Source: a virus
IMG/VR virus record: IMGVR_UViG_3300045988_169015
Coordinates: 1-64,000 of that record
Length of the DNA: 64,000 nt
Reading direction: 5' to 3' (one strand)
This document shows positions 1 to 64,000 of the stretch, one piece after another. Every line of letters starts with the position of its first letter. Within the stretch, counting starts at the first letter, position 1. The notes beneath the pieces were generated by a model, which saw nothing but the letters and a program-made list of their open reading frames with translations, was not told the DNA's origin and did no database searches. Made by a program: the position numbers and the translations under genes.

Positions 1-89
1 ATTTTTTTTTACCATTTATGATTACAATCATTACATTATTTGATATGTGTTATATCATTTTAATATCAATAAAAGAAAGGAATTAATCA

Positions 90-353
90 ATGAGTAAAAA
101 AAGAGTCGTATTGACGAAAGAAAGCAGCGATTATATTACAGTCATGTCTCCACCAACTCCAGAACCAATAAAAATTGTGGAATTTGAAAAAAAAGGAATC
201 AATCTACGAGAGATTTTAATAATTGCTATTACTTCATTTATTATTGGATTTATCCTTTTTAAAATTATCTTCCTTTTTTCTGTGTTTAAAGCAAAAGCAA
301 TAAAATATTTTATTAAATCCTTCGTCATCAATGGCGAAGGATTTTATTTATGA
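90..353 (+). CDS. small membrane protein (hypothetical)
   Basis: 87-aa ORF with AAAGGA upstream of the ATG and one hydrophobic helix (ILIIAITSFIIGFILFKIIFLF). No recognisable family. Confidence 0.35.
   Translation: MSKKRVVLTKESSDYITVMSPPTPEPIKIVEFEKKGINLREILIIAITSFIIGFILFKIIFLFSVFKAKAIKYFIKSFVINGEGFYL
317..349. terminator. stem-loop terminator between convergent genes
   Basis: 8-bp stem ATCCTTCG/CGAAGGAT with a 10-nt loop, followed by TTTTATTTA. It lies between the 3' ends of the 90-353 (+) and 348-2297 (-) ORFs. Confidence 0.5.
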
Positions 354-2297
354 AACGATGTCAATAATTGTATCAAAGTATAGAAGCACAAATTGACGGA
401 CATCACTACAGAGATTTTTATCACAATGATTATTGTCAATCCATTGTTTATAACAAGCAATTACATTACCGAGATATCCCTTACCGTATATTGACTGTGC
501 TTTATTCCAGAATTCATCTATTGGATTTTCTTCGGATAGATTAAACGCTAAAAACATCTTATTATATCCTAAGTTTTCAACCTGTGTTTTTAATTTCACA
601 AAAGCATTTTTCTCAGCGAACATATATGACTTAGCATAATCGGATAACTGAGGATCAATAGATGATAGCAAATCATCAATCTGATTTTTATAACAAGATA
701 TTTCCTGTGAGACAATGTTCCACAAGTACACTTGTATTTTAGCGTAAATATCACACTTTTCCCATTCACCATACATTTCAGTTGTTTTTCTGACGCTTGC
801 CCAATGAATTGTATTTTTTATAGTGTCAAACATTGAATCAAAAGAATTAAGAATGCGTTTATTAGTTGTAATCGTTGGCATCACTTGTGACTTAAATTCT
901 TCGAGTTTACTGGCCACCCTATTACGTTCACGGTCAAGTGCTGTTGGCTGCTTTTTCAGGCTGTTAAATATATTCTGAGCTCGTTGAGAAATATCATCGG
1001 CTTCAGAAATAAGGGAATTACGGAAATCATCTTTTACTTTGGTAATACTTTTAGAAAAATCCTCTCGGCAGTCATTGGCGATTTCAGAATCAATGTCGGC
1101 AATAACATAGTGTTGTTTTGAAGACGGATCGTCCTTTTTGCGAGGTGTTTTCATCATTGAATATGCTTCTAAAGCATTGAAGAAAATGGTATTCTTGTTA
1201 TAATAGTTCAGTCTGTTCGATCTTATACAGGTATCGATTTCTGAAATTTTTATTCTTTCTCCATCTTTTTCATCTTCTGCTTCACAAACACTGTCAAGCT
1301 CACTATCTCTACAAGCAATAACGAGGGATAATCTTGGAATAATATCGGTATTTTCTTTAATTACCCACGAATTAAATATGGGATACAATTCTTTGTTGAT
1401 AGGAGACGTTATTTTATCAAGAATAATATTGATAGTGTTATCCTGCTGAATCAGATTTTTAATGTCTATGCGTCCCTCTCCGTCAAAGCCTCGAGTATCT
1501 ATAATTTCATCGGCCCATTCGGGCAATGGAAGTTCGAAATCATTTTGACAAATTTGAATGTAAATACGTTTAGGTATTGAAACCCCCGCACACTTTCCAA
1601 GATTAATATCAGAAAATGTCTTTTTAAGCCATATTTTAAAATTAAATTTGCTATCGTAGGGTATAGAGAACGTATTACGTGTTGCGATGCCCGTTCTATT
1701 GAGAATCTCATTGCAGAAAACCGCATAGTCAGCAGCTCTGTATTTCTGGCTAATTTCATTTATGATATCTTCGTCTTTAGAATAGCCATTTTCCTTGGTA
1801 AAGCCTGCCATATTTTTTATCATTCTATAAAGCTCGGCAGATTCTGTTTTATCTTCTGATTTATTATCTTCATCAGATCCGATTTCTTTGTCGAACGTTT
1901 TGTCCCACACAGAACGACAATAGCTTTTTATGCAGCTTGTTTGTTCTTTTTGACTGCAAGGCTCTATACGTATGAGAGATTTTTTACCTGTAAGAATGTG
2001 GATTTCAGCTGCGGTCGTTCTTCCGCTGGCTGTATTCAAAAGGGGTACATCGTCTTTCTTTTTACCGACAAATTTATCAGTCAATAAATTAAGATAGTTA
2101 CAAATAAGTGATGTTTTACCTACACCGGGAGCACCTATAAAAACGAGTTTATATTTATCAACGTCTAAAAGCTCGTCAATTCTATGTAAACGTTGGATAT
2201 ATTCAGATATAACTTTTTTGTTATTTGGGGAAATTACAGTATTGTATAACTCAAGATTTGACTGTGTGGTATTAATATAGTTTTGTATTTGATTCAA
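348..2297 (-). CDS. P-loop GTPase, dynamin/TRAFAC-like, with long helical C-terminal half
   Basis: TTG start with AAGGAG 9 nt upstream. G1/Walker A GAPGVGKTS (aa 55-63), candidate G2 TASGRTT and G3 DTRGFDG. Family assigned from motifs only. Confidence 0.6.
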   Translation of the reverse strand: MNQIQNYINTTQSNLELYNTVISPNNKKVISEYIQRLHRIDELLDVDKYKLVFIGAPGVGKTSLICNYLNLLTDKFVGKKKDDVPLLNTASGRTTAAEIHILTGKKSLIRIEPCSQKEQTSCIKSYCRSVWDKTFDKEIGSDEDNKSEDKTESAELYRMIKNMAGFTKENGYSKDEDIINEISQKYRAADYAVFCNEILNRTGIATRNTFSIPYDSKFNFKIWLKKTFSDINLGKCAGVSIPKRIYIQICQNDFELPLPEWADEIIDTRGFDGEGRIDIKNLIQQDNTINIILDKITSPINKELYPIFNSWVIKENTDIIPRLSLVIACRDSELDSVCEAEDEKDGERIKISEIDTCIRSNRLNYYNKNTIFFNALEAYSMMKTPRKKDDPSSKQHYVIADIDSEIANDCREDFSKSITKVKDDFRNSLISEADDISQRAQNIFNSLKKQPTALDRERNRVASKLEEFKSQVMPTITTNKRILNSFDSMFDTIKNTIHWASVRKTTEMYGEWEKCDIYAKIQVYLWNIVSQEISCYKNQIDDLLSSIDPQLSDYAKSYMFAEKNAFVKLKTQVENLGYNKMFLAFNLSEENPIDEFWNKAQSIYGKGYLGNVIACYKQWIDNNHCDKNLCSDVRQFVLLYFDTIIDIVS

Positions 2298-2328
2298 TTA
2301 TAACATCTCCTTGACATAATTTGTTATT

Positions 2329-2357
2329 ATTATAACATATTTCGTCATAGTTTACAA
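2329..2357 (-). promoter_or_regulatory. sigma-A-type promoter for the GTPase gene
   Basis: On the minus strand: TTGTAA, 17-nt spacer, TATAAT. It lies about 30 nt upstream of the RBS and TTG start at 2297. Confidence 0.5.
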
Positions 2358-2362
2358 TAGCC

Positions 2363-2395
2363 AAAAAAATAAAGGGCAACAAATTTGTTACCCTT
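2363..2395 (-). terminator. rho-independent terminator after the TIR-like/4-TM operon
   Basis: Minus strand AAGGGTAAC-aaattt-GTTGCCCTT (9-bp stem with one G-U pair) followed by TATTTTTTTGG. It starts 40 nt after the stop at 2435. Confidence 0.6.
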
Positions 2396-2434
2396 CACAA
2401 ATATTGATTAAATTTTTGTATTCTTTAGCCAAAA

Positions 2435-3016
2435 TTATATATCGTATTTTATTACATAATACGAGTGTGTGCTCCATAATATAAAATATCCTACAAAAAT
2501 AACTGTATCAATAATTAAAAAACATAATATATTGGGGGTTGAATATTCGCTTTTTATTTTCAATGATGCAACGACAAGTGAAAACAAAGGAAAAAAATAT
2601 TTATAACAGAAATTTGTAAATTTGGATATTGATTTATAGTTTTTTGTATAATCTTTTCCCTCTCTGTTAAATGTTATCTTGGAAAGTTCTGTTATTTGTT
2701 CTTCCAGATAGTCAATATATTTATATTCTCGTTCAATATATACCATTGATTGTGAATATCTTAATGTTTCATAAAATAAAGCAAGCCATAAAAAAGTTTG
2801 AAATACAGAAAATTGGTTGCTTAAGTCTAATAAATATTGTTCATTTATAAAATTAAAAATAATATTGCTATATTCGATAGGATTAAAAGTGAACAATAGA
2901 AGAATAAATAATAATATAAAAACAAGCACGAACTTTTTATCTCTTTGTTTCGTTTGTTCGGATATAACAACAAACGTTTCTTTATAATGATCGTAAAATA
3001 ACTCTAAGTTATCCAA
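2435..3016 (-). CDS. four-helix integral membrane protein (candidate effector)
   Basis: TTG start 2 nt after the upstream stop, with GAGG 7 nt upstream. Hydrophobic helices VLVFILLFILLLFTF, FQTFLWLALFY, FFPLFSLVVASL and ILCFLIIDTVIFVGYFILW flank a roughly 55-aa charged loop. Confidence 0.6.
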   Translation of the reverse strand: MDNLELFYDHYKETFVVISEQTKQRDKKFVLVFILLFILLLFTFNPIEYSNIIFNFINEQYLLDLSNQFSVFQTFLWLALFYETLRYSQSMVYIEREYKYIDYLEEQITELSKITFNREGKDYTKNYKSISKFTNFCYKYFFPLFSLVVASLKIKSEYSTPNILCFLIIDTVIFVGYFILWSTHSYYVIKYDI

Positions 3017-3018
3017 TG

Positions 3019-3453
3019 TTATGCCTCATTTAACGCTTTAATGATGGCATCTTGTGTAAATGACATTGCCCACGATGCTCCCGAGTTTAAAAATTCCTCT
3101 GGCGATTCATAAGATTTATCGATCTTTACGCCAACTAACTTGTTTTTATGCGCTTTACTTTTTGCAACCTCAAAATTAATCCAGTTTTTATAACCTATTT
3201 CTTCGCTATCAGGATGCTTCTTATTGGCTTCAGCACCTATAATGACTAAAGTATATGTTGTTGTATTGATTCGTCTTGTTAGTCCTGCTTTTATTCTTGA
3301 AATATCATTTGATTGAATTTCATCAGAAGAACAATCTTCGAAAACAAAATCCATATTTTTATTTTTATCCCAAGCATCTAAAAGGAACTTATAATGTTTG
3401 TCATTGGTATAATCAAATGAAACGAAAACTTTTTTCTTAGACATCTTAGACAT
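3019..3453 (-). CDS. TIR-like domain protein (DUF1863 / ThsB-type)
   Basis: ATG at 3453 is preceded by AAAGGAG. KKVFVSFDY, TLVIIGAE and NWINFEVAKS match the TIR-like DUF1863/ThsB pattern. The longer ORF-track start at 3516 has no RBS. Confidence 0.7.
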   Translation of the reverse strand: MSKMSKKKVFVSFDYTNDKHYKFLLDAWDKNKNMDFVFEDCSSDEIQSNDISRIKAGLTRRINTTTYTLVIIGAEANKKHPDSEEIGYKNWINFEVAKSKAHKNKLVGVKIDKSYESPEEFLNSGASWAMSFTQDAIIKALNEA

Positions 3454-3661
3454 AGTAATATCTCCTTTAAAATAAAGAATAGAGGTGAGTATCCTAATGG
3501 TTTTAAAAAAATGCAATCATAATTGGAAAATCGACCACGAATGTTTTATTTATGATGCTTATAGTCCTTTATCGCATTGTAATAAAATAAAAATAATCTA
3601 TTATAAATGCGACAAGTGCTTAAGAGTAAAAAAAGAAAAGCTGTGGTAAACCCATATATAG

Positions 3662-3690
3662 ATTATATCATATCTAATCATAAAATGCAA
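3662..3690 (-). promoter_or_regulatory. possible promoter for the TIR-like operon
   Basis: Minus strand TTGCAT, 17 nt, TATAAT. The background is AT-rich and the leader would be about 200 nt, so this is tentative. Confidence 0.3.
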
Positions 3691-3707
3691 TATAAAAATC
3701 TAATTTA

Positions 3708-4160
3708 TTACCACTTATATCCGCAATCCTTACAGTGCATAGTCTTACCCAAGTTACTACTAAACAATCCAACCAAAGCAAGACCCAAAGCTTTCTGAGC
3801 TGTGGATATTTTTTCTACATTTGTACTTCCGCAGGTAGGACACTTGGGAACAGACGTACCCTTTTTCTGCTCGGCGATTTGGTTGCGCTGCAATTCTAAA
3901 TGGCGCATTTCGATAGCATGTTCGTCTCTCAGGCGGCGCTTGTAGAACTTTTCAGAGAACTCAGGGTTTCCGTAGAGAGCGTCGGCGTTAGCATGACCAT
4001 CTGCATCTTCCTTGCTCGACCAGCTGTCATCGTCAGGAGCTTCGAATGTATAAGTGATCAAATGTTCATAGTTACAATATACGCATCTTTTATATCTGGA
4101 CGAATAATGATATCTTAGGCATCTTGGACAAATTGAATATTCAGATTTATGTATTTCCAT
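3708..4160 (-). CDS. double zinc-ribbon protein (hypothetical)
   Basis: AAGGGG RBS. CPRC..CVYC near the N-terminus and CPTCG..CKDCG near the C-terminus, separated by an acidic/charged linker. Confidence 0.55.
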   Translation of the reverse strand: MEIHKSEYSICPRCLRYHYSSRYKRCVYCNYEHLITYTFEAPDDDSWSSKEDADGHANADALYGNPEFSEKFYKRRLRDEHAIEMRHLELQRNQIAEQKKGTSVPKCPTCGSTNVEKISTAQKALGLALVGLFSSNLGKTMHCKDCGYKW

Positions 4161-4180
4161 AGTATCATCCCCTTACAATA

Positions 4181-4209
4181 ATAATATCATCAAAATAAAT
4201 AATTGTCAA
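4181..4209 (-). promoter_or_regulatory. sigma-A-type promoter for the zinc-ribbon gene
   Basis: Minus strand TTGACA, 17 nt, TATTAT, about 20 nt upstream of the RBS/ATG at 4160. It overlaps the ORF-track TTG start of the tape measure ORF. Confidence 0.5.
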
Positions 4210-7200
4210 TATTTTTAAAAACAATAATTTCTCACAATTATTGTTTTATTGATAACAGATTGAATATATTCCAACCCGCTTCGGTTATTAAGCAAATAAA
4301 AGAGCAATGGGAAAATAAAAATAATATATTTGACATTATACTTGATGAGCAAGAGATAAAAAAGGAACTTGACGACGCTAAGGGAAAAATCAAAGATTTT
4401 TCTTCTGACGCATATAAATACTGGAAAAGCATTGCTGAAGGTACAACAGAAGCAAAAGATACTATGGGTGCTTATCTTGCAACATGCGTTGCCGGCAACA
4501 GGACAGTTTCCGAAGAAGGATATCAAAAATATATTGGCTCTACCTATATTGATTATGCTCAGAACAATACCAATATTCAAAAGATATTTGACCGCTATAT
4601 TGAGCTTAAGGGTAAAATAGACGATGCACAGGCAGTTTTGGAAGAATCAAAAAATAATCTGGGACTGTTTAAGCCGTCTCTCGATGACAATGCCTACGAA
4701 CAGGCTAAGAAGGCTGTAGAAGATAACACAAAAACCGTTGAGAGTGCCCAGAAAGCATATCGTGAGTTTGATAATTCTATACGAACTGTAAATACCGGCA
4801 TAGCAGATTTTGCGCAAAAACAAACACTCGGTGCCAAGTCCGGTAAAATCTATGAACATCAGGCTCGTGCTACCGCTGCCGCCAAAACAGTAGAGGCAGC
4901 GGCTATGACAGCTGCAAATATTGCTCTATCGTTTGGAATCAGTTTGATTGTTCAGGCGGGAATTTCTGCGCTTGCTGCGTGGATAAATTCTGAGAAAGAC
5001 GCAATTAAAAAGGCAAACGAACTTGCTGATGCTTTTAATACTGAGAATGATTCTATCAATGATAATATAGATAAAATCAAAGAACTCAAAGATGCTATAG
5101 AGTCTGGGACTTTAACCGATTCAGAAGCTTATGATAAGAAAAAAGATCTTCTGGAAATTCAGAATGATTTATATAACACTTACGGAGAAGAAGCTGCAGG
5201 AATTGATCTGGTCAATGGTAAGCGTGACGAAGAAATTGCTAAGCTTAGAGAAATCCAAAAGCTTAAAGCTCAGGAAACATTAAATAACGGAGGATACGCA
5301 GGAGAAGAAGCTGCTGAGGAATACCTTGCGCAAAAAAGTAAAACCGGTTGGAATATTTTTTCATCAAGTGGAGCACTTTCAAAGTTTTCTCTTGCCGGAT
5401 TTACAGAAGCATTTTCTACAAATTCAGACGTAAAGAAAAAGTTGCGCCAAGAAGCTGAAAGACTTGGCGGACAAACAAATTTATTAAATGGCATAACAAC
5501 ATTTGATGATGTTACATATGAAGAAATGATTGAAATTTATGATTCATTGATTCAGTACATCAACGATAATTTCGAAGCCAACGATAAAGAAGCTGCCAAG
5601 TGGAGAAATAAACTTTCAGAACGCAGGCGAGATTTAGCAGAATCTGAAGATTATAAATCAAGCAAAGAAGGTTATGAGAGTGGTGCAAAAGAGCGAATTA
5701 TCGCAAATGATGATGCCTACAATTATTATCTCAAAATTCAGCAAGCCATCGATGATTACAATGAAGCTGTTGTTTCCGGTGATACTGATGAAATCAATAA
5801 GGAAATTGAAAGCCTAAGTAAATTAAAAGATGGAATATTAGACATCGAAGAAGCTGCAAATCATCAGAATGTTGCCGATTATTTCAAGGAAATGTTTAGT
5901 GTATTTGACCAAGACATATCTGAACAAAAACTGCGTGATGCAATCACAACCGGCATTAGTAATAATGGAAAATGGGGAACTATATCTAAAGCACTTAACG
6001 GTAAGACAGACGTAGAAGCAAAAGCCTACCTAAGCAATGCTGAAAATGGCCTTACTGACTTTTTGACTGTTGCACAAGAGACATTCGGTACTACAATAGA
6101 TGGTATCATTTCGGCATTTGCAGATCTCGGCATTATTGAATCTACAACATCCAGCGACACTGACGCTGTAACCAAATCGTTCTCTGTACTTGTAGAACAA
6201 ATGGATACTACGAGAGATAAAGTTGATAAATTCGATACGGCTATGTCAAAAATGATGACCGGCGAAACAATGGATAGCAGTGAAGTAAATGAAATACTCT
6301 CATTTGCTCCCGATCTTTTAAGTTCAGTTGAAAAAACAGCCAATGGATATGTTATAGCTTATGATAAAATGGCTGAAGCAAGAGAAAAGTTTGTTTCTTC
6401 CGAAAGAAAAGATATTTCAGATGAAATAAAGACAAATAAAAAAGAAGAAACAGAAATCAAAAAAGAAATAGCTGAGCTTCAAAATAATTTATATACAACT
6501 GACGATCCCGAGGAAATGCTGGCATCCTGGAAAAGTAAGCTTAATAAATATACTTCTTTAAACGATGAAGTCGGTATTAAGCAAGCTACCGAGAATATTG
6601 ATAAATATGAAAAGATCATCGAACAGAATAAGCAAATCAACGCTAAGATTGACGACAGAAAAAATAAAATCAAAGATATAAATGCCGAAACAGCTCAATA
6701 CCAATTCTTGCTCGAACAACTGGAAAACTCTACTCAGAACTGGGTGTCTATACTTGATAGTGCGGCAAATAAATTTGAGACTATAACAAGTAAAATACTT
6801 GAAATGCGTAATCAAATGGCTGCATATAACGAACTTGATCCAACTACCGCCCTTGATTTTATGCAGCAAGTTCCTGATTGGCAGAAGTATCTCAGTGTTA
6901 ATAACGGGAAAATAGTATTAAACGATCTGGATAACGCTACTCTATCTGAAATGATAAAGAAAACCAGCGGACTGGACAATGCGTATAAAGCACTGAAAAA
7001 CACTACCGATAAGCTTTCATCTGCTCAAGAAGTATTCGAGTCAAAACTTAAAGCCCTTAAAGAAAAGTTTGGCGGAGCAAATAGTGAAGGAAAAAACTCT
7101 GCTCAGATTCTTTCTGATATGCAAGCGAGTGGAAAATATACAACAAAACAACTTGAAGAAGCCGCTATGCGAATGGGCAAATTTGAAAATGGAATAAATG

Positions 7201-9599
7201 CCACAGGAGATGCTATAGAAGATAGTAAAGAAGAATTGACGTTCTTAGATGAGATTTTAAAATCCATTATTGAATCGTTCAAATCTTCTGATGCTGTTAA
7301 TAAGTTCAATAAGACGGTAAAGGATCTCAAACATCAATTAGCTACGGGTGAAATAAACCAAGAAACATATGACCAAGGTTTTGCAGCGGCTGTCACCACT
7401 TTAAAGAATACAGCAGCATCTAATGATTCAGAAGCTCAAGATCTGATCGACAGTGGTGAAGAGGAAATATATAATGCTAAGCTCACTCGGCTTCAGGAAA
7501 ACTTTGATGACGCAAAACTTATCATTGACAATGCTCGTGAAGACCTGCAGATAAGTGCCCTTGAATATCAAAAGCAATTTGCTGTTCTCAATGAACAGTA
7601 TTATGCTCCGGGCACAATGCTTGGCAATACAGAAGATGGCAAGAAACAGTATGAAGCTAATCTTCGTGAAATTGAAAAGCTTGCAGGAGACGCATTTAGC
7701 GACATTACCTCCAGAATTCAAAGTTCTATTGATTTTGGTAAGATAATTGATCCAAGCATTATTGATGATATTAAGGAAGTATTTGAAGGTCAAGAACTCC
7801 CCGATGCAGTTGCTCAATCAATTCAAAAGGGTATAGAAACAGGTGTATGGGACGCTACCGATTTGGCAGCTATGGCTCCTTATCTTTCGGAAGCACTACT
7901 CGGCAATTCTGAACAGCTGACCGGCGCACTTCAAGATGCGCTTGAACAACAGAAGAGTTACGTAACATCGGCATTTGAGTACGAAAAAGAGCAGCTCGAC
8001 AATCAGCTTGAAGCCGGACTTATCTCATCTGACGACTATATTGACGAATACACTAAGCTCTGGGAAAAGTATTACAAGGACAAGAAAGAATTTGCAAAGG
8101 AAGATTTGCAGACACAAAAAGACATCCTTGAAGCCTACAAGAGTGAAATTCAGAAACAGATAGACGGCTTAGACGCAATGTCCGAGCTGCAGACTCAGCC
8201 TTATCAGGACGAGATCGACGCACTGAACGATGTCCAAGACGAATACGACAAGATGATGGACAAGCGCATCAAGGCTCTGAACAAGGAAAAAGAGAAGCTC
8301 GAAGAGCAAAACAAGGAACGTGAAAAGGCAAACGACATACAAGACAAATATCTTGCGATGCAAAAAGCAAGTGTTAAAAAGTATATCGTACTGACCAACC
8401 ACGGCTGGGAAGCTCAGGCAGACAGTGAAGAGTATAAACAGGCTAAAAAGGAATACGAGGACGCAAAGCAGGACTCCGTAACAGATGCTATTGAAAAGCA
8501 GATCGACGCCCTTGAAAAAGAAAAAGAAGCCCGTGACGAGTCTATCCAGACCGAGATCGAGGAACGTGAAAAACAAATCAAGCAAATTGAGACACCTATC
8601 AACAATCTGACAAGGGTTCTGACGGCGCTCTTAGCGCAGCAATACAATCTTGATCCTGACTTTATAGCCCAGCTTTTGTCCAGCGCCGATGGTACAACAG
8701 CGCTCGAAGCTTTGAACAAGAAGATGGCTTTCAGTCAGTCTCAGGCTTCCGCTGCCGGCGTAGATGTTCCCGACGACACGCTTACCACTTCCGATGCCCA
8801 AAAAATGGTCGATGGATTGGCAGAAGAGAATAACCGTACTACGGAAGAGGTTGCCAAAAACATCGGACTTGACCTGAACAGCAGTAATTCTACAGCTGCA
8901 GAGACCACCAAATCGAGCAATACCACCGCACCTCAAGATGATGTTGTAACGGCAAACACCCAAGCCACCGAAGCTCTCACGGAAGAGATGAAAAAGTCTA
9001 ACGACAATGCCGAAAAGCAAAATGCCGATAGTAAGAGCGACAATAATAAAACTAAGGACATTACTGTCGGAGGATATAACCTCGTTGCTGATCCCAAGAC
9101 AGGTAAGCTTACAAAGAAACCCGTTACAATCAATGGTGAACCTGTTGAGGGTCTGGGTCACAAAGTCAATGCGACCACAAAGGCTGAACATAATAAGCAT
9201 AAGTCTGACTATCAAAAGGCGCTTGAAAGCGGAACGTTTACCGGCTCTTTCGCAGACTATATGAGGCAGCAAAGGGCTCGCAAAAAGGGTATCGTTCCTA
9301 TAACCGAGGCAACCGGCGGAGAAGCTAAAATTGTTGCCCAGGCAATTCAGGCGTTTACGAGAAGCGCTGATATTCCTATCAACTCGAACATCAAGACAAA
9401 TCAGCTTATCGAGCCTGCAGATGTGGTTCAGGTCAACACTCAGCCTGCGTTTAATTGTACGATCAACATTGAAGGCAGTGCCGATGAAAAGACCGTAGAA
9501 AAATTCCGCAGCGTATGTGAAAACGAGATCAACGGTTACTTCCAGTATCTCAATAACACAATGAACTCAGCGTTTGTTAAGTCACGCTATAGTAAATAA
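4203..9599 (+). CDS. tail tape measure protein (start uncertain)
   Basis: Uninterrupted 1798-codon ORF with charged, coiled-coil-like composition. It has a hydrophobic segment (AAMTAANIALSFGISLIVQAGISALAAWI) and lies upstream of the tail genes. The only in-frame canonical starts are TTG 4203, TTG 4260 and ATG 4464, and none has an SD. Confidence 0.8.
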   Translation: MSIFLKTIISHNYCFIDNRLNIFQPASVIKQIKEQWENKNNIFDIILDEQEIKKELDDAKGKIKDFSSDAYKYWKSIAEGTTEAKDTMGAYLATCVAGNRTVSEEGYQKYIGSTYIDYAQNNTNIQKIFDRYIELKGKIDDAQAVLEESKNNLGLFKPSLDDNAYEQAKKAVEDNTKTVESAQKAYREFDNSIRTVNTGIADFAQKQTLGAKSGKIYEHQARATAAAKTVEAAAMTAANIALSFGISLIVQAGISALAAWINSEKDAIKKANELADAFNTENDSINDNIDKIKELKDAIESGTLTDSEAYDKKKDLLEIQNDLYNTYGEEAAGIDLVNGKRDEEIAKLREIQKLKAQETLNNGGYAGEEAAEEYLAQKSKTGWNIFSSSGALSKFSLAGFTEAFSTNSDVKKKLRQEAERLGGQTNLLNGITTFDDVTYEEMIEIYDSLIQYINDNFEANDKEAAKWRNKLSERRRDLAESEDYKSSKEGYESGAKERIIANDDAYNYYLKIQQAIDDYNEAVVSGDTDEINKEIESLSKLKDGILDIEEAANHQNVADYFKEMFSVFDQDISEQKLRDAITTGISNNGKWGTISKALNGKTDVEAKAYLSNAENGLTDFLTVAQETFGTTIDGIISAFADLGIIESTTSSDTDAVTKSFSVLVEQMDTTRDKVDKFDTAMSKMMTGETMDSSEVNEILSFAPDLLSSVEKTANGYVIAYDKMAEAREKFVSSERKDISDEIKTNKKEETEIKKEIAELQNNLYTTDDPEEMLASWKSKLNKYTSLNDEVGIKQATENIDKYEKIIEQNKQINAKIDDRKNKIKDINAETAQYQFLLEQLENSTQNWVSILDSAANKFETITSKILEMRNQMAAYNELDPTTALDFMQQVPDWQKYLSVNNGKIVLNDLDNATLSEMIKKTSGLDNAYKALKNTTDKLSSAQEVFESKLKALKEKFGGANSEGKNSAQILSDMQASGKYTTKQLEEAAMRMGKFENGINATGDAIEDSKEELTFLDEILKSIIESFKSSDAVNKFNKTVKDLKHQLATGEINQETYDQGFAAAVTTLKNTAASNDSEAQDLIDSGEEEIYNAKLTRLQENFDDAKLIIDNAREDLQISALEYQKQFAVLNEQYYAPGTMLGNTEDGKKQYEANLREIEKLAGDAFSDITSRIQSSIDFGKIIDPSIIDDIKEVFEGQELPDAVAQSIQKGIETGVWDATDLAAMAPYLSEALLGNSEQLTGALQDALEQQKSYVTSAFEYEKEQLDNQLEAGLISSDDYIDEYTKLWEKYYKDKKEFAKEDLQTQKDILEAYKSEIQKQIDGLDAMSELQTQPYQDEIDALNDVQDEYDKMMDKRIKALNKEKEKLEEQNKEREKANDIQDKYLAMQKASVKKYIVLTNHGWEAQADSEEYKQAKKEYEDAKQDSVTDAIEKQIDALEKEKEARDESIQTEIEEREKQIKQIETPINNLTRVLTALLAQQYNLDPDFIAQLLSSADGTTALEALNKKMAFSQSQASAAGVDVPDDTLTTSDAQKMVDGLAEENNRTTEEVAKNIGLDLNSSNSTAAETTKSSNTTAPQDDVVTANTQATEALTEEMKKSNDNAEKQNADSKSDNNKTKDITVGGYNLVADPKTGKLTKKPVTINGEPVEGLGHKVNATTKAEHNKHKSDYQKALESGTFTGSFADYMRQQRARKKGIVPITEATGGEAKIVAQAIQAFTRSADIPINSNIKTNQLIEPADVVQVNTQPAFNCTINIEGSADEKTVEKFRSVCENEINGYFQYLNNTMNSAFVKSRYSK
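4218..4247. repeat. perfect 12-bp inverted repeat (AAAACAATAATT / AATTATTGTTTT), 6-nt spacer
   Basis: Read directly from the sequence. It sits 8 nt upstream of the -35 of the 4181-4209 promoter, inside the AT-rich 5' extension of the tape measure ORF. Confidence 0.6.
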
Positions 9600-9694
9600 A
9601 AAAATGCCCGTCTGAAATATGGCGGGCAGATATGTCTCTGATGCTGCACGAAGCTAAGAGGCACCAAATAAGAATGTAAAGAAAGGAGACTTCT

Positions 9695-10165
9695 ATGAAT
9701 AAGGAAGGTAAGCAAATACTTGATAATTTTCAAAAGACTATGACTACCGGTGTTAACGATAATGCCAAAGCCATTATAAAGAAATCCGATTTTGACAAAA
9801 CCCTCATCGGTTTTGTTTCAGATCAGCAAACCAAAAACGACGGCACGGTTCAATGGGAAATCCAGACCGAGGGCGCCGCTTATATGATAGATGCAAAGAA
9901 AAGCAATATTACGACTGTGGGTCAGAGGGTAAGACTGTATCTGCCGAATCATGACTATAGGAATAAGTATGCAGAGGTTATTGATGATATTTTTTCAAAA
10001 GAGAACTTAATTGAAATAGTCAAGGTATCCGATAATGAAGTTTATGGCTTATATCAGGATAGTGGAAATAAAAAAATAAAATATAAGCAAACAATTACCG
10101 CAGAAGGCAGTGGTAATGAACGCCATAATTTTGCGGAAAAGATAGAAATCATACAGGAGGGATAA
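9695..10165 (+). CDS. tail/baseplate-region protein (hypothetical)
   Basis: 156 aa with AAAGGAG RBS. First gene after the tape measure. Confidence 0.55.
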   Translation: MNKEGKQILDNFQKTMTTGVNDNAKAIIKKSDFDKTLIGFVSDQQTKNDGTVQWEIQTEGAAYMIDAKKSNITTVGQRVRLYLPNHDYRNKYAEVIDDIFSKENLIEIVKVSDNEVYGLYQDSGNKKIKYKQTITAEGSGNERHNFAEKIEIIQEG

Positions 10166-10167
10166 TT

Positions 10168-10521
10168 ATGACATTTGAAGATGCTACAAAAATAATGATT
10201 TGTCAAAGCCAAGACTCTGACGCCAATATAAAAACCGATGATCCTCCCTTATATAGTGTTGTTTTTTGTCCATATGATAATTACAGCTTTTACGAATATT
10301 CCGAAGATGGAAGTAAGAGTGAAAATAAAATCTTTGATAAAAATACTATAATAGAGACCTATTGGAAATGGTGGTATGATGATGATAATAAATATAACCA
10401 AATTTATAAATATAGGCATTTTAAAATAGAGGTAAAAAACGAAAATACTCATTTGGAGTGTGTAACAGCTGTAATTGATCTTGATAATAATTTAAAATAT
10501 ACAATACCCGAGGTGATATGA
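10168..10521 (+). CDS. hypothetical protein (low-GC insert in tail module)
   Basis: 117 aa with GGAGGG RBS. The start is 2 nt after the upstream stop. Confidence 0.5.
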   Translation: MTFEDATKIMICQSQDSDANIKTDDPPLYSVVFCPYDNYSFYEYSEDGSKSENKIFDKNTIIETYWKWWYDDDNKYNQIYKYRHFKIEVKNENTHLECVTAVIDLDNNLKYTIPEVI

Positions 10522-10829
10522 TAATGAATTATTCAGAAGCAGCAGCATTGATGATCGGTGGCACAAGCGGCAATACAAAACAACTTGAAATTCCCAATGA
10601 AGTAAAGTTTGAAGAAGTAACAGGCTATCCATTTAATTGTATGATTACCGAGACGTATGCCAAAAATGAATATCATTCCGAGTATCAAAAAAAGATTGGA
10701 TTATCTATAGCGAATTTAGGAACACCGAATGAATATGTTAGCAATATATACTTTTATGACAATCCAAATATTACGAATCCTTATAACTACGACAATTACG
10801 TGTTTTTCTCAAATTTCTATATAGGATAA
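10518..10829 (+). CDS. hypothetical protein (low-GC insert in tail module)
   Basis: 103 aa with GAGGTG RBS. It overlaps the upstream stop; ATG 10524 is an alternative start. Confidence 0.5.
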   Translation: MIMNYSEAAALMIGGTSGNTKQLEIPNEVKFEEVTGYPFNCMITETYAKNEYHSEYQKKIGLSIANLGTPNEYVSNIYFYDNPNITNPYNYDNYVFFSNFYIG

Positions 10830-10840
10830 AAGGTGATAGT

Positions 10841-12541
10841 ATGACACGAAGACAATTCTTAGGAAGGCTTTTTCAATATTATATCACAATAAGAAATTCT
10901 CAAAGTATTTATGGGATTTATCACCCTTGGGTTCAGAGACCTATTGGAAGTGAAGTTACTGTACATATCGGATACTTTGATTCATATTCTTTTCATGAAA
11001 CGGGGTCAAGGAAAGGAATAGATTCAAGGTATTATAACCCGGGTGCAGGTTTATCAGAATTCCAATACACATTTCCAATATTCTGTATATACGACATAAG
11101 CAAGGAAAATTCTTGTACAAAAGAAAACATGATCTATTGTAATGCTAAGATGTCTAAATCACGAGGCGGTTATAAAATAGACAGTTATAGCAGTACAACC
11201 GTTAAAACAAACAATGGATCATATCTCATACCAGTAGGTAGATATAAATTACAAATTATATTATCTGGCGCTGGATATAATTTTTCACAGACAGAATACT
11301 ATTTTGAAATCACTGATTGTCGTGGTAACGATAATGCTTATTCTTCTGGTATTCAATATTATAACATCCCAACAAAACACATTTATTTGGAATGTGGTTT
11401 TGATTACATATATTATGATGTAAAACAAGATAAAAAGATTATTAATGGAGCGGAACATTACAAAAAAGTAGGCACTATTCCAATCTCAAATGAAATAGTT
11501 GATTGTGGAACTGCAATAGAAGTTCTTCCACGCTTTAAATATATATCTGATGGTCTATTTTTTGATTACTATATTCAATATCATCGGGTTTCGAATGGAA
11601 GCACTAATTGGTCAAATAACTCTGATTCAAATTTGGTTAATATAGGAACTTTAAAATACAATAGAGGATATAGTCAATCCAAAGATCTTATTTTTGTATA
11701 TAATAACGGTAATGCAGACGCTTATCAATACAATTCTCTGGATAGTAGTTTTTGGATAGACAACACATTATCTTCTTATGTGTCTTATATACCACATTTG
11801 GGCGGTACAGCGTGGTGTGTATATCAATATTACAACATCTATAACCCCAACGATGAAAATTATTGTCCATACGTCTCTCTCTCAGGTGGAAATTTAACTG
11901 TAACAAGGAGAAAATATGTGGGAACATATAATTCGTTTAAACCACGTCCGTATGCGGAGAATTCATTTGTAGAAATGCAAATTTTTCAAGGAAAAAAGGA
12001 TGTTTCGATAATGGAGAATATAAATAACCTTGTAGCCATGCTTCCAGAATACGATCAAGATTTTCATTCTCGTAAAGAAAGAACCGATAATCATACGTGT
12101 CATAAACCAATATATAATAATGGACAGGTGCCAAATGAAAGTATAGCAGCCGTAAATAAAGAAGCTCCAGACGGATGTGATGTCTATTACTTTACATATA
12201 ATTTTGGTTCGTATTTGAATGGTTCTTATCAGCCCGATAAAGTCATTCAAATTCCAGCAAAAGAATTGCAAAATGGTTATTCAGAAGAGAACGTTTCAAT
12301 TATAAAAAGAACTCCATCATTTTCATCGGTAATAAAAGATGGGGGCTATGTTCATGATAGAACATGGACGATAGAGACTGACTGGGACGAACAAGAAACG
12401 AAAATTTCTAAATTTACTGGAAATATTGATTGGACAGGATACGAATGTCATACTATAGATAATATATGGGAAGGCAATATGTTGTATCGACCAAATGTTA
12501 TAGAGTATGGAGATTCATCAATAATACCAGAAACAACTTAA
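10841..12541 (+). CDS. hypothetical Tyr/Asn-rich 566-aa protein (structural by position)
   Basis: Long ORF with AAAGGTG RBS. No recognisable motif. Confidence 0.6.
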   Translation: MTRRQFLGRLFQYYITIRNSQSIYGIYHPWVQRPIGSEVTVHIGYFDSYSFHETGSRKGIDSRYYNPGAGLSEFQYTFPIFCIYDISKENSCTKENMIYCNAKMSKSRGGYKIDSYSSTTVKTNNGSYLIPVGRYKLQIILSGAGYNFSQTEYYFEITDCRGNDNAYSSGIQYYNIPTKHIYLECGFDYIYYDVKQDKKIINGAEHYKKVGTIPISNEIVDCGTAIEVLPRFKYISDGLFFDYYIQYHRVSNGSTNWSNNSDSNLVNIGTLKYNRGYSQSKDLIFVYNNGNADAYQYNSLDSSFWIDNTLSSYVSYIPHLGGTAWCVYQYYNIYNPNDENYCPYVSLSGGNLTVTRRKYVGTYNSFKPRPYAENSFVEMQIFQGKKDVSIMENINNLVAMLPEYDQDFHSRKERTDNHTCHKPIYNNGQVPNESIAAVNKEAPDGCDVYYFTYNFGSYLNGSYQPDKVIQIPAKELQNGYSEENVSIIKRTPSFSSVIKDGGYVHDRTWTIETDWDEQETKISKFTGNIDWTGYECHTIDNIWEGNMLYRPNVIEYGDSSIIPETT

Positions 12542-12561
12542 ATAAAGGACGGTGAATAAAA

Positions 12562-13125
12562 ATGTCAGAAACCCTATGGGGAATAAAAATATGGGACTCG
12601 ACAGGTATATATTACTATACCGAAGTCGATATCTCTCAGGATATACAACATAATCGCCCCACTGAGTCTCAGGTGGGCTTATATAACAAATACCCTTTCC
12701 ATACGCACAATGGAGAGGGCTTTTATTTTAGCGGCAGCTGCTCGGGTAATTTCTCGGACAACCAGTCCGGTGAATGTTACGAGGATTATAACTTCGACTA
12801 CCGTATTGACGAGAACGGAAACTACATATATAACACGGTGTATCTCGTTGGTTTTATGAAGTGGCTGCACAATGACCATATCAAGTATCTTCAGCTTTCA
12901 GAAAATTTCGTAATTCCCGTAGGCATTCTCGGTGAAGTATCGACTTCAACAGAACACACTATAGACGATGGCTACACTTGCAAGGTATCATTCAACTGGG
13001 AGCAGCTCGACGATGATTATTCGCTCATTGACAGTTCCGTAAAATATTGTCCCAAGTGCAACAGTATAACCGTCCCGACAGCGGTTTACTGCCAGAAATG
13101 CGGAACCAAGGTAGGTGGCACATAA
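12562..13125 (+). CDS. tail-region protein with C-terminal zinc ribbon
   Basis: 187 aa with AAAGGA RBS. C-terminal CPKCN..CQKCG. Confidence 0.55.
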   Translation: MSETLWGIKIWDSTGIYYYTEVDISQDIQHNRPTESQVGLYNKYPFHTHNGEGFYFSGSCSGNFSDNQSGECYEDYNFDYRIDENGNYIYNTVYLVGFMKWLHNDHIKYLQLSENFVIPVGILGEVSTSTEHTIDDGYTCKVSFNWEQLDDDYSLIDSSVKYCPKCNSITVPTAVYCQKCGTKVGGT

Positions 13126-14936
13126 TGGCTGTAAGTGACTACATACCTGCCGGAAAGTACGATATTGCTCAGCCAATACATGAGGGATATCTGACCAAAA
13201 TCCTGTATCCTCACGCTGTAACGGTCAAGCTTAAAGTTGAGATCTGTACTTACACGCCCTATGTGGTGCAGCCGTTGAGAGATATCTCGGACAGCGTTCT
13301 TGACTTTAGCTATGACTGCGACTGCGAGTCCAATCCTCGGCAGACCGCAAGCATTACTGTTAAAGTCGATAAGGACGACCAGCATTGGTTCATGCGCCGT
13401 GAAAACAAGAGCCGTGAATGGTTCGATGGCAACGCTACTCGTTCTGTAACGTGGCAGCCGCTTTTATACAAGATATCAAAACAATATTTCGTAGAGAACG
13501 ACCGCAGCAATCCGCAGGAAGTGAGCTTCGGGTATTTCGTACCAACAGACGATAGTTACACGTATGATTCCACTACAGGAACTATTCAGATAAATCTGTC
13601 GGGCATGACTATAAGCTTCACGAAGGAATACGGCGGCGGTATTACGATGGAGCGAGAAGGTAAGACATTTATTGACCCTAAAACGCATGAATATACAACA
13701 GTGGTGCTCCCCCGTTGTTACAAAATTCCTGCGGAGCAAAGCATTGACAATAAGTTGTTTTATAAGATCGCTATGGGTTCTTACACAAATGAAGAGCCTA
13801 ATCTCAGAAGTGAGTCAATGCCCGTACCTGTAACATACGCCTTGGTTGAAGGTCAGCAGCTTTATGATATCCCCTACGACCTTGAGTTTGATGCAGACAT
13901 TTGTGTCCAAGATGTATTTGATAAAGTCCTTGAGATAGCATATCCTGCGAGCAAGGGCAATCTGTGGATAGATGAAAACAGGACGCTGAGAGTTAAACCG
14001 AAGCCCACTATACGTGGCGACCTCGTTATGTACTGGCGTGATTACAAGGACATTGTTATCAGCGAGAACATCAGCTATAATGATTCGGGATTTTATAACA
14101 TCACTGAGGTTTACGGCAAGGACAATATCTATGCGGTATGCGAGCAGCACCATCTTGATATGGGCTTATATCCCAGAAAGCAGGTCATTACTGATGACAC
14201 GCTTCAGACGGAGGAACTTTGCCAGAAGAAAGCTAACTGGGAAAACTACAAATCTCGCTATGGTCGTATGAGTATTTCCGTAAGTCTTCAGGATAGGTAC
14301 ATGGCTGCATTCAGATATCCATCGCTTGCTGTTGGCAGGACTATTGAATACACGACCATTGACGGCGATACTAATTTGTACTATATAAATAAGATATCAA
14401 ATGGTTCTAACAACTGGACTATTGAGCTGACATTGTTTAAGCCACTGTATGAAGTTGATGACGACCGAATCAAGCAGACGCTGGCTATACCAGTGATATT
14501 TAATCATGAGATAATCAACGATGATTACAACTTTAAGATCAGGCTTTACGTCAAAGGTGCAGACATCGGGCTGGGTGTTGCCAAAATTTATGACGGCGAG
14601 GGTGGCTCTTTCGTCGGGGAAAGTACAAACACTTTGGGCACATATAAGCTAAACTGGGGCAATGACGGCGCATACAAAATCGTGGATATACCCATTACGC
14701 AGAATGGAAAGTACAGATTTGCTGCGGCGCTGTACAGTCCATTCTATGAAGACTCAGGACTGAGCGATTGGTATTATATCACGGTGGATGAAGTGACTAC
14801 TCGTCCTATAACCGAAGATCCCGATCCTTATCCTCATCCCAATATGTTTGAGCCTGATGGACCCCACGATCCATATCTGCTTACAAACGATAACAAGCAT
14901 CTTATTACAGATGACAACAAGCATGTTTCGCTATAA
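13125..14936 (+). CDS. large tail/baseplate structural protein
   Basis: ATG 13125 overlaps the upstream stop (TAATG), with AAGGTAGGTGG upstream. 603 aa. Function inferred from position only. Confidence 0.6.
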   Translation: MAVSDYIPAGKYDIAQPIHEGYLTKILYPHAVTVKLKVEICTYTPYVVQPLRDISDSVLDFSYDCDCESNPRQTASITVKVDKDDQHWFMRRENKSREWFDGNATRSVTWQPLLYKISKQYFVENDRSNPQEVSFGYFVPTDDSYTYDSTTGTIQINLSGMTISFTKEYGGGITMEREGKTFIDPKTHEYTTVVLPRCYKIPAEQSIDNKLFYKIAMGSYTNEEPNLRSESMPVPVTYALVEGQQLYDIPYDLEFDADICVQDVFDKVLEIAYPASKGNLWIDENRTLRVKPKPTIRGDLVMYWRDYKDIVISENISYNDSGFYNITEVYGKDNIYAVCEQHHLDMGLYPRKQVITDDTLQTEELCQKKANWENYKSRYGRMSISVSLQDRYMAAFRYPSLAVGRTIEYTTIDGDTNLYYINKISNGSNNWTIELTLFKPLYEVDDDRIKQTLAIPVIFNHEIINDDYNFKIRLYVKGADIGLGVAKIYDGEGGSFVGESTNTLGTYKLNWGNDGAYKIVDIPITQNGKYRFAAALYSPFYEDSGLSDWYYITVDEVTTRPITEDPDPYPHPNMFEPDGPHDPYLLTNDNKHLITDDNKHVSL

Positions 14937-14949
14937 GGAAGGTGATTAA

Positions 14950-16338
14950 ATGGCGAATGATATAAAAACCACGGCGCTGCCAAAAGTAACGGCGCTGTCG
15001 GGTTCCGATGATATTATAGTTAATGCTTCGGGCAAGACATCTCGTATCGGTCTCGACAGTTTTACCGCCAAGATATCAAGTTGGGATTCGATTGCAGACA
15101 AGCCTTTCGGCACGATAGACGGCAGCTATTTCAAGGTAAATGTAAATTCGGACAGTTCCATGCTGTCACTATCGGACGAACTGGTACAGAATATATCTGA
15201 TATGCAGAAAGATATTTCTGATATTCAGAAAGCAGAGACAGAAACGAGGGCAAATGTTGCGGAGCTTCAGACCGCATCACACGCTCATGCAAATATGCAA
15301 GTTATTGAGTTATTCGGTACGAATAACGAAGGAAAATTAACATGGAGCGATGTAGCTGTGGGCAGCGATTATACCCTCCCAGTAGCGACTACTTCTGCGC
15401 TTGGTGGCGTTAAGCCTGATGGTAATACAATAACTGTTGACGAGGACGGTACTATTCATGGTGCAAATACTTACACTCTTCCTATAGCAACAACAGCTGT
15501 TTTAGGTGGAATAAAGGTTGACGGCACTACTATTACTGTAAATTCCGAGGGTGTAATTACCTGCATTAACGATAGCAGTATTCCTAACTGGGTAGCAAGT
15601 ACAGCTTATACAATAGGAATGTTAGTTGTTAATGGAACGGTTATATATCAGTGTAAAACAGAACATACATCTGGTGCTACATTTGACGATACAGAAAAGA
15701 CTAACTGGACTGCCCTGACGGGGCAACAGGGTGAAAAGGGTGACAAGGGTGCTGATGGTGTTTCCCCTACTGCAAAAGTTACGCAGACCGACTTGGGAGC
15801 TACTATTACCGTGACTGATGCTAACGGAACCACTACTGCCAATGTGTCTAACGGTACATCTGCTATGCTGTCGGTATCACAGACTGAAACAGGTTGTACG
15901 GTAACTGCGACTGATGGCTCGGGAACGACCACTGCTACTATCTCTAATGGTACAAACGGTACTAATGGAGATGACGGAAAATCGGCGTATGCTATAGCAG
16001 TCGAAGAGGGTTTTAGCGGTGATGAGGCTGCTTGGCTCAACAGCCTGAAAGGTATAACGACCGTAACGTCAAGCGCTGTAAATTTGACGGGAACGTTAAC
16101 AGCTGATGGCTGGTCTGACACTGCTCCTTACACTCAGACTGTTACCGTAACTGGTTTAGCCGAGGACGGATATCCTATTCTGGATTTAATTACATCAGTT
16201 GATGTTACAACTGGAATTAACGAAAATAAACAGTGGGCATACATTACAAAGGCAACAACTGCCGAAAATACACTGGCAGTAAAATGCTATGAGAAAAAGC
16301 CTACTATTGCTTTGAATTTCGTTATAAAGGTGGTGTAA
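14950..16338 (+). CDS. tail fibre protein with collagen-like segment
   Basis: G-X-Y run GQQGEKGDKGADG. Tandem motif YTLP(V/I)ATT..LGG(V/I)K.DG.TITV occurs twice. AAGGAAGGTG RBS. Confidence 0.7.
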   Translation: MANDIKTTALPKVTALSGSDDIIVNASGKTSRIGLDSFTAKISSWDSIADKPFGTIDGSYFKVNVNSDSSMLSLSDELVQNISDMQKDISDIQKAETETRANVAELQTASHAHANMQVIELFGTNNEGKLTWSDVAVGSDYTLPVATTSALGGVKPDGNTITVDEDGTIHGANTYTLPIATTAVLGGIKVDGTTITVNSEGVITCINDSSIPNWVASTAYTIGMLVVNGTVIYQCKTEHTSGATFDDTEKTNWTALTGQQGEKGDKGADGVSPTAKVTQTDLGATITVTDANGTTTANVSNGTSAMLSVSQTETGCTVTATDGSGTTTATISNGTNGTNGDDGKSAYAIAVEEGFSGDEAAWLNSLKGITTVTSSAVNLTGTLTADGWSDTAPYTQTVTVTGLAEDGYPILDLITSVDVTTGINENKQWAYITKATTAENTLAVKCYEKKPTIALNFVIKVV

Positions 16339-16340
16339 AC

Positions 16341-17882
16341 ATGGCTGATTGTTTTATTACAAGAAGAGGATATGGAAGTAGCGGGGAAGGTTCAAGCAAA
16401 GTTACTCCTGAAAAATTAGGTTATGTATCGGGGGCAAGCGCTTTTTTTGATGGCAGATGGAACACCCCTTACGGACATGTTTCCGATGGTTCATTGTGGA
16501 CTGATTTGGTTCACGAAAAGAGCGCCTATCGAGTTTCTATGGGAGATACTGAAGCTAAGGACTACATTGATGCGGATTACTACATTAAGCCAGCCATAGC
16601 CAGTGGCAGTATTGTCTTACCGATAGATATGTCAACTTACAGCAGTTTTACCGTAGAAGCTGTAGTAAGAATTATTTCTTTGGATAGCTACCAGAGTGAT
16701 ATAATCAATACTTATGCAAGTGACAATTACGGCGGTTTCGGTATTACAGCGGAAAACTCTACAAAGATTACACTTCAGGCATATTCAGGCGGTTGGAAAA
16801 ATATGTCTTCGACTTATACTAAAGGTGAAATTGTCTATGTGGCAATGACATTTGACGGTAGCTCGCTGAAGTCCTATATAAATGGAATTTATTTATCTGA
16901 AGCAAGCTGCACAAATAGAATAACGAATGCGTTATTTCCGTGTCTTGGCGTTAAAGCAGGAGGAAAGAATGAACACGCTGGCGGTCAGAGCTATTACTAC
17001 AGGGCTGCTATTTATGATAAGGTGCTAACCGCTGATGAAATTACTCAGAACTACAACAGGGACGTATATAGGTATGTTAATGGCAATGCGGATGATATTG
17101 ATGATAGTGACAGTGGGGATAAACCATCTGCTACAGTTGAAAAATCAACTGTCTCTTTCACTGCAAATATAACTTCCACATCAAAATATACCGTAGAATA
17201 TAAGACACTATATGATACCGCCCCCGCTTTTGAATTATACATAAATGATGAATTAAAAGGCACTTATGACACCGTGACCAATAATACTGTAGTCATAGAT
17301 TTAGCAGATCTCGCCTTGTCTATTTCTAAAGCAAAAGTAGTTATCAAGTCAACATCTTACTACGTCGGAATTTCACGGGTATATTTTCGTAGTTCTATAA
17401 ATATGACAGCTGACACGACAACAACCGATGAGGGTGATATAATAGCCTCCGCAGGTAGCTATCGCTCAGGCTGCAATCCATATTATGCTTTTGATGGCTC
17501 AACGACTACAAGTAGTTACTGGTTGGCAAATGATAAAACTACCCCAACATGGCTGCAAATACAATTTCCAACAGCAAAGGTGCTGAAAAGCTTTATTATG
17601 TATAAGGCTCATACACAATATGACGATTGTGTAAAAGCCTTTACTCTGCAAGGGTCTAATGATGGTTCTTCCTATACTGATTTGGGTAATTATGTTTTCT
17701 CTGAAAATCTTATAGAAGTATTCAGTAAAACATTTGAAGTTAATAATAGCACTGCCTATACGACTTATAGATTCTATATCAAGTCTGCAAATAACTATCC
17801 GATGATAAATGAGATATCAATGTTTTTTGATGAAGACATCAATATCATCAACGAGCTGTCTATTGTTAATAGTTTGCGGTGA
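16341..17882 (+). CDS. receptor-binding-type protein with LamG-like and discoidin (F5/8 type C)-like domains
   Basis: LamG-like stretch (GSSLKSYINGIYLSE ... AAIYDKVLTADEITQNY). C-terminal YYAFDGSTTTSSYWLA..TWLQIQFP..FTLQGSNDGSSY. Confidence 0.65.
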   Translation: MADCFITRRGYGSSGEGSSKVTPEKLGYVSGASAFFDGRWNTPYGHVSDGSLWTDLVHEKSAYRVSMGDTEAKDYIDADYYIKPAIASGSIVLPIDMSTYSSFTVEAVVRIISLDSYQSDIINTYASDNYGGFGITAENSTKITLQAYSGGWKNMSSTYTKGEIVYVAMTFDGSSLKSYINGIYLSEASCTNRITNALFPCLGVKAGGKNEHAGGQSYYYRAAIYDKVLTADEITQNYNRDVYRYVNGNADDIDDSDSGDKPSATVEKSTVSFTANITSTSKYTVEYKTLYDTAPAFELYINDELKGTYDTVTNNTVVIDLADLALSISKAKVVIKSTSYYVGISRVYFRSSINMTADTTTTDEGDIIASAGSYRSGCNPYYAFDGSTTTSSYWLANDKTTPTWLQIQFPTAKVLKSFIMYKAHTQYDDCVKAFTLQGSNDGSSYTDLGNYVFSENLIEVFSKTFEVNNSTAYTTYRFYIKSANNYPMINEISMFFDEDINIINELSIVNSLR

Positions 17883-17895
17883 AGGTGAGTACATA

Positions 17896-18246
17896 ATGAA
17901 AAAGCGTAAGATGGAATTTTCTAAGAAATGGCTTATAGGCTGTATTTGCGTTAGCCTATTCTTCACGTTGGCTTCATACGTTCTGGCGTGGTTCGACAAG
18001 AACGCCGTAGAAACACTTAGCATAACGATCATTGAGACACTGTGGGGAACTTCCGCAGTGTCCTTTGTATTTTATGCGGGGCTTAACGGCGTGAGAGCCT
18101 ATACCGGCAGCAAGTGGGGCATTCCAACAGATGAGATGGACAAAGCAATTACAGATGAAGAGCCGGAAGAGATAAACTATTCAAACCGATATGACACCGA
18201 TGATATGTCGGTGGAAGATATTTTAGACGAATATGACAGGCGGTGA
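17896..18246 (+). CDS. two-TM membrane protein, possible holin
   Basis: ATG 17896 with GAAGGTGAG RBS. Two hydrophobic helices and an acidic C-terminus. It lies immediately before the endolysin. Confidence 0.45.
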   Translation: MKKRKMEFSKKWLIGCICVSLFFTLASYVLAWFDKNAVETLSITIIETLWGTSAVSFVFYAGLNGVRAYTGSKWGIPTDEMDKAITDEEPEEINYSNRYDTDDMSVEDILDEYDRR

Positions 18247-18250
18247 TTAC

Positions 18251-19468
18251 ATGGAATTGATTGCAAAAGGTGCAGATATCTCTAAACACAATGGAAACAT
18301 TGACTGGAACAGAGTTAAGAAGACCGAGGTTAACTTTGTGATTATCAGAGCTGGATTTGGCTTTAATACGGTTGATCCGATGTTTAAGACCTACATTGAA
18401 AATGCTATAAAATGCGGACTTGATATCGGGATATACTGGTTTAGCTATGCAGGAAGTGTGGCTGATGCGAAAAAGGAAGCAGAGTTCTGTCTCAAGACGA
18501 TATCGCCCTACAGAAAGAGTATAAATTATCCTGTGTTTTTCGACTGGGAGAACGACAGCTACAACTACGTAAAGCGAACATACGGTATAACGCCTACCAA
18601 AAAGCTTGTGTCTGATATGGCTGTAGAATTTATGGACACTATCGGACAGGCTGGGTACAAGGTTGGCAACTACAACAGTGTAAGTTACCTGAACACATTT
18701 TTCGATGACAGGGTTAAAGAGAACTATGACACTTGGGTAGCTCACGTAAGAGACGCCAACGGAAATCCTCTGGAAAAGACAAGCTACAAAGGCAAGTATG
18801 TTATTCATCAGTACTCATGGGTCGGACGACCGAGCGGTTTCTCCTCTAAGACCGATATGGATTACTGTTATAAGGATTATACCGGTAAGGGTACAGCTAC
18901 AAAAACTGAGACGGTTAAATCGTCAAAGTATGTTGTTCCCGATAATATCACATTTAAAGTACCAACATCTAAGAATGTGATTACGACCTATCCGCTGAAA
19001 ACTTATGGAGAAACCAAGATTTCTGACCATTTCAAGGTCAAAGAGTTTACCAGTAAATCGGGCAGTAAGGTCTATTCGGATAAAGTCAAAATACATAACA
19101 AGCTGATTGAAATTCTGGAAGCCCTGTATGCAAAACTGGACTGCTCGATGATTATAGTCAACAGTGGTTACAGGACTGCGGAGCATGACAAAGCGGTCGG
19201 TGGTAATGGGTCGGGCTATCATGTTCTCGGAAGAGCAGCGGATATTGTCTGCTATGACAAAAACAAGAAAATAATCGACGCTAAGATTGTGTGCGTAACG
19301 CTGGAAGAGATGGGTGGAATATACGGTATAGGGTATATCAACAGTCGGGCTGTCCATGTGGATACGAGACCCAAGGCTTCTCAGTGGTATGGCGACGAAG
19401 CCAAACGTGGAGCGCCCAGTATCACGAAGCTTGGATACAAGTCTTTCCGTGATTATTTCAAGATGTAA
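18251..19468 (+). CDS. bifunctional endolysin: GH25 muramidase + M15-type zinc peptidase
   Basis: N-terminal GADISKHNGNIDW..FVIIRAGFG..IGIYWFSYA (GH25 pattern). C-terminal SGYRTAEHDKAVGG..SGYHVLGRAADI..VHVDTR (M15 His/Asp/His pattern). An ATG at 18233 is possible but lacks an RBS. Confidence 0.8.
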   Translation: MELIAKGADISKHNGNIDWNRVKKTEVNFVIIRAGFGFNTVDPMFKTYIENAIKCGLDIGIYWFSYAGSVADAKKEAEFCLKTISPYRKSINYPVFFDWENDSYNYVKRTYGITPTKKLVSDMAVEFMDTIGQAGYKVGNYNSVSYLNTFFDDRVKENYDTWVAHVRDANGNPLEKTSYKGKYVIHQYSWVGRPSGFSSKTDMDYCYKDYTGKGTATKTETVKSSKYVVPDNITFKVPTSKNVITTYPLKTYGETKISDHFKVKEFTSKSGSKVYSDKVKIHNKLIEILEALYAKLDCSMIIVNSGYRTAEHDKAVGGNGSGYHVLGRAADIVCYDKNKKIIDAKIVCVTLEEMGGIYGIGYINSRAVHVDTRPKASQWYGDEAKRGAPSITKLGYKSFRDYFKM

Positions 19469-19486
19469 CAGAAAGGAAGTTTTATT

Positions 19487-19831
19487 ATGACAATCGACAT
19501 TACAACTATCATTGAGCTGGTTATTGCCCTGCTCGGCACAATTATTACTGTTATTGTAATACCTTGGATCAAGACTAAGTTGAACAATGAACAGTGGAAC
19601 ACTCTTAATGAGTATGCGATCGTATTTGTAAAGGCTGCGGAAATGCTCTTCAATGGAACAAATCTTGGCAAGGATAAGAAGAAGTGGGTAATTGAGAAGC
19701 TCACTGCAATCGCAGAGGAACATCATCTGAAGTTTTCGGCAGATGCAATAGAGGCTGCTATTGAAAATGCGGTCAAGAACATGAACGACATACTGGAGAT
19801 CACGGACTATAAGCCTGAAATCTCGGAATGA
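19487..19831 (+). CDS. holin, LL-H-like (single N-terminal TM)
   Basis: N-terminal helix IIELVIALLGTIITVIVIPWI followed by an amphipathic tail. AAAGGAAG RBS. It follows the endolysin. Confidence 0.55.
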   Translation: MTIDITTIIELVIALLGTIITVIVIPWIKTKLNNEQWNTLNEYAIVFVKAAEMLFNGTNLGKDKKKWVIEKLTAIAEEHHLKFSADAIEAAIENAVKNMNDILEITDYKPEISE

Positions 19832-19839
19832 GGTGGGTT

Positions 19840-20211
19840 ATGTCTGTTGAATTTAATGAGAATTATCTCACAGCACTTACTCAGGTTGATGAGAGAAGCA
19901 AGAGCAACTCGCATCGTCTGGACGAAGCGGAGGCTGATATTCGAGACCTTAAAGAAAAGAATACCGCCTTGATCGAGATGTCTGCGAGTATAAAAAATCT
20001 CTCAGAAGGTATAGTTGATATCAAAGCCGATGTTAAGGACATAAAAGTAGAACAGGGAGCATTAAAGAATGAAGTTTCTGACTTAAAGAATGCTCCCGAT
20101 AAAGTTCAAGCCACATGGTTCAAAGACATTGGCAAACTTATAGTTACTGCTATAGTGACTGGTGTTGTAGCTTTTGTTCTTGGAAGCTGCTTCCCTATTA
20201 TTTTCAAGTAA
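19840..20211 (+). CDS. XhlA-like lysis accessory protein
   Basis: ATG 19840 with GAGGTGG RBS. Coiled coil plus a C-terminal TM (LIVTAIVTGVVAFVLGSCFPIIF). Confidence 0.5.
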   Translation: MSVEFNENYLTALTQVDERSKSNSHRLDEAEADIRDLKEKNTALIEMSASIKNLSEGIVDIKADVKDIKVEQGALKNEVSDLKNAPDKVQATWFKDIGKLIVTAIVTGVVAFVLGSCFPIIFK

Positions 20212-20217
20212 AACAAT

Positions 20218-20247
20218 AAGAGGCTACTGCGTATAGTAGCCTCTTTT
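20218..20247. terminator. bidirectional rho-independent terminator
   Basis: Perfect 11-bp stem AAGAGGCTACT/AGTAGCCTCTT with a 6-nt loop, flanked by T-rich tracts on both strands. It lies between convergent genes. Confidence 0.8.
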
Positions 20248-20251
20248 GATA

Positions 20252-20650
20252 TTACTTATCCTTTAAAAGCTTGCTCACATAAGACTGTGACATTCCCAAC
20301 TCATGCGCAATATCTTTTTGGCTCTTGCCTCTTTTAATCATTTCTTCAATAATTGGTCGATTGCTCTTCTTTTCATTTTGACAAGGGTGGGCAGTTGCTT
20401 TTATTTCTCCTCCGCCATTGGAAAATGTATTGAATGTAGCTGTAAAAACACTGTCTGATTTTGTTTGACGAATAACAAAGGAACCATTTTTGGAAGAAAA
20501 TTCAGTGTTAGGTTCTTTTATAATTTCGCCTATTGTTTTGTTTAAAAGAGCCGATGGCACTAAAAGTTGGGATAAATCAGTCATTTCACATGACTCATCT
20601 GGTTCAGGAACCGTAGGCAGTTCTTTTTCGTTTGTGTTTGTAGTAACCAT
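20252..20650 (-). CDS. small DNA-binding protein with C-terminal HTH
   Basis: AAAGGAG RBS. C-terminal KSQKDIAHELGMSQSYVSKLLK is a helix-turn-helix pattern. Confidence 0.6.
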   Translation of the reverse strand: MVTTNTNEKELPTVPEPDESCEMTDLSQLLVPSALLNKTIGEIIKEPNTEFSSKNGSFVIRQTKSDSVFTATFNTFSNGGGEIKATAHPCQNEKKSNRPIIEEMIKRGKSQKDIAHELGMSQSYVSKLLKDK

Positions 20651-20703
20651 AAATATTCTCCTTTATTAGTATTATTAACATTAAAATGAATTTCATTACC
20701 AAT

Positions 20704-20732
20704 AATATACCTCGTTTTCAATGTTTTGTCAA
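20704..20732 (-). promoter_or_regulatory. sigma-A-type promoter for the HTH gene
   Basis: Minus strand TTGACA, 17 nt, TATATT, about 50 nt upstream of the ATG at 20650. Confidence 0.5.
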
Positions 20733-20797
20733 GCTTTTAGGATAAAACATTTCATTTTCAGCGTTTTGCACAAAATCTTATAGAAAGGATTGATAAT

Positions 20798-21034
20798 ATG
20801 GCTGGTATAAAAAGTAAATACGGCAACGATTATAATACCCCCATTAGCGAGTATGTCTTGACCGACAAAACCGAAATAGCCGATCTCCCTACAACCACGT
20901 CTGACGCAAAGGGTAAGTTTGCCAATGATGTGAGCTTCAAAACCCGCCCTGCAATCGGTTCAGTAGCGCAGGTAATCGACAGCACTGGGCTTGCTGTTTA
21001 TATGCTTTCGAGTTCGGGCTGGGTAGAAATATAA
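20798..21034 (+). CDS. small protein, first gene of second fibre operon
   Basis: 78 aa with AAAGGA RBS. Confidence 0.5.
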   Translation: MAGIKSKYGNDYNTPISEYVLTDKTEIADLPTTTSDAKGKFANDVSFKTRPAIGSVAQVIDSTGLAVYMLSSSGWVEI

Positions 21035-21064
21035 TAATCGACAATAAGAAAGGAAGGTGACACT

Positions 21065-22777
21065 ATGGATATAGTAACTTATGGCGTACTCTCTAAGAGA
21101 ATCAATGGCATTTTAAGCGGAGTTAAGTCCACTGAAATCCAAGGCACAAGTTTGATTTTCAACTTTACAGACGGAACTTCTCAGACTATGACATTTCCAA
21201 TTCCTGCGGACGGTAAAGATGGCGCAAATGGTATTTCTATTGTAGGATTAGAAATTACCCCAACTAATCATTTAATAGGTACTTTTTCTGATGGCTCTGT
21301 TGTCGATGCGGGTCTAATAACAACGATAAGAGGTGAACGTGGCTATACAGGCACCGCAGGTAAAGACGGCAAGGACGGTACTAACGGTGCTGATGGTGTA
21401 GATGGCATCTCTCCTACTGTTACTATTACAGAAGCTACAGGCAGACACACTGTATCTATTACTGATAAAGACGGTGTAAAATCTTTTGTCGTCAAAGACG
21501 GCTCTGCTCTTGATGTAGATAATTACTATACTAAGGACGAAGTTATTGCAGAACTTGCTACAAAAGCAAATATAGTTGATATTCCTGTCGTACCCGTAAA
21601 TGTATCAGAGTTTACTAATGATGCAGGATATATTAAGAATACTGTAGACAATCTTATTCATTATTATAATAAGGCTGACGTTTATACTCAGACGGAAGTT
21701 AATATGCTGATTTCTAATATCAATAAGCTTACTTCTCAAATAGTTGACCAACTTCCTACAGAAGATATTGATACGAGCGTTATTTATCTGATTAAGCAGG
21801 AAGATGCTAATGCTTATATGCAGTATATGTATATAAACAGTGCTTGGGCGGAGCTTGGCACTACTCAGGTCGATTTGTCAGATTATTACAAGAAGTCTGA
21901 GGTTGATACAAAATTAGCGGAGAAAGCCAATAAGACAGAACTTCCTACGGTTCCAAGTGTAGTTTCTGCGTTTACTAATGATGCAGGCTATTTGACTGAG
22001 TACGCCGAAACTGACCCTACAGTTCCCGCTTGGGCGAAAGCTGAAAATAAACCAACCTATACTGCGGCGGAGGTGGGTGCGCTTCCTGAAGATACTGAAA
22101 TCCCTATTTTCACCAATAAAGCAGTTCTCGATAAAATCAGCGAAGAGAAGGTTGAGAGCTGGGACGAAGCAGTAACCTCCGCACATACTCACGATAATAA
22201 AATCGTTCTTGATAAGTTTACAGAGTCTGATGAGGGTGAAGTCCTTTATAAAGGTAAACAAATAGCAAGCGGTAATCTCTGGAATGGTACTAAGGAAGAG
22301 TTTGATGCTATTGAGAATAAAGACCCAGATACTACTTATGTGATTACTGATGATAAAGATGATGAAGTGTCACTCAGTGATTTAGTAATCGACGATAGTT
22401 CTACTACATCTGAAAAAAAGTCTTGGTCTGTGAAGAAGATAAATGATACTGTTGTTTTGAAAAATACTGGAATATTATATAAAAACGCTCCGACATCTTC
22501 AGGAATGACAACCTTTACATTAGATATATCCTCTTTAGGACTGACCCACGGCATATATCATTTTAAATGTTATATAGTAGGTAATGGCAATGTCGCTCAT
22601 TGTGCTGAAGGCAGTATTGGACAATATGATGGTAGTTATTATATATCTATTGATTATAAATCATCTCACATTTCCAATATCATTATAAACGGAACAACAA
22701 TTACAGTCACAACTTCTACAGCTCATTATAATCTTAGTTTTTCTATTCAATCAATATATGATTGGGCAGAATCATAA
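21065..22777 (+). CDS. tail fibre protein with collagen-like repeats
   Basis: GERGYTGTAGKDGKDGTNGADGVDG. The (E/A)FTNDAGY motif is repeated. AAAGGAAGGTG RBS. Confidence 0.7.
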   Translation: MDIVTYGVLSKRINGILSGVKSTEIQGTSLIFNFTDGTSQTMTFPIPADGKDGANGISIVGLEITPTNHLIGTFSDGSVVDAGLITTIRGERGYTGTAGKDGKDGTNGADGVDGISPTVTITEATGRHTVSITDKDGVKSFVVKDGSALDVDNYYTKDEVIAELATKANIVDIPVVPVNVSEFTNDAGYIKNTVDNLIHYYNKADVYTQTEVNMLISNINKLTSQIVDQLPTEDIDTSVIYLIKQEDANAYMQYMYINSAWAELGTTQVDLSDYYKKSEVDTKLAEKANKTELPTVPSVVSAFTNDAGYLTEYAETDPTVPAWAKAENKPTYTAAEVGALPEDTEIPIFTNKAVLDKISEEKVESWDEAVTSAHTHDNKIVLDKFTESDEGEVLYKGKQIASGNLWNGTKEEFDAIENKDPDTTYVITDDKDDEVSLSDLVIDDSSTTSEKKSWSVKKINDTVVLKNTGILYKNAPTSSGMTTFTLDISSLGLTHGIYHFKCYIVGNGNVAHCAEGSIGQYDGSYYISIDYKSSHISNIIINGTTITVTTSTAHYNLSFSIQSIYDWAES

Positions 22778-22797
22778 AAAAAGGAGAGTGAAACAAT

Positions 22798-23748
22798 ATG
22801 TCAATATATCAAGGCGACCAGAAAGTCGCAAATAATATAACTATCGAAAACGCTTCATATTCTGTGCCTATTGGTACAATTATCAGTTATGCCTCCACTA
22901 CTCTCCCTATAGGTTTCTTGCTTTGTGATGGCTCGGAGATATCAAAGACTGACTACGCTGATTTATATATTGTTATTGGCAACAAGTTCGGCACAGCTAC
23001 AGATACTACGAAGTTTAGGCTCCCTGATTTGAGAAATAGATTTATTCAGGGTGCTAATGGTAATTTAGGTGCAAGTAAAGACGCTGGACTTCCGAACATT
23101 ACTGGTACATTTTATCACGATACAAATGCAAAAGCTGGACTATCGGGCGCATTTGCATCATATGAAAGTACAGGTCGGCAAAATTTAGCGAACGACCCAC
23201 CAACAAATTCTGGTTTAATAACATTTGATGCTTCAAAATCAAATTCAATTTATGGCAACTCAGACACTGTCCAGCCACCCTCTGTTTGTTTAACATTTAT
23301 CATAAAAGCAGAGAAGGTTGGTGCTCAGTATACAGAGGCGGTCGGTGCGTTAATTGATGATACTTCTGTTAATTCCAATAAGGTTTGGAGCAGTCAAAAG
23401 ATAAATGAAGAATGTATAAAGGTTCATAAAAAAAATACAAGCGTTACAACAGCAGTATATCAATGGTTTACTGCCAGATATGACCCTCAAACGAAACAGG
23501 TATCAATAACAATTCCTATAACTATTGCTGATGATGTATCTAATGTGTCACTTGACTTTGGGGATAAAGGAATCCTCTTACATACTGGAAGTGATGAAGT
23601 TGAGCAGACTCCTACGCAAGTTAGTGCCATTGGCATAGAAGATTCAAAAAGTTTAGGATTGCTTAGATTTGATATGAAAGTTGATTCTGGTGACGCTTCG
23701 ATTAATTGTATTGCTATTCCAGCTGGAACAACTATTACATTTAGCTAA
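22798..23748 (+). CDS. phage tail collar domain fibre protein
   Basis: IGTIISYA..LPIGFLLCDGSEISKTDYADLY..IGNKFG..FRLPDLRNRFIQG matches the tail-collar pattern. Confidence 0.7.
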   Translation: MSIYQGDQKVANNITIENASYSVPIGTIISYASTTLPIGFLLCDGSEISKTDYADLYIVIGNKFGTATDTTKFRLPDLRNRFIQGANGNLGASKDAGLPNITGTFYHDTNAKAGLSGAFASYESTGRQNLANDPPTNSGLITFDASKSNSIYGNSDTVQPPSVCLTFIIKAEKVGAQYTEAVGALIDDTSVNSNKVWSSQKINEECIKVHKKNTSVTTAVYQWFTARYDPQTKQVSITIPITIADDVSNVSLDFGDKGILLHTGSDEVEQTPTQVSAIGIEDSKSLGLLRFDMKVDSGDASINCIAIPAGTTITFS

Positions 23749-23850
23749 AAAGGATAAAAGAAATATCCCATCGCAAATGTTTACAACATAAATAATACTT
23801 CTTATTCTATGTCTAACTGATGATTCCAAATATTGAAAGTAGGTGATGAT

Positions 23851-24261
23851 GTGTTTGATATTACTACTCGCAAGGATATTGTTAATATTCGGCTCACTCG
23901 TGGAGACACCGCAGTCATTGAGACCATTCCTGTAATCGACGTTGACGAGGACGGTAAGATAACAGATGTGGATCAACCTATTACGCTTAGAGGAGACGAT
24001 AAAGTCCTCTTTTGCGTAGGCAGTGCCACCGGAAGAATTTACTTAAAGAAAGTGCTGACTGCTGATGATTACGATGATGCAGGTGTTCTTGCTGTGATAC
24101 TTAAACCATCGGACACCATACATTTACAGCCTTTTAACTACAATTTTGATTTTACTTACTTGCCTGAAAGCGGAGATGCTTACACCTACGCTTCGGGCAT
24201 TTTTAGTCTAATCGATACGATCGGAACTATTGAGAATGTGGGTGATGGCAATGGTGGTTAA
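23851..24261 (+). CDS. hypothetical fibre-locus protein
   Basis: GTG 23851 with AGGTGA just upstream. The ORF-track TTG at 23833 lacks an RBS. Confidence 0.45.
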   Translation: MFDITTRKDIVNIRLTRGDTAVIETIPVIDVDEDGKITDVDQPITLRGDDKVLFCVGSATGRIYLKKVLTADDYDDAGVLAVILKPSDTIHLQPFNYNFDFTYLPESGDAYTYASGIFSLIDTIGTIENVGDGNGG

Positions 24262-24481
24262 AGGTATTGTAAAGACTGGTTCTGGTGGAACAACTGTAAA
24301 TAAGGAGCTGTATTTTAATACACGCCTTGAATTTCCTGCCGTTGGTAAAGAGAATATACTATATATTGCAACAGACGAAGACCTGATATACAGGTTTGAT
24401 GCTGAAACGGTATCGTATATTTGTCTTAGCGGCGGAGACAGTGATATAAATAGCATAAAGGTAATTCAAGGTATTTTATAA
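24251..24481 (+). CDS. hypothetical small fibre-locus protein
   Basis: ATG 24251 with GGTGA 6 nt upstream. It overlaps the upstream stop. Confidence 0.4.
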   Translation: MVVKGIVKTGSGGTTVNKELYFNTRLEFPAVGKENILYIATDEDLIYRFDAETVSYICLSGGDSDINSIKVIQGIL

Positions 24482-24497
24482 GAAAGGATTGATTCAA

Positions 24498-25202
24498 ATG
24501 ACTACGATGAATGTAAAGGTACTGCACGTATCCAAGACTACAGCGCAGTGGGCTGATGTAACTGATGTAATATCTAAGGGCTTGCTTTGCGTAGAGTTTA
24601 CTGCTGACGGCAAGACCAAGCTCAAGGTCGGTAACGGTACAGATACATATGCTGATCTTCCCTATGCTGGTGGGGATATTGACATCACAAAGTATTCTAC
24701 TACTGAGGAAGTCAACAACGCTATATCTGAGGCTGTTTCCGCTCTTGGAAATCTTATGACCGTTAAGGGCATCGTTGAAGATACTACTAAGCTGCCTACT
24801 ACCAATAATAAGGTAGGAGACGTATATCTTGTTGGTGTCCAAGGTGAAACCACTGATAGTTTTTCCGAGTACGTTTGGACTGAGAACAACAAGTGGGAAT
24901 TTATGGGCAGGGTTGCTACTGAAGTCAGCCTTGATGCTTATGCGACCAAGGTTTGGGTAACAGAACAGCTTACCGGTCTTAATGATGCAAAGCACACCCA
25001 CACCAACAAGGATATTCTTGATGCGACCACTGCGTCTTTTACAACTGAGTTGGAGACAAAGCTCAACGGTCTGAAGAATACAACGGTAGATGGCGAGATC
25101 TCCGACGTCTCTGAAAATCCTGTACAGAACAAGGTCATCAAGACTGCACTTGACGACAAGATTGACAAGACAGATACTCTTGTACTTAACTGCACATTGT
25201 AA
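24498..25202 (+). CDS. tail fibre-like protein
   Basis: ATG 24498 with AAAGGA upstream. Fibre-like Thr/Asn-rich sequence, including AKHTHTNKDILD. Confidence 0.55.
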   Translation: MTTMNVKVLHVSKTTAQWADVTDVISKGLLCVEFTADGKTKLKVGNGTDTYADLPYAGGDIDITKYSTTEEVNNAISEAVSALGNLMTVKGIVEDTTKLPTTNNKVGDVYLVGVQGETTDSFSEYVWTENNKWEFMGRVATEVSLDAYATKVWVTEQLTGLNDAKHTHTNKDILDATTASFTTELETKLNGLKNTTVDGEISDVSENPVQNKVIKTALDDKIDKTDTLVLNCTL

Positions 25203-25213
25203 AAGGTGGTCTT

Positions 25214-26428
25214 ATGGCTGAAAGAATTTTCGATAACGTCAAGATAACAAGCAGCTTCGAAATACCTGAAGCCAGAGAAAATTTAGTTTCAGGAGAAACA
25301 CTTGGAAAGCTATTTGGTAAGATAGCTAAAGTAATTGATGATCTTGATCCGAGTGCGTTTGAAGGGTTTCCCGTTTACCAAAACACGACTGCAGAGTGGG
25401 ACAAGCAGAAATCTCTTATTGCCGAAAATGGTGTTATATACGTTTACACTGACTACTCTTTTACTGGCAGTGATGGAAATACCTGCGTTGTTCCCAACAT
25501 CAAAATAGGTGACGGCAAGGCGTATTTAATTGATACACCTTTTATTACAACCATTACTTCGGAGCTATTAGCAATTCATGAGAATGACACTATTAAGCAT
25601 ATTACCAATGAAGAAAGGCTTAAGTGGAATAATATAGCAAGTTCGTCTGACTTTGGAATGGTAAAGACCACTTCAGCAGTGACCAATACAACTGGTTTTA
25701 CAGCTTGTCCGATAGTTGAAGGAGTTCCTTATTACTATGACCATACATATTCCATTATGACTGCGGCAACTGAGTCTGCAAATGGTAAGTACGGTTTAGT
25801 ACCCAGTCCCGCTGCGGGCAAACAGAACAGTTTCCTTCGTGGTGATGGAACATGGGCAGATGTTACAGCAAGTGATTGTCTTCCTCTTGCGGGCGGAACT
25901 ATGACAGGTACAATAAAATCTAATGCTCAGTATCCTCTTATTGTCAACGATGGAGATAGTAAGGCTTACGGTTTCCCTCTTAGGGTTAATAAGTCTGACG
26001 GAACAGCGATGTGTAACATAGCAACTCAGCATACAGATGCCTTGAACGCTTTGTTATTCCAGATTTACGAGCCAAGTGATACCTCAAAGTATGCTTATTT
26101 TAATATTTACGCAGATCCCTCTACTGGCTATCGCATGGCGACTAACTGTACAATGCCCAAAAACTACACGGCAGGTACTGTATTATACGGCAACAAAGCG
26201 ACAACCGTAACGCTAAACTATAAACCATCTGCTGTTCTGCTCTATTGTGAAGCAGTAAACACCGGAGGCTGGGCTGTTATGGGATTAAATGCTTCTCATT
26301 TGACATCAACAGGATTTACTATTCCTGCCGGAGAAGCAGACAATAGCTCCGTGTATTGTTTTGCGCTGAAGGGTGGTTCATACTCGCCTTTTCTCGGTTC
26401 AACAGTCCATTATGTAGCATTTAAGTAA
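25214..26428 (+). CDS. tail fibre-like protein
   Basis: GLVPSPAAGKQNSFLRGDGTWADV is a motif common in phage fibres. AAAGGTGG RBS. Confidence 0.6.
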   Translation: MAERIFDNVKITSSFEIPEARENLVSGETLGKLFGKIAKVIDDLDPSAFEGFPVYQNTTAEWDKQKSLIAENGVIYVYTDYSFTGSDGNTCVVPNIKIGDGKAYLIDTPFITTITSELLAIHENDTIKHITNEERLKWNNIASSSDFGMVKTTSAVTNTTGFTACPIVEGVPYYYDHTYSIMTAATESANGKYGLVPSPAAGKQNSFLRGDGTWADVTASDCLPLAGGTMTGTIKSNAQYPLIVNDGDSKAYGFPLRVNKSDGTAMCNIATQHTDALNALLFQIYEPSDTSKYAYFNIYADPSTGYRMATNCTMPKNYTAGTVLYGNKATTVTLNYKPSAVLLYCEAVNTGGWAVMGLNASHLTSTGFTIPAGEADNSSVYCFALKGGSYSPFLGSTVHYVAFK

Positions 26429-26443
26429 TAAGGAGGGATAAGT

Positions 26444-27007
26444 ATGATAATCTACAAAAATAAATGGTTCTGCACCAATTCAGATCATCCAAACGACGAC
26501 TGGGTTGGAGACGCAGACTATGTTGTCGATGATAACTCTGAGATAGCGTCTAAGATAATGGCTTATGCTCCTAACTATGATTTTGTTATAAAAAATGGAG
26601 TGTTGGTCGATATAGTTCAGACGGCGATATCAGAGGAAGATCTGAACGTTTATAAAGAAAACAAGGTCGCTCAGTCTAAGATATTGTTGTCAAACTGGCT
26701 GGCAAGTCATCCGTATTTGCACAGCGACGGCAAGTATTACAGCTGCACCGAGGAAAAGCAGTCACTCCTGAATGGAAATTTAGCATCTTACGAAAGAGCC
26801 AAAGCAATAGGTGTTGAGTATCCTCTGAAGTGGAACGCAACTACAGCAGAATGTACGGAGTTCAGTTATAACGACTTACTTGCTTTGAGTCTGAGCATTG
26901 CCGCTTATGTTGCGCCCAAAGTAAGCAAACAGCAGTCAATAGAAGTTCAGATAAGGAATTGTGAAACTGTTGAAGCTGTAGATGCGATAGAGATAAATTA
27001 TGATTAA
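26444..27007 (+). CDS. possible tail fibre assembly/chaperone-like protein
   Basis: 187 aa with AAGGAGGG RBS. It follows the fibre genes. Family assignment is tentative. Confidence 0.45.
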   Translation: MIIYKNKWFCTNSDHPNDDWVGDADYVVDDNSEIASKIMAYAPNYDFVIKNGVLVDIVQTAISEEDLNVYKENKVAQSKILLSNWLASHPYLHSDGKYYSCTEEKQSLLNGNLASYERAKAIGVEYPLKWNATTAECTEFSYNDLLALSLSIAAYVAPKVSKQQSIEVQIRNCETVEAVDAIEINYD

Positions 27008-27419
27008 ACTTTTCACAAAATATCTGGCGCTGTTTTTTATCGGCGGAACAATATATGTTTCGATTGAACACATATGGCGAGGATGGTCGCATTGGACAAT
27101 GTTTATACTCGGAGGTATATGTTTCATAGCTCTCGGACTAATAAACGAAGTCTTGGACTGGAACACACCGATGGTGTTGCAAATGGCTATTGGCTGCGCT
27201 ATAATCACAACGCTGGAATTTATCACAGGCTGCGTTGTCAACATTGGACTTGGCTGGGACGTTTGGGATTATTCCCAATATCCACTGAATTTTCTGGGAC
27301 AGATATCGGTCGGCAGTTCGGTGTTGTGGTACTTTTTGAGTGCTGTCGGCATCGTACTCGATGACACGATCCGTTGGAAGGCGTTTGGAGAGGACAAGCC
27401 TAAGTATAAATGGATCTGA
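27000..27419 (+). CDS. four-helix membrane protein
   Basis: 139 aa with four hydrophobic helices. It overlaps the upstream stop. Last gene before the terminator. Confidence 0.5.
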   Translation: MIKLFTKYLALFFIGGTIYVSIEHIWRGWSHWTMFILGGICFIALGLINEVLDWNTPMVLQMAIGCAIITTLEFITGCVVNIGLGWDVWDYSQYPLNFLGQISVGSSVLWYFLSAVGIVLDDTIRWKAFGEDKPKYKWI

Positions 27420-27501
27420 CGATATTTAAGGTCGGAAAGGCTCCCGACACTCCTGAATAGGAACCTGAGATGATGGATACGCCGCCCATCTAAATATTAT
27501 A

Positions 27502-27535
27502 AGGGTAGTAGATAAAATCTACTACCCTATTTTTT
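27502..27535 (+). terminator. rho-independent terminator
   Basis: Perfect 12-bp stem AGGGTAGTAGAT/ATCTACTACCCT with a 3-nt loop, then ATTTTTT. Confidence 0.8.
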
Positions 27536-27570
27536 CGCCCATAGATATTGAAATAAATTTCAGTATCATT

Positions 27571-28692
27571 TTACAAGTCATCTATTAAATTTACTGCATC
27601 GCTTTTTTGGTCTTCGATTAAATGAATGTACGTGTTTAAAGTAAAAGCTACGTTTGAATGACCAAGTAGTTCGCTTACAGTTTTTGCATCTACCTTTTTA
27701 CGGAAAAGCATTGATGCAAATGTATGGCGAAGTGTGTGTAAGCCTTGTGGATTTTCAATCCCAGCTCTTGCACAAATATGAAGATAATTATTAAAAAGAT
27801 TATGCACAGCTAAAGGTTTGTTTTCGGGCGAAATAACAAAGCTATCCTCGCCATTGTAATATTGGGCTTTGAGTTCGGTAAGAATAGAAATCGCTGTCTT
27901 ACTAAGATCAACGTATCTATCTCGGGATTTAGCAGAATCTTGTTCTAATATAGTATATTTACCAGGCTGCTCTTCATCATCAGCATCTTCGTTATATTTA
28001 TATATCGTTACAACATTAGATGCTACAAATATCCTTTTTTTATACCAGTCAACGTTCTTCCATTTTAATCCGATCAATTCGCCTGCACGAAGTCCTGTGT
28101 ACATGGCAAATATGAGCGCTTTCCCGTATTTGTATTTTGGGGCAGCTTCTTTAAACAGAGCAATTTCATTGTCATTGAAAAATCTAATTGTTTTTCGTTT
28201 AAATTTATCTTTTGATGGAAGAGAAACATCATCACAAGGATTGGGCATTCCTTTAGGAAGATAATATTTGAGACCAGCCTTTAAATAAATATATACTTTT
28301 TTTATAGTGGATAACGATTTTCCCTCTTCGAATAATCTGTTTATAAGTTCCGTTTGAATGAGGCTTGGAGTTAGAGCTTCAATGGTGTAATGACCAATGG
28401 CGGGGTTGATATTTTTTTTAATAATATATATAATGCTATTATATGATGTAGGCTTGACTTCTATTTTTTTTACGTTTTTTGCCCACTGAAGCAAACATTG
28501 GTCTAAATAATTTCCAACAACTTCTGGACTTTTCTGCTGTAATATAATTTGAAACTCTTCCATTCTTTTTACGACATCAGCCTTCTTTTTGCCTTTGAAA
28601 CGTTTATACTTAATACGTCCACTTTCATATTTTCCAATGGCTATTTGTCCGATAAAAATATTGCCCTCTTTTCGAATTGTTCCGTTAATCAT
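27571..28692 (-). CDS. int: tyrosine recombinase / phage integrase
   Basis: YTGLRAGELIGLKW, LHTLRHTFASMLF and LGHSNVAFTLNTYIH give the R..HxxR..Y signature. ATG 28692 lies 8 nt after GAGG; the GTG 28701 and ATG 28698 alternatives sit too close to the RBS. Confidence 0.85.
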   Translation of the reverse strand: MINGTIRKEGNIFIGQIAIGKYESGRIKYKRFKGKKKADVVKRMEEFQIILQQKSPEVVGNYLDQCLLQWAKNVKKIEVKPTSYNSIIYIIKKNINPAIGHYTIEALTPSLIQTELINRLFEEGKSLSTIKKVYIYLKAGLKYYLPKGMPNPCDDVSLPSKDKFKRKTIRFFNDNEIALFKEAAPKYKYGKALIFAMYTGLRAGELIGLKWKNVDWYKKRIFVASNVVTIYKYNEDADDEEQPGKYTILEQDSAKSRDRYVDLSKTAISILTELKAQYYNGEDSFVISPENKPLAVHNLFNNYLHICARAGIENPQGLHTLRHTFASMLFRKKVDAKTVSELLGHSNVAFTLNTYIHLIEDQKSDAVNLIDDL

Positions 28693-28729
28693 ATTCATCA
28701 CCTCGATAAGTATATTGTATCATTAAAGT

Positions 28730-29190
28730 AGAGGTGTGTCAATAGGCATACGAAAAAAAGTGTGTTTAAAAGTGTGTCAAGACGGTGTGAAATGGCGTTA
28801 AAAGGTGGTGAAACAATACATTATATGTTAATATTAGTATATTTGTTTCTGCGTGAAGAACACACGTTAAGTCTGTAAATCACGCATTATAGCCATTTTA
28901 AAGGTATCTGGAAAGCATCGCAATTAATAATATCTATATATATTGAAATATACGTATTTGATTTCAACTCATTTGGTATCAGCGCATTTTATTGCGTATT
29001 ATAGCCACTTTCAAGCATATAAAGTGTTACTTGGTGTGTCGAAAGTGTGTCTGTGGGAAAATATGCTTTTTGAAAAACACACCACTTTGAAACAGTTGCT
29101 GAAAAACACACCATCACACAAAAAACACACCATCAGAGGTGTGTCGAAGTTTCACGAACAATAATAATTGGGATAAGACACACCTGCCAA
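28730..29190. other. attP-like region with clustered arm-type repeat motifs
   Basis: At least 12 copies of (A/G)GTGTGT(C/T) or its complement AAACACACC, in both orientations, flank an AT-rich centre. There is also a direct repeat ATTATAGCCAnTTTnAAG near 28886 and 28998. The region lies between int and xis. Confidence 0.55.
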
Positions 29191-29261
29191 ATCACCTTAC
29201 CAAATCTTGAGACTGATTCATCCACTGGTTCTGGTATATCTGCATATCTATATTTTTAAGC

Positions 29262-29294
29262 AAAAAAAATAAGAGACCACCGAAGTGATCCCTT
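29262..29294 (-). terminator. rho-independent terminator ending the leftward early operon
   Basis: Minus strand AAGGGATCAC-ttcg-GTGGTCTCTT (10-bp stem with two G-U pairs) followed by ATTTTTTTTG. It begins 7 nt after the stop at 29301. Confidence 0.65.
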
Positions 29295-29300
29295 ATCTTA

Positions 29301-29477
29301 TTATTTTGTTGTTTGTTTAAGCATCCATGAATGGAGCTCATCTTCAATTATAAGTATTTTTCTTCCGACCTTAAATGATGGGAAATCCCGTCTGTGACAC
29401 AGATCATATGCTATATTTATTGAACAATTCAGATATTCTGATAATTGTTTTGGTGTAATTACTTTTGGCTTATACAT
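29301..29477 (-). CDS. xis: excisionase-family HTH protein
   Basis: ATG 29477 with AAGGCGGCG RBS. PKQLSEYLNCSINIAYDLCHRRDFPSFKVGRKILI fits the excisionase/MerR-like HTH pattern. The longer ORF-track form overlaps the SPFH gene. Confidence 0.6.
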   Translation of the reverse strand: MYKPKVITPKQLSEYLNCSINIAYDLCHRRDFPSFKVGRKILIIEDELHSWMLKQTTK

Positions 29478-29508
29478 ATTCGCCGCCTTGTTGGACTGTA
29501 GCAATCTA

Positions 29509-30564
29509 TTATTCCCCGTCCAGTCCGTCAAGAACTTCCTTAATGCCAACGAGACCGGCATAACCGCTGCCGCTGCCATCGGTAATAATTGTCTTGACAT
29601 TGGGGTTGATTTTTTCAACAGCCTTCATCTGAACATCGAGCTTCTTATCCTCGAAATATTCGGCAGTATAAGACTTCTGCTTTTCAAGTTCTGCTTCCTT
29701 CTGAAGTCTTGCAACCTCGACGTCTGCCTCTGCCACCTTGATCTTGTTCTCAGCAACGATAAGTTCAGCCTCGGCCGCCTTCTGCTTCTCATATGCGGCT
29801 GCATCAGCTTCATTCTGGCGACGGACAAGTTCTTTTTCAGATTCTGCCTTCTGCTGATCCACGATCATCTGATTGGTCTCATCCTGCTTCTCTCTTGCAA
29901 GCTTAGCAAGTTCAACCTCGTTCATTGCATTTGTCTTCTCGTCAATTTTAGTCTGAATGTCCGCAGGAAGTGAAAGTGTGCCGATCTCAAAGCGCACAAG
30001 CTCAACGCCGTATGTATTAAGAAGTGTATCGGCGAGTATTTCAGCTGTTTCGGTCTGTATCTGAGAGCGAGAAGACTGGATATCATATACGGAATAATTC
30101 TGAGTGATAACCGAAAGCTTACCCTTGGCGAGACCGTAGATGTCATCATCGACAATGCTGTCGAACTTCTTGGTACCGAAGTTCTTAATAATTGAACCGA
30201 TATCTCTGGGCTTCACTGAAATATAGATGTCGGCCTCAATGTTCTTACCTTCCTTGGTACCAACAGTCATAGACCAGTCTTCCTTACTGTCGTTTTCGGC
30301 AATGCCTGTCCAGTTACGGGTAACGATAGTGGTGGGATACTTAAGAACTTCCTGAGTTACAGGATTGATCCAGACGAGACCAGTAAGCTGAGCGTCTATT
30401 ACCGATGTGCCTTCGATGGTATTTGGTGCCCCATTTTTAATTGTGCGGTCATACTTGTAGCCGACATAGCCTGCACCAATATTAGTGGTGCATACTGCGA
30501 AGCCGATGATACCTACGACCAGAACAATGGCGAGGACAACTGTTGTGATTATTCCCTTATTCAT
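29509..30564 (-). CDS. SPFH/band-7 (flotillin/prohibitin-like) membrane protein
   Basis: ATG 30564 with AAGGAG RBS. N-terminal TM (IITTVVLAIVLVVGIIGFAV), an SPFH-like core and a C-terminal Ala/Glu/Lys coiled coil. Confidence 0.65.
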   Translation of the reverse strand: MNKGIITTVVLAIVLVVGIIGFAVCTTNIGAGYVGYKYDRTIKNGAPNTIEGTSVIDAQLTGLVWINPVTQEVLKYPTTIVTRNWTGIAENDSKEDWSMTVGTKEGKNIEADIYISVKPRDIGSIIKNFGTKKFDSIVDDDIYGLAKGKLSVITQNYSVYDIQSSRSQIQTETAEILADTLLNTYGVELVRFEIGTLSLPADIQTKIDEKTNAMNEVELAKLAREKQDETNQMIVDQQKAESEKELVRRQNEADAAAYEKQKAAEAELIVAENKIKVAEADVEVARLQKEAELEKQKSYTAEYFEDKKLDVQMKAVEKINPNVKTIITDGSGSGYAGLVGIKEVLDGLDGE

Positions 30565-30586
30565 TTTTACATTACTCCTTTTGATT

Positions 30587-30718
30587 TTAATTAAAGAACC
30601 CTTTATCGGGTTTATTGTTTCTATTTTCTTGCTTTTTTCTCCTGTAGTAATCAATAATCAGAATGATTATATTAGCTACAATGAATATAAGCAGAACGAA
30701 GATGAGAAGTCTCATCAT
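30587..30718 (-). CDS. 43-aa single-TM peptide
   Basis: Not in the ORF track. The ATG overlaps the dut stop (ATGA). Translates to MMRLLIFVLLIFIVANIIILIIDYYRRKKQENRNNKPDKGFFN. Confidence 0.35.
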   Translation of the reverse strand: MMRLLIFVLLIFIVANIIILIIDYYRRKKQENRNNKPDKGFFN

Positions 30719-31215
30719 TTTGTAGTGCTACCGAAGCCGCCATTTCTGATACCGTCGGCGTCATCGTCTTCGATCATAAAATACTGCTGGATTATACCCT
30801 GTGCAAAAGCTTCGCCGGCTTTGACGAGTACGGTTTTACCTTCGTGGGTATCGTTGGTGATCTTGGCAAATATATGTCCCTCATTATCCGAACCGCTGTA
30901 ATCACTGTCGATGATGCCTAAAGTGTTGTCAAGCTGCAGACGGTACTTGAATCCAAGTCCGCTTCTGGGATAAATGGCAAGGAACTTGTCGTTATCGAGT
31001 AGCACTCTTATGCCGGTGGGAATCTTTATTGATTCACCGGCCTCAAGCTTAAACGCATATGGAGCATAGAAATCATAGCCTGCGGAGCCTGATGTGGCAC
31101 GCTTTGGCAGCTTCAACTGATCGTACAGCGCTATGTATGCTTCCTCGGTAAGACCGGGAGCACAATTCTTAACATCCTTTAAAAACTGACTTGCTGATAT
31201 TTTTTCAAATTTCAT
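30715..31215 (-). CDS. dut: dUTP diphosphatase (trimeric dUTPase)
   Basis: SAGYDFYAP, YPRSGLG and GIIDSDY motifs. AAGGAGAG RBS. Confidence 0.85.
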   Translation of the reverse strand: MKFEKISASQFLKDVKNCAPGLTEEAYIALYDQLKLPKRATSGSAGYDFYAPYAFKLEAGESIKIPTGIRVLLDNDKFLAIYPRSGLGFKYRLQLDNTLGIIDSDYSGSDNEGHIFAKITNDTHEGKTVLVKAGEAFAQGIIQQYFMIEDDDADGIRNGGFGSTTK

Positions 31216-31265
31216 GATTTCTCTCCTTTTTTATTGCCACAGACTTGGAAGTAAGTCCATAAATA

Positions 31266-31691
31266 TTATCTTGTTATTGGACACACATTCAATCCGTTAT
31301 CCTTGAGATATTCAATCATCTCATTTGCCGGAAGGCGCTTTATTAAATCCTGCAAAGTATAAATTTCATGTTTTAGATATTCGGTAGTTATTTCGCACGA
31401 AACAAAGTTCTTATTGGAAAACTTCGCCCAACCCCATTTTAAAGGTAACTCCGAATATTTATCGCCAAATTTTGATTTTTCCCACGGGAACATGCAGTCG
31501 AAACAAGGATATGAACATCTTTGAATAAATTCGTCATATGATGTAATACGCTCTGTTTTGGCAGGCTGCATTTCTGTGTAGTACCATCTGCCCCCATAAC
31601 CACAATACTGGTCAAGCTTTTGTCGAATCTCATGTTCTTCTTTTCTTATCGTTAAAATAAGGGTATAGTATGTTTGTACTATCTGTTTCAT
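31266..31691 (-). CDS. hypothetical protein
   Basis: 141-aa ORF with GAAGGT upstream. It overlaps the next ORF by 62 nt, so the start is uncertain. Confidence 0.45.
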   Translation of the reverse strand: MKQIVQTYYTLILTIRKEEHEIRQKLDQYCGYGGRWYYTEMQPAKTERITSYDEFIQRCSYPCFDCMFPWEKSKFGDKYSELPLKWGWAKFSNKNFVSCEITTEYLKHEIYTLQDLIKRLPANEMIEYLKDNGLNVCPITR

Positions 31692-31824
31692 TATTTTTTA
31701 CCTTCTTTATATCTGGCCAATCGACGAATTGGTTAAACCAAGGAGGTGGATTATTCAGTGAATTCCTAAAGGTTTCCACGAAGACTTTATCAAGAATATC
31801 ATCAATGATTTCACTGTAATCCAC
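31630..31824 (-). CDS. hypothetical protein
   Basis: 64-aa ORF in the operon orientation. Confidence 0.35.
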   Translation of the reverse strand: MDYSEIIDDILDKVFVETFRNSLNNPPPWFNQFVDWPDIKKVKNNETDSTNILYPYFNDKKRRT

Positions 31825-31848
31825 TATATCACCTCTTTGTTAAGCGCC

Positions 31849-32073
31849 TCATAATTTTTCAATAGTTACAATGCAGCTCTTTTTAAGTAAGCCTTTCTTT
31901 CTAATATGTTTTAGAGCATATTGAGGACGATCATTAATTGAAACAACCACTACCTTATCCATTGCAGGATTATAAAGTAAATAGTCCCCTATTTTGATTT
32001 TAGCATACGGTCTGAAATATTCGTCAAAGCTGCCAATCACTACTTCGCCTGATTTCTGTGGTAGTTTAATCAT
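31849..32073 (-). CDS. hypothetical protein
   Basis: 74-aa ORF. Its start overlaps the upstream stop. Confidence 0.45.
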   Translation of the reverse strand: MIKLPQKSGEVVIGSFDEYFRPYAKIKIGDYLLYNPAMDKVVVVSINDRPQYALKHIRKKGLLKKSCIVTIEKL

Positions 32074-32314
32074 CGATATCCACCGTTACCTGTATATCAT
32101 CGTAAAAATCCTTAATGATAGTTGACAGTTCCTCATGTTTTTCTGCAGGAACAAGCATCAGCACACGATTAAAAACATCTTTGAGTTTAAAAATTATAAC
32201 AATCGTTGCGCAGCCTTCCCCTTGAATTCTGCCTTCTCTTAATCCGATAACGAAAGCGCCGATACATATTGCAACGGTTACTATACCAACAATAACATAA
32301 GTCATTTCATTCAT
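32066..32314 (-). CDS. hypothetical single-TM protein
   Basis: 82 aa with N-terminal helix VIVGIVTVAICIGAFVIGL. Confidence 0.45.
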   Translation of the reverse strand: MNEMTYVIVGIVTVAICIGAFVIGLREGRIQGEGCATIVIIFKLKDVFNRVLMLVPAEKHEELSTIIKDFYDDIQVTVDIDD

Positions 32315-32508
32315 CCTTTCAGATAATCAATATAGTGTTCAAGCTCCATTGGTTTTGGCGATTTCTTTTTTGTTTTCACCAATTTATTACCTTGAACTTC
32401 ACATAAAAAATAAACATCTCTAAGGGCAGAAGATGTAATGGCATGAGTTTGCATGCCATTACATATATATACCGCCCAGATAATTTCTCCTTTGGGAGCT
32501 ACGAGCAT
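32311..32508 (-). CDS. hypothetical protein
   Basis: 65 aa with AAAGGA RBS. First gene after the 32548-32576 promoter. Confidence 0.45.
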   Translation of the reverse strand: MLVAPKGEIIWAVYICNGMQTHAITSSALRDVYFLCEVQGNKLVKTKKKSPKPMELEHYIDYLKG

Positions 32509-32547
32509 ATGACATCAATCCTTTCCAATATTGCTTAACTTATTTAT

Positions 32548-32576
32548 ATAATAGCATATTATATCCAATATGTCAA
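32548..32576 (-). promoter_or_regulatory. sigma-A-type promoter (twin of 43772-43800)
   Basis: Minus strand TTGACA, 17 nt, TATTAT. It shares an identical 23-nt block (CCCTTGACATATTGGATATAATA) with the second copy. Confidence 0.6.
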
Positions 32577-32594
32577 GGGGATTTGGAAATTATT

Positions 32595-33131
32595 TTAGTC
32601 ACAGAAAAGGACTACCTTGTTTTGCTTGAAGCTTTTTTGAATATCAATAACACGTTGATTGCTTGAACCGGCAAATGCTAACGATATATCTCTTTTATCT
32701 TTTTCATATTTGCCGTCAACAAGAATATCACAACATCTAACAATATCAAAGGGAGATATGCTGTTCGTATTGGCTCTTTTGTTTTCTCTGTCATTATTTA
32801 AAATCTCTTCCCAAGTATAACCTGTATAGAGCCAGATTTTTTTGTTTGGAAATTTTTCTTTAACCGTTTTAACAATTTGATAAACAGTTTCAAGATTTTG
32901 TGATTCAAGAGGATGTCCCCCGGAAAGAGTTAATCGAGAGATGTATGGTTTATTGAGAGCGTCGAGGAGTTCCTGCATCGTATCTTCTGTAAATAATTGT
33001 CCTACATTGAAATCCCAAGTTTGAGGATTATGACAGCCGTGGCAGTGACAGTTGCACCCCGATACCCAGAGTACAACTCCTATGCCTGTGCCGTTAGCAG
33101 TATCACACTTACTGATTTTTATGTAATTCAT
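32595..33131 (-). CDS. nrdG: anaerobic ribonucleotide reductase activating protein (radical SAM)
   Basis: Cys cluster GCNCHCHGCHNP. It overlaps the nrdD stop. Confidence 0.85.
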   Translation of the reverse strand: MNYIKISKCDTANGTGIGVVLWVSGCNCHCHGCHNPQTWDFNVGQLFTEDTMQELLDALNKPYISRLTLSGGHPLESQNLETVYQIVKTVKEKFPNKKIWLYTGYTWEEILNNDRENKRANTNSISPFDIVRCCDILVDGKYEKDKRDISLAFAGSSNQRVIDIQKSFKQNKVVLFCD

Positions 33132-35284
33132 TCGTCATCACCAAGATGTATAACTCTTTCCTTTATTTCTTGAGTTCTGCCTTGATTCCAAAAATTACTT
33201 CCTATATAACCGCAAGTACGACGTGCTACATTAAGTTTCTTTTCGTCTCTATTACCACAATTAGGGCATTCCCATACAAGTTTGCCTGTTTTCTTATCTT
33301 CAATAATCTGTATCTCGCCATCAAATCCGCACACCTGACAATAATCAGATTTTGTGTTAAGTTCAGCATACATTATATGGTCATAGATAAACTTGATCAC
33401 TTCGAGCACGGCTTCAATATTATTGCCCAAATTAGATGTCTCCACATAAGATATTGCCCCTCCTGTTGAAAGAGACTGAAATTCAGATTCTATAGAAAGC
33501 TTTGTGAAAGCATCAATAGGTTCTGTGACGTGTATATGATAACTATTGGTTATGTAATTCTTATCGGTAACACCATTTATAACACCAAAGCGCTTCTGGA
33601 GGCACTTTGCAAACTTATACGTAGTTGATTCTAAGGGCGTGCCATAAATTGAAAAGCCAAGATTAAGTTCTCTGTCCCATTCCTTGCACTTATCATTCAT
33701 ATGCTTCATTATGTTCTTACCAATATCCTGACCTATTTTTTCGGTAAGTTTATGACCAGTTAAAGCATAAACACATTCCCAAAGACCTGCATAACCAAGA
33801 GAAATGCTTGAATAACCACCTGTAAGGCATTTATCAATTACTTCTCCTTTTTTAAGTCTTGTTAATGCTCCATACTGCCAAAGAATAGGCGCAACATCTG
33901 ATGATGTACCTTTAAGCCTTTCATATCTACAAATTAAAGCTCTATGGCAAAGCTCCAGACGTTCATCAAATATCTTCCAAAATTCTGTCATTATATCATT
34001 TGGGCTATTCTTTTTTGCTGTAAGTGCAACATCAACAAGATTAATTGTTACGACACCTTTATTAAATCTGCCATAGAATTTATAGTTTCCGTTTTCATCT
34101 TTCCACGGTGAAAGGAAGCTTCTGCACCCCATACTTGTAAAGCAATGACCATCTTTAAGCTGCTTCATTACTTTTTCGCTAATGTAATCTGGAACAAGTC
34201 TTTTGGCGGTACACTTTGCAGCAAGTTTAGTAAGATACCAATATGGTGAATTCTCGTGGATATTGTCTTCTTCAAGAACATAAATAAGTTTTGGGAAAGC
34301 AGGTGTTATCCAAACACCAACTTCATTCTTAACTCCCTGATAACGCTGTTTAAGTACCTCTTCAATAATAAGTGCAAGATCGTGTTTTGTTTGCTTATCC
34401 TGTACTTCGTTAAGATACATAAATACGGTTACAAACGGCGACTGACCATTTGTTGTCATAAGTGTGACTATCTGATACTGAATTGTCTGAACACCACGTT
34501 TAATCTCGTCAAGGACACGGTTTTCAATAATTTCATCCGATACTGTTAATCCGTCATTTATGAACTGCTGTCGTATTTTCTTTCTTGAAATATCAACAAA
34601 AGGCGCAAGAGCCGATAAGGAAACGCTCTGTCCACCATACTGATTGCTTGCTACCTGAGCAATAATTTGTGTTGTAATGGTGCAAGCGGTTGCGAAACTG
34701 TGAGGTTTTTCAATCATTGTTTCACTTATAACAGTGCCGTTCTGGAGCATATCCTCCAGATTTACAAGGTCACAGTTGTGCATATGCTGAGCAAAATAAT
34801 CCGCATCATGGAAGTGGATTATGCCCTGCTCGTGAGCTTCGACGATATCGTTGGGAAGAAGCAATCTATCAGTCAGATCCTTGGATACCGTGCCTGCCAT
34901 ATAGTCTCTTTGTGTAGGCAAAAGTGTAGAATTTTTATTTGAATTCTCTTCTTTAATCTCTTCGTTTGTACAATCAATCAATGAGAGTATGGTGTTATCG
35001 GTATTATTCATTTTTCTTGCCAGCATTCTTTTATATCTGTATGTGATATATGCCTTGGCTACATCTTTACAACTATCCATGAGAATATTTTCAACGATAT
35101 CCTGTATCTGTTCGACAGATATTTTTTCGGTGGTAATATTACTGCATACTTTAGAACAATCACTTAAAGCATTATCAACATTGTCATTCGTTGGATTTAC
35201 TTCATTATAAGCTTTAAGGATTGCATTACAAATTTTGTCTTTATTAAATGGGACTTTATCCCCGTTTCTTTTTACAACTATCAT
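33128..35284 (-). CDS. nrdD: class III (anaerobic) ribonucleoside-triphosphate reductase
   Basis: 718 aa. C-terminal zinc ribbon CQVCG..CPNCG and glycyl-radical motif RTCGYIG. Confidence 0.9.
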   Translation of the reverse strand: MIVVKRNGDKVPFNKDKICNAILKAYNEVNPTNDNVDNALSDCSKVCSNITTEKISVEQIQDIVENILMDSCKDVAKAYITYRYKRMLARKMNNTDNTILSLIDCTNEEIKEENSNKNSTLLPTQRDYMAGTVSKDLTDRLLLPNDIVEAHEQGIIHFHDADYFAQHMHNCDLVNLEDMLQNGTVISETMIEKPHSFATACTITTQIIAQVASNQYGGQSVSLSALAPFVDISRKKIRQQFINDGLTVSDEIIENRVLDEIKRGVQTIQYQIVTLMTTNGQSPFVTVFMYLNEVQDKQTKHDLALIIEEVLKQRYQGVKNEVGVWITPAFPKLIYVLEEDNIHENSPYWYLTKLAAKCTAKRLVPDYISEKVMKQLKDGHCFTSMGCRSFLSPWKDENGNYKFYGRFNKGVVTINLVDVALTAKKNSPNDIMTEFWKIFDERLELCHRALICRYERLKGTSSDVAPILWQYGALTRLKKGEVIDKCLTGGYSSISLGYAGLWECVYALTGHKLTEKIGQDIGKNIMKHMNDKCKEWDRELNLGFSIYGTPLESTTYKFAKCLQKRFGVINGVTDKNYITNSYHIHVTEPIDAFTKLSIESEFQSLSTGGAISYVETSNLGNNIEAVLEVIKFIYDHIMYAELNTKSDYCQVCGFDGEIQIIEDKKTGKLVWECPNCGNRDEKKLNVARRTCGYIGSNFWNQGRTQEIKERVIHLGDDE

Positions 35285-35357
35285 TTAATCACCCTTTCTA
35301 ATACGTTTATAGTCCGAAGTAACAACAACATCTAAGGGGCTCGAATATGTACTCTCA

Positions 35358-35555
35358 TCAATCTCTCCCTACTTTAGGCAATACTTTCATTATACAATCT
35401 TGGCACAACTGTTCTCCATCTAATTCTCTGAGATCTTCTGGAAGCATTTCTTCTTCGCAGCGATCACAATACCAATGAGGAGAGCTATAATAAGGACAGC
35501 CAGAATATAAACATGGCAGTCCGCAGTCCACGCAATCATTTTCATATACTTTCAT
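35358..35555 (-). CDS. small Cys-rich (zinc-binding) protein
   Basis: 65 aa with CVDCG..C..C..CDRC..CQDC. Confidence 0.45.
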   Translation of the reverse strand: MKVYENDCVDCGLPCLYSGCPYYSSPHWYCDRCEEEMLPEDLRELDGEQLCQDCIMKVLPKVGRD

Positions 35556-35561
35556 TAGCTA

Positions 35562-35774
35562 TCACCTCTTATACCTGATTATCTTACCATTTTCCATGGC
35601 TACATCTATATACTGAGGGTATTCGCCATCGTTCTTATATGAATTGAACTTATACGCCTTTATCGTAACAGGAAGATAATGACTGTCTTCGCAAACTTTA
35701 CACTCAGTTTCTGACTTATAAACTGTATTACAGATTTCGCACTGGAACTGGCTTAATATTTTCATTTTTATCAC
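35562..35774 (-). CDS. small zinc-ribbon protein
   Basis: 70 aa with CEIC..CKVC. Confidence 0.45.
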   Translation of the reverse strand: MIKMKILSQFQCEICNTVYKSETECKVCEDSHYLPVTIKAYKFNSYKNDGEYPQYIDVAMENGKIIRYKR

Positions 35775-35798
35775 CTTTCATTAAATACTGTATTTATG

Positions 35799-36146
35799 TT
35801 ATTTAATTTCTGCTTTTACATTTAAAAGTACACCCATACAGTCATCACCAAAATACTGTTTAATAAAGCTTTTATCAATAGGTGTAGTTGCTTCTACAGA
35901 AAAATTATGATTGTTTTCTGCTATACAAACTTTGTCATTATCGTTGAATTTTTTTAAAATTGCTTTAAGTTCGCCAACCGTTAAAGTTGTAAGATAACGC
36001 ATATATGAATTACAAGAAGGGCATATATCTTTAGTGGAGTATTGTTCTATATGTCCACAGTTGCTACATTCATACCAAGAACGGTTTGTATGTCCTCCAT
36101 CCCAATCACGTTCGCTTTCCCATCGATATTTCCAATATGGTTTCAT
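35799..36146 (-). CDS. hypothetical protein with zinc ribbon
   Basis: 115 aa with CSNCG..CPSC. GGAGGG RBS. Confidence 0.5.
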   Translation of the reverse strand: MKPYWKYRWESERDWDGGHTNRSWYECSNCGHIEQYSTKDICPSCNSYMRYLTTLTVGELKAILKKFNDNDKVCIAENNHNFSVEATTPIDKSFIKQYFGDDCMGVLLNVKAEIK

Positions 36147-36189
36147 ATTAACATACCCTCCTTTTATTAAATTTTTTTGTTTTATTCCT

Positions 36190-36633
36190 TTACTTCACGC
36201 AGACCAATATTTCTACATCAGTATCGACAAAAACTTCTGCAATGATTGCTTTTACTTTAGACCACTCAAGTTTATCTAATCCGCAACCGATTCTTGGCAT
36301 TGCGAGTTTTACATTCTCATCATTCATTGTTCCCTCACAACACAAAAATTCAGCATCTTCAAGAGCCATTCTCATTGTTTCGTAAGTGGGCTTTTGCCAA
36401 TACTTTTCCTTAGTAACAAGATTAAGTTCTGCTCTCCAACCTGTTGTATTAGATACTAAGCAGTCCCCTACTTCTATATTTTGATAATTTCTTTGAAGTT
36501 GTGCTTTTACTCCTCGCTTTGCAAACTCCTTAGCTATTCCTGCACCCATTGCAAGGTCTGTGCTAATACAGTGAACAAGAATATGACCCGTTGGAACTGT
36601 AAATAAGTCTCGCTGTTCTTCTCTGAAAGTCAT
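36190..36633 (-). CDS. macrodomain protein, TARG1/OARD1-like
   Basis: DLF..LVHCISTDLAMGAGIAKEF, QKPTYE and LAMPRIGCGLDKLEWSKVKAIIAEVF..TDVEI closely follow the TARG1/OARD1 pattern, including the Lys and GCGLD Asp positions. Confidence 0.8.
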   Translation of the reverse strand: MTFREEQRDLFTVPTGHILVHCISTDLAMGAGIAKEFAKRGVKAQLQRNYQNIEVGDCLVSNTTGWRAELNLVTKEKYWQKPTYETMRMALEDAEFLCCEGTMNDENVKLAMPRIGCGLDKLEWSKVKAIIAEVFVDTDVEILVCVK

Positions 36634-36816
36634 TTATGTATTACACTCCTTTTCGAGCCACTCTTTGAAGCAAATGGCACAATTATTATTGACATTAGGA
36701 TATTTGCATTCAGATCTTAATATCATACATTCTTCTGAATACGCACTATTTACTTTCATAAGAAATATTGCAAGCTCATCAGAAGTCATATTCTTTATAT
36801 GTTCAAGGTTTGTCAT
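36634..36816 (-). CDS. hypothetical protein
   Basis: ATG 36816 with GAGGTG RBS. 60 aa. Confidence 0.4.
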   Translation of the reverse strand: MTNLEHIKNMTSDELAIFLMKVNSAYSEECMILRSECKYPNVNNNCAICFKEWLEKECNT

Positions 36817-36840
36817 TACATCACCTCTCAATAAAAATGT

Positions 36841-37053
36841 TTATTTGCTTGATAGAAATTTTCGATTTGCATCAAAATATCTTGCTCTGAGATGTTCTGT
36901 ATAGCATCTTTGGCAGCCTTCTTCTGATATTGTCTTATCTCCCTTAGTAGTCGTATTGCAATACCACGGACAAGCCGAACCGTAGCAATCACAAAATTCT
37001 GTCTTGGAAATACCGTCAGTAGTTTCCGTTATTGTTCTATATGGACACTTCAT
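36841..37053 (-). CDS. small Cys-rich protein
   Basis: 70 aa with eight Cys. GGGGGG RBS. Confidence 0.45.
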   Translation of the reverse strand: MKCPYRTITETTDGISKTEFCDCYGSACPWYCNTTTKGDKTISEEGCQRCYTEHLRARYFDANRKFLSSK

Positions 37054-37068
37054 AAATTATCCCCCCAT

Positions 37069-37404
37069 TTATATCTTTTCTTTTTCAAGAGCTTTCTCGG
37101 CTTCTTCTCGGGTAAAGAATATAGTTTTACCAATGTCATCATCGACGAAACCGGAAGACACAGGGAACTCATCGAAGCTGCAATAATAAGCATTATAGCC
37201 ATTAGTGATTTTTATAGATGTGACATGTCCCTCATGAGGAATTCCGTCAACGAATTGATCATCTGTCCAAATGGACTGATTTACTTTAGCACGAGGGAAA
37301 ATAACGCCGTTTTCAAGCAGAAAATCTGCTAATCTCTCAGAAAACTGTTCGTCTATATATCCACAGCTCTTAAGTAACTCATTTAATCTTTCACGTTCTG
37401 TCAT
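37069..37404 (-). CDS. hypothetical protein
   Basis: ATG 37404 is preceded by AAGGAG. 111 aa. Confidence 0.45.
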   Translation of the reverse strand: MTERERLNELLKSCGYIDEQFSERLADFLLENGVIFPRAKVNQSIWTDDQFVDGIPHEGHVTSIKITNGYNAYYCSFDEFPVSSGFVDDDIGKTIFFTREEAEKALEKEKI

Positions 37405-37451
37405 CTTTATGCACTCCTTTAATTTCATAATAAAAGCAATTTTTCATCATA

Positions 37452-37817
37452 TTACTCAATTCCATATTCTTTGAAAAACTCTGGTATATCCAACCATTCA
37501 TCTTTCATAAGATTGCCTATCTTTGTAATAGACCCGCCTAAACCATTCGAAACTACTCTTATGTACTTGTTTTTGCAATCTTCCCACTTACTTACACCAA
37601 CTACTTTCATAATTCGAGTAAGTAAATCCATACTATAAGCACAACACTGACGTTTCTTTGTGTTCTTATTATATTCATCTAAAGCGTATCCACCTATGAC
37701 ACAAGTTGTTCCATCGGAAATGTCAACTGAGATACCAAACGTAAGAATGCCGTGGTCTTCGTAATAGATTGATACATTTTTAATTTGTGCATTAAGAATT
37801 TCTGGTATGTTATTCAT
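37452..37817 (-). CDS. hypothetical protein
   Basis: 121 aa with AAGGAG RBS. Confidence 0.5.
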   Translation of the reverse strand: MNNIPEILNAQIKNVSIYYEDHGILTFGISVDISDGTTCVIGGYALDEYNKNTKKRQCCAYSMDLLTRIMKVVGVSKWEDCKNKYIRVVSNGLGGSITKIGNLMKDEWLDIPEFFKEYGIE

Positions 37818-37819
37818 TT

Positions 37820-38020
37820 TTATTCTCCTTGTCTGTTACTCGACGAATTTTCATCGTATTCATAATAGTTGCATTCCAACACCTCATTGGCGGTATAAAA
37901 GTTCTTCATGACCTCAACGCCCTCAATCGAGGCTTTATGCTGGCATATGAGACCGAAAGTATTATCGTACTCACGATTTATGCAGTTATAACAACCTTGT
38001 TTGCCTTTGTTAACGATCAT
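37820..38020 (-). CDS. hypothetical small protein
   Basis: 66 aa with AAGGAGGAG RBS. Confidence 0.45.
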   Translation of the reverse strand: MIVNKGKQGCYNCINREYDNTFGLICQHKASIEGVEVMKNFYTANEVLECNYYEYDENSSSNRQGE

Positions 38021-38081
38021 TGTGCTCCTCCTTATTGGTCATATGTGTTGCTCCTTAATTTATCTTTGAAGCGGTTGCTCT

Positions 38082-38627
38082 TTAATTATTTCTCAAATAT
38101 TCCAATACTTCATTTACGATATCATCATAATCTTTGATATCGCCACTGCGAACAGTGTATGGGATATTCCAAGAATTCAATTTTTCCATCAATGGAGCTA
38201 CAAGAGCGTCGCTTTCTTCCTCGGTCTGAAGCCTGCCTTTAGGATTATAGGGCTTTACTCTCTTTAACAGATATGTTTTGTTATTAAATGAAGAGAAGCA
38301 ATTATATACGGTTTTGTCAAACTCTTTACCAAGAATTTTGCTTGAATTGTAAAATGAAGACAATAGCAAAGGAGAGTCAGTTACAATTACATCGACCTTA
38401 TCTTTACAGCGGTTCATTTTATAAAATTGTTTGCCGAATATATAAATCTGATTATCGGGTTGAAATATGGTTGGGTTTTCTTCCCACACCTTGTCTTTGG
38501 CAAATTCTGTAATCAGTTCAGCGTTTATGCCAGCCATCTTGAGTTGACTGAAAATATAAGCTGCTCCAGTGCTTTTGCCTGCGCCGGGAACGCCGAATAG
38601 ATTAACTACTAAGCAATTCGTATCCAT
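38082..38627 (-). CDS. P-loop NTPase/kinase-like protein
   Basis: Walker A GVPGAGKST at the N-terminus and Walker B-like VIVTDSP. AAAGGAGG RBS. Confidence 0.55.
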   Translation of the reverse strand: MDTNCLVVNLFGVPGAGKSTGAAYIFSQLKMAGINAELITEFAKDKVWEENPTIFQPDNQIYIFGKQFYKMNRCKDKVDVIVTDSPLLLSSFYNSSKILGKEFDKTVYNCFSSFNNKTYLLKRVKPYNPKGRLQTEEESDALVAPLMEKLNSWNIPYTVRSGDIKDYDDIVNEVLEYLRNN

Positions 38628-38698
38628 ATATGTCCTCCTTTGTAATGCGAGATTTACTTCTCATATACTTCACCATGAGTGACTTCAGTTTATTAAAT

Positions 38699-39007
38699 TT
38701 ACTGACCGCATATTTCTTTGGTCAACTTGTAGTAAAAGCCGCAGTTATTGCGTACTGCTTTTGCAAGCTCATATTCAAATGCCTTAGAATCCTCGATTCG
38801 GCAACTTATCATTTCCTGCAGAACGCTATGCCCTGTTATTTCTTTATGGTATCCGTCGTAATTGTCAGTGCCTATGTACTCTTTGAAATGACCGTATGGT
38901 GAATGACGCTTCAATGATGGAGCCGCAAGTTGATAATACCTATGGCGCATTTGATATGCGAGAGGGTCTGTGTAAACGAGGTAATAATTACGCTTTCGCC
39001 AGTCCAT
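38699..39007 (-). CDS. hypothetical protein
   Basis: 102 aa with AAAGGAG RBS. Confidence 0.5.
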   Translation of the reverse strand: MDWRKRNYYLVYTDPLAYQMRHRYYQLAAPSLKRHSPYGHFKEYIGTDNYDGYHKEITGHSVLQEMISCRIEDSKAFEYELAKAVRNNCGFYYKLTKEICGQ

Positions 39008-39026
39008 TTTTAATCATCTCCTTTAC

Positions 39027-39725
39027 TCAGTTCTTATTCTCCCCTGATATTATCTTTACTTTATAACCCAGCTTTTCTTCAACTTCAGCCAATGTCATTT
39101 CCTTGATAGGTTCCTTGATGACCTTGACCACTATAGCCCCCTGTTGATTTTTATTGGTAAGCTTTATATATTTTGGCGTGCCAAGATGTAAGAAGGTTGT
39201 TCCGACAGTATCCATACTGGTTTTGGGCTCTGGAATACTGGTAGACCATTCGGGGTAAGTATCAAAATTAGGAAGCTCGTTCGTTTTTACGGGGCATGAG
39301 GTCTTTGGAATTTCAACCAGCCATTCCTGCCCGTTCTCAGCTTTACATCTATATAGATATCGAGTAAATTTACCTCCAAGATCCTCATAGAGTTCCATAG
39401 CCTCAAGATCAACTTTACTAAGCTTCAAGCTTTCCAGATTGCGAGGATTAAGAAGCTTTTTAATCACTTCGGGTTCAAACATTATGTTTTCTCCTTTCAA
39501 TTTATAATAAATTGTACAAGATGATATGTCAAATCCACGTACAGGACAATCCGTACAATATTCCTTCATTGCTACATTATAGTCGTAAGAGCTGTGTGGG
39601 ATAAAGCCGCTACATTTACCAGTAATAGGGTTAATGCCCGGATCATAATCACCATAAAAGGGACAGGCATGTGGATCATGGATAAAAGATCTTGTTTCCC
39701 ACATTTGTTGCTCAGACTCGTGCAT
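39027..39725 (-). CDS. hypothetical protein
   Basis: The third ATG (39725) has the best spacing from GAGGAG. About 232 aa, with a Cys/His-rich N-terminus. Confidence 0.5.
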   Translation of the reverse strand: MHESEQQMWETRSFIHDPHACPFYGDYDPGINPITGKCSGFIPHSSYDYNVAMKEYCTDCPVRGFDISSCTIYYKLKGENIMFEPEVIKKLLNPRNLESLKLSKVDLEAMELYEDLGGKFTRYLYRCKAENGQEWLVEIPKTSCPVKTNELPNFDTYPEWSTSIPEPKTSMDTVGTTFLHLGTPKYIKLTNKNQQGAIVVKVIKEPIKEMTLAEVEEKLGYKVKIISGENKN

Positions 39726-39951
39726 TTTCATCATACTCCTCTATCAGCTCAAAACGGTATTTCTGCTTTGCATCAGGGTATTTCTCACGGTCTACCTCTG
39801 ACAAAAACATTTCATGCGGTCGGGCATATATGCCGTCTTTGTGGTTTCCGCTGTTTTCTGTGCCTTTGCACTCATAAACCACAAGCTGTTCGCCTGTTTC
39901 GGTATGTGTAGCAAGAGTGATTATCCTTGCTGTAAAGCCTTTCCTTCGAGA
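39712..39951 (-). other. start-less DUF1653-like reading frame in the -1 frame of the kinase-phosphatase 3' end
   Basis: An 80-codon open frame (SRRKGFTARIITLATHTETGEQLVVYE...IYARPHEMF...YRFELI) with no ATG/GTG/TTG before codon 48. It resembles the DUF1653 pattern (KG.Y.v...A.HtET.E.lVVY....RP..mF...RF). Confidence 0.4.
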
Positions 39952-41042
39952 TTAAATACTCTGTCATTGACCTGCACAGGAATCGACTTCGTGTTCCTAT
40001 GTCCGTGAATCTGATATGTATTTTCGGGTGTAGTTCTTATAAAGGTGTCAGCGATAGTCTCAAAATCATTATACGAACCAACGCCGTGAATCATCTGATC
40101 AGTTGCAACAAATGTGAGATTGTCGGGGATTGTGCTGAGGCCGGCGTGAGTTACAATGAACTGATTACCGTTATATGTATAATAAGCGCACTGACCAAAT
40201 TTGCGGTAAAGCATTCTGAGGTCTTTTTTGCTGATCTTGGCAGCATCAAGCTGAGGGCGGGTAACAAGTTCAAATTCCTTGGATTTGCCACGGACATCAT
40301 TGGCATAAAGCCACAGCCATCTCTCATGATTTCCCTCAAGCATAAAGACGTTCTTTTTATCTTTGATAGAGATAAGGAAGTTAAGCACCTCGGCGTTCTC
40401 AATTCCCCTATCGATATAATCACCGAGGAATATGTAGAACTCGTCGTCTTTAAGTCCGCCGTTGAAGTCAAAATAATACTGAAGTGCAGAATAGCAACCG
40501 TGAATGTCTCCAATATGGTGGATTTTCTTATATTCAGACAAATCAATGCTCTTGAACCAGATCTTATCCAGTTCGTCAGGCTTTATTACTTTAATACCTG
40601 CAGGAATCTTTTGTGTAGCAAACCTTGAGTACATTTTATCAATGACCTCATCGGGGACTCTTTTGACCCCGGGTCTGCCCGCATTTCTTCTTTTGACCTC
40701 TTCAATAGGAATATCAGTGAAATCAACACAGTAAATCCTATAACGATATGTTTCACACATATCCTTGTATCTGTTCATTTCTGCTGTCTTGGAATTGGTG
40801 GCGTCAATAACGGTAAATTCACCCTTCTGCATACGATATCCAAGCAAATTAAACAAAGTATTCCATACAGCTTTATCGTTGCTCTGGCTAATACCGTAAG
40901 AACCATCGGGCTGCATTATTGGGCTCTGGTGCATAAGTCTGATATCATCAGGCGAAAGCGCATACGGCTTCAATCCGTTCTGCTCGATCCATGTTGATTT
41001 CCCGCAGCCTGCGGAACCCCTTAAAAGCAATAATACTCTCAT
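39921..41042 (-). CDS. polynucleotide kinase + calcineurin-like metallophosphatase (Pnkp-like, no ligase domain)
   Basis: N-terminal P-loop GSAGCGKST. C-terminal GDIHGC, GDYIDRG, GNHE and a later GH motif (VTHAG). Confidence 0.7.
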   Translation of the reverse strand: MRVLLLLRGSAGCGKSTWIEQNGLKPYALSPDDIRLMHQSPIMQPDGSYGISQSNDKAVWNTLFNLLGYRMQKGEFTVIDATNSKTAEMNRYKDMCETYRYRIYCVDFTDIPIEEVKRRNAGRPGVKRVPDEVIDKMYSRFATQKIPAGIKVIKPDELDKIWFKSIDLSEYKKIHHIGDIHGCYSALQYYFDFNGGLKDDEFYIFLGDYIDRGIENAEVLNFLISIKDKKNVFMLEGNHERWLWLYANDVRGKSKEFELVTRPQLDAAKISKKDLRMLYRKFGQCAYYTYNGNQFIVTHAGLSTIPDNLTFVATDQMIHGVGSYNDFETIADTFIRTTPENTYQIHGHRNTKSIPVQVNDRVFNLEGKALQQG

Positions 41043-41054
41043 TATAGTTCTCCT

Positions 41055-41429
41055 TTAATCATTTGTAATTTCGTCGTATTTTCCTTCTATTATGTCGTTC
41101 ATTATTTCTGTAAGCTGCCTGAACTCCTTAGCTCCGCCTACACACGCCCCTGAACATAACTTAAGCTCATATGACCACATGTTTTTTTCTGCAAGTCTAA
41201 TCGGAAATCCCTCATAAATGACAGTACCTATTCTATAAATCTCACCGGTCGCCTCATTTATGGCATTGTCGGTGAGTATACGTAAATATTCTGAATTATA
41301 ATATCTTTTATTGGGAACGTCTTTTAGGGAGTAATAGACCTGAGTAAATTTATTTACAAGAAAAATTACTCCCGTATGAATACGATAGACATCCTGATAT
41401 ACACTTGAATAGATTTTATCAGCAGTCAT
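41055..41429 (-). CDS. hypothetical protein
   Basis: 124-aa ORF that overlaps the upstream stop. Confidence 0.45.
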   Translation of the reverse strand: MTADKIYSSVYQDVYRIHTGVIFLVNKFTQVYYSLKDVPNKRYYNSEYLRILTDNAINEATGEIYRIGTVIYEGFPIRLAEKNMWSYELKLCSGACVGGAKEFRQLTEIMNDIIEGKYDEITND

Positions 41430-41955
41430 CGGGCACTTCGAAAAATTTGCTATAGATTATATCGGCTGCTCTTTCCGGACCATATTCTTCATTGTTGACT
41501 ATCAGATCAGCATGAACATTCTTAAACGCCAGAAGATCGTTTTTGATACGTTCAAAAGCATCGTCAAAGCTATCACCTCTGCTCTGCATGCGCTCTAAAC
41601 AAATATTGGCATTGACTTTTAAATAAACAGTTTTAACGCTCTTATCACCTTTATATATATTATCCAATATTGCTAAACCAGCAGGATCAATTACATATGT
41701 ATCACATTTATCAACCTGTTGCTTTGTTGCACAATAACGATAGCCGTTATAATTTGTGAAAGCTACCATATCTTCGAGCTTAATGGTATCAAATTCTTCA
41801 TTCGAGACAAAGATATGATTAACTTCTTCCAGATTTCTTCTTGGTCTGGTCGTATATGAACGGATAGGCTTTAAGCCATATTTTTCGTTAAGGATCTGTT
41901 CTACAGTTGTCTTGCCTGAACCGGATGGGCCGAGAATACAAACTATATTATTCAT
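41419..41955 (-). CDS. guanylate kinase-like nucleoside monophosphate kinase
   Basis: GPSGSGKTT and SYTTRPRR..E..HIFVSNEEF motifs. Confidence 0.7.
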   Translation of the reverse strand: MNNIVCILGPSGSGKTTVEQILNEKYGLKPIRSYTTRPRRNLEEVNHIFVSNEEFDTIKLEDMVAFTNYNGYRYCATKQQVDKCDTYVIDPAGLAILDNIYKGDKSVKTVYLKVNANICLERMQSRGDSFDDAFERIKNDLLAFKNVHADLIVNNEEYGPERAADIIYSKFFEVPDDC

Positions 41956-42628
41956 GTTTTACCTCCAAGTCGTCAAAGAGTACAGGAATTTTTTCTTTAA
42001 ACATTTCCAGCATTGGAATTATAATCTGGAGCATCTCAGGATGTGGCTGACCTGTTGTGCCGATCGCACGCAGCTTAAAAAAGTGACGCCATTCACGAAC
42101 ATTCATCGTTACCACAATCTGGGTAGCTATAGAGTTATTTAAAACATCACGAGCCTGCTGAGCCGTCCAGCCATGTGCGATTAAAGAAAGATAAATCTCT
42201 TCGCACTGGTGACAGCTATTCAGCCACATCATTTCTTCGTCTGAAATATCCTTACACTTTTTCCAGCCAAAACTTCCCCAATCGCCAAGAACATTTTCGC
42301 TGACCCATTCGGGACGAATAAAGGTTAACTGATTTCCAAACTTGTCCTTGGAATAATTGCAGTAGCGAGTAGATGACTGAGAAAAAGAAGCTATTCTGTG
42401 GCGGACTATCTCGTGGGTAACTCCCCTATTGGTTTCAATGACAACAGAAATATTAGCGTGCTCCAGTGGGCTCTCATGTCCTATCTTTATTTTATTAGTG
42501 ATAAATGAGTTTCTATTGCCTTTGGGCTCGGACTGGTAACAAATGCGATATGCTTTTTCGATAGTATCAAGCATCTGTTCTGCATTTGGTTCGTAAACGA
42601 AGTTAAAACTGGGGTTAATTATTCGCAT
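41948..42628 (-). CDS. thyX: flavin-dependent thymidylate synthase
   Basis: ThyX signature RHRIASFSQSSTRY. Confidence 0.85.
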   Translation of the reverse strand: MRIINPSFNFVYEPNAEQMLDTIEKAYRICYQSEPKGNRNSFITNKIKIGHESPLEHANISVVIETNRGVTHEIVRHRIASFSQSSTRYCNYSKDKFGNQLTFIRPEWVSENVLGDWGSFGWKKCKDISDEEMMWLNSCHQCEEIYLSLIAHGWTAQQARDVLNNSIATQIVVTMNVREWRHFFKLRAIGTTGQPHPEMLQIIIPMLEMFKEKIPVLFDDLEVKHE

Positions 42629-42873
42629 ATTTCGTCCCTCACGATCCAGTTATTAAAATCTTTAATATATGTATCAACGTCATCTGACTTAATTTCCACG
42701 GCGATGGGCTCGCTAAGATTAAGAGAATAAAGGCCCATGATGGACTTGGCATCTACTATAAAATTGCCATGAGCAGCTGTTATTTCTGTTCCGAGAGGTA
42801 AGCTGCTTGCTGCTGCAGAAAAATCTATAACATCTCTGGGAGTTGTTAATTTAACTCGAAAATTTTCAATCAT
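42619..42873 (-). CDS. HPr-fold protein lacking His15 (Crh-like)
   Basis: FRVKL..., then VDAKSIMGLYSLNL..IAVEI aligns with HPr (VNLKSIMGVMSLG). The Ser46 context is kept, and the His15 region is TPRDVI. Confidence 0.55.
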   Translation of the reverse strand: MIENFRVKLTTPRDVIDFSAAASSLPLGTEITAAHGNFIVDAKSIMGLYSLNLSEPIAVEIKSDDVDTYIKDFNNWIVRDEICE

Positions 42874-42874
42874 A

Positions 42875-43066
42875 TTATGATTCTCCTTTCTGATATGTTA
42901 ATCCGCCTGAATATTTAGGCGAATTGTGTTGCGCTAAAATCTCTTCATAAAATTTCAGTTCTTCCGGAGTGGGTTTGCGGATCACTGTTTTTGCCCTTCG
43001 GTTAATTTCTTCATATCTTTTAACCATACGTTCAACTTCATCTGTATATTTTTCTTTGCTTGTCAT
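42875..43066 (-). CDS. hypothetical protein
   Basis: 63-aa charged ORF. The start overlaps the upstream stop. Confidence 0.4.
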   Translation of the reverse strand: MTSKEKYTDEVERMVKRYEEINRRAKTVIRKPTPEELKFYEEILAQHNSPKYSGGLTYQKGES

Positions 43067-43704
43067 ACTGTTAAACCGTCATAAAGCCTTTCTATTGAAA
43101 TAACATTTCCCTCAAAATCGTTAAGTGTTCCCACTGTTCCACTGCGACGCACATAAGAGGGCATTAAATCTGTATCTACGATAAATTCGATAATATTTGC
43201 ACTGATAAAATTGCCGTCGTTATCATATACCGGAGAATACTGATTGTTCGCATCGGTATGGCGATCGTCTTTAATATCTCCAACGGTGACATCAAATTCC
43301 GACCCACTGTCTAAGATCACATGAAACTGTTCTCCGCAATTTTCTGTATAGTAAGTTCCAAGTGCCACCATGTATGTATCTCCAATACGCCTTAGTCCGT
43401 TTTCATCAGTCCATGCGTGCTGCTGGAGGTCGTACTGAGCGGACGATGTATCGGTTATGGTGCGGTAATCCATATATGTTTTGAAAGAAGTGTCCAAGTC
43501 AAGTTTTTCATCATACGAAACTGTTACCAAGGTGGCTTTTTCTGTAGCGTGAGTTGATGAAAAATCTTCAACGGATATTGTAGGGTTTTGCTTATCATAT
43601 CCAATATGCTTTAATGCACTGTTAAAATAGCATCCTAAACAAGCAGTGCAGCATATATTTGTAGCAATAAGAGCATAAATTGCTCTGATTATGTCTCTGT
43701 TCAA
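43063..43704 (-). CDS. membrane-anchored or secreted protein (hypothetical)
   Basis: TTG start with AAAGGA upstream. Hydrophobic Cys-rich N-terminus (IYALIATNICCTACLGCYF). First gene after the 43772-43800 promoter. Confidence 0.5.
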   Translation of the reverse strand: MNRDIIRAIYALIATNICCTACLGCYFNSALKHIGYDKQNPTISVEDFSSTHATEKATLVTVSYDEKLDLDTSFKTYMDYRTITDTSSAQYDLQQHAWTDENGLRRIGDTYMVALGTYYTENCGEQFHVILDSGSEFDVTVGDIKDDRHTDANNQYSPVYDNDGNFISANIIEFIVDTDLMPSYVRRSGTVGTLNDFEGNVISIERLYDGLTV

Positions 43705-43771
43705 TGTTTTTCATCCTTTCATAGTATTATATCCCCTCTTATCGAGGGGATTTGTTTTTGTTACAGTTACT

Positions 43772-43800
43772 ATTATATATTATTATATCCAATATGTCAA
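43772..43800 (-). promoter_or_regulatory. consensus sigma-A promoter (twin of 32548-32576)
   Basis: Minus strand TTGACA, 17 nt, TATAAT. It is followed in the leader by an 8-bp hairpin ATCCCCTC/GAGGGGAT (43731-43751). Confidence 0.65.
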
Positions 43801-43818
43801 GGGATTGTGGATGTGGAA

Positions 43819-44556
43819 TCAAATTTCTTTTTCGATAAAGGATTTAAGCGGCTCTCTAAGAGTGCAGTTTTCATGAAGCCATGTAAGGTAATCAATATCA
43901 GACTTTATATCAACGAATTTTTGACCTTTATACTTTCCAAAGGGCATAATGAACTCGTCAGAATTCTCCGCAGCAGGTGCCGAATAAGAGTTAATGTTGG
44001 GCTGTTCAAAAACATACTCAAAATGCTTACGGCTTGCAAGATAATCACACATATGTACAAACTGCTGTGCGGCAGTCACGGGCTTAGGGAGAACGATGTT
44101 GCTACGCTTATCTGTGTTCCAACCACCCATATGTGAAGCGATCATACTTGCTATTTTGTTTTTATCCGCCTGCGAGATAACTTCACTTCTGCTGTTACGA
44201 ACCCATTCAGCTGCGATGACAGGATGGTCAAAAACCGTATAAGTGCTGCCATTATCACCATGCTTTTTTGCATCGTGGAGTATTCCCGCAACACGGATCA
44301 TATCCTTGGTATCGTTGTCAAAATCAAACTGCTCAAGTGCAAGCAGGTCATTTGCAATTCCGACAAGAGCTTTAGTATGGCGAATTAATCCTTGTTCGCC
44401 CTGTGCGAATTTGGGGTGGTATTTGCCTGTACTTGATGCAGGAACCGTAAAGAAATAGTCTGGAGCGTCTTCAAGCATTTCTATACAAAACTGACGAATA
44501 TTGGAGTTTGTAATTGTGTCGAGTTCTGCTCTGAATGTTTCTGATTTTATACTCAT
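43819..44556 (-). CDS. HD-domain phosphohydrolase with C-terminal DUF3820-like tail
   Basis: HD pattern (IRHTKAL..AGILHDAKKHG). C-terminal MPFGKYKGQKFVDI..DYLTWL. Confidence 0.65.
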   Translation of the reverse strand: MSIKSETFRAELDTITNSNIRQFCIEMLEDAPDYFFTVPASSTGKYHPKFAQGEQGLIRHTKALVGIANDLLALEQFDFDNDTKDMIRVAGILHDAKKHGDNGSTYTVFDHPVIAAEWVRNSRSEVISQADKNKIASMIASHMGGWNTDKRSNIVLPKPVTAAQQFVHMCDYLASRKHFEYVFEQPNINSYSAPAAENSDEFIMPFGKYKGQKFVDIKSDIDYLTWLHENCTLREPLKSFIEKEI

Positions 44557-44588
44557 TGTATTCTATCCTTTCTAATATGTTAATTACC

Positions 44589-45236
44589 TTATGTATTTAT
44601 CCACCCGATAACAGGTGCGTTGTTATAATTGCCTACTTCCCAGACAAACCAAGCGTAACACTTTGCAGATGACATTCTTTTTTCTGTTCCATCTTTATTG
44701 TAAAGAGTATTACCGTCTTTATCTTTTGCACTGAAATCACCGTTCATTCCACAAAGTAGTCTGTTAGCAGCTACCCACACTCTTACGGGCGGTCTTGTCT
44801 TAAACAGTTTTGTTCTTTTGTCACTTTCAAGAAATTGTATCGGAAGAAATAGTGCAAGTTTTTTACCGCTTTCAAGCAAGTCAAGCGAATGTTCCGTCCA
44901 CTCTAATGCTGTTGAATAGGGTGGATTAGTAACTATATTGTCAGCAAGAGATTTATTGCATTTGAAGAAATCAATATTACCTTCTCCATAACCTCTATCA
45001 ACTAAGTCCGTGCTTACAACATCATAGCCAGCTTTAATCATAGACTCTGACAAATGACCCTCACCACAACAATTTTCCCAGATAGAGCCATTGAATTTTT
45101 CTACTTTCATTAGTTCTTCAACGGCTTTAGGTTCAGTAGCGTAATAATCGTGTTCAGCTCTATCGTGGTCGGTGTGATTACTTGCACCGAGCGTAACGAA
45201 TGTTGTTTTCTTATTGCCTGTCCAATCTTTACTCAT
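44589..45236 (-). CDS. DNA N6-adenine (NPPY-type) methyltransferase
   Basis: SAM motif ENCCGEGHL and catalytic IVTNPPYS. Confidence 0.75.
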   Translation of the reverse strand: MSKDWTGNKKTTFVTLGASNHTDHDRAEHDYYATEPKAVEELMKVEKFNGSIWENCCGEGHLSESMIKAGYDVVSTDLVDRGYGEGNIDFFKCNKSLADNIVTNPPYSTALEWTEHSLDLLESGKKLALFLPIQFLESDKRTKLFKTRPPVRVWVAANRLLCGMNGDFSAKDKDGNTLYNKDGTEKRMSSAKCYAWFVWEVGNYNNAPVIGWINT

Positions 45237-45257
45237 ATATGACTTCCTTTCAACGTG

Positions 45258-46559
45258 TTAATTCATACTTATTTCTGTTTTGTCGTCTCTAATACGATGT
45301 GTCCAAATGGCAAACCTCAGACCATATCCGCCCTCATCGTTCTTAGTAATTTCAAAATACGATATCGTAGCGATCTTGCCTACTATCAATTCGGGGTGTT
45401 TCCAATATTCCACACGTTCTTTTTCGTTAAAACCACTGCCGCAGCCACAAACATAATGCTTGTCCTGATATATAAATTCAACGACAACTCCACCAAGCTT
45501 ACCTGTGTTTTCACCTATGCCTTCGTAAACATCTATAATTCTGAGATCAGCATCTTGCATTACCTTTACTTTGAGCAAGTTATATGTTCTTTTAAAATCG
45601 TACTTGCCCTCGTTAAGGTTGATCATAATTCCTTCTTTGCTCTTATCACGGGCTTTGTTCAGATATTCAGTTATCATTTCCTTATCAGAACCCTGATACA
45701 AAACGGGCAAGAGACGCACATGGGCAAACTTGTTATCCTCAAATATCTTCTCAAGTAACGCTCTGCGCTTCCAGTATTCTATGTCGCAGGTCTGTTTAAT
45801 GAAATCTTCATACCTAAGTGTATCGAACACCATATATTTGAGACCGGTTTTAATGCCTTTCTTTCTTGCCGTAGTAGTTACTATCTTGTAGTTCTCAGCA
45901 GAAGTAAGTTCTTCGCAGTTTATAGCGACAAGCTCACCATCGAAAAAAGCATTATGTATCTTCTTCTCTTTACAAAATTGCGACAAATCTGTTTCGACTT
46001 CGATAAGCCCCTCGACAGGCTGTCCTTGACGAGAATAAAATTCAACCTTGTCATTATGTATAATTGCCGCTAATCTATATCCGTCAAGTTTTTCGGTAAG
46101 GGTAAATTCACCCGTTACCTTTTCGGGCTTTTCAAAATACTTTTCTGCAAGCTGCAAATCAAATACGGGTACAAAATTTTTCCCATAAACGCTATTTACC
46201 GTTTTCGCATCTATTCCAAGCTTTAGTGATTTAGTAATAAGCTGCTTATAATAATCCCGATATTTCTCGGGCTGGCTTTCAATAAATCCTTGCACGATAG
46301 CAATATCCGTGTCTTTACCGGTATTGTTTTCGGACAAGTACACCATCATATCTCTCCAAGTCTGAATAGGAGAGGTGTTATATGGAACTTGTTTATTGAG
46401 TTTTTTGGTGCTGATACCCGTGATTTCAAACGGATTAAGGAGCCATTTCAGAGTCGTCTGGAACAAAGTGTTATCTTGATTCTCTTTAAGGATCTGAATT
46501 TTTGCGTTGCGCTTAGTAGTTGATTGCAGCTTTTTAAATATGTCAAATACCTTGTCCAT
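45258..46559 (-). CDS. ATP-dependent DNA ligase
   Basis: Adenylation motif TEKLDGYRL (KxDG), followed by DGELV and later nucleotidyltransferase/OB-like motifs. Confidence 0.8.
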   Translation of the reverse strand: MDKVFDIFKKLQSTTKRNAKIQILKENQDNTLFQTTLKWLLNPFEITGISTKKLNKQVPYNTSPIQTWRDMMVYLSENNTGKDTDIAIVQGFIESQPEKYRDYYKQLITKSLKLGIDAKTVNSVYGKNFVPVFDLQLAEKYFEKPEKVTGEFTLTEKLDGYRLAAIIHNDKVEFYSRQGQPVEGLIEVETDLSQFCKEKKIHNAFFDGELVAINCEELTSAENYKIVTTTARKKGIKTGLKYMVFDTLRYEDFIKQTCDIEYWKRRALLEKIFEDNKFAHVRLLPVLYQGSDKEMITEYLNKARDKSKEGIMINLNEGKYDFKRTYNLLKVKVMQDADLRIIDVYEGIGENTGKLGGVVVEFIYQDKHYVCGCGSGFNEKERVEYWKHPELIVGKIATISYFEITKNDEGGYGLRFAIWTHRIRDDKTEISMN

Positions 46560-46598
46560 CTATTTCCTTTCTCAGATGCAGCCAGAGAGCTGCACCTG

Positions 46599-47129
46599 TT
46601 ATCTTAATTGTGATTTCAGATAATACGATAATACGCCATAAATATAAACACCGCTGAACGCTGCGTCGGGCATAAACATCAATTCAAGTCCGTATCTGTG
46701 GTTATATGTATGCAACGTTGCAAGGAATGCTTTTGGCGAAATATCGGTCTTGTAGTTTTTCTGAATGATATCAGCATAGTTTGCATTCTCTATCATCAGA
46801 TATTTCTTGCCCGAGAATGTAGCAAGCTCCTCTTCAAATCTCGCTCTGTTCTGAGTTATATTTCCGCTGATTTCTTCGAGACTCGCTTTGCGTTCCACCA
46901 TAATCTGGCGGTCGAAATACATATCTCGGTCTATATTCAGCTTTTCATTGGCGGGAATATAGAAGCTATAATCACCGTTCTTCAGAGCTTTAACTACATA
47001 ATTGATATGATTTTTATCGAACCAATCAAGAATTGATTTGTTGACTTTTTCACGGGAATCGACTATTATTGTGAGCGACTTCATCAGCTCTTCTTTTTCC
47101 TTATCGGTATATTTATAATGGGAAAGCAT
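46599..47129 (-). CDS. ERCC4/XPF-type nuclease (probable junction resolvase)
   Basis: IVDSREK, GDYSF and VERKASLEEISGN motifs. Confidence 0.65.
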   Translation of the reverse strand: MLSHYKYTDKEKEELMKSLTIIVDSREKVNKSILDWFDKNHINYVVKALKNGDYSFYIPANEKLNIDRDMYFDRQIMVERKASLEEISGNITQNRARFEEELATFSGKKYLMIENANYADIIQKNYKTDISPKAFLATLHTYNHRYGLELMFMPDAAFSGVYIYGVLSYYLKSQLR

Positions 47130-47133
47130 TCTA

Positions 47134-50100
47134 TCACCTCACATTCGCCCATTTTTTGAGAATAAGTTCTGTTTCTTCCTTACGATACCATTCACCCTCG
47201 GGAGTTTTACCCCACTTGGGTTCTTCGGAAATATCAATAGCTTTGATGATATCGCACTGTTTAACGGGGTTATCGTTGAAGACCTTACCTTTTATTTTAA
47301 CAGTTAACATTTCGCCGTTATTCAGACGATAAAGCTTGACTACACGATTCGCATACTTATCATTTATATCAAGAATTGCGTAATAGTTATCACTTAACTT
47401 CGGCAAAGTAGTTTGAACATAACCTAAGAATTCAATTTCCGCTTTAATTATCTCGGAGAGAGGAATGCTTTTATCTTCAAGGGTACTACACATCTCGGCA
47501 AGCAATCCATTCATATCGAATACTTTGTAGAGCTTTGCTGTTGCGGTTGCATATTTAAGAACGATCTTCTCGGGAAGTTGTACCTTGTCCTTGGAGAACT
47601 GCTTCTTGCCACCATACTCGCTGAACATTTTGAATATCTCAAGCAGCTTTTCCGATTTGCCAAATTCTCGGAAGAACCCAAGCCTGATAAGTATTTCGGT
47701 TTGTCTTGAATTGCAGGGATTTACCGCAAGGAAGTCTATGAAAGTTGAAAACTCAATATCTCGCATCTCATACATTTTCTGAGCAACTTCGGTGTTGAGA
47801 TATTTGATTGAAGCAATGCCTTTGTAGATTGCTCGATTCTTACTGTCAGGAATATATACATCTTTGGAATGTCTGAATTGGGGATTAAGAATTGAGATGC
47901 CGAGTTGTTTTGCCAATGCCGTACCATTAACAATATCAGCATCGTTATTTGCATTATTCAGATATGCAGAAATAAATTCTACAGGATAATAATAACGAAG
48001 ATAGGCACACATATAACCTATCATTGAATATCCGGTTGAATGGTTGTATCCAAACTGATAATTCGAGCTATCTTCAATAATCTGTAAAAATTCTTTTGCT
48101 TCCTGTTCAGCTACTTCTCTTGGTTTTGGAGACTTATTACAGTAACCTTCAAGAATTTGTGGGAGAGCTGCTTGCAGCCTATCCGCTTGTTTACGACCGA
48201 TTGCACGACGAATATTATCCGCATCACTACCAGATAATCCACATATTTCCTGTAAGAATTTAATGGTATCTTCTTGAAATACGAGGAAACCATTATTATC
48301 TTTAAGAAGCTCGTCTATAATTTCTGAGGGGTTATGATTAACTTCTTTTGCAATAAGTCTGTCACGATAACTTGCTCCCGACGGTCTCAAAGATGCGTTC
48401 ACCAAAGATAAATGGTTTATCATAGTAGGCTTATATTTCTGAAGTAAATCGAAGGCATAATCTCCTTCAAACTGAAATATTCCTACGGGACTTGTGATTA
48501 TATCATCCCATACTTTAGAGTCATTCCAGTTTAATTCGTGAGCACGAGGATATTTTATTTCTGCAAACTTACAGGTGTCTTTGCATATTTCGATGTTCTT
48601 CAAACCAAGAATATCATATTTTACAAGAGATACTTCGTGTACTTCTTCCATATTCACCTGCAAAATACGCTTTCCCTCAGACCAAAATGTACCGTAATTA
48701 TCTGGAAGAGTTACGGGACTTGCAATAATTCCCGCCGGGTGCATTGATTGTGAAATTGCTGTATTGAGCAATCCGTCGAAATAATAAAATACATCCGGAT
48801 ACTTTTGTTTTGTCGTTTCAGGATCGACTTCATATTCCTTTTTTATTTTTTCAACCTCACCAAGCGGGATCTCAAGAGCTCTGCCGATTTCATCGATTGT
48901 ACCTTTATCTGAAATAGTACCAATAGCAAGAATATAGGCTGTCTTATCTTGTCCAAAGCGATCGATAATATAATCATAAACAAGATGTCTTTGGCTCGGA
49001 GATACGTCGATGTCAATATCTCCAATCTCTTTTCTATCCTCGTTACAAAAACGAGAGAAAACTGTATGCCATACTACTGGGTCAACGTCAATAATACCTG
49101 TAATATATGCTACTTCTGAACCACCAACGCTACCTCTGCATGGTCCAATTGGAATACCATTATCCCAGCACCAACATACGAGTTCAGACATAAACAGCAT
49201 AAATCCAACCATACCAACTTTTTCAAATACACGCATTTCTTCATATATCCTATCTCTATATTCAGAACTGTCGGATATTATACGACGCTTTCTTTTATCC
49301 TTATACATTGTATTGATACGTTGTTTCATTACTTCAATATCTTTTTCTCCATAAAGCTTGGGATACTTAAAACTTGTATCCAACTCAAACGTTTCAACGG
49401 AATCAGCCATAACATTGGTGTTTTCGATTGCCTGTAAATACACTTCCTCATCTACAACGCCCTGCTGTCTAAACATTTCGACAAGTTCGTCATATGATTT
49501 ATAAGTCAAGTCAAATTGATCTTCGTTGGAAAAGCCAATCTTTTTCGCTTTCATAAGAATAGAACGGCATTCAGCTTTATAGTTATTGATACTATGAGTA
49601 TCGGTTCCCGCAATAAGAGGCTTTTTATATTTCTTTGACATCTTTACAAGCCAATCGTTATATTCTTTTTGTTCAGAACTGTTAACGTGAGGTTGAATTT
49701 CGTAATAGTCATATGTTCTAAGAAGCCTATCAAGTAATACAGCATTGTCTACCATGTCAATCTTGTTAAGGGGTGATGCGAGGCAAGCACTTATTTTAAT
49801 TACATTATCTGATATATTAAAGAACTCATCAAAGCTTATTCGATGTTTATAATATGTATGGTCTTCTTGTGAAGCAATATCAATAAGCGTGTTTATCTCT
49901 CTGACCCCTGCTTCATTTTTAGCAATCAGAATGGTATGGTAATTATCACGAACTTTATGAGGCTCCGAATTCTCGTCATCTTTTTGTAACAACGCCTTTG
50001 TAAGATACATTTCTACGCCGTGAAGATATTTAATTTCTTTCTCTTCACAATACATTTTCTTTTCAATCCAGTTATAAATATTGCCGTGTTCTGTAAAACA

Positions 50101-50214
50101 AATTGCTTTTTGACCAAGTTCTTTTGCCTTGTCAATATATAATTTATAATTAGTACAACTGTCTAACAGACTCAATTCTGAGTGGAGATGATACACCGTA
50201 TAATTATTTCCCAT
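47134..50214 (-). CDS. dnaE: DNA polymerase III alpha subunit (DnaE-type, N-terminal PHP domain)
   Basis: ATG 50214. PHP motif YHLHSELSLLDS. About 1026 aa with the Pol IIIα architecture. The start overlaps the HNH gene stop by 11 nt. Confidence 0.85.
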   Translation of the reverse strand: MGNNYTVYHLHSELSLLDSCTNYKLYIDKAKELGQKAICFTEHGNIYNWIEKKMYCEEKEIKYLHGVEMYLTKALLQKDDENSEPHKVRDNYHTILIAKNEAGVREINTLIDIASQEDHTYYKHRISFDEFFNISDNVIKISACLASPLNKIDMVDNAVLLDRLLRTYDYYEIQPHVNSSEQKEYNDWLVKMSKKYKKPLIAGTDTHSINNYKAECRSILMKAKKIGFSNEDQFDLTYKSYDELVEMFRQQGVVDEEVYLQAIENTNVMADSVETFELDTSFKYPKLYGEKDIEVMKQRINTMYKDKRKRRIISDSSEYRDRIYEEMRVFEKVGMVGFMLFMSELVCWCWDNGIPIGPCRGSVGGSEVAYITGIIDVDPVVWHTVFSRFCNEDRKEIGDIDIDVSPSQRHLVYDYIIDRFGQDKTAYILAIGTISDKGTIDEIGRALEIPLGEVEKIKKEYEVDPETTKQKYPDVFYYFDGLLNTAISQSMHPAGIIASPVTLPDNYGTFWSEGKRILQVNMEEVHEVSLVKYDILGLKNIEICKDTCKFAEIKYPRAHELNWNDSKVWDDIITSPVGIFQFEGDYAFDLLQKYKPTMINHLSLVNASLRPSGASYRDRLIAKEVNHNPSEIIDELLKDNNGFLVFQEDTIKFLQEICGLSGSDADNIRRAIGRKQADRLQAALPQILEGYCNKSPKPREVAEQEAKEFLQIIEDSSNYQFGYNHSTGYSMIGYMCAYLRYYYPVEFISAYLNNANNDADIVNGTALAKQLGISILNPQFRHSKDVYIPDSKNRAIYKGIASIKYLNTEVAQKMYEMRDIEFSTFIDFLAVNPCNSRQTEILIRLGFFREFGKSEKLLEIFKMFSEYGGKKQFSKDKVQLPEKIVLKYATATAKLYKVFDMNGLLAEMCSTLEDKSIPLSEIIKAEIEFLGYVQTTLPKLSDNYYAILDINDKYANRVVKLYRLNNGEMLTVKIKGKVFNDNPVKQCDIIKAIDISEEPKWGKTPEGEWYRKEETELILKKWANVR

Positions 50215-51205
50215 ATAATTCCACCCCGTACTTTTTAAAGACTTCCTTTTGAGGTTGCATTCCCGGATAATAACAATTTTCGGCATTTAATCTTGCAGTA
50301 ATCGCATCGTCAATATTCTTATAATGTCCTAATTCAATTCTGCGACCTTGATAATTAATATATGCTCTCCATGTTGACGTAGCTTTGAGCCAGCTTACTC
50401 CAGTAACGCCAGACGTATTATTTCTGCGTAATCCAGAATTAATTGAGTTCTGAGATTTATTTACAATACGTAAATTTTCTTTTCGATTATCAAGCCTATC
50501 CCTATTGATATGATCCGGTATCTTGTTTTTATCATATTCGTTTAACAGAAACCTTTGCATTAACCCTTTTGATGTGTTTTCTGCATATCCCCAAGTGTTT
50601 AATCCCCATTTGTATTGAATAACTTTTTCCAAGTCGTCTATATCAATTTTTGCCTCTGCAACAATATTATGTTTGGAATCTCTCAATATAATAAATGCAA
50701 CATCGTCTTTAATATAATATTGATTTTTATCAAACACCGTAATTTCTTTCACTTCTCCGAGTTTATATAATTGGCTATAATGCTTTAAACAATACATGCC
50801 ATTATATATTCGAGAATATATCACATGATGGTCACTACCACAGATACAACACACTCTTTCTATCTTCTTGCCAGATGGCATTTCGTCAAGAAGATTTCCA
50901 TGATTTCTCATTTGCATATAATGTTTGCTACACAATTCTAACCCATTGTATTCATCTTTGGAATGCCAAATTGTATAATTACAAGAGTTTATATCTCCAC
51001 ATATATCGCATTTACGACTCAGCGGTCTTGGATAATTTGGTTTATCATCTATTATTTTGCCGTATCTATGTAGTTGAGTATAATGTTTGTTGCAAAGTAA
51101 TTTTGTTTTATAAAAATGCGAATCTTCTGATGCTAATTTACCACAAATGCAACACTTTAATTCTTGATTTGTTGATTCCTTCATTGATTTTTCACCACCT
51201 GTCAT
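50204..51205 (-). CDS. HNH homing endonuclease with AP2 DNA-binding domain and three zinc-finger repeats
   Basis: ATG 51205 lies 7 nt after AAGGAG. The C..C-x-(C)xKHYxQ(L/M) unit occurs three times. HINRDRLDNRKENLRIV (HNH) and GVTGVSW..WRAYINYQGRRIELGHY (AP2). Confidence 0.8.
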   Translation of the reverse strand: MTGGEKSMKESTNQELKCCICGKLASEDSHFYKTKLLCNKHYTQLHRYGKIIDDKPNYPRPLSRKCDICGDINSCNYTIWHSKDEYNGLELCSKHYMQMRNHGNLLDEMPSGKKIERVCCICGSDHHVIYSRIYNGMYCLKHYSQLYKLGEVKEITVFDKNQYYIKDDVAFIILRDSKHNIVAEAKIDIDDLEKVIQYKWGLNTWGYAENTSKGLMQRFLLNEYDKNKIPDHINRDRLDNRKENLRIVNKSQNSINSGLRRNNTSGVTGVSWLKATSTWRAYINYQGRRIELGHYKNIDDAITARLNAENCYYPGMQPQKEVFKKYGVELYGK

Positions 51206-51216
51206 CAAATCACTCC

Positions 51217-52308
51217 TTAAAACAAATCGTCATCATCGTTCTGCTTAAGTTCTTCCTTAATGCACTTATAATCAGCAATATACTTGCAAATATGTTTGTA
51301 TCCACATAAAACGCTGCAAAAAAACTCTGACGATTTATCAATTTCAACAGGTTCCCAGTCAACTTCATTATCGCTCTTACTTTCAAATTGCTCAATACGG
51401 TTTTTTATATAATCCAATGTCTCCTGCTTAAGCTCATCAGTTATCTCATACCATCTGACATAAGGCTTAATCGTGTACTTTTTACGAACCTCTTCGGGAA
51501 GCTTGTCCCAAGAATTACGTTTTACAGCATCATCAAGTATCATCTCAATATCAATTTCCGTAAAGCCAAGATTTTCAAGATCCGATTCGAGATACGGTTT
51601 CAGCTCTTTAAGTATTTTGCTTCTATTGAATATCTTCTTAATGCGAGTTTCTGTTTTAGCATTTTTACGAGCCTTACCGTTCCAACTGACTTCGGCATAT
51701 TTGAGCATTATCCAAGCAACATTTTTAACAGTATAGCCTTCCTGTTCTTTGCCCATTGCATAAAGTACAAGCTGTCTGCCATGGTGGATCAAATCCTTTG
51801 CCGTAAACTGTGATGACGTTTTCCAGTCAAAGATACTCAATGTGCCATCATTGTTATACCTAATGAGGTCGATATAGCCTTGAAGATAATGGGTTTGATC
51901 GCCGCAATCGTATATAAACAACTGTTCTGTCTCAAACTTTCCTTTTGGCTTTACGAAGCCTGTACAAAAATCTTTCATATCAGCTATCCAGTTGTCACGA
52001 ATGCTCGTACCACCGTTTCTATCGTTGGGAAAATCAATTCCAAGCATATCCATATCTTCAAGCTCCTTATTAAGAGCAGGAAGTAGAGCTGCTTCAGTGC
52101 TCTCGCCGTTCATAATTGCCTCAAGGCAATCGTGGATTCTCGTACCAAGGATACTATAACAGCTGCTGCTCTGTTTTGCATGCTTGACATATGATAAATA
52201 CGCCTGATATTCACACTGGTCGATTGTATTAAGCTTTGAAATAGAATACACTTTTTTCTTGGCATCGAACAATGCTTTTAATCGAGGGTCTAATTCTCTC
52301 TGCCCCAT
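51217..52308 (-). CDS. PD-(D/E)XK exonuclease, Cas4/RecB-like with C-terminal Cys cluster
   Basis: GYIDLI..IFDWKTS nuclease motif. C-terminal FFCSVLCGYKHICKY and an N-terminal Cys (IDQCEYQ). Confidence 0.7.
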   Translation of the reverse strand: MGQRELDPRLKALFDAKKKVYSISKLNTIDQCEYQAYLSYVKHAKQSSSCYSILGTRIHDCLEAIMNGESTEAALLPALNKELEDMDMLGIDFPNDRNGGTSIRDNWIADMKDFCTGFVKPKGKFETEQLFIYDCGDQTHYLQGYIDLIRYNNDGTLSIFDWKTSSQFTAKDLIHHGRQLVLYAMGKEQEGYTVKNVAWIMLKYAEVSWNGKARKNAKTETRIKKIFNRSKILKELKPYLESDLENLGFTEIDIEMILDDAVKRNSWDKLPEEVRKKYTIKPYVRWYEITDELKQETLDYIKNRIEQFESKSDNEVDWEPVEIDKSSEFFCSVLCGYKHICKYIADYKCIKEELKQNDDDDLF

Positions 52309-53331
52309 TTACAACCACTTCACTTTCTTATTTATTGCATAAGCAAATTTATCTTTGCCTAAATCTGTTATTGATTGCTTTTTGTCTTTCTCCAGAATTT
52401 CGTTATCATCATCCCAGATATATCCGACTTTATTCTTTAAAATGGAATTATCACAGACAAGCTTACTGGCTTCATCTCTCACAAATTCTTCATCCAGCCC
52501 CTCATCGAAGGCGACGATCACTTTATCTGTCATCAATGACTTTATATATTTTGATTGCGTTTGACTGATATGACAGCCCGAAGAACCAAGAACACAATTA
52601 CACCCAAATGAGGCCGCTTGCATGGGAGCCTTTTCTGACTCGCATATAATACATAAATTCTTTTCTTGTATCGTTTGATAATTCCGATGAAATCCAAAGA
52701 GCGTCAGACTTCTCGAACACGGAATAATTGGTAGCCATCTATCCTCATGAGCGCAGTTCTTATCGTTAAGTCTTCCCATTATTCCACATAATTCGCCCTT
52801 GAATGTCCAGATTGGAACTGTTATCCGATTCGTCTCAATGTCATAACCGATATTAAACTCCGACTGCACTTCAAAATTGATGCCATCGTTGAAGAAAAGC
52901 ATATTAGGAATATTGACAAAATCATTTAATACCGAGGGAGAGTATGTCTGCACCACACTCTCCGGCTCGGCGACTTCTTTATGGAGACTTTTAAAGAAAC
53001 CTCCAAACGGAAGTTTAATATTGCTGACAGCACTCGTTGCTTGAATACCAATTTTCTTTGCTATGTATCTGAGACATTCGGGAAACGACATTCCCTCTCG
53101 TTCCATTACAAGAGTATAGAGATTACCCCTACTGTTGGTGCTGAAGCAGAAGTATTTCAGCGTGTCCAAATTCATAAGGATAGATGTAGGATTATTGCCC
53201 TCTCCCCTTGCGAAACGGAATTGTTTTTTGACGGTATCAAACTTGATATTCGAGAAGCCTATATCTTCGAGAATTTCGCTGACAGAATCGGGATGACCGG
53301 ATAAAAACTCTGTTATAGTAATTACGTTCAT
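52309..53331 (-). CDS. DNA primase (Toprim domain)
   Basis: IICESEKAPMQ (Toprim Glu) and VIVAFDEGLD (DxD). AGGAGAAG RBS. Confidence 0.7.
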   Translation of the reverse strand: MNVITITEFLSGHPDSVSEILEDIGFSNIKFDTVKKQFRFARGEGNNPTSILMNLDTLKYFCFSTNSRGNLYTLVMEREGMSFPECLRYIAKKIGIQATSAVSNIKLPFGGFFKSLHKEVAEPESVVQTYSPSVLNDFVNIPNMLFFNDGINFEVQSEFNIGYDIETNRITVPIWTFKGELCGIMGRLNDKNCAHEDRWLPIIPCSRSLTLFGFHRNYQTIQEKNLCIICESEKAPMQAASFGCNCVLGSSGCHISQTQSKYIKSLMTDKVIVAFDEGLDEEFVRDEASKLVCDNSILKNKVGYIWDDDNEILEKDKKQSITDLGKDKFAYAINKKVKWL

Positions 53332-53339
53332 AGCTTCTC

Positions 53340-54815
53340 CTATGCGGCGTGATCGTTATATATCGTACAATATCCTAATTCGGTCCATTTATTAAATCTG
53401 CCATTCCATTCATACAAAACAGTCTGTTTATCTTCGTCATTACGGGTTTTATCAAGAAAGGCTACAAGATACTTCTTATCTTTATCAAGCGTTATCATCT
53501 CTTTGACTTTGGTAAGCTTTCCATTAGCATCACGCTTTAATCGATATGCCTTACAATCATGCTTCTCGCCTGTGTACTCATCGTCCCAAAGCTGACGGAG
53601 ATATATCATTTCGGAATATACCTCTTTGACCTGCTTGCCATTGGAAAGGCATCCCGCATCGAGCCAGCGCTTATTCAAGGTGCTTAGTGCAAGCTGAAAC
53701 GTAGTAACAACAGCTATGTTTTCCTTACTTCCAAGCTGAAAAAGCTGACGGGATTGAATGAGAAGCTGCTCCCATGTTGAGCGATCAAAAGTATCTTCAA
53801 CCTTTAGGGTATCATAAATCGCCGCCTGATAGCCAAGCTTGGCAAGCTTACGAATTATCTTTTTGGTTTTTGCCATATCGGTATCAAAAAGCTTGACAAA
53901 CTTAATATTGGGATATTTCTCAGCTGATATCTGACGAGCAAGTTCAAGCATTTCTTTTTGCGAATCTGTAAAATGTCCCATTTTTATTTTCTTTCTTGTC
54001 AGTTCCCAATAGTCAAGATCTTGAGTAAGAATATGTACAAGTAAAAGCTGTTGAAACGAGTGAATTTTCTGTTCGTTGCTGATTATTGCTACTTTGATCC
54101 CCTGCTCAACAAGAGGAAGAACAATACATTCAAATATAAAACTTGATTTTCCGGCGCCTGAATGGCCGCCAATCATTGTCATTTCACCGAGCGGCAGCCC
54201 CATAGTAAGATAATTCAGGATATGACAAACCTTACCATAGTTCAAACCCATTTCCTCGCCTGCATCGCACTTGTCTATATAAGCCTGATCAATAACAAGA
54301 TCTTCAATTACTGAGTCATGTCCCGTATTTAAGCTGATAGAATTTAGCAGATAGTCATAGTAGTCATAGACTTCCTGATTAGTCATCTTCATAAGCTTTT
54401 TGACATTATCAAGCACATTAAAGCCTTTATCGTGGAGCATCATCAGCGTATTCATTTTGGCAATCTGGTCAAAATAAGCATCGGTGTTTTCCACGTCTAC
54501 AAGACTGCGAAGTTCTTCAACTGTCTTATAGCCGCCAAGCTTTTCAAAATGTTTTTTTACTGTTGGCTTATCTTCAAGAAAAGTATAAACCGAAACATTA
54601 TCAAAAGCCTTAAAGCCCTGTTTATAAAGCTGTTTGCCAAGAGAATAATAGAAAATTCCGTCTTCTGTCTTGATCGTTTCGTCATTATTGTCGTTTAAAG
54701 CACCGTAATCACTATATAAGTCTGACTGTTTCCAAAGGCAGAAGATAAAACTTGCCTCGACTGCATTGCGACCATCGGTTAATTCTTTTGGATACTCACT
54801 TAGTTCTTTGCTCAA
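53340..54815 (-). CDS. dnaB: DnaB-like replicative helicase
   Basis: Walker A GGHSGAGKSS and Walker B-like AIISNEQ. Size and position next to the primase fit. Confidence 0.75.
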   Translation of the reverse strand: MSKELSEYPKELTDGRNAVEASFIFCLWKQSDLYSDYGALNDNNDETIKTEDGIFYYSLGKQLYKQGFKAFDNVSVYTFLEDKPTVKKHFEKLGGYKTVEELRSLVDVENTDAYFDQIAKMNTLMMLHDKGFNVLDNVKKLMKMTNQEVYDYYDYLLNSISLNTGHDSVIEDLVIDQAYIDKCDAGEEMGLNYGKVCHILNYLTMGLPLGEMTMIGGHSGAGKSSFIFECIVLPLVEQGIKVAIISNEQKIHSFQQLLLVHILTQDLDYWELTRKKIKMGHFTDSQKEMLELARQISAEKYPNIKFVKLFDTDMAKTKKIIRKLAKLGYQAAIYDTLKVEDTFDRSTWEQLLIQSRQLFQLGSKENIAVVTTFQLALSTLNKRWLDAGCLSNGKQVKEVYSEMIYLRQLWDDEYTGEKHDCKAYRLKRDANGKLTKVKEMITLDKDKKYLVAFLDKTRNDEDKQTVLYEWNGRFNKWTELGYCTIYNDHAA

Positions 54816-55315
54816 ATATCATCACCGTCCAACCATGACGTTATGTCTCTGACATTTGATGATGCAGGAACCGATTCAGGAATGTCTATAATTTCGGTAT
54901 TATGTTTTTGCTGCTCACACTTCTTATTCCATTGATACGACTTGTTTACATCATTGATATTGTTACTAATAATTGCGAATATGTACGATATCTTACCCGA
55001 TTCGTTTTTAAATTCTTTGTTGTTTGTGTAGCGCAGGATATTATCTTGCATCTTTTCAATAGTCTTGAGGATTACGTCGTAACTATAAAAGCTCAGTTCA
55101 TTTAACTTCTTTTGAATATATGATGGGAACTTTTGCCCTGTTTGATACCCAAGAAAATCATATGCTATCTTTGATACAATGGCGTTGCGGGTATCAATCT
55201 CGTGGCGGTATTGATCATATACCGCCTGAGACTGATAATAAAATCTTCCGATTTTTACGAATGTGTCAGTATTCCCTTCAACGCCTGTTATATGACATTT
55301 ACAAGGTCTACCCAT
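54812..55315 (-). CDS. hypothetical replication-module protein
   Basis: 167-aa ORF that overlaps the helicase start. Confidence 0.5.
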   Translation of the reverse strand: MGRPCKCHITGVEGNTDTFVKIGRFYYQSQAVYDQYRHEIDTRNAIVSKIAYDFLGYQTGQKFPSYIQKKLNELSFYSYDVILKTIEKMQDNILRYTNNKEFKNESGKISYIFAIISNNINDVNKSYQWNKKCEQQKHNTEIIDIPESVPASSNVRDITSWLDGDDI

Positions 55316-55321
55316 AGGACA

Positions 55322-56440
55322 TTAACCAAGCACTGCAAGCACTGCTTCAAGTGATGCAGTGGGAACTTCGGTGTCCTTGAAGTTCTTAAGACCGACTTCA
55401 ATCATCTTAGACTTGATGGCAGACTGAATTTCCTCTGTTGCATCGGTGAAACGAGACTTGATTTCGGCAATGATTTCTTCGTTGCGGTCAAGGTCGATTT
55501 TGTTAGTCTTAGCCGACTTCGAATATTCGGCGGCAGCTATTGCGGCAGCCTTGTCTCTTTCAGACTGTTCCTTCTTGATTTCAGCCTCGGACTTACCAGA
55601 CTTTGATTTCTCAGCAAGAATAGCATCCTGCATTGCTTTGATAAAAGCATCAACATCGAAAGGTATCTTATCGACAATATCAGCAAAACGAGACTTGCTA
55701 TCGACTGAATAATTATTGTCCCTGAAACTAATCACACGATTTTCTGCCATTACTTTATTTGTAGTAATATCTTTGCCCTTAATATCTTTTCTACCTGTTT
55801 TCTCATTGATTATATCTCTGTCGATATATGCAAAACCAACAAAGTGCATCTTATTTTTTATGGCATTAAAATATCTCTGTTGAGCGTCTGCTGTCAATTT
55901 TGAATATGTTGTCTGTGTAATTGGATCGATTATATCCGACCTTTTAACGTGGAATATAATAATGGGGTGTACATTTACACTTTTAAATCTCCAAATATTA
56001 TTAAGAATTAGTTCGGCAGCTTTATCTTGCCCTTTTCCGAAACCATTCCACGCTCCATTTATTGTTTCAGCTTTTTTATCGGAATTTCTCTTATTCCATA
56101 TTCTTACTGCTTTGTCCTCTGCCATGGGGATGAGCTCATCATATGTATCAATAATTATAACCTGAAGATGTGGGTAATCTGTCTCTTTATTTTCAACAAT
56201 ATCATCGATAACCTCTTCAAATTTATCCCAATTTTCAATTTTTTCAGTTACTACTCCCTCAATAGCATCCGCTCCATCTTCCTTACCGATATCAAAGTGC
56301 ATATATCCCTCATCTCCGACAAGTTTTTCGCACATTTGATAGCACAGTGTTGTCTTTCCGATGCCACCTTCACCAAGAAAAGCGATATTGTAGTGAAGTG
56401 GATTGAGATCCACTGAATTTTTCTTACCATACTTACCCAT
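55322..56440 (-). CDS. AAA/RecA-like ATPase (Sak4/AAA_24-like)
   Basis: ATG 56440 with CAGGAGGAA RBS. Walker A GEGGIGKTT and Walker B VIIIDTYDE. Confidence 0.7.
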   Translation of the reverse strand: MGKYGKKNSVDLNPLHYNIAFLGEGGIGKTTLCYQMCEKLVGDEGYMHFDIGKEDGADAIEGVVTEKIENWDKFEEVIDDIVENKETDYPHLQVIIIDTYDELIPMAEDKAVRIWNKRNSDKKAETINGAWNGFGKGQDKAAELILNNIWRFKSVNVHPIIIFHVKRSDIIDPITQTTYSKLTADAQQRYFNAIKNKMHFVGFAYIDRDIINEKTGRKDIKGKDITTNKVMAENRVISFRDNNYSVDSKSRFADIVDKIPFDVDAFIKAMQDAILAEKSKSGKSEAEIKKEQSERDKAAAIAAAEYSKSAKTNKIDLDRNEEIIAEIKSRFTDATEEIQSAIKSKMIEVGLKNFKDTEVPTASLEAVLAVLG

Positions 56441-56534
56441 TATGTAATTCCTCCTGTTTTGTAACAACTTTTGCCACAATCATAGCGACATTTTATGGTG
56501 TCGCTATGATAATTCTCGTGTTTCACTGCCTTAA

Positions 56535-57677
56535 TCAGAACAAGTCAAAAGCCTCGTCGTCCTGTCCGTCAGCTTCGGGAACATCATCATCGACTTTCTT
56601 CGCTGACTTCTTAGGCTCGTCCTCGGTTTCGTCAAGCTTTTCCTCGACGGCATTAGGCACATAAATCTCGTCTTCGAACTCAGACATCTTCATATCAAGT
56701 TCGACCAGTCCATCAGAGAAATCATCGCCCTTGCCGAAGTCTTTCAGTACAGGCTCAAAAACTCTGTACTCGTTTACTTTATCTCCAAGTACACCATTCT
56801 TGGGCTTAAAATCGTCAAGCTCCCTGACACCAAGGTCAACCTGCATTTTCTGAGCGGGAGTAAGCATATCATATGTAAAATCAACAGCTTCAGCGCCCCT
56901 GAGAAGAACCACTTCCCAAGCAAGATGACACATATTCTTATTCTTAATGTCCATATATGACATCTTATAATCAAACAACTGCTTATGCTTTTCGTTTTCC
57001 ATATCATACTTGCTTGCATTGAATACAAGCTGCATGGGAATATACTTACTGCCTTCATCCTTGTTTATGTACTGTTTAATATATCCATCAAGATAGATCT
57101 TCTTTTCATCCTTGAAATCAGTCTTATCAATACTGTCCTTATTATAGTAGAAATCAAACGTCAGTCCGAGTCTGCTCTTTCTATCCTCTTCGACAGCGTA
57201 CAGGTTCTGAAGTCTGAACTTTTCATACCATTTACCCTTCGAATATGTCTTCTGGTAATCGCCCACAGCAAGAATCTTGCCCTTGTATTCAGAAAGCTTC
57301 TCTGCAAGAAATTCAATCATATCAAACTGCGTGAGAAATTCCTGACGGCCATCAAACTCTTCGCCCAGATTAACAATGTACTTTCTGTAATTTGCAACTG
57401 TTGCAACAATATCGGGATCCTTGCGATCGTCCCAATCAATTTCAATATCGTTATTATCAGTGTCTTTTGACTTGATAATGCTTCTGGGGCTATCCGACAC
57501 CTCCATAAATGCCATATTGGTATCGCTTTCCTTGATGCCAAAGTTCAGCGAAGTCAGCTCCATAGAGTTTTTCTTGCCATTTCTCACATACTCAATTGTC
57601 TTTGTTGACAGCAAAGGCTTCTTTGAAGTTTCCTTGGGAATCGATATGTTTCCCACAAAGTTAAATCTATTATTCAT
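56535..57677 (-). CDS. putative ssDNA-binding protein with acidic C-terminal tip
   Basis: ATG 57677 lies 8 nt after AAAGGA. The C-terminus EADGQDDEAFDLF resembles an SSB tail. It sits between the recombinase-like ATPase and the NAD genes. Confidence 0.45.
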   Translation of the reverse strand: MNNRFNFVGNISIPKETSKKPLLSTKTIEYVRNGKKNSMELTSLNFGIKESDTNMAFMEVSDSPRSIIKSKDTDNNDIEIDWDDRKDPDIVATVANYRKYIVNLGEEFDGRQEFLTQFDMIEFLAEKLSEYKGKILAVGDYQKTYSKGKWYEKFRLQNLYAVEEDRKSRLGLTFDFYYNKDSIDKTDFKDEKKIYLDGYIKQYINKDEGSKYIPMQLVFNASKYDMENEKHKQLFDYKMSYMDIKNKNMCHLAWEVVLLRGAEAVDFTYDMLTPAQKMQVDLGVRELDDFKPKNGVLGDKVNEYRVFEPVLKDFGKGDDFSDGLVELDMKMSEFEDEIYVPNAVEEKLDETEDEPKKSAKKVDDDVPEADGQDDEAFDLF

Positions 57678-57969
57678 TCGCATTGTCCTTTCCGAGCAAA
57701 CAGTTTGCTCTTTTCTGTGTTTCTTCTATCGCCTTCTGAATTTCCTGTGGTGAATTCTTGAGCGTTATATCTACAAAGTTCGATATATCTGCAATCAATG
57801 CTGATCTATCATCACCTGTAAATCCGTTGATTTTATCCTTAATGACCTGACAAAAAGCCTGGCTGCCATAAGAAAAGCCAATATTAAACTGCTTCTGCAG
57901 TTGTGTCTTATAAACTGCCTGAAGTTTTGCGATATTGTTATCAACTGTTTCAATCTGATGTGACTTCAT
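57670..57969 (-). CDS. hypothetical protein
   Basis: ATG 57969 with GGCGGAG RBS. About 99 aa. Confidence 0.45.
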   Translation of the reverse strand: MKSHQIETVDNNIAKLQAVYKTQLQKQFNIGFSYGSQAFCQVIKDKINGFTGDDRSALIADISNFVDITLKNSPQEIQKAIEETQKRANCLLGKDNANE

Positions 57970-58756
57970 TGTTCTTCTCCGCCTTTCCGTCAAGATCGGG
58001 TCTGTATCTGAACTTAGGCATAGGCTTCAGCTTATGCAGATTTGCATAATGCTTTCCGTCTATGATCTTCTTGGTGTCTTCGTCACATTCGCCTGTACGG
58101 ATGTACTTATCGAGTGTCTCATATGTAAATCCGAGATTCTCCTCATCAGTCTTACCGCAGAGACCGTCAGTAGGCACCTTATCGATCAGACAGCTGGGAA
58201 GCCCAAGTTCTCTGCCGATTGCCTTAACTTCCTGAACGGTAAAATCGTGGAGAGGGCTGAAATCACCTGCACCATCACCGAACTTGGTTGCGTAGCCGAC
58301 CCAATCTTCACTGAGATTGCAGGTATTGGCTACTCTGCCGCCCCTAAGAGCAGAAACGCAATAAAGGATTGTCATACGAGTTCTGGCAGGGTAATTCGTA
58401 TTCATACACCTGATCTTATTCTCAGGGCATCCAATGGTGTGTATCTGCACAGTTTCATCAACCACTTTGCAAACATCCTCGATGTTAATTTCATACACGT
58501 TCTTATCGGGAATTCCGCATACAGTGCAAGCCGTGTAAGAATATCTGATATCACCCTGCTTACCTCTGGGGAGCAGCACTGCAATTACTCTCTCGGAACC
58601 AAGAGCCTCTGCGCACAGCTTAAGTACCACAGAACTATCCTTGCCGCCCGAAACACCGACGACGGCAGTTGTATTCTCATCGCCGTTCTTGTCAAAGTAC
58701 CAGCGGATCCAGTCAATAATCTTGGAAGTTATCTTCTTTGCATTAAAATCATTCAT
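57950..58756 (-). CDS. nadE: NH3-dependent NAD+ synthetase
   Basis: PP-loop VGVSGGKDSS with NadE-like length and downstream motifs. GAGAGGAA RBS. Confidence 0.8.
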   Translation of the reverse strand: MNDFNAKKITSKIIDWIRWYFDKNGDENTTAVVGVSGGKDSSVVLKLCAEALGSERVIAVLLPRGKQGDIRYSYTACTVCGIPDKNVYEINIEDVCKVVDETVQIHTIGCPENKIRCMNTNYPARTRMTILYCVSALRGGRVANTCNLSEDWVGYATKFGDGAGDFSPLHDFTVQEVKAIGRELGLPSCLIDKVPTDGLCGKTDEENLGFTYETLDKYIRTGECDEDTKKIIDGKHYANLHKLKPMPKFRYRPDLDGKAEKNNEVTSD

Positions 58757-58768
58757 CTTAATTTCCTC

Positions 58769-59020
58769 TCATTCGTCCAAAGTTATAGAATTATTAATTT
58801 TTATTACGATTTCGTCATCACTCATATAGGAAGCCGCTCCAGATTGAAGATTAACAACACAAGAATAGTCACTAACATCAATCGTTGGCAAGTTCACATT
58901 GGGAATAATACGTATATCGGTATTGATATAGTAAGAACCATTCTTCATAAATAAATTTCCGACTGGTATATCTCCTAATGTGACTATTTTATAACTGTTT
59001 CTGATTCCAATTTGTGCCAT
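58769..59020 (-). CDS. hypothetical protein
   Basis: 83 aa with AAGGAG RBS. It lies inside the NAD cluster. Confidence 0.5.
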   Translation of the reverse strand: MAQIGIRNSYKIVTLGDIPVGNLFMKNGSYYINTDIRIIPNVNLPTIDVSDYSCVVNLQSGAASYMSDDEIVIKINNSITLDE

Positions 59021-59024
59021 AATA

Positions 59025-59453
59025 TCACTCCTTTTTTACATATCCCATTTCCACCTGCCAGCAGAGAGTTGCCAGGGCATTACAAGCCTCGAAAAGTCCG
59101 GCCTTGTCGTCAAGAAATAAATTATAATATATTTTCAAACCGTCTCCATATCTGCCGATTTCCGGGATATTCTCGTTAATGGTATCGAATGGAAGGTTCT
59201 CATCATGAAGAAACTGAATATTCTTTTCGTTATGGGGATTGGCTGTAAACACGATGAAATAAGGATTTAAAATTGTTTTCGCTTTACGTATCAAATTCTT
59301 CGCATGGTCACAGCATTCGCTTTTATACGGCCTCACTGTATCGTCAAGGTCATATGCAATAATCAAGCGTTCATGCTCGATATAGGCATCCCTGAGACGC
59401 TTATACAGAAAACCACCTACGAAAGCATCGTCTTCTTTTACTGTTGATGTCAT
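59025..59453 (-). CDS. small HAD-superfamily-like hydrolase
   Basis: DxDxT motif (AYDLDDTV). 142 aa. The ATG overlaps the upstream stop (ATGA). Confidence 0.5.
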   Translation of the reverse strand: MTSTVKEDDAFVGGFLYKRLRDAYIEHERLIIAYDLDDTVRPYKSECCDHAKNLIRKAKTILNPYFIVFTANPHNEKNIQFLHDENLPFDTINENIPEIGRYGDGLKIYYNLFLDDKAGLFEACNALATLCWQVEMGYVKKE

Positions 59454-60919
59454 CAGAAACCTCCTTCATAAAGCATATTACGAACGTCAGCAAGCGTCTG
59501 AGTATTATAGCATTTACCATCCTCGAACACTGTGCGGAACAAGCCATTGACAGGAACTGTCTCAGCTGTAAAGCCGTCCTGATACTTTATCTCGCCGTGC
59601 TCTTTATAGATAAAGCACATACCCTTCTGGGACTTCTTGAATCTCGTATCTGTCTTGGGATTCTTAAAAATCATTATGGGCTTACCATCTACCTCACCAT
59701 AAGTCGCCTTAATAGCTATTGAATATGTATCACGGGTAAAAGGCTTGAGCATATTGTCCTCTTCAACGCACATCATTGAGAAGCTGCCGACACCGAGGAT
59801 TACATTATTGCAGGCAAAACCGTTGTCAATGAGCCTCTGGTATATCTGCTGACAGCGCTGAACGGTGATACTGTCCCCGTAAATCGCCTTAACGTGAGGG
59901 TCGAGTACCTTATAACCCTTGCTGTTGACTGTTCCGCCGAATTCTTCCCAGAGTGCAAACACAGTTTCGGTCACTATCTCAACAGGGTCTCCGCTGTCCC
60001 CTCTTATCAGCATACAGCCGTTGTGAGCCATAATTTCAGGCTTTAGCTGAGGCAAAATATTATTGACTACATTCCAGTAATCATAAGAATCGCATACTAC
60101 ACTGAAACTGTTATTGGGATAAAGCTCAGTCAGCAGCTTACGGAGAAATGTAATCTCGTCGCCGTCAATAGAGAAGTTGCTGGTCATCACTGAATGTTCG
60201 GTAGACACTGCCCCGTATGCTACGGGCTCCTTGGTGCAATCGCAGTGATAATACTTTTCCAGCCAAGGGATTGCGGGCACTGTCGCTGTATTCAGAAACG
60301 AAGTACACCAACCGGCAGAAGAAGCGATTGCGCTTTCAAGACTATGCTGACCTCTGAACGAGAAGTCACCGAGAGCCTTGGCTCTGGGCACGCCATCTTC
60401 AACGCTGATGTCGTAGAACTTATCAACGATCTGACGATACCAATAACCCACATTTGCAGACACCATTGGATGCCAGAGTGAAGCACTCATAAGACTTTCA
60501 AGGAACTGTCCGACCCATACAAAGTCAGGGTGTGTGCTGCTTATTTCCAGCATAGGAACGTGCATGGGGACACGGGTTCCCTCGGGAAGTGCCGATATCT
60601 TAACGGGCAAATAGCCCAGCTCGTGAAGAGCTCTGATTTTTGCGGTATCATATGTACCCTTGCCGAGAGTGCTGCCGAGAACTCTTTCATACTCGGCGCA
60701 GATCTCATCGACAGGCTTATTGAAAAATTCGTTATTGAAATATTCCACAAGATACTTCTCGATGAACGCCTGAAGTCCGAAGAAGACGAGTTTGTCATCG
60801 TGTACTCTGGACATTCTTGGTGTCATATAGGATACGAGCTTAGTGAGCTTGGGACTAAATTGAGCCTGATGGGTCATCTTATAAAAATCGCCCAGAAGCA
60901 TTGGCATTATTTCATTCAT
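59453..60919 (-). CDS. NAMPT-family type II phosphoribosyltransferase (NadV/Namat-like)
   Basis: GDFYKMTH, DFSFRG, IRGDSGDP, IYGDSIT and KKSQKG motifs. 488 aa. Confidence 0.8.
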   Translation of the reverse strand: MNEIMPMLLGDFYKMTHQAQFSPKLTKLVSYMTPRMSRVHDDKLVFFGLQAFIEKYLVEYFNNEFFNKPVDEICAEYERVLGSTLGKGTYDTAKIRALHELGYLPVKISALPEGTRVPMHVPMLEISSTHPDFVWVGQFLESLMSASLWHPMVSANVGYWYRQIVDKFYDISVEDGVPRAKALGDFSFRGQHSLESAIASSAGWCTSFLNTATVPAIPWLEKYYHCDCTKEPVAYGAVSTEHSVMTSNFSIDGDEITFLRKLLTELYPNNSFSVVCDSYDYWNVVNNILPQLKPEIMAHNGCMLIRGDSGDPVEIVTETVFALWEEFGGTVNSKGYKVLDPHVKAIYGDSITVQRCQQIYQRLIDNGFACNNVILGVGSFSMMCVEEDNMLKPFTRDTYSIAIKATYGEVDGKPIMIFKNPKTDTRFKKSQKGMCFIYKEHGEIKYQDGFTAETVPVNGLFRTVFEDGKCYNTQTLADVRNMLYEGGF

Positions 60920-61740
60920 ATGAAATTACCTCTTATTTCTGTTATTTTGTCGTTTTCAATGGGGATTTCCAGTGTATTGACTGTATAGATATGATCAATC
61001 CAGTCTGTCGTGAGCAGTATTCCTTCATACACAGCCTTTTCAAGATGAGTTACAAACAAATCTACCTTAGCTGCACCTGCCGCTTTAAGAGCCTGAGCTG
61101 CAAGAATAAATGTGCCGCCCTTAACACAAAGGTCATCGATTATCAGAATGTTTTTGTCCTTAATATCGGGGGCATTAACCAGCTCATACTTTTCAATCTT
61201 TCCGGTTGAAAGCTCACGCTTCTTGTTACCGTAAAAGTAATTAGTATATGTAAGGTGCTCGCCAAAAGACTTGCAGGCTCCATTATCAGGATAAAATACG
61301 TAATCGGGGGCACTTCGCCTATGTACTTCTTGAATACCGGCATCGTATATAACTTTGACGTTGTTAATAAGCGCCGGAGTTACATTGGAGTGAGGTGTAA
61401 GTATTGTTACCGAATCAAAATTAAGAGAATTGATGATATCGGCAACATATCTGAGGCTGAACGCCATTGAAGACATCTGCCTATCCATTCTTGAATATGG
61501 CATATATGCAATGGTCAGAGTTATAATTGCTTCATCCCAACCGTAATCAACTCTGTTTTCCTTTGACTGTTCATCAAGACACTTCTTGGCCACAATGAGC
61601 TTAAAGATATCAGCGTCCGATTCATATACAAGCTTGATTTCATTTACTGCATCCTTGACATAATAAGTTCCCATATCAAAAATGGTTTCACCATTAGGAA
61701 AACTTTTATCTCCAAAAGGTGCATTATTTATGTAAATCAT
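60916..61740 (-). CDS. ribose-phosphate pyrophosphokinase family protein (Prs/Adps-like)
   Basis: YMPYSRMDR (compare Prs YARQDR) and PRPP-type loop ILIIDDLCVKGGT. It overlaps the NAMPT-like start by 4 nt. Confidence 0.75.
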   Translation of the reverse strand: MIYINNAPFGDKSFPNGETIFDMGTYYVKDAVNEIKLVYESDADIFKLIVAKKCLDEQSKENRVDYGWDEAIITLTIAYMPYSRMDRQMSSMAFSLRYVADIINSLNFDSVTILTPHSNVTPALINNVKVIYDAGIQEVHRRSAPDYVFYPDNGACKSFGEHLTYTNYFYGNKKRELSTGKIEKYELVNAPDIKDKNILIIDDLCVKGGTFILAAQALKAAGAAKVDLFVTHLEKAVYEGILLTTDWIDHIYTVNTLEIPIENDKITEIRGNFI

Positions 61741-61742
61741 AG

Positions 61743-62315
61743 TTATACCTCGCTCTCGTTTATGATATCAATCTGACAGCTCTTCATAACTTCGAGTGCC
61801 GCCTTATGCTTTTCAGGTGTTGATCCGGCACAACAGGAGGCGTCAACAACGATTGGCATATCGGGAAGTGCAGCTCTCACCATGAGGGCATTGGATACAA
61901 CACAGATATCGGTGTCCAGCCCGATAAATTCAATTTCGTCGAACATTTTACCTTCACGAATAAGTAAACTCATAAGCTGGGTACTGCCAAATGTGTTCTT
62001 AAGAACGATGTTCCCTTCTCTGACTTCGGGCTCCAATATTGCATATGTATTGGAGTGATACCATGCGTCAGCGACATCATCATTTATCATCCAGCCGAAA
62101 GAACGAGCGAGACAGTGCTGAACAGGAAGTTTTCTCCCCTCAAGAGTTTCAGCATAATCGTTATAATGAGTATCTTTTGTGAATAAAATTGCCGTGTTTT
62201 TATCAGCAGATTTGATTTTTTCAACTACATTAGGAACGATTGCCTGTGCTGCATCAGAACCGAGAGACCCATCGATAAAGTCATTCTGCATATCAACCAC
62301 TACGAGAAGTTTCAT
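61743..62315 (-). CDS. pncA: nicotinamidase (isochorismatase/cysteine hydrolase family)
   Basis: VVVDMQNDF (Asp), FTKDTH (Lys), LPVQHC and GLDTDICV (Cys). Confidence 0.7.
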   Translation of the reverse strand: MKLLVVVDMQNDFIDGSLGSDAAQAIVPNVVEKIKSADKNTAILFTKDTHYNDYAETLEGRKLPVQHCLARSFGWMINDDVADAWYHSNTYAILEPEVREGNIVLKNTFGSTQLMSLLIREGKMFDEIEFIGLDTDICVVSNALMVRAALPDMPIVVDASCCAGSTPEKHKAALEVMKSCQIDIINESEV

Positions 62316-62620
62316 TCGGCCGCCTCCTCAGTCTTTTCAATCTTGCGCTTACCCTTACTCTCATAATCCTTACAAGAAGAGGGCTTTAACACGTTGATAA
62401 AATTGCCCTTTGAAGTTGTTTCGGTATATGTAATTGGCATCATGGCAGAACGAACAAAATTGCCTTCCTCAGTCTTCTTCGTACATTTGTAACCTCTGAA
62501 CTGAAAATATCTACAAGTATTGCACTTACCGGAAGCATTCATTTCCTTAAGATTTTCGTCATTCAGCTTTGCGCCATCGGAGCCTTTGGCATAATTCGAA
62601 GCATTATAATTATTTGTCAT
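62312..62620 (-). CDS. hypothetical Cys-containing protein
   Basis: 102 aa with AAAGGATA leader. CNTC..C motif. First gene downstream of the IS. Confidence 0.5.
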   Translation of the reverse strand: MTNNYNASNYAKGSDGAKLNDENLKEMNASGKCNTCRYFQFRGYKCTKKTEEGNFVRSAMMPITYTETTSKGNFINVLKPSSCKDYESKGKRKIEKTEEAAE

Positions 62621-62649
62621 TTGCAGTTATCCTTTCTAATATGTTTTGG

Positions 62650-62990
62650 GGTCAATTTTAGCCGCACAGCCAAAAGAATTAAGCAGCTGTACGGCAAATA
62701 CTGTAAAAGATTACCTTGATGGATTTCACAACCATCTCTCCTTATGATTTGATTTGTATATGTAAATCGCCACTATGGGTGAACGATGAACTCTGGGCAC
62801 AGTTGACTTCATCACAATCTCCAACCCAATCAAACAGAATTGAATACTGCTTGTGAACTACCGACCGTCTAAAGCCAGTCGGCTTCTTGCTTCATCGTCC
62901 TCGTAACCTACTAACTTCACAAGCGTAAATTCCGATAGTTCCTACCGTACTACATTATTATTTAGGCTGATTTAATCAGCCTTAATCCTT
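62650..62990 (-). ncRNA. probable TnpB guide RNA (omega/reRNA) scaffold and IS right end
   Basis: About 300 nt of non-coding sequence directly 3' of tnpB, with several stems: AGGCTGAT/ATCAGCCT at the stop, GAAGCCGACTGGCTTTAGACGGTCGGTAGTTCAC, and a 10-bp imperfect hairpin at 62661-62695. The boundaries are not determined. Confidence 0.45.
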
Positions 62991-64000
62991 CATACAAAAT
63001 ATTTATAGCAGCGTTTATATCTCTGTCGTGACGTGTATTACAACAAGGACAAGTCCACTCTCTTACAGATAAATCCTTAGTTTCCTTATTAATATACCCA
63101 CATACACTACAAGTCTGACTACTTGGAAAGTAAGTATCAATCTTGATATACTGTCTACCATTCCAGTGAACCTTGTACTGTAACTGCCTTGTAAGTTCAT
63201 ACCAACTACAATCAGAAATACTCTTTGCAAGATTATGATTTTTAACCATATTGCTAATTTTTAAGTCCTCACTCACTATCAGTTGGTTTTCCTGAATTAG
63301 TTTGTGAGAAATTTTATGCAAATTATCAACACGGATATTTGTTATCTTCTCATACAGTCTTGCGACTTTAATACGCTGTTTGTTCCTATTATTGCTACCC
63401 TTTGTCTTTTTAGCAAGTTTTCTTTGCTCCTTTGCAAGTTTCTTTTCATACTTGTAAAGAGTTTTGGAGTTTTCAAACTTTTCACCATCAGATGTGATGA
63501 CTAAATCCTTGATACCTAAATCAATACCAACCATAGCACCAGTAGACTTCATCTGAAAATTCTCACAATTTACAAGAATAGAAATAAAATACTTGCCACT
63601 TGGCGTTTGAGATAAAGTTGCAGATTTAATTATACCAACAAATACTCTATGAACTTTTGCTTTTACCCATTTAAGTTTTGGAAGCTTAATTCTGTTCTTC
63701 TCGAAATCAACCTCTATGTTGTTGTTTGTACTGTTAGTAGAATAAGATTTATGATTATTCTTCTTACTTTTGAATTTAGGATAACCAGAATGTTCTTTGA
63801 AAAATTTCTGATATGCGCTATCCATATTATAAACAGAATTAGTAAGAGCAAATTTGTCTACCTCTTTAAGCCATTCATATTCTTTTTTAAGAACTTGATT
63901 AACATAGTTGTTACAACCTATCTTGTTTATAGATTTCTTTTCTGCTTCATAAAGATTTTTCCTATAAGCAAGCGTCTGATTATAAACAAATCTACAACAA
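62962..64000 (-). CDS. tnpB: TnpB (IS605 OrfB) RNA-guided nuclease, N-terminus cut by window end
   Basis: The frame stays open to position 64000 (..[21 protein letters not shown].. upstream of the ORF-track Met). C-terminal [23 protein letters not shown] zinc finger/RuvC motif. Confidence 0.85.

Follow-up and report, generated by a model that had tools for sequence, protein, structure and literature searches.

The minus strand of a temperate phage encodes a small TIR protein and, two nucleotides downstream, a membrane protein with four predicted transmembrane helices (4TM protein). The two proteins probably constitute a phage-borne, two-gene defence module of the Thoeris type, in which a signal made by the TIR protein would act on the 4TM protein as the membrane effector. 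The pair is located in the window, which is the whole 64,000-nucleotide stretch of viral DNA that was analysed.

The TIR–4TM pairing is not new as a prediction, since it has already been catalogued as a candidate. The survey of Yirmiya et al. lists '4TM' as a putative Thoeris effector in its Table S1 and Fig. 1C, with about 36 TIRs carrying this label (bioRxiv 10.64898/2025.12.03.692087, December 2025). Half of the candidate operons cloned in that survey gave defence (15 of 30); the '4TM' configuration was outside the ten picked for testing, and the preprint provides the label alone, without an effector sequence, family description or structure (bioRxiv 10.64898/2025.12.03.692087). Residues 7–143 of the window TIR are 100% identical to the Table S1 entry ga0111058_100036108 (effector '4TM', cluster 2727267812), and the TIR of Blautia producta (locus L010) is identical to entry 2515955466. 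Because Table S1 contains no effector sequences, we infer the identity of the '4TM' effector family from these two loci, with their exact TIR matches and a neighbour with four predicted helices. This survey, from the Sorek laboratory, thus arrived independently at the same Thoeris candidate, which speaks for the Thoeris reading. To the catalogued pairing we add how large the effector family is and that no homology links it to known effectors, as well as a confident structural model, the conserved cytoplasmic residues, the pairing with TIR_2 proteins and the carriage by phages. We found no relevant literature on PDC-M50, on 8xMP or an octameric membrane protein, on Thoeris together with 4TM, or on a Thoeris type XII.

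Eleven types of Thoeris have now been validated. Membrane effectors are found in types II (TM-Macro), V (DUF2270), VI (DUF6650 with or without TM), VII (SLATT) and X (ion channel), so a TIR partnered simply by a membrane protein is no longer unusual. The sequence-only reading had proposed a Thoeris-like pair; the core of this proposal survives the computational tests, whereas its account of Thoeris is out of date and the pairing had already been predicted in Table S1.

Gene arrangement and the TIR protein

The host element is a temperate phage, as had been supposed, since it encodes an integrase, its proteins are named 'Caudoviricetes sp.' by NCBI, and a second copy of it lies within a bacterial contig of 1.09 Mb. 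The same phage carries a complete NAD+ salvage cluster. The TIR–4TM pair (Table 1) is a separately transcribed insertion in the tail-gene region. The GC content is 0.23–0.32 across 2250–3750 versus 0.35–0.49 in the flanking plus-strand structural genes, which agrees with the earlier description of a low-GC island on the opposite strand. Only the dinucleotide CA separates the TIR stop codon from the start of the 4TM gene, exactly the 2-nt distance given in the sequence-only reading. The TTG start is confirmed, because homologues begin at the equivalent codon, which is ATG in 15 of 20 relatives and GTG or TTG in the nearest clade.

Table 1. Features of the TIR–4TM operon in the window.
Feature	Position	Strand	Description
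thsB-like TIR gene	3019..3453	minus	ATG at 3453, stop TAA 3021-3019; 144 aa, single domain
RBS of TIR gene	3467-3462	minus	AAGGAG, 8 nt 5' of ATG
Candidate catalytic Glu95 codon in TIR gene	3171-3169	minus	
4TM membrane protein gene	2435..3016	minus	TTG start at 3016; 193 aa; candidate Thoeris effector
RBS of 4TM gene	3027-3024	minus	GAGG, within TIR gene 3' end, 7 nt before TTG
Intrinsic terminator ending the two-gene operon	2359..2398	minus	13-bp stem 2398-2369, 4-nt loop, T-run to ~2359
Weak sigma-70-like promoter candidate	3667..3696	minus	TTTATA-18-TATGAT, 5' of TIR gene; consensus scan, 9/12 matches

The operon ends in its own terminator, which had been placed at 2363–2395 and is the only terminator-like site in positions 2200–4300. 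The 86-nt stretch that bears it (2355–2440) folds with −24.6 kcal/mol (z = −4.34 relative to shuffled sequences), and none of 200 shuffles was as stable. The promoter-like motif is a candidate only, because such sites are no more frequent in the region than in shuffled sequence. A 250-nt spacer (3454–3707) parts the pair from an upstream Zn-ribbon gene. We rejected this 150-residue Zn-ribbon protein and a 649-residue P-loop protein as a third component of the system, because their genes accompany it in its nearest relatives only and are missing at loci L001, L002 and L004. The P-loop gene lies beyond the operon terminator and has its own promoter-like site.

On the basis of its sequence, the 144-residue protein is a ThsB-type TIR with a candidate catalytic Glu95. 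Residues 10–114 match the Pfam family PF08937 (ThsB_TIR) with an E-value of 2.4e-10 and 41.1 bits (cutoff 21.2), and the motifs KKVFVSFDY, TLVIIGAE and NWINFEVAKS, from which the TIR-like pattern had first been recognised, are all present. The PADLOC model ThsB1 matches the protein at 3.1e-13 and PDC-M50B at 3e-11; the PDC-M50A models matched neither the window 4TM protein nor its 150 relatives. The segment NWINFE aligns with RRWVRYE of BcThsB (PDB 6LHY), which puts Glu95 opposite the Glu of WVRYE that we take to be the catalytic E85. The glutamate is invariant among 52 neighbour TIRs with 35–77% identity, which upholds its earlier nomination as a candidate catalytic residue and points to enzymatic NAD+ chemistry.

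The window TIR is approximately 40% identical to the type VII Thoeris TIRs of its cluster, 2727267812. Among the members of this cluster is the TIR of B. licheniformis SCCB 37, which belongs to a validated type VII system that confers defence and responds specifically to canonical cADPR (bioRxiv 10.64898/2025.12.03.692087). Single clusters contain TIRs of several Thoeris types, and the cluster does not determine the signal (bioRxiv 10.64898/2025.12.03.692087).

Partnership of TIR and 4TM genes across genomes

Loci were retrieved with the 4TM protein alone as the query (20-sequence alignment), and a TIR gene adjoins the 4TM gene in 59 of 64 genome loci; contig ends truncate the remaining five. 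The neighbouring protein is a directly adjacent, same-strand ThsB-type TIR at 52 loci and a canonical TIR_2 protein at seven, including one TIR-TPR (TPR/Sel1) and one LRR-Roc-COR-TIR. All seven IMG/VR viral contigs with a 4TM gene have an adjacent TIR. In most cases the 4TM gene begins between −8 and +19 nt from the TIR stop codon. The neighbourhood is kept down to about 25–30% identity and across many phyla, and the 4TM family extends over Bacillota, Bacteroidota, Actinomycetota, Patescibacteria, Pseudomonadota and one archaeal MAG. The pairing is far beyond chance. Co-occurrence in relatives was one of the checks proposed in the sequence-only reading, and the pair withstood it.

Two divergent TIR genes flank a single 4TM gene at loci L008, L009 and L048, and gene pairs in Table S1, such as ga0169192_10055220/22, likewise provide two TIRs per 4TM. 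Several sensors combined with one effector are the classic pattern of Thoeris. The association of the 4TM protein with distant TIR families, and with two TIRs at some loci, suggests a diffusible product rather than a fixed protein–protein interface. This swapping of partners, together with the cluster shared with cADPR-producing type VII TIRs, is the basis on which the window TIR may be expected to produce a signal molecule.

The roles of the two proteins could be reversed. The 4TM protein would then be a membrane sensor or anchor, responding for example to the entry of phage DNA, to the action of a holin or to stress in the envelope, and its direct contact with the TIR protein would switch on an NAD+-depleting executioner with no second messenger involved. 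TIR domains are NADase effectors in CBASS, Pycsar, SPARTA-type pAgo and Avs, the window TIR is a bare domain in which a Pfam scan detected no obvious sensor module, and no fold for ligand binding is recognisable in the 4TM protein. The authors of the survey left this arrangement open for such types, warning that the TIR of unverified types might be an NAD+-depleting effector and not a signal generator (bioRxiv 10.64898/2025.12.03.692087). We nevertheless regard reversed roles as unlikely. The same 4TM family is partnered by two distant TIR families, and its partners include large TIRs that have sensor-like modules of their own (LRR-Roc-COR, TPR/Sel1). Where two divergent TIRs accompany one 4TM protein, a common small-molecule product is likelier than a conserved interface, and the nearest validated relatives of the window TIR are signal producers. 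Our own survey of loci favours an effector gated by a TIR product over a sensor for a TIR NADase.

The 4TM family and known membrane effectors

The 4TM proteins are a large, unnamed family of at least 617 clusters at 50% identity, for which Pfam, NCBIfam and PADLOC have no model; scans of 150 members against the three collections gave no consistent family. Hydropathy and the AlphaFold2 (AF2) model place the membrane helices of the window protein at residues ~29–44, 68–83, 131–152 and 163–186, of which TM2 is only moderately to weakly hydrophobic. The four hydrophobic helices of the initial description were thus recovered, whereas the charged loop between TM2 and TM3 is about 47 residues long (84–130) and not 55. 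The model, calculated from the 150-sequence alignment, is all-helical and has a pLDDT of 95 and a pTM of 0.88; it supersedes an unusable one calculated from 11 close homologues alone (pLDDT 67). The family motifs are LYDHYKDT, RYxQ, IERxYxYIHxLE and REGxxYLxxYP. Residues kept in at least 90% of the 150 aligned members are predicted to be cytoplasmic (H10, Y11, R25, Y87, Q89, Y98, Y100, E105, R118, E119 and Y123), with the exception of Y138 and P143 in TM3.

Sequence, profile and fold searches with the 4TM protein recognised no domain for nucleotide binding and detected homology to none of the validated effectors. As originally stated, SIR2, SLOG and Macro domains are absent from the 193-residue protein, and Pfam scans extend this absence to its 150 relatives and to SLATT and DUF2270. 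A SLATT-like or other pore fold, which had been considered for the membrane protein, was not found: a search of the PDB and BFVD with the AF2 model gave no match at E ≤ 0.001, the best TM-scores being approximately 0.25–0.44, and a profile search of PDB sequences with the 4TM family returned only chance matches, to membrane helices of the Fc-epsilon receptor gamma.

The 4TM protein might still be a divergent member of a known effector family, SLATT (ThsH) or DUF2270 (ThsF), so that the pair would simply belong to Thoeris type VII or type V. Its TIR belongs to the same cluster as type VII TIRs, a protein size of about 190–220 residues suits small membrane effectors, and the N-terminal half is SLATT-like in its succession of a cytoplasmic helix, two membrane helices and a second cytoplasmic helix. 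Foldseek also aligned the model with a viral DUF2270 protein, but this match is non-significant (E 2.3, TM-scores 0.41/0.35). None of the 150 members matches the Pfam models SLATT_1–6, DUF4231 or DUF2270 (PF10028) at E ≤ 0.1. A comparison of the 4TM family profiles with a purpose-built profile of 66 TIR-linked DUF4231/SLATT sequences in hhalign gave a probability of 0.25–0.3%, and the positive control, a TIR-linked protein from Staphylococcus, matched DUF4231 at 1.1e-23. The 4TM protein was rejected as a SLATT/DUF4231 member on the basis of this profile and the Pfam scans, and we consider membership in either known family very unlikely. A tblastn search of plasmids with a type V TIR, seeking a ThsF seed, retrieved neighbours that were not DUF2270.

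Type VII (ThsB with the SLATT protein ThsH, canonical cADPR) resembles the TIR–4TM pair in its operon of two genes, one for a small TIR of the ThsB type and one for a small multi-pass membrane protein, and in the presumed logic of a signal that binds at the cytoplasmic face and causes assembly in the membrane. However, ThsH has two membrane helices, whereas the non-SLATT 4TM protein has four and other conserved motifs. Type V (ThsB with ThsF, 3'cADPR) also combines a TIR with a small helical membrane protein of approximately 200 residues. ThsF contains three membrane helices, and its predicted homo-oligomer resembles a channel and has charged pockets between the protomers; type V differs in the DUF2270 family of its effector and in its TIRs, which belong to other clusters. 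In type I (SIR2-SLOG ThsA, 3'cADPR) and type II (TM-Macro ThsC, His-ADPR), a TIR signal likewise activates a separate effector, membrane-anchored in type II, but the SIR2-SLOG, Macro or SLOG domains of types I, II and III are absent from the 193-residue protein. The 2TM, 4TM and SLATT effectors of CBASS and Pycsar are also small, nucleotide-activated, membrane-disrupting proteins encoded beside a signal-making enzyme, whereas the 4TM family invariably adjoins a TIR. The neighbour genes examined around the 4TM loci included neither a CD-NTase nor a pyrimidine cyclase, and the PADLOC models of CBASS effectors gave one stray match among the 150 members.

Proposed mechanism and phage carriage

Relatives of the TIR–4TM pair recur as cargo beside phage tape-measure genes, and 50,697 GenBank phage records contained no match to positions 1–12000 of the window (megablast) or to the 4TM protein (tblastn). 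Small multi-pass membrane proteins of phages are often holins or exclusion proteins, and a separately transcribed, low-GC insertion within the tail-gene region could serve the phage life cycle as a TIR-regulated lysis-timing or holin-like protein, a toxin–antitoxin-like module, or a surface-exclusion protein blocking DNA entry. This is the least probable of the explanations, since most of the 64 loci are on bacterial or archaeal contigs from many phyla, in differing neighbourhoods that are not lysis cassettes and in some cases beside defence-type genes (for example an nSTAND NTPase at L004), the invariant TIR glutamate speaks for an enzyme, and obligate linkage to a TIR is foreign to holins and exclusion proteins.

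For the Thoeris-type module, the following mechanism can be proposed, in which we infer that a signal is produced, which molecule it is, that the 4TM protein binds it, that the membrane is disrupted and that the outcome is defence. The ThsB-like TIR would detect an infecting phage and, via Glu95, turn NAD+ into an ADPR-derived second messenger; judging from the nearest validated TIRs, canonical cADPR is the likeliest candidate. The N-terminal helix and the TM2–TM3 loop of the 4TM protein are predicted to face the cytoplasm and to contain nearly all of the family-invariant His, Tyr, Arg, Glu and Gln residues, and the messenger may be bound there. Binding would cause the four-helix membrane domain to oligomerise or open, the membrane would lose its integrity, and the infection would thereby be aborted. 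A lysogen carrying the module would be protected from superinfecting phages.

A more far-reaching reading, which we regard as doubtful in its entirety, is that the 4TM proteins are a new class of ligand-gated membrane effectors and define a twelfth type of Thoeris, spread by temperate phages. The 4TM fold would then be one of its own, unrelated to SLATT, DUF2270, Macro-TM and ion-channel effectors. The site made of the N-terminal helix and the TM2–TM3 loop could read a TIR product that may be an undescribed molecule, which is conceivable because the signals of types X and XI are still unknown. Temperate phages would spread the type as cargo of their tail-gene regions, and the NAD+ salvage cluster of this phage could offset the NAD+ that its own TIR consumes.

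That a TIR can work with a membrane effector is established and the pairing already catalogued, so the gain is incremental. If validated, the system would be another type of Thoeris, with an effector family that is named in no database. The 193-residue protein would also be a compact model for the opening of a membrane protein by a TIR-derived nucleotide, and its 11 conserved cytoplasmic residues would be targets for mutation. The pair documents the carriage of such systems by phages of the human gut, which bears on competition between phages and on phage therapy.

The TIR–4TM operon and its products

The sequence-only reading had proposed a Thoeris-like pair made of a TIR protein and a four-helix membrane protein (4TM protein), and this interpretation is correct in outline. 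The feature is real: the two open reading frames, their 2-nt spacing, their own terminator and the surrounding low-GC island are all present in the window, as are the quoted TIR motifs. Positions 2359–3470 contain three minus-strand features, the TIR ORF, the 4TM ORF and the terminator. An AAGGAG sequence is located 8 nt 5' of the TIR start codon, and GAGG within the final codons of the TIR gene lies 7 nt ahead of the TTG start codon of the 4TM gene. The TTG start is supported by the equivalent codon in 20 relatives, which is ATG in fifteen, GTG in three, and TTG in two, and always comes right after the TIR stop codon. The hairpin is the sole terminator-like site in a scan of 2200–4300, and the 86-nt stretch containing it (2355–2440) has a folding z of -4.3 relative to shuffled sequences. 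The GC content is 0.23–0.32 over the pair, compared with 0.35–0.49 in the adjoining plus-strand structural genes.

Coordinates of the TIR–4TM operon and other features of the window
Feature	Position	Strand	Remarks
P-loop NTPase, 649 aa (GAPGVGKTS)	348–2297	-	directly past the terminator of the pair
Intrinsic terminator	2398–2359	-	13-bp GC-containing hairpin and T-run
4TM ORF, 193 aa	TTG 3016 to 2435	-	opens 2 nt past the TIR TAA
TIR ORF, 144 aa	ATG 3453 to stop 3021–3019	-	ORF and motifs
Zn-ribbon protein, 150 aa, two CxxC zinc-ribbon motifs	3708–4160	-	upstream of the pair; sub-threshold Zn_ribbon matches only
Coiled-coil-rich protein, 1798 aa	4203–9599	+	adjoins the island; no Pfam or PHROG match
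Skipping-rope RNA motif (Rfam RF02924)	27421–27498	+	adjoins the integrase gene
Integrase	27571–28701		one sign of a temperate phage
NAD synthase NadE	57950–58756	-	3e-46
NAMPT/NAPRTase	59453–60919	-	1.8e-26, plus NAMPT_N
PRPP-synthetase-like protein	60916–61740	-	within the NAD+ cluster
Isochorismatase/nicotinamidase-like protein	61743–62315	-	6e-22
TnpB-like protein	62962–63825	-	near the window end

The assignment of the 144-aa protein as a TIR with a candidate catalytic glutamate was borne out by its match to Pfam PF08937 (ThsB_TIR; E 2.4e-10, 41 bits, cutoff 21 bits) and by the invariance of Glu95 in 52 of 52 homologues from independent loci (35–77% identity). The protein also matches the PADLOC ThsB1 models (3e-13), and residues F13, D14, D18, E45, I46, I86, N90, W91 and P118 are invariant across the same homologues. 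Among PDB sequences, it aligns weakly to B. cereus ThsB (6LHY, 9B7D), with NWINFE falling on RRWVRYE, the glutamate of which we take to be the catalytic Glu85 of BcThsB.

The 4TM protein of the window has no matches in Pfam or PADLOC. A word-indexed search retrieved 11 close clusters only; when 1.84 billion representatives were searched by profile, the family expanded to 617 clusters at E <= 1e-3, 413 of them at E <= 1e-10. Among the 150 matches listed, nearly all are 190–220 aa long and align end to end; one family member of 477 aa carries a putAbiC domain (6e-20). Hydropathy gives the four hydrophobic helices claimed earlier, predicted at approximately residues 29–44, 68–83 (weakly hydrophobic), 131–152 and 163–186, and is consistent, together with K/R counts, with a predicted N-in, C-in topology in which residues 1–28 and 84–130 are cytoplasmic. 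Twelve invariant or near-invariant residues, H10, Y11, R25, Y87, Q89, Y98, Y100, E105 (conserved in 150 of 150 members), R118, E119, Y123 and Y127, all belong to these two cytoplasmic parts, and the only conserved exceptions within membrane helices are Y138 and P143. The structure predicted from 150 family sequences (pLDDT 95, pTM 0.88) contains helices 3–44, 46–61, 69–112, 121–126, 128–159 and 164–192. It has no significant fold neighbour in PDB or BFVD, and the family profile has no sequence relative in PDB.

Linkage of the two genes across genomes

Loci for the linkage survey were retrieved by the membrane protein alone. Close 4TM relatives (59–99% identity) are preceded by a 141- or 144-aa TIR, immediately upstream with a 2-nt gap, in every contig with enough flanking sequence; some of these pairs adjoin a phage tape-measure gene, and one adjoins an nSTAND NTPase-Metallophos gene. 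A search of 185,579 species-representative genomes yielded 64 4TM loci, which belong to Bacillota, Bacteroidota, Actinomycetota, Patescibacteria, Pseudomonadota and Cloacimonadota, plus one archaeal MAG. In 52 of them the neighbouring gene on the same strand encodes a close homologue of the TIR in the window: it lies upstream of the 4TM gene in 43 loci and downstream in 7, and such genes flank it on both sides in 2. Most gaps measure -8 to +19 nt. Seven loci encode a canonical TIR_2 protein instead, including a 764-aa TIR-TPR/Sel1 protein, an 865-aa LRR-Roc-COR-TIR protein and one locus with two TIR_2 genes; the remaining five end at a contig edge. The TIR is adjacent in all seven IMG/VR viral contigs that encode a 4TM relative. 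The two genes are thus kept as neighbours in relatives, and their linkage is near-obligate and spans TIR families.

In Bacteroidota, 4TM relatives occur beside LRR-Roc-COR proteins (loci L045:4594–7191, L048:727–3903 and L050:4783–8082); that of L045 has a C-terminal TIR_2 domain, and those of L048 and L050 were assigned from visible sequence only. The neighbour in a Lachnospiraceae MAG (L016:1720–4014) is a TIR-TPR/Sel1 protein. These large proteins are apparently NLR-like TIR sensors that feed into the same small membrane protein.

Candidate mechanism and relation to known Thoeris types

We consider Thoeris-type signalling the most likely mechanism of the pair, with moderate confidence. The TIR would sense infection and use Glu95 to make an ADPR-derived messenger, which would be bound by the cytoplasmic face of the 4TM protein. 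The membrane domain would then oligomerise or open, resulting in membrane collapse and abortion of the infection. We infer every step past a TIR with an intact active site beside a conserved membrane protein. Many sensors combined with one effector is the classic Thoeris pattern. The role of the 4TM protein as an effector rather than a sensor is favoured because it is paired with unrelated TIR families, some TIR partners bring their own sensor-type modules, and two divergent TIRs can flank one 4TM gene. The reversed architecture, with the TIR as an NADase executioner, is unlikely; a caution that the TIR of unverified types could be an NADase effector was given in the systematic survey of Yirmiya et al. 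(bioRxiv 10.64898/2025.12.03.692087, 3 Dec 2025).

That survey extended Thoeris to eleven validated types, with membrane effectors in types V (DUF2270), VI (DUF6650 with or without TM), VII (SLATT) and X (ion channel), and gave 29 putative configurations. Its Table S1 lists about 36 TIRs with the putative effector "4TM", all in TIR cluster 2727267812. Entry ga0111058_100036108 is 100% identical to residues 7–143 of the window TIR, and entry 2515955466 is identical to the TIR of the Blautia producta locus L010. None of these TIRs was chosen for experiments, "4TM" is absent from the main-text discussion, and our literature search found no later paper on the configuration. The TIR–4TM pairing had already been predicted, and a system of this kind is no surprise. 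Cluster 2727267812 also holds a type VII TIR, that of B. licheniformis SCCB 37, whose system provides defence and has canonical cADPR as its specific trigger; type VII TIRs of this cluster are about 40% identical to the window TIR. The search for type VII relatives also yielded an operon encoding TIR, TIR, a TPR-repeat protein and TIR on the Acinetobacter johnsonii plasmid NZ_CP140719.1 (9.9 kb, 1857–4701), adjoining a RelE/HigA pair; this operon is a possible multi-TIR Thoeris with a TPR-type effector.

It is quite improbable that the 4TM protein is a very divergent member of a known effector family. The 150 family members matched no consistent family in Pfam, PADLOC and NCBIfam, and DUF2270 was absent from their Pfam matches. 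A possible lead is that 11 of them had sub-threshold matches to PF24838 ("8xMP, octameric membrane protein family"; best E 2.1e-5). A Foldseek comparison of the 4TM model with a giant-virus DUF2270 protein was non-significant (E 2.3, TM 0.41/0.35). For SLATT, a TIR-linked protein from a Staphylococcus chromogenes plasmid (DUF4231 1.1e-23, SLATT_1 2e-10) was used to collect 86 homologues, 66 of which were aligned; hhalign of 4TM profiles against this alignment gave 0.25–0.3% probability, and SLATT membership was rejected. Judged by sequence, the pair is a putative Thoeris variant with an unnamed effector family for which no relationship to known effectors was detected.

Phage context

The window is from a large temperate phage, the proteins of which are present in NCBI nr as DAK06458–DAK06463 ("MAG TPA: Caudoviricetes sp.") and in JGI contigs of about 142 kb. 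The same island is located within a 1.09-Mb contig of GCA_902363145.1, between a 1779-aa protein and a true PhageMin_Tail tape-measure protein of 2098 aa. Because the 1798-aa protein borders the island on one side and, in the related locus, the tape-measure protein on the other, the island interrupts a tail-gene region. That the pair, situated among tail genes here and linked across the surveyed genome loci, serves the phage life cycle is the least likely explanation.

The genes for the 649-aa P-loop and 150-aa Zn-ribbon proteins were rejected as module parts, since they accompany the pair in its closest relatives only. The Zn-ribbon protein is common, with one cluster member occurring in as many as 149 contigs, and more distant relatives do not have its gene linked to the pair. 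The P-loop gene has a TG-extended promoter-like site at 2357–2329; its product, named "GTPase SAR1 family" by JGI, has no family in Pfam or PHROG and only weak LeoA/IetA matches in PADLOC, and may be second defence cargo. Elsewhere in the window, the skipping-rope motif scores 75.6 bits (gathering score 36.7), and the TnpB-like protein matches OrfB_IS605 (6.6e-28) and Cas12f1-like TNB (4.1e-24). The phage also encodes an NAD+ salvage and biosynthesis cluster (57950–62315, minus strand), which may help it against host defences that deplete NAD+ or may offset the NAD+ cost of its own TIR.

What the first reader, a model, noticed from the sequence alone, without database searches (positions are those of the whole stretch)
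57950..62315. NAD+ rebuilding cluster: a NARP1-type Prs-like/NAMPT-like pair extended by nicotinamidase, NAD synthetase and a HAD-like protein, with no NMNAT
Seen in the sequence: six co-directional, tightly packed or overlapping genes. They encode an isochorismatase-type nicotinamidase (VVDMQNDF, LPVQHC, GLDTDICV) and a Prs-family pyrophosphokinase (YMPYSRMDR, ILIIDDLCVKGGT). Next come a NAMPT-family transferase (GDFYKMTH, DFSFRG, IRGDSGDP, KKSQKG) and a small DxDxT HAD-like protein. The last two are an 83-aa unknown and NadE (VGVSGGKDSS). I could not find a (H/T)xGH nucleotidyltransferase (NadD/NadR/NMNAT type) anywhere in the 64 kb. Established knowledge: a Prs homologue (Adps) plus a NAMPT homologue (Namat) form the phage NARP1 pathway. 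That pathway rebuilds NAD+ from ADP-ribose and nicotinamide and defeats NAD-depleting defences. Inference: PncA and NadE have no role in amidated NARP1. They would make sense if nicotinamide is deamidated to nicotinic acid, the NAMPT-like enzyme couples nicotinic acid to ADPR-PP to give NaAD, and NadE amidates NaAD to NAD+. That would be an NMNAT-independent deamidated reconstitution branch, which to my knowledge has not been described. Alternatively, the cluster merges two salvage routes as redundancy.
Basis: partly seen in the sequence, partly recalled or inferred. Interest (0 to 1): 0.85.

Follow-up and report, generated by a model that had tools for sequence, protein, structure and literature searches.

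The report
Nicotinic-acid version of phage NAD+ rebuilding
A gut phage carries a tightly packed gene set that most likely rebuilds NAD+ from ADP-ribose and nicotinamide by a detour through nicotinic acid; no paper I could search describes this route, yet the same gene set sits in more than 150 phage and gut-bacterial sequences.

Summary
The six co-directional genes are real and sit at the stated coordinates: a nicotinamidase (PncA), an Adps-type Prs-like kinase, a Namat-type NAMPT-like transferase, a small HAD phosphatase, an 83-aa unknown and an NH3-dependent NAD synthetase (NadE).

The Prs-like and NAMPT-like proteins resemble the verified NARP1 enzymes far more than cellular Prs or Nampt.

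The main new result is in the transferase. The Asp that hydrogen-bonds the nicotinamide amide (Namat D215, human NAMPT D219, the specificity residue) is Ala here. The neighbouring pocket residue A242 is Ser. This A/S state defines a monophyletic clade.

- In 94 viral loci of that clade, PncA is within 6-8 kb in 86 and NadE in 84.
- In 79 canonical D215 loci, both are present in 0.
- Clade modules often contain the Adpp-like Macro phosphatase, which makes ADP-ribose.
- In Clostridia genomes the module is followed by NrtR, an ADP-ribose-sensing repressor.
- No NMNAT or NadD is found in the window.

Best reading (confidence about 0.6): PncA makes nicotinic acid, Adps makes ADPR-PP, the transferase joins them into NaAD, and NadE amidates NaAD to NAD+.

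Main rival: the transferase makes NaMN and host NadD completes the pathway.

No paper I could search describes this. No enzyme assay exists yet.

The parts
61743..62315 (-). PncA-type nicotinamidase, 190 aa. Proposed step 1: nicotinamide to nicotinic acid + NH3.
   Evidence: PF00857 at 6e-22. The best PDB matches are nicotinamidases/pyrazinamidases: 1ILW at 1e-7 and 3PL1 at 3e-6. The catalytic residues D8, K106 and C138 and the nicotinamidase metal motif D48-x-H50...H67 are present. It is linked to the A/S transferase in 86 of 94 viral loci and to none of the 79 canonical loci.
60916..61740 (-). Adps-type Prs-like pyrophosphokinase, 274 aa. Proposed step 2: ADP-ribose + ATP to ADPR-PP + AMP.
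   Evidence: It is 38-40% identical to the verified SPbetaL1 Adps (E 1e-32), 30% to ICP1 Adps and 21% to E. coli Prs. It scores 75.6 bits on TIGR01251 (cut-off 113); the verified Adps also fail, at 106 and 98 bits. Adps residues F18, R87, H121, D161, K185, D212 and D213 are conserved. It is about 40 aa shorter than E. coli Prs, and its PP loop reads DDLCVKGGTF, lacking the Prs 'DT'.
59453..60919 (-). Namat-clade NAMPT-like transferase with a remodelled base pocket, 488 aa. Proposed step 3: nicotinic acid + ADPR-PP to NaAD + PPi.
   Evidence: It matches SPbetaL1 Namat (9W5W/9W5X) at 2e-119, against 4e-54 for Xanthomonas Nampt and 1e-45 for human NAMPT. The A/S clade is monophyletic in 100 of 100 NJ bootstraps and nested among D215 Namat-type sequences in 76 of 100. 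Pocket and core residues D11, Y13, F186, R189, R306 and D308, and clamp residues R38 and F380, are kept.
60284..60286 (-). Codon for Ala212, the position of Namat D215 and human NAMPT D219.
   Evidence: The HMMER alignment to 9W5X has no gaps here. Ala is found in 121 of 121 closest sequences and in all 94 A-clade viral loci. D215 hydrogen-bonds the nicotinamide amide, and D215A lowers NAD+ formation 8-fold (PMC12774641). In human NAMPT, D219S switches substrate and D219A abolishes activity (PMC4919578, PMC7096376, citing Khan 2006).
60203..60205 (-). Codon for Ser239, the position of Namat pocket residue A242.
   Evidence: Ser is found in 121 of 121 closest sequences and in every A-clade locus, and Ala in every D215 sequence.
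59729..59788 (-). Altered selectivity-clamp helix (SCH) region, G378-D397: GSFSMMCVEEDNMLKPFTRD.
   Evidence: The canonical Namat motif is GSFTYQYNTRD. The A-clade keeps GSF and TRD but carries an insertion of at least 9 aa and loses the aromatic at Y396. The F392-T398 segment is 6 aa in 77 of 79 canonical loci and at least 15 aa in all 94 A-clade loci.
59025..59453 (-). Small capless HAD phosphatase, 142 aa. Accessory gene; substrate unknown.
   Evidence: HAD motifs D35xD37xT39, T70, K107 and D115-D116 are invariant in 14 homologues. The profile hits PDB 2OBB at 3e-8, and more weakly other HAD proteins. Homologues lie next to Adps or Namat in 14 of 94 A-clade loci and 12 of 79 canonical NARP1 loci.
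58769..59020 (-). 83-aa protein of unknown function.
   Evidence: Only a weak phrog_7431 hit at 4e-4. Homologues were found only in the two nearly identical phage contigs. It is not a conserved part of the module.
57950..58756 (-). NH3-dependent NAD+ synthetase NadE, 268 aa. Proposed step 4: NaAD + ATP + NH3 to NAD+.
   Evidence: TIGR00552 at 155 bits (cut-off 64) and PF02540 at 3e-46. The SGGxDS loop is at residues 36-41. The best PDB matches are NH3-dependent NadE: 2E18 at 1e-26, then 3P52 and 3FIU. It is linked to the A/S transferase in 84 of 94 viral loci and to none of the 79 canonical loci.
36190..36633 (-). Macro-domain protein, 147 aa, 21 kb from the cluster. Possibly an Adpp-like ADPR-1''-phosphate phosphatase; its membership in the system is uncertain.
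   Evidence: PF01661 at 1.8e-5. It is 30% identical (E 4e-10) to the Macro family that lies inside other A-clade modules and inside canonical Adps-Macro-Namat operons.

Best explanation
This is a deamidated variant of the phage NAD+ reconstitution pathway NARP1. Defence NADases cut NAD+ into ADP-ribose and nicotinamide.

1. The phage nicotinamidase (PncA) converts nicotinamide to nicotinic acid and ammonia.
2. The Adps-type kinase pyrophosphorylates ADP-ribose with ATP to give ADPR-PP.
3. The Namat-type transferase has lost the amide-binding Asp (Ala212) and gained a Ser (Ser239) in its base pocket. It joins nicotinic acid to ADPR-PP and gives nicotinic acid adenine dinucleotide (NaAD) directly, so no NMNAT or NadD is needed.
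4. The NH3-dependent NadE amidates NaAD to NAD+, and could re-use the ammonia released in step 1.

The net cost is one ATP more than in NARP1. The small HAD phosphatase is an accessory shared with canonical NARP1. It probably trims a phosphorylated ADP-ribose or NAD(P)-derived species into a usable substrate.

What is shown: the family assignments, the pocket substitutions, and the gene co-occurrence. What is inferred: the substrates of steps 2 and 3, and the anti-defence role.
For: 1. The transferase is a Namat relative: 2e-119 to the solved SPbetaL1 Namat, against 4e-54 for bacterial Nampt.
2. It keeps Namat-type clamp residues R38 (=R40) and F380 (=F392). Bona fide phage Nampt (RB43, 6E35.1a) have GGG at the F392 position and a shorter loop.
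3. Two of the seven nicotinamide-pocket residues named in PMC12774641 are changed, D215 to A and A242 to S. The change is invariant in 121 of 121 closest homologues.
4. That Asp is the NAMPT specificity determinant (PMC7096376; the table in PMC4919578).
5. Viral loci with the A/S state have PncA in 86 of 94 and NadE in 84 of 94; loci with the D/A state have 0 of 79 for both.
6. After dereplication at 90% identity the counts are 24 and 21 of 28 viral clusters, 35 and 34 of 39 genome clusters, and 0 of 59 canonical clusters.
7. The four genes are kept in two different orders and at 46-60% divergence once flanks are widened to 10 kb.
8. The partner kinase is Adps-type. The window's copy belongs to the SPbeta-type Adps lineage rather than the main A-linked lineage, so Adps lineages appear interchangeable.
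9. An Adpp-like Macro gene, known to convert ADPR-1''P to ADP-ribose (bioRxiv 10.64898/2026.01.28.702374), lies inside 43 of 91 viral A-clade modules. It belongs to the same family as the Macro gene in canonical Adps-Macro-Namat operons.
10. NrtR, an ADP-ribose-responsive repressor (PMC2330246), follows NadE in 61 of 79 bacterial loci, and a microbial PARG gene follows it in L015.
11. No NMNAT or NadD signature occurs in the window or in 80 viral A-clade loci.
12. The NrtR-controlled Preiss-Handler operon of C. acetobutylicum is pncA-pncB-nadD-nadE (PMC2330246). Here pncB-nadD is replaced by the Adps/Namat-like pair.
Against: 1. There is no biochemistry for any member of this clade.
2. The published Namat signature GSX-phi-X-phi-X-phi-TRD is broken by an insertion of at least 9 aa, and the aromatic at Y396 is lost. 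Adenine recognition of ADPR-PP may therefore be weakened.
3. Canonical Namat can also use PRPP in vitro (PMC12774641), so NaMN formation cannot be excluded.
4. D215A in SPbetaL1 Namat lowers nicotinamide-dependent activity only about 8-fold, so some nicotinamide use may remain.
5. The A/S clade is monophyletic, so the association with PncA and NadE may trace to one origin. It is then evidence of long retention rather than of many independent events.
6. A few A-clade loci (L008-L010) show no partner genes nearby.
7. Only 64 kb of a phage of about 111-146 kb was examined for NMNAT.
8. Removing nicotinamide, which inhibits SIR2-type NADases, is not obviously good for a phage.
Confidence: 0.6

Rival explanations
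1. A Preiss-Handler salvage set that leans on the host. PncA makes nicotinic acid and the Prs-like enzyme makes PRPP. The NAMPT-like enzyme has become a nicotinate phosphoribosyltransferase that makes NaMN. Host NadD adenylylates NaMN to NaAD, and the phage NadE finishes the pathway.
For: The D-to-A and A-to-S pocket change fits nicotinic acid equally well under this model. Canonical Namat retains PRPP-dependent activity in vitro (PMC12774641). The adenine-clamp helix is disrupted by an insertion and Y396 is lost. NadD is present in essentially all bacteria, which is established knowledge, so its absence from the phage proves nothing. NCBI names these proteins nicotinate phosphoribosyltransferase, though that is the legacy name of the model.
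Against: The kinase groups with verified Adps, not with Prs, and lacks the Prs 'DT' phosphate-loop residues. Among the loci examined here, Prs-like genes accompany Namat-type transferases; none lies within 3 kb of the NadV gene of the two T4-like phages inspected. Clamp residues R40 and F392 are retained, unlike in true Nampt. ADP-ribose-producing or ADP-ribose-sensing genes (Macro/Adpp-like, NrtR, PARG) are embedded in the modules. nadD never joins the module, although it does in the classical clostridial operon (PMC2330246).
Confidence: 0.2
2. Two independent salvage routes merged for redundancy. The Adps/Namat pair still runs ordinary amidated NARP1 with nicotinamide. PncA and NadE merely boost the host's own PncB/NadD route.
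For: D215A leaves SPbetaL1 Namat with roughly one eighth of its activity (PMC12774641). All other core residues are intact.
Against: This model predicts no link between pocket state and PncA/NadE, yet the link is 82 of 94 against 0 of 79. The Asp is replaced in every member, with a compensating Ser. A phage nicotinamidase would compete with a nicotinamide-using Namat for the same substrate. Human D219A is listed as a loss-of-activity mutant (PMC4919578).
Confidence: 0.1
3. A Francisella-like route. The transferase makes NaMN, NadE acts as an NMN synthetase (NaMN to NMN), and a host or unseen phage NMNAT makes NAD+.
For: The NadE scores about as well against Francisella NadE (3FIU, 6.5e-23) as against NaAD-specific NadE. 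A NadR-like NMNAT/kinase gene lies next to the module in 4 of 80 bacterial loci.
Against: No NMNAT occurs in the window or in 80 viral loci. Some chromosomal modules use the 650-aa glutamine-dependent housekeeping NadE. This route needs two extra assumptions. NadR-type neighbours are rare.
Confidence: 0.04

Closest known systems
NARP1 (Adps + Namat; Osterman et al., bioRxiv 10.1101/2024.02.11.579819; Namat structure PMC12774641; Adps structure PMC13586617)
   Same: It is an adjacent Prs-like plus NAMPT-like gene pair. The kinase is 38-40% identical to verified SPbetaL1 Adps and keeps all the mutationally validated residues. The transferase is 44% identical to SPbetaL1 Namat, nests within the Namat radiation, and keeps the catalytic core and clamp residues R40 and F392.
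   Different: The nicotinamide-binding Asp215 is Ala, A242 is Ser, H187 is deleted and P307 is Gly. The SCH motif carries an insertion of at least 9 aa. PncA and NadE are obligate partners, whereas they are never seen next to D215 Namat. The predicted product of the transferase is NaAD rather than NAD+, at the cost of one extra ATP.
NARP1-AP (Adps-Adpp-Namat with a Macro-domain ADPR-1''-phosphate phosphatase; bioRxiv 10.64898/2026.01.28.702374)
   Same: The same Macro family lies inside 43 of 91 viral modules of this clade. The window has a 30%-identical Macro gene.
   Different: In this window the Macro gene is 21 kb away, not in the operon. The in-operon accessory here is a HAD phosphatase, which that paper does not mention.
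Preiss-Handler salvage, PncA-PncB-NadD-NadE (for example the NrtR-regulated pncA-pncB-nadD-nadE operon of Clostridium acetobutylicum, PMC2330246)
   Same: The first and last enzymes (PncA, NadE) and the intermediates nicotinic acid and NaAD are the same. The bacterial versions are also flanked by NrtR.
   Different: PncB and NadD are missing and are replaced by an Adps/Namat-type pair. The ribose-phosphate-adenylate part would come from ADP-ribose in one step, not from PRPP plus ATP in two.
NrtR-regulated prs-nadV operons of proteobacteria, and the bacterial NARP1 of Paenibacillus (PMC2330246, PMC12774641)
   Same: Both are cellular operons that pair a second Prs paralogue with a NadV-family gene under an ADP-ribose-responsive regulator.
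   Different: Those operons carry no PncA or NadE. The biochemically tested Paenibacillus enzymes rebuild NAD+ directly from ADP-ribose and nicotinamide.
NARP2 (Nampt + NMNAT) and NARP3 (PnuC + NadR; PMC13464706)
   Same: All are phage-encoded systems that replenish NAD+.
   Different: Both depend on an NMN adenylyltransferase, which is absent here. Their Nampt lacks the Namat clamp (GGG in place of GSF).

Membership tests
Namat (nicotinamide ADP-ribose transferase of NARP1) | A NAMPT-fold protein closer to verified Namat than to PRPP-using Nampt | tested here: met
   2e-119 to 9W5W/9W5X, against 4e-54 for Xcc Nampt and 1e-45 for human NAMPT. In NJ trees it nests among D215 Namat-type sequences, with NARP2-type NadV as the outgroup.
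Namat (nicotinamide ADP-ribose transferase of NARP1) | Encoded next to an Adps gene | tested here: met
   The two genes overlap by 4 nt in the window. PrsL is present in 89 of 94 A-clade loci.
Namat (nicotinamide ADP-ribose transferase of NARP1) | SCH signature GS-X-phi1-X-phi2-X-phi3-TRD, with aromatics at positions 3 and 7 (PMC12774641) | tested here: not met
   The sequence is GSF-S-M-M-C-V-EEDNMLKPF-TRD. The position-3 Phe and TRD are kept. Position 7 is Cys, and an insertion of at least 9 aa follows.
Namat (nicotinamide ADP-ribose transferase of NARP1) | SCL stacking residue (Arg/Lys/Tyr at the third loop position, R40 in SPbetaL1) | tested here: met
   R38 lies in TPRMSRV, and the loop has the same length as in SPbetaL1. 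Arg is found in 91 of 94 A-clade loci.
Namat (nicotinamide ADP-ribose transferase of NARP1) | Nicotinamide pocket F189, R192, D215, A242, R306, D13', Y15' | tested here: not met
   Five of the seven residues are kept. D215 is Ala212 and A242 is Ser239, and this is invariant in the clade.
Namat (nicotinamide ADP-ribose transferase of NARP1) | Catalyses nicotinamide + ADPR-PP to NAD+ | not testable with these tools
   This needs an enzyme assay.
Adps (ADP-ribose pyrophosphokinase of NARP1) | A Prs-like protein outside the bona fide Prs families and within the similarity range of verified Adps | tested here: met
   It is 40% identical to SPbetaL1 Adps and 30% to ICP1 Adps; the two verified enzymes are themselves 30% identical to each other. 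It is 21% identical to E. coli Prs. On TIGR01251 it scores 75.6 bits against a cut-off of 113; the verified Adps score 106 and 98.
Adps (ADP-ribose pyrophosphokinase of NARP1) | Residues F18, R87, H121, D161, K185, D212 and D213 (PMC13586617) | tested here: met
   All seven are conserved in the query and in 74-75 of 75 A-linked homologues. Most are shared with Prs, so they do not discriminate between the two families.
Adps (ADP-ribose pyrophosphokinase of NARP1) | Loss of the C-terminal alpha11-alpha12 module of Prs | tested here: met
   It is 274 aa against 315 aa for E. coli Prs, and the TIGR01251 match ends at model position 274 of 309. This was judged from length and alignment only.
Adps (ADP-ribose pyrophosphokinase of NARP1) | Remodelled PP loop | tested here: inconclusive
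   The query has DDLCVKGGTF. SPbetaL1 has DDLSSFGGTF, ICP1 has DDICDGAASF and E. coli Prs has DDMIDTGGTL. The query lacks the Prs 'DT', but the loop also varies among verified Adps.
Adps (ADP-ribose pyrophosphokinase of NARP1) | Converts ADP-ribose + ATP to ADPR-PP | not testable with these tools
   This needs an enzyme assay.
PncA nicotinamidase | Isochorismatase fold with a Asp-Lys-Cys triad and the D-x-H...H metal site | tested here: met
   PF00857 at 6e-22. D8, K106 and C138, and D48, H50 and H67, align with 1ILW and 3PL1. However, the NCBIfam PncA equivalog scores only 19 bits against a cut-off of 174.
NadE (NH3-dependent NAD+ synthetase) | Passes the curated NadE model, has the SGGxDS loop and lacks a glutaminase domain | tested here: met
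   TIGR00552 scores 154.7 bits against a cut-off of 63.65. SGGKDS is at residues 36-41. The protein is 268 aa with no CN_hydrolase domain. Its preference for NaAD over NaMN was not tested.
HAD phosphatase superfamily | Motifs I-IV (DxDxT, S/T, K, DD) | tested here: met
   D35xD37xT39, T70, K107 and D115-D116 are invariant in 14 homologues. PDB 2OBB matches at 3e-8.
Preiss-Handler pathway operon | Contains PncB and NadD | tested here: not met
   There is no PncB-type or CTP_transf_like/NadD gene in the window. The NMNAT-type signature is absent from all 80 viral A-clade loci.
NARP1-AP | A Macro-domain Adpp encoded in the NARP1 operon | tested here: not met
   The window's Macro gene is at 36190-36633, 21 kb from the cluster. 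The feature is met in 43 of 91 related viral modules.

The most novel reading that the evidence does not exclude
The A212/S239 Namat-like proteins are a new enzyme, a nicotinate:ADPR-PP transferase that forms NaAD in one step. It would define a four-enzyme, NMNAT-independent 'deamidated NARP1' (PncA, Adps, the new transferase, NadE). The pathway would be widespread in large gut phages. In gut Clostridia it would also serve as an ADP-ribose-induced, NrtR-controlled housekeeping route that recycles ADP-ribose and nicotinamide back into NAD+. That would be a previously unrecognised fourth way into NaAD/NAD+ in bacteria.
Probability: 0.55. Interest if true: 0.85.

Novelty: new variant of a known kind. 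Interest (0 to 1): 0.8.

Why it matters
NAD+ depletion is one of the commonest bacterial anti-phage strategies. Three phage pathways that rebuild NAD+ have been described (NARP1, NARP2, NARP3), plus NARP1-AP, an extended NARP1 with an added phosphatase. All of them work on amidated pyridines.

If this reading holds, it adds several things.

- **A new reaction.** Nicotinic acid + ADPR-PP to NaAD would be a new reaction for a well-studied enzyme fold. It comes with a simple sequence rule: D215 to A plus A242 to S, with PncA and NadE as neighbours. That rule would re-annotate hundreds of genes now named 'nicotinate phosphoribosyltransferase' or 'NadV'.
- **A blind spot in isolate-based surveys.** Counter-defence repertoires drawn from cultured phages miss this variant. 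Only 1 of 50,697 GenBank phage records carries it, yet it is common in gut viromes.
- **A cellular role.** The same module appears to be a cellular NAD+ recycling operon under ADP-ribose control in Lachnospiraceae, Ruminococcus and Oscillospiraceae. This bears on vitamin B3 metabolism models of the gut microbiome.
- **A direct test.** The specificity-switch hypothesis for the conserved NAMPT aspartate becomes testable in a natural enzyme family.

Tried and rejected
- **Megablast against GenBank phages.** Searching the 4.4-kb cluster found nothing. By protein search, only one unannotated faecal record exceeds 60% identity.
- **Promoter and terminator scans.** They were at chance level and did not define the transcription unit. 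The operon is inferred from gene spacing only.
- **Spurious plus-strand ORF.** My greedy ORF picker chose a 306-aa plus-strand ORF (58034-58954) over NadE. It is antisense to a gene with strong family matches, and I treated it as spurious.
- **ICP1 Namat.** The ICP1 isolate I fetched gave only a 28-aa fragment with my ORF extraction. I left it out of the tree.
- **Adps active-site residues.** I tried using them to separate Adps from Prs. Most are shared with Prs, so they do not discriminate. Family-level similarity and curated cut-offs were used instead.
- **NARP3 paper.** I read the paper to see whether NARP3 was this pathway. It is PnuC + NadR and is unrelated.
- **NadR-like genes.** I asked whether the NadR-like genes near some bacterial modules rescue the NadD-dependent model. 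They are NMN-specific NadR-type enzymes, present in only 4 of 80 loci.
- **83-aa protein.** No informative match in Pfam, NCBIfam or PHROGs.
- **Not attempted.** I did not run structure prediction of the transferase, because the tools return no coordinates or ligands and could not address the clamp question. I could not take a whole-genome census of pncB and nadD in host genomes, or scan the rest of the phage genome.

Full report
**1.

On the minus strand of the window there are six consecutive ORFs:
- 61743-62315 (190 aa)
- 60916-61740 (274 aa)
- 59453-60919 (488 aa)
- 59025-59453 (142 aa)
- 58769-59020 (83 aa)
- 57950-58756 (268 aa)

Neighbouring genes overlap by 1-4 nt or are separated by at most 12 nt.

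Profile searches give the following:
- Isochorismatase: PF00857, 6e-22.
- A Prs-like protein: phrog_619 at 2.6e-64. All NCBIfam Prs models score far below their cut-offs.
- A NAMPT-family protein: NF006629 at 447 bits, phrog_448 at 3e-155.
- No Pfam family for the 142-aa and 83-aa proteins.
- NadE: TIGR00552 at 155 bits against a cut-off of 64.

The rest of the window is a large phage. It encodes NrdD/NrdG, ThyX, dUTPase, a PolIII alpha subunit, DnaB, a ligase, tail and lysis genes, and an integrase. Two nearly identical IMG/VR contigs of 111 and 146 kb carry the same nine-gene stretch.

I found no NMNAT or NadD in the 64 kb. No nucleotidyltransferase signature occurs in any ORF of 60 aa or more, and no CTP_transf_like family appears in Pfam scans of 65 further ORFs. 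Two caveats apply. Only the 25 strongest families per scan were listed, and the phage is larger than the window.

**2. The Prs-like and NAMPT-like proteins belong with the NARP1 enzymes**

*The 488-aa protein*
- It matches the solved SPbetaL1 Namat (9W5W/9W5X, identified as Namat in PMC12774641) at 2e-119.
- It matches Xanthomonas Nampt at 4e-54 and human NAMPT at about 1e-45.

*The 274-aa protein*
- It is 38-40% identical to the experimentally verified SPbetaL1 Adps (E 1e-32).
- It is 30% identical to the structurally characterised ICP1 Adps. I confirmed that the residue numbering of UniProt F1D1Q1 fits the ICP1 protein.
- It is 21% identical to E. coli Prs.
- The two verified Adps are themselves only 30% identical to each other, so the window protein lies inside the family's known range.
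- It fails the TIGR01251 cut-off (75.6 against 113 bits), as do both verified Adps (106 and 98 bits).
- It keeps F18, R87, H121, D161, K185, D212 and D213.
- It is about 40 residues shorter than Prs at the C-terminus.
- It has VK where Prs has the 'DT' of DDMIDTGGT.

Most of those residues are shared with Prs. The family assignment therefore rests on overall similarity and on the curated cut-offs.

**3. The transferase has a remodelled base pocket**

PMC12774641 lists seven residues that form the nicotinamide pocket of Namat: F189, R192, D215, A242, R306, D13' and Y15'. D215 hydrogen-bonds the amide, and D215A lowers NAD+ synthesis about 8-fold. The equivalent residue in human NAMPT is D219. 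Reviews citing Khan et al. 2006 describe it as the determinant of substrate specificity. They list D219S as switching the substrate and D219A as abolishing activity.

In the window protein five of the seven pocket residues are unchanged. D215 is Ala212 and A242 is Ser239. The HMMER alignment has no gaps in this region. The same two residues occur in all 120 closest database homologues, at 64-92% identity.

Other changes specific to this clade lie nearby: H187 is deleted and P307 is Gly. The 'selectivity clamp helix' motif GSFTYQYNTRD has become GSFSMMCVEEDNMLKPFTRD. GSF and TRD are kept, an insertion of at least 9 aa is present, and the Y396 aromatic is lost.

The clamp loop has the same length as in SPbetaL1 and keeps the stacking Arg (R38 = R40). 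Genuine PRPP-using phage Nampt (RB43 and a KVP40-like vibriophage) instead have GGG at the F392 position and a shorter loop.

**4. The pocket state predicts the neighbours**

I fetched viral contigs with the window protein as bait, and separately with SPbetaL1 Namat as bait. I then scored the flanks (6-8 kb on each side) with HMMs built from the module's proteins.

| Pocket state | Loci | PncA | NadE | Both | Prs-like |
|---|---|---|---|---|---|
| A/S | 94 | 86 | 84 | 82 | 89 |
| D/A (canonical) | 79 | 0 | 0 | 0 | 70 |

After dereplication at 90% identity:

| Group | Clusters | PncA | NadE |
|---|---|---|---|
| A/S viral | 28 | 24 | 21 |
| A/S bacterial | 39 | 35 | 34 |
| D/A viral | 59 | 0 | 0 |

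The four genes occur in at least two orders: PncA-Prs-Nam-NadE and Prs...Nam...NadE-PncA. Several deep-branching members seemed to lack NadE with 6-kb flanks. They have it, plus a Macro gene, once the flanks are widened to 10 kb.

In NJ trees the A/S clade is monophyletic in 100 of 100 bootstraps. It is nested among D215 Namat-type sequences in 76 of 100. The association may therefore go back to one origin. What the data show is long-term joint retention through extensive sequence divergence and gene reshuffling.

A small sub-lineage (L008-L010) is an exception. No partner genes were found near it.

**5. The company the module keeps points to ADP-ribose**

I clustered the remaining neighbours and scanned representatives against Pfam. 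Two recurrent accessories came out.

*Macro-domain protein (about 157 aa)*
- It lies inside 43 of 91 viral A/S modules, usually between the transferase and NadE.
- It belongs to the same sequence family as the Macro gene found in the canonical Adps-Macro-Namat arrangement.
- That arrangement is NARP1-AP, in which the Macro protein Adpp converts ADPR-1''-phosphate to ADP-ribose.

*NrtR (NUDIX + NrtR winged helix)*
- It follows NadE in 61 of 79 bacterial loci.
- These loci come from Lachnospiraceae, Ruminococcus, Oscillospiraceae and other Clostridia MAGs.
- DNA binding by NrtR is released by ADP-ribose.

One chromosomal locus, on a 428-kb contig, also carries a microbial PARG gene.

The window's own Prs-like gene belongs to the SPbeta-type Adps lineage rather than to the main lineage linked to A/S transferases. 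Different Adps lineages therefore appear to serve the same transferase clade.

Finally, the NrtR paper lists the classical clostridial operon as pncA-pncB-nadD-nadE. The present module looks like that operon with pncB-nadD replaced by an Adps/Namat-type pair.

**6. The most likely mechanism**
1. PncA deamidates the nicotinamide released by NADases.
2. Adps makes ADPR-PP from ADP-ribose.
3. The modified transferase couples nicotinic acid to ADPR-PP and yields NaAD directly.
4. NH3-dependent NadE makes NAD+, possibly re-using the ammonia released by PncA.

An enzyme specific for nicotinic acid explains why a nicotinamidase is an obligate partner: defence systems release nicotinamide, not nicotinic acid. 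It also explains why NadE is needed and why no adenylyltransferase is.

Possible advantages are my own speculation:
- trapping the freely diffusing nicotinamide as an anion;
- an extra ATP-driven, irreversible step;
- compatibility with hosts that deamidate nicotinamide rapidly.

I put this explanation at about 0.6.

**7. Rivals**

*NaMN route through host NadD (about 0.2).* The transferase makes NaMN from PRPP and host NadD completes the route. It is kept alive by the disrupted clamp helix and by the residual PRPP activity of canonical Namat. The Adps-type kinase, the retained R40 and F392, the ADP-ribose-linked accessories and the consistent absence of nadD all count against it.

*Two redundant routes (about 0.1).* This conflicts with the strict link between pocket state and neighbours, and with substrate competition between PncA and a nicotinamide-using Namat.

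*Francisella-like NMN-synthetase route (about 0.04).* This needs an NMNAT that is not there. NadR-like genes sit beside the module in only 4 of 80 bacterial loci.

**8. The other two genes**

The 142-aa protein is a capless HAD phosphatase. All four motifs are invariant and it matches PDB 2OBB at 3e-8. Its homologues sit next to Adps or Namat in 14 of 94 A/S loci and in 12 of 79 canonical loci. It is therefore a general NARP1 accessory, not part of the deamidated logic. Its substrate is unknown. A phosphorylated ADP-ribose or an NADP-derived species is a reasonable guess.

The 83-aa protein is confined to the closest relatives and remains unexplained.

**9. Novelty**

Full-text searches of the held library returned no paper that links NARP1-type enzymes to nicotinic acid, NaAD, PncA or NadE. 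The search terms were NARP1, Namat + nicotinic acid, nicotinamidase/NAD synthetase/Adps, ADPR-PP + NaAD, and NARP4.

The original NARP paper and the NARP1-AP paper contain none of these terms, and the NARP3 paper mentions nicotinic acid and NaAD only as general background on NAD+ metabolism. The section of the Namat structure paper that I read describes only nicotinamide as the base substrate.

NARP3 is PnuC + NadR. Among 50,697 GenBank phage records, only one unannotated faecal contig carries a close homologue. That probably explains why surveys based on cultured phages missed it.

I rate it a new variant of a known kind. It uses the same scaffold and logic as NARP1, with a predicted new substrate and product for the key enzyme and two added obligate steps. 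Subscription-only literature could not be searched.

Noticed in passing
window 3019-3516 (-): The phage encodes a 165-aa protein with a ThsB-type TIR-like domain (PF08937, 4e-10). That is unexpected in a phage that also carries an NAD+-rebuilding module. It could be a decoy, a signal-degrading enzyme or a nucleoside-processing enzyme.
   Followed up: no
window 36190-36633 (-): A 147-aa Macro-domain protein (PF01661 at 1.8e-5, with weak DarG-like similarity). It is 30% identical (E 4e-10) to the Adpp-like Macro family that is embedded in related modules. It may supply ADP-ribose to the cluster from 21 kb away.
   Followed up: partly
window 38082-38627 (-): A 181-aa P-loop protein just above the AAA_28 threshold (29 bits). 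This Pfam family matches the C-terminal half of the NadR-like (CTP_transf_like + AAA_28) genes found beside four bacterial modules. It may be a stand-alone nicotinamide-riboside-type kinase.
   Followed up: no
window 62962-63825 (-): An N-terminally truncated IS605-family OrfB/TnpB (Cas12f-like TNB domain) lies just upstream of the cluster. A full-length OrfB also flanks the related module in L014 (11342-12526). This hints that the module moves with IS605-type elements.
   Followed up: no
L195:10226-11065 and 60 other genome loci (L178-L257): In gut Clostridia MAGs the PncA-Adps-Namat*-NadE module is followed by an NrtR regulator (NUDIX + NrtR_WHD). This implies an ADP-ribose-induced cellular NAD+ recycling operon. 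That operon is not among those listed in the 2008 NrtR regulon paper.
   Followed up: partly
L015:11574-12419: A microbial-type PARG gene (PF10021, 1e-40) lies directly after a glutamine-dependent NadE in a chromosomal copy of the module. It may release ADP-ribose from modified proteins to feed the pathway.
   Followed up: no
L118:9967-10443, L118:10443-11033 and other canonical NARP1 loci (L097-L176): Canonical D215 NARP1 operons often carry two further genes: a nucleoside 2-deoxyribosyltransferase-like gene (PF15891, 23 loci) and a HAD_SAK_2 phosphatase (about 10 loci). The NARP papers I read do not discuss these accessories.
   Followed up: no
L112:7474-7947, L116:9442-9840, L130:7514-7948 and others: Homologues of the window's 142-aa HAD phosphatase sit between or beside Adps and Namat in 12 of 79 canonical NARP1 loci. 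This suggests a second, non-Macro 'associated phosphatase' type of extended NARP1.
   Followed up: partly
L008-L010 (also held as L278, L279, L282, L284): A divergent A/S sub-lineage has R40 replaced by His, G360 by Glu, and a 26-aa clamp insertion. No Prs-like, PncA or NadE gene lies within 10 kb. Its function may differ again.
   Followed up: partly
L262 (Prevotella phage Lak-B8) and L132: These NAMPT-like proteins have Glu instead of Asp at the D215 position (GSETVP), and no PncA or NadE is nearby. This is a third pocket state of unknown significance.
   Followed up: no
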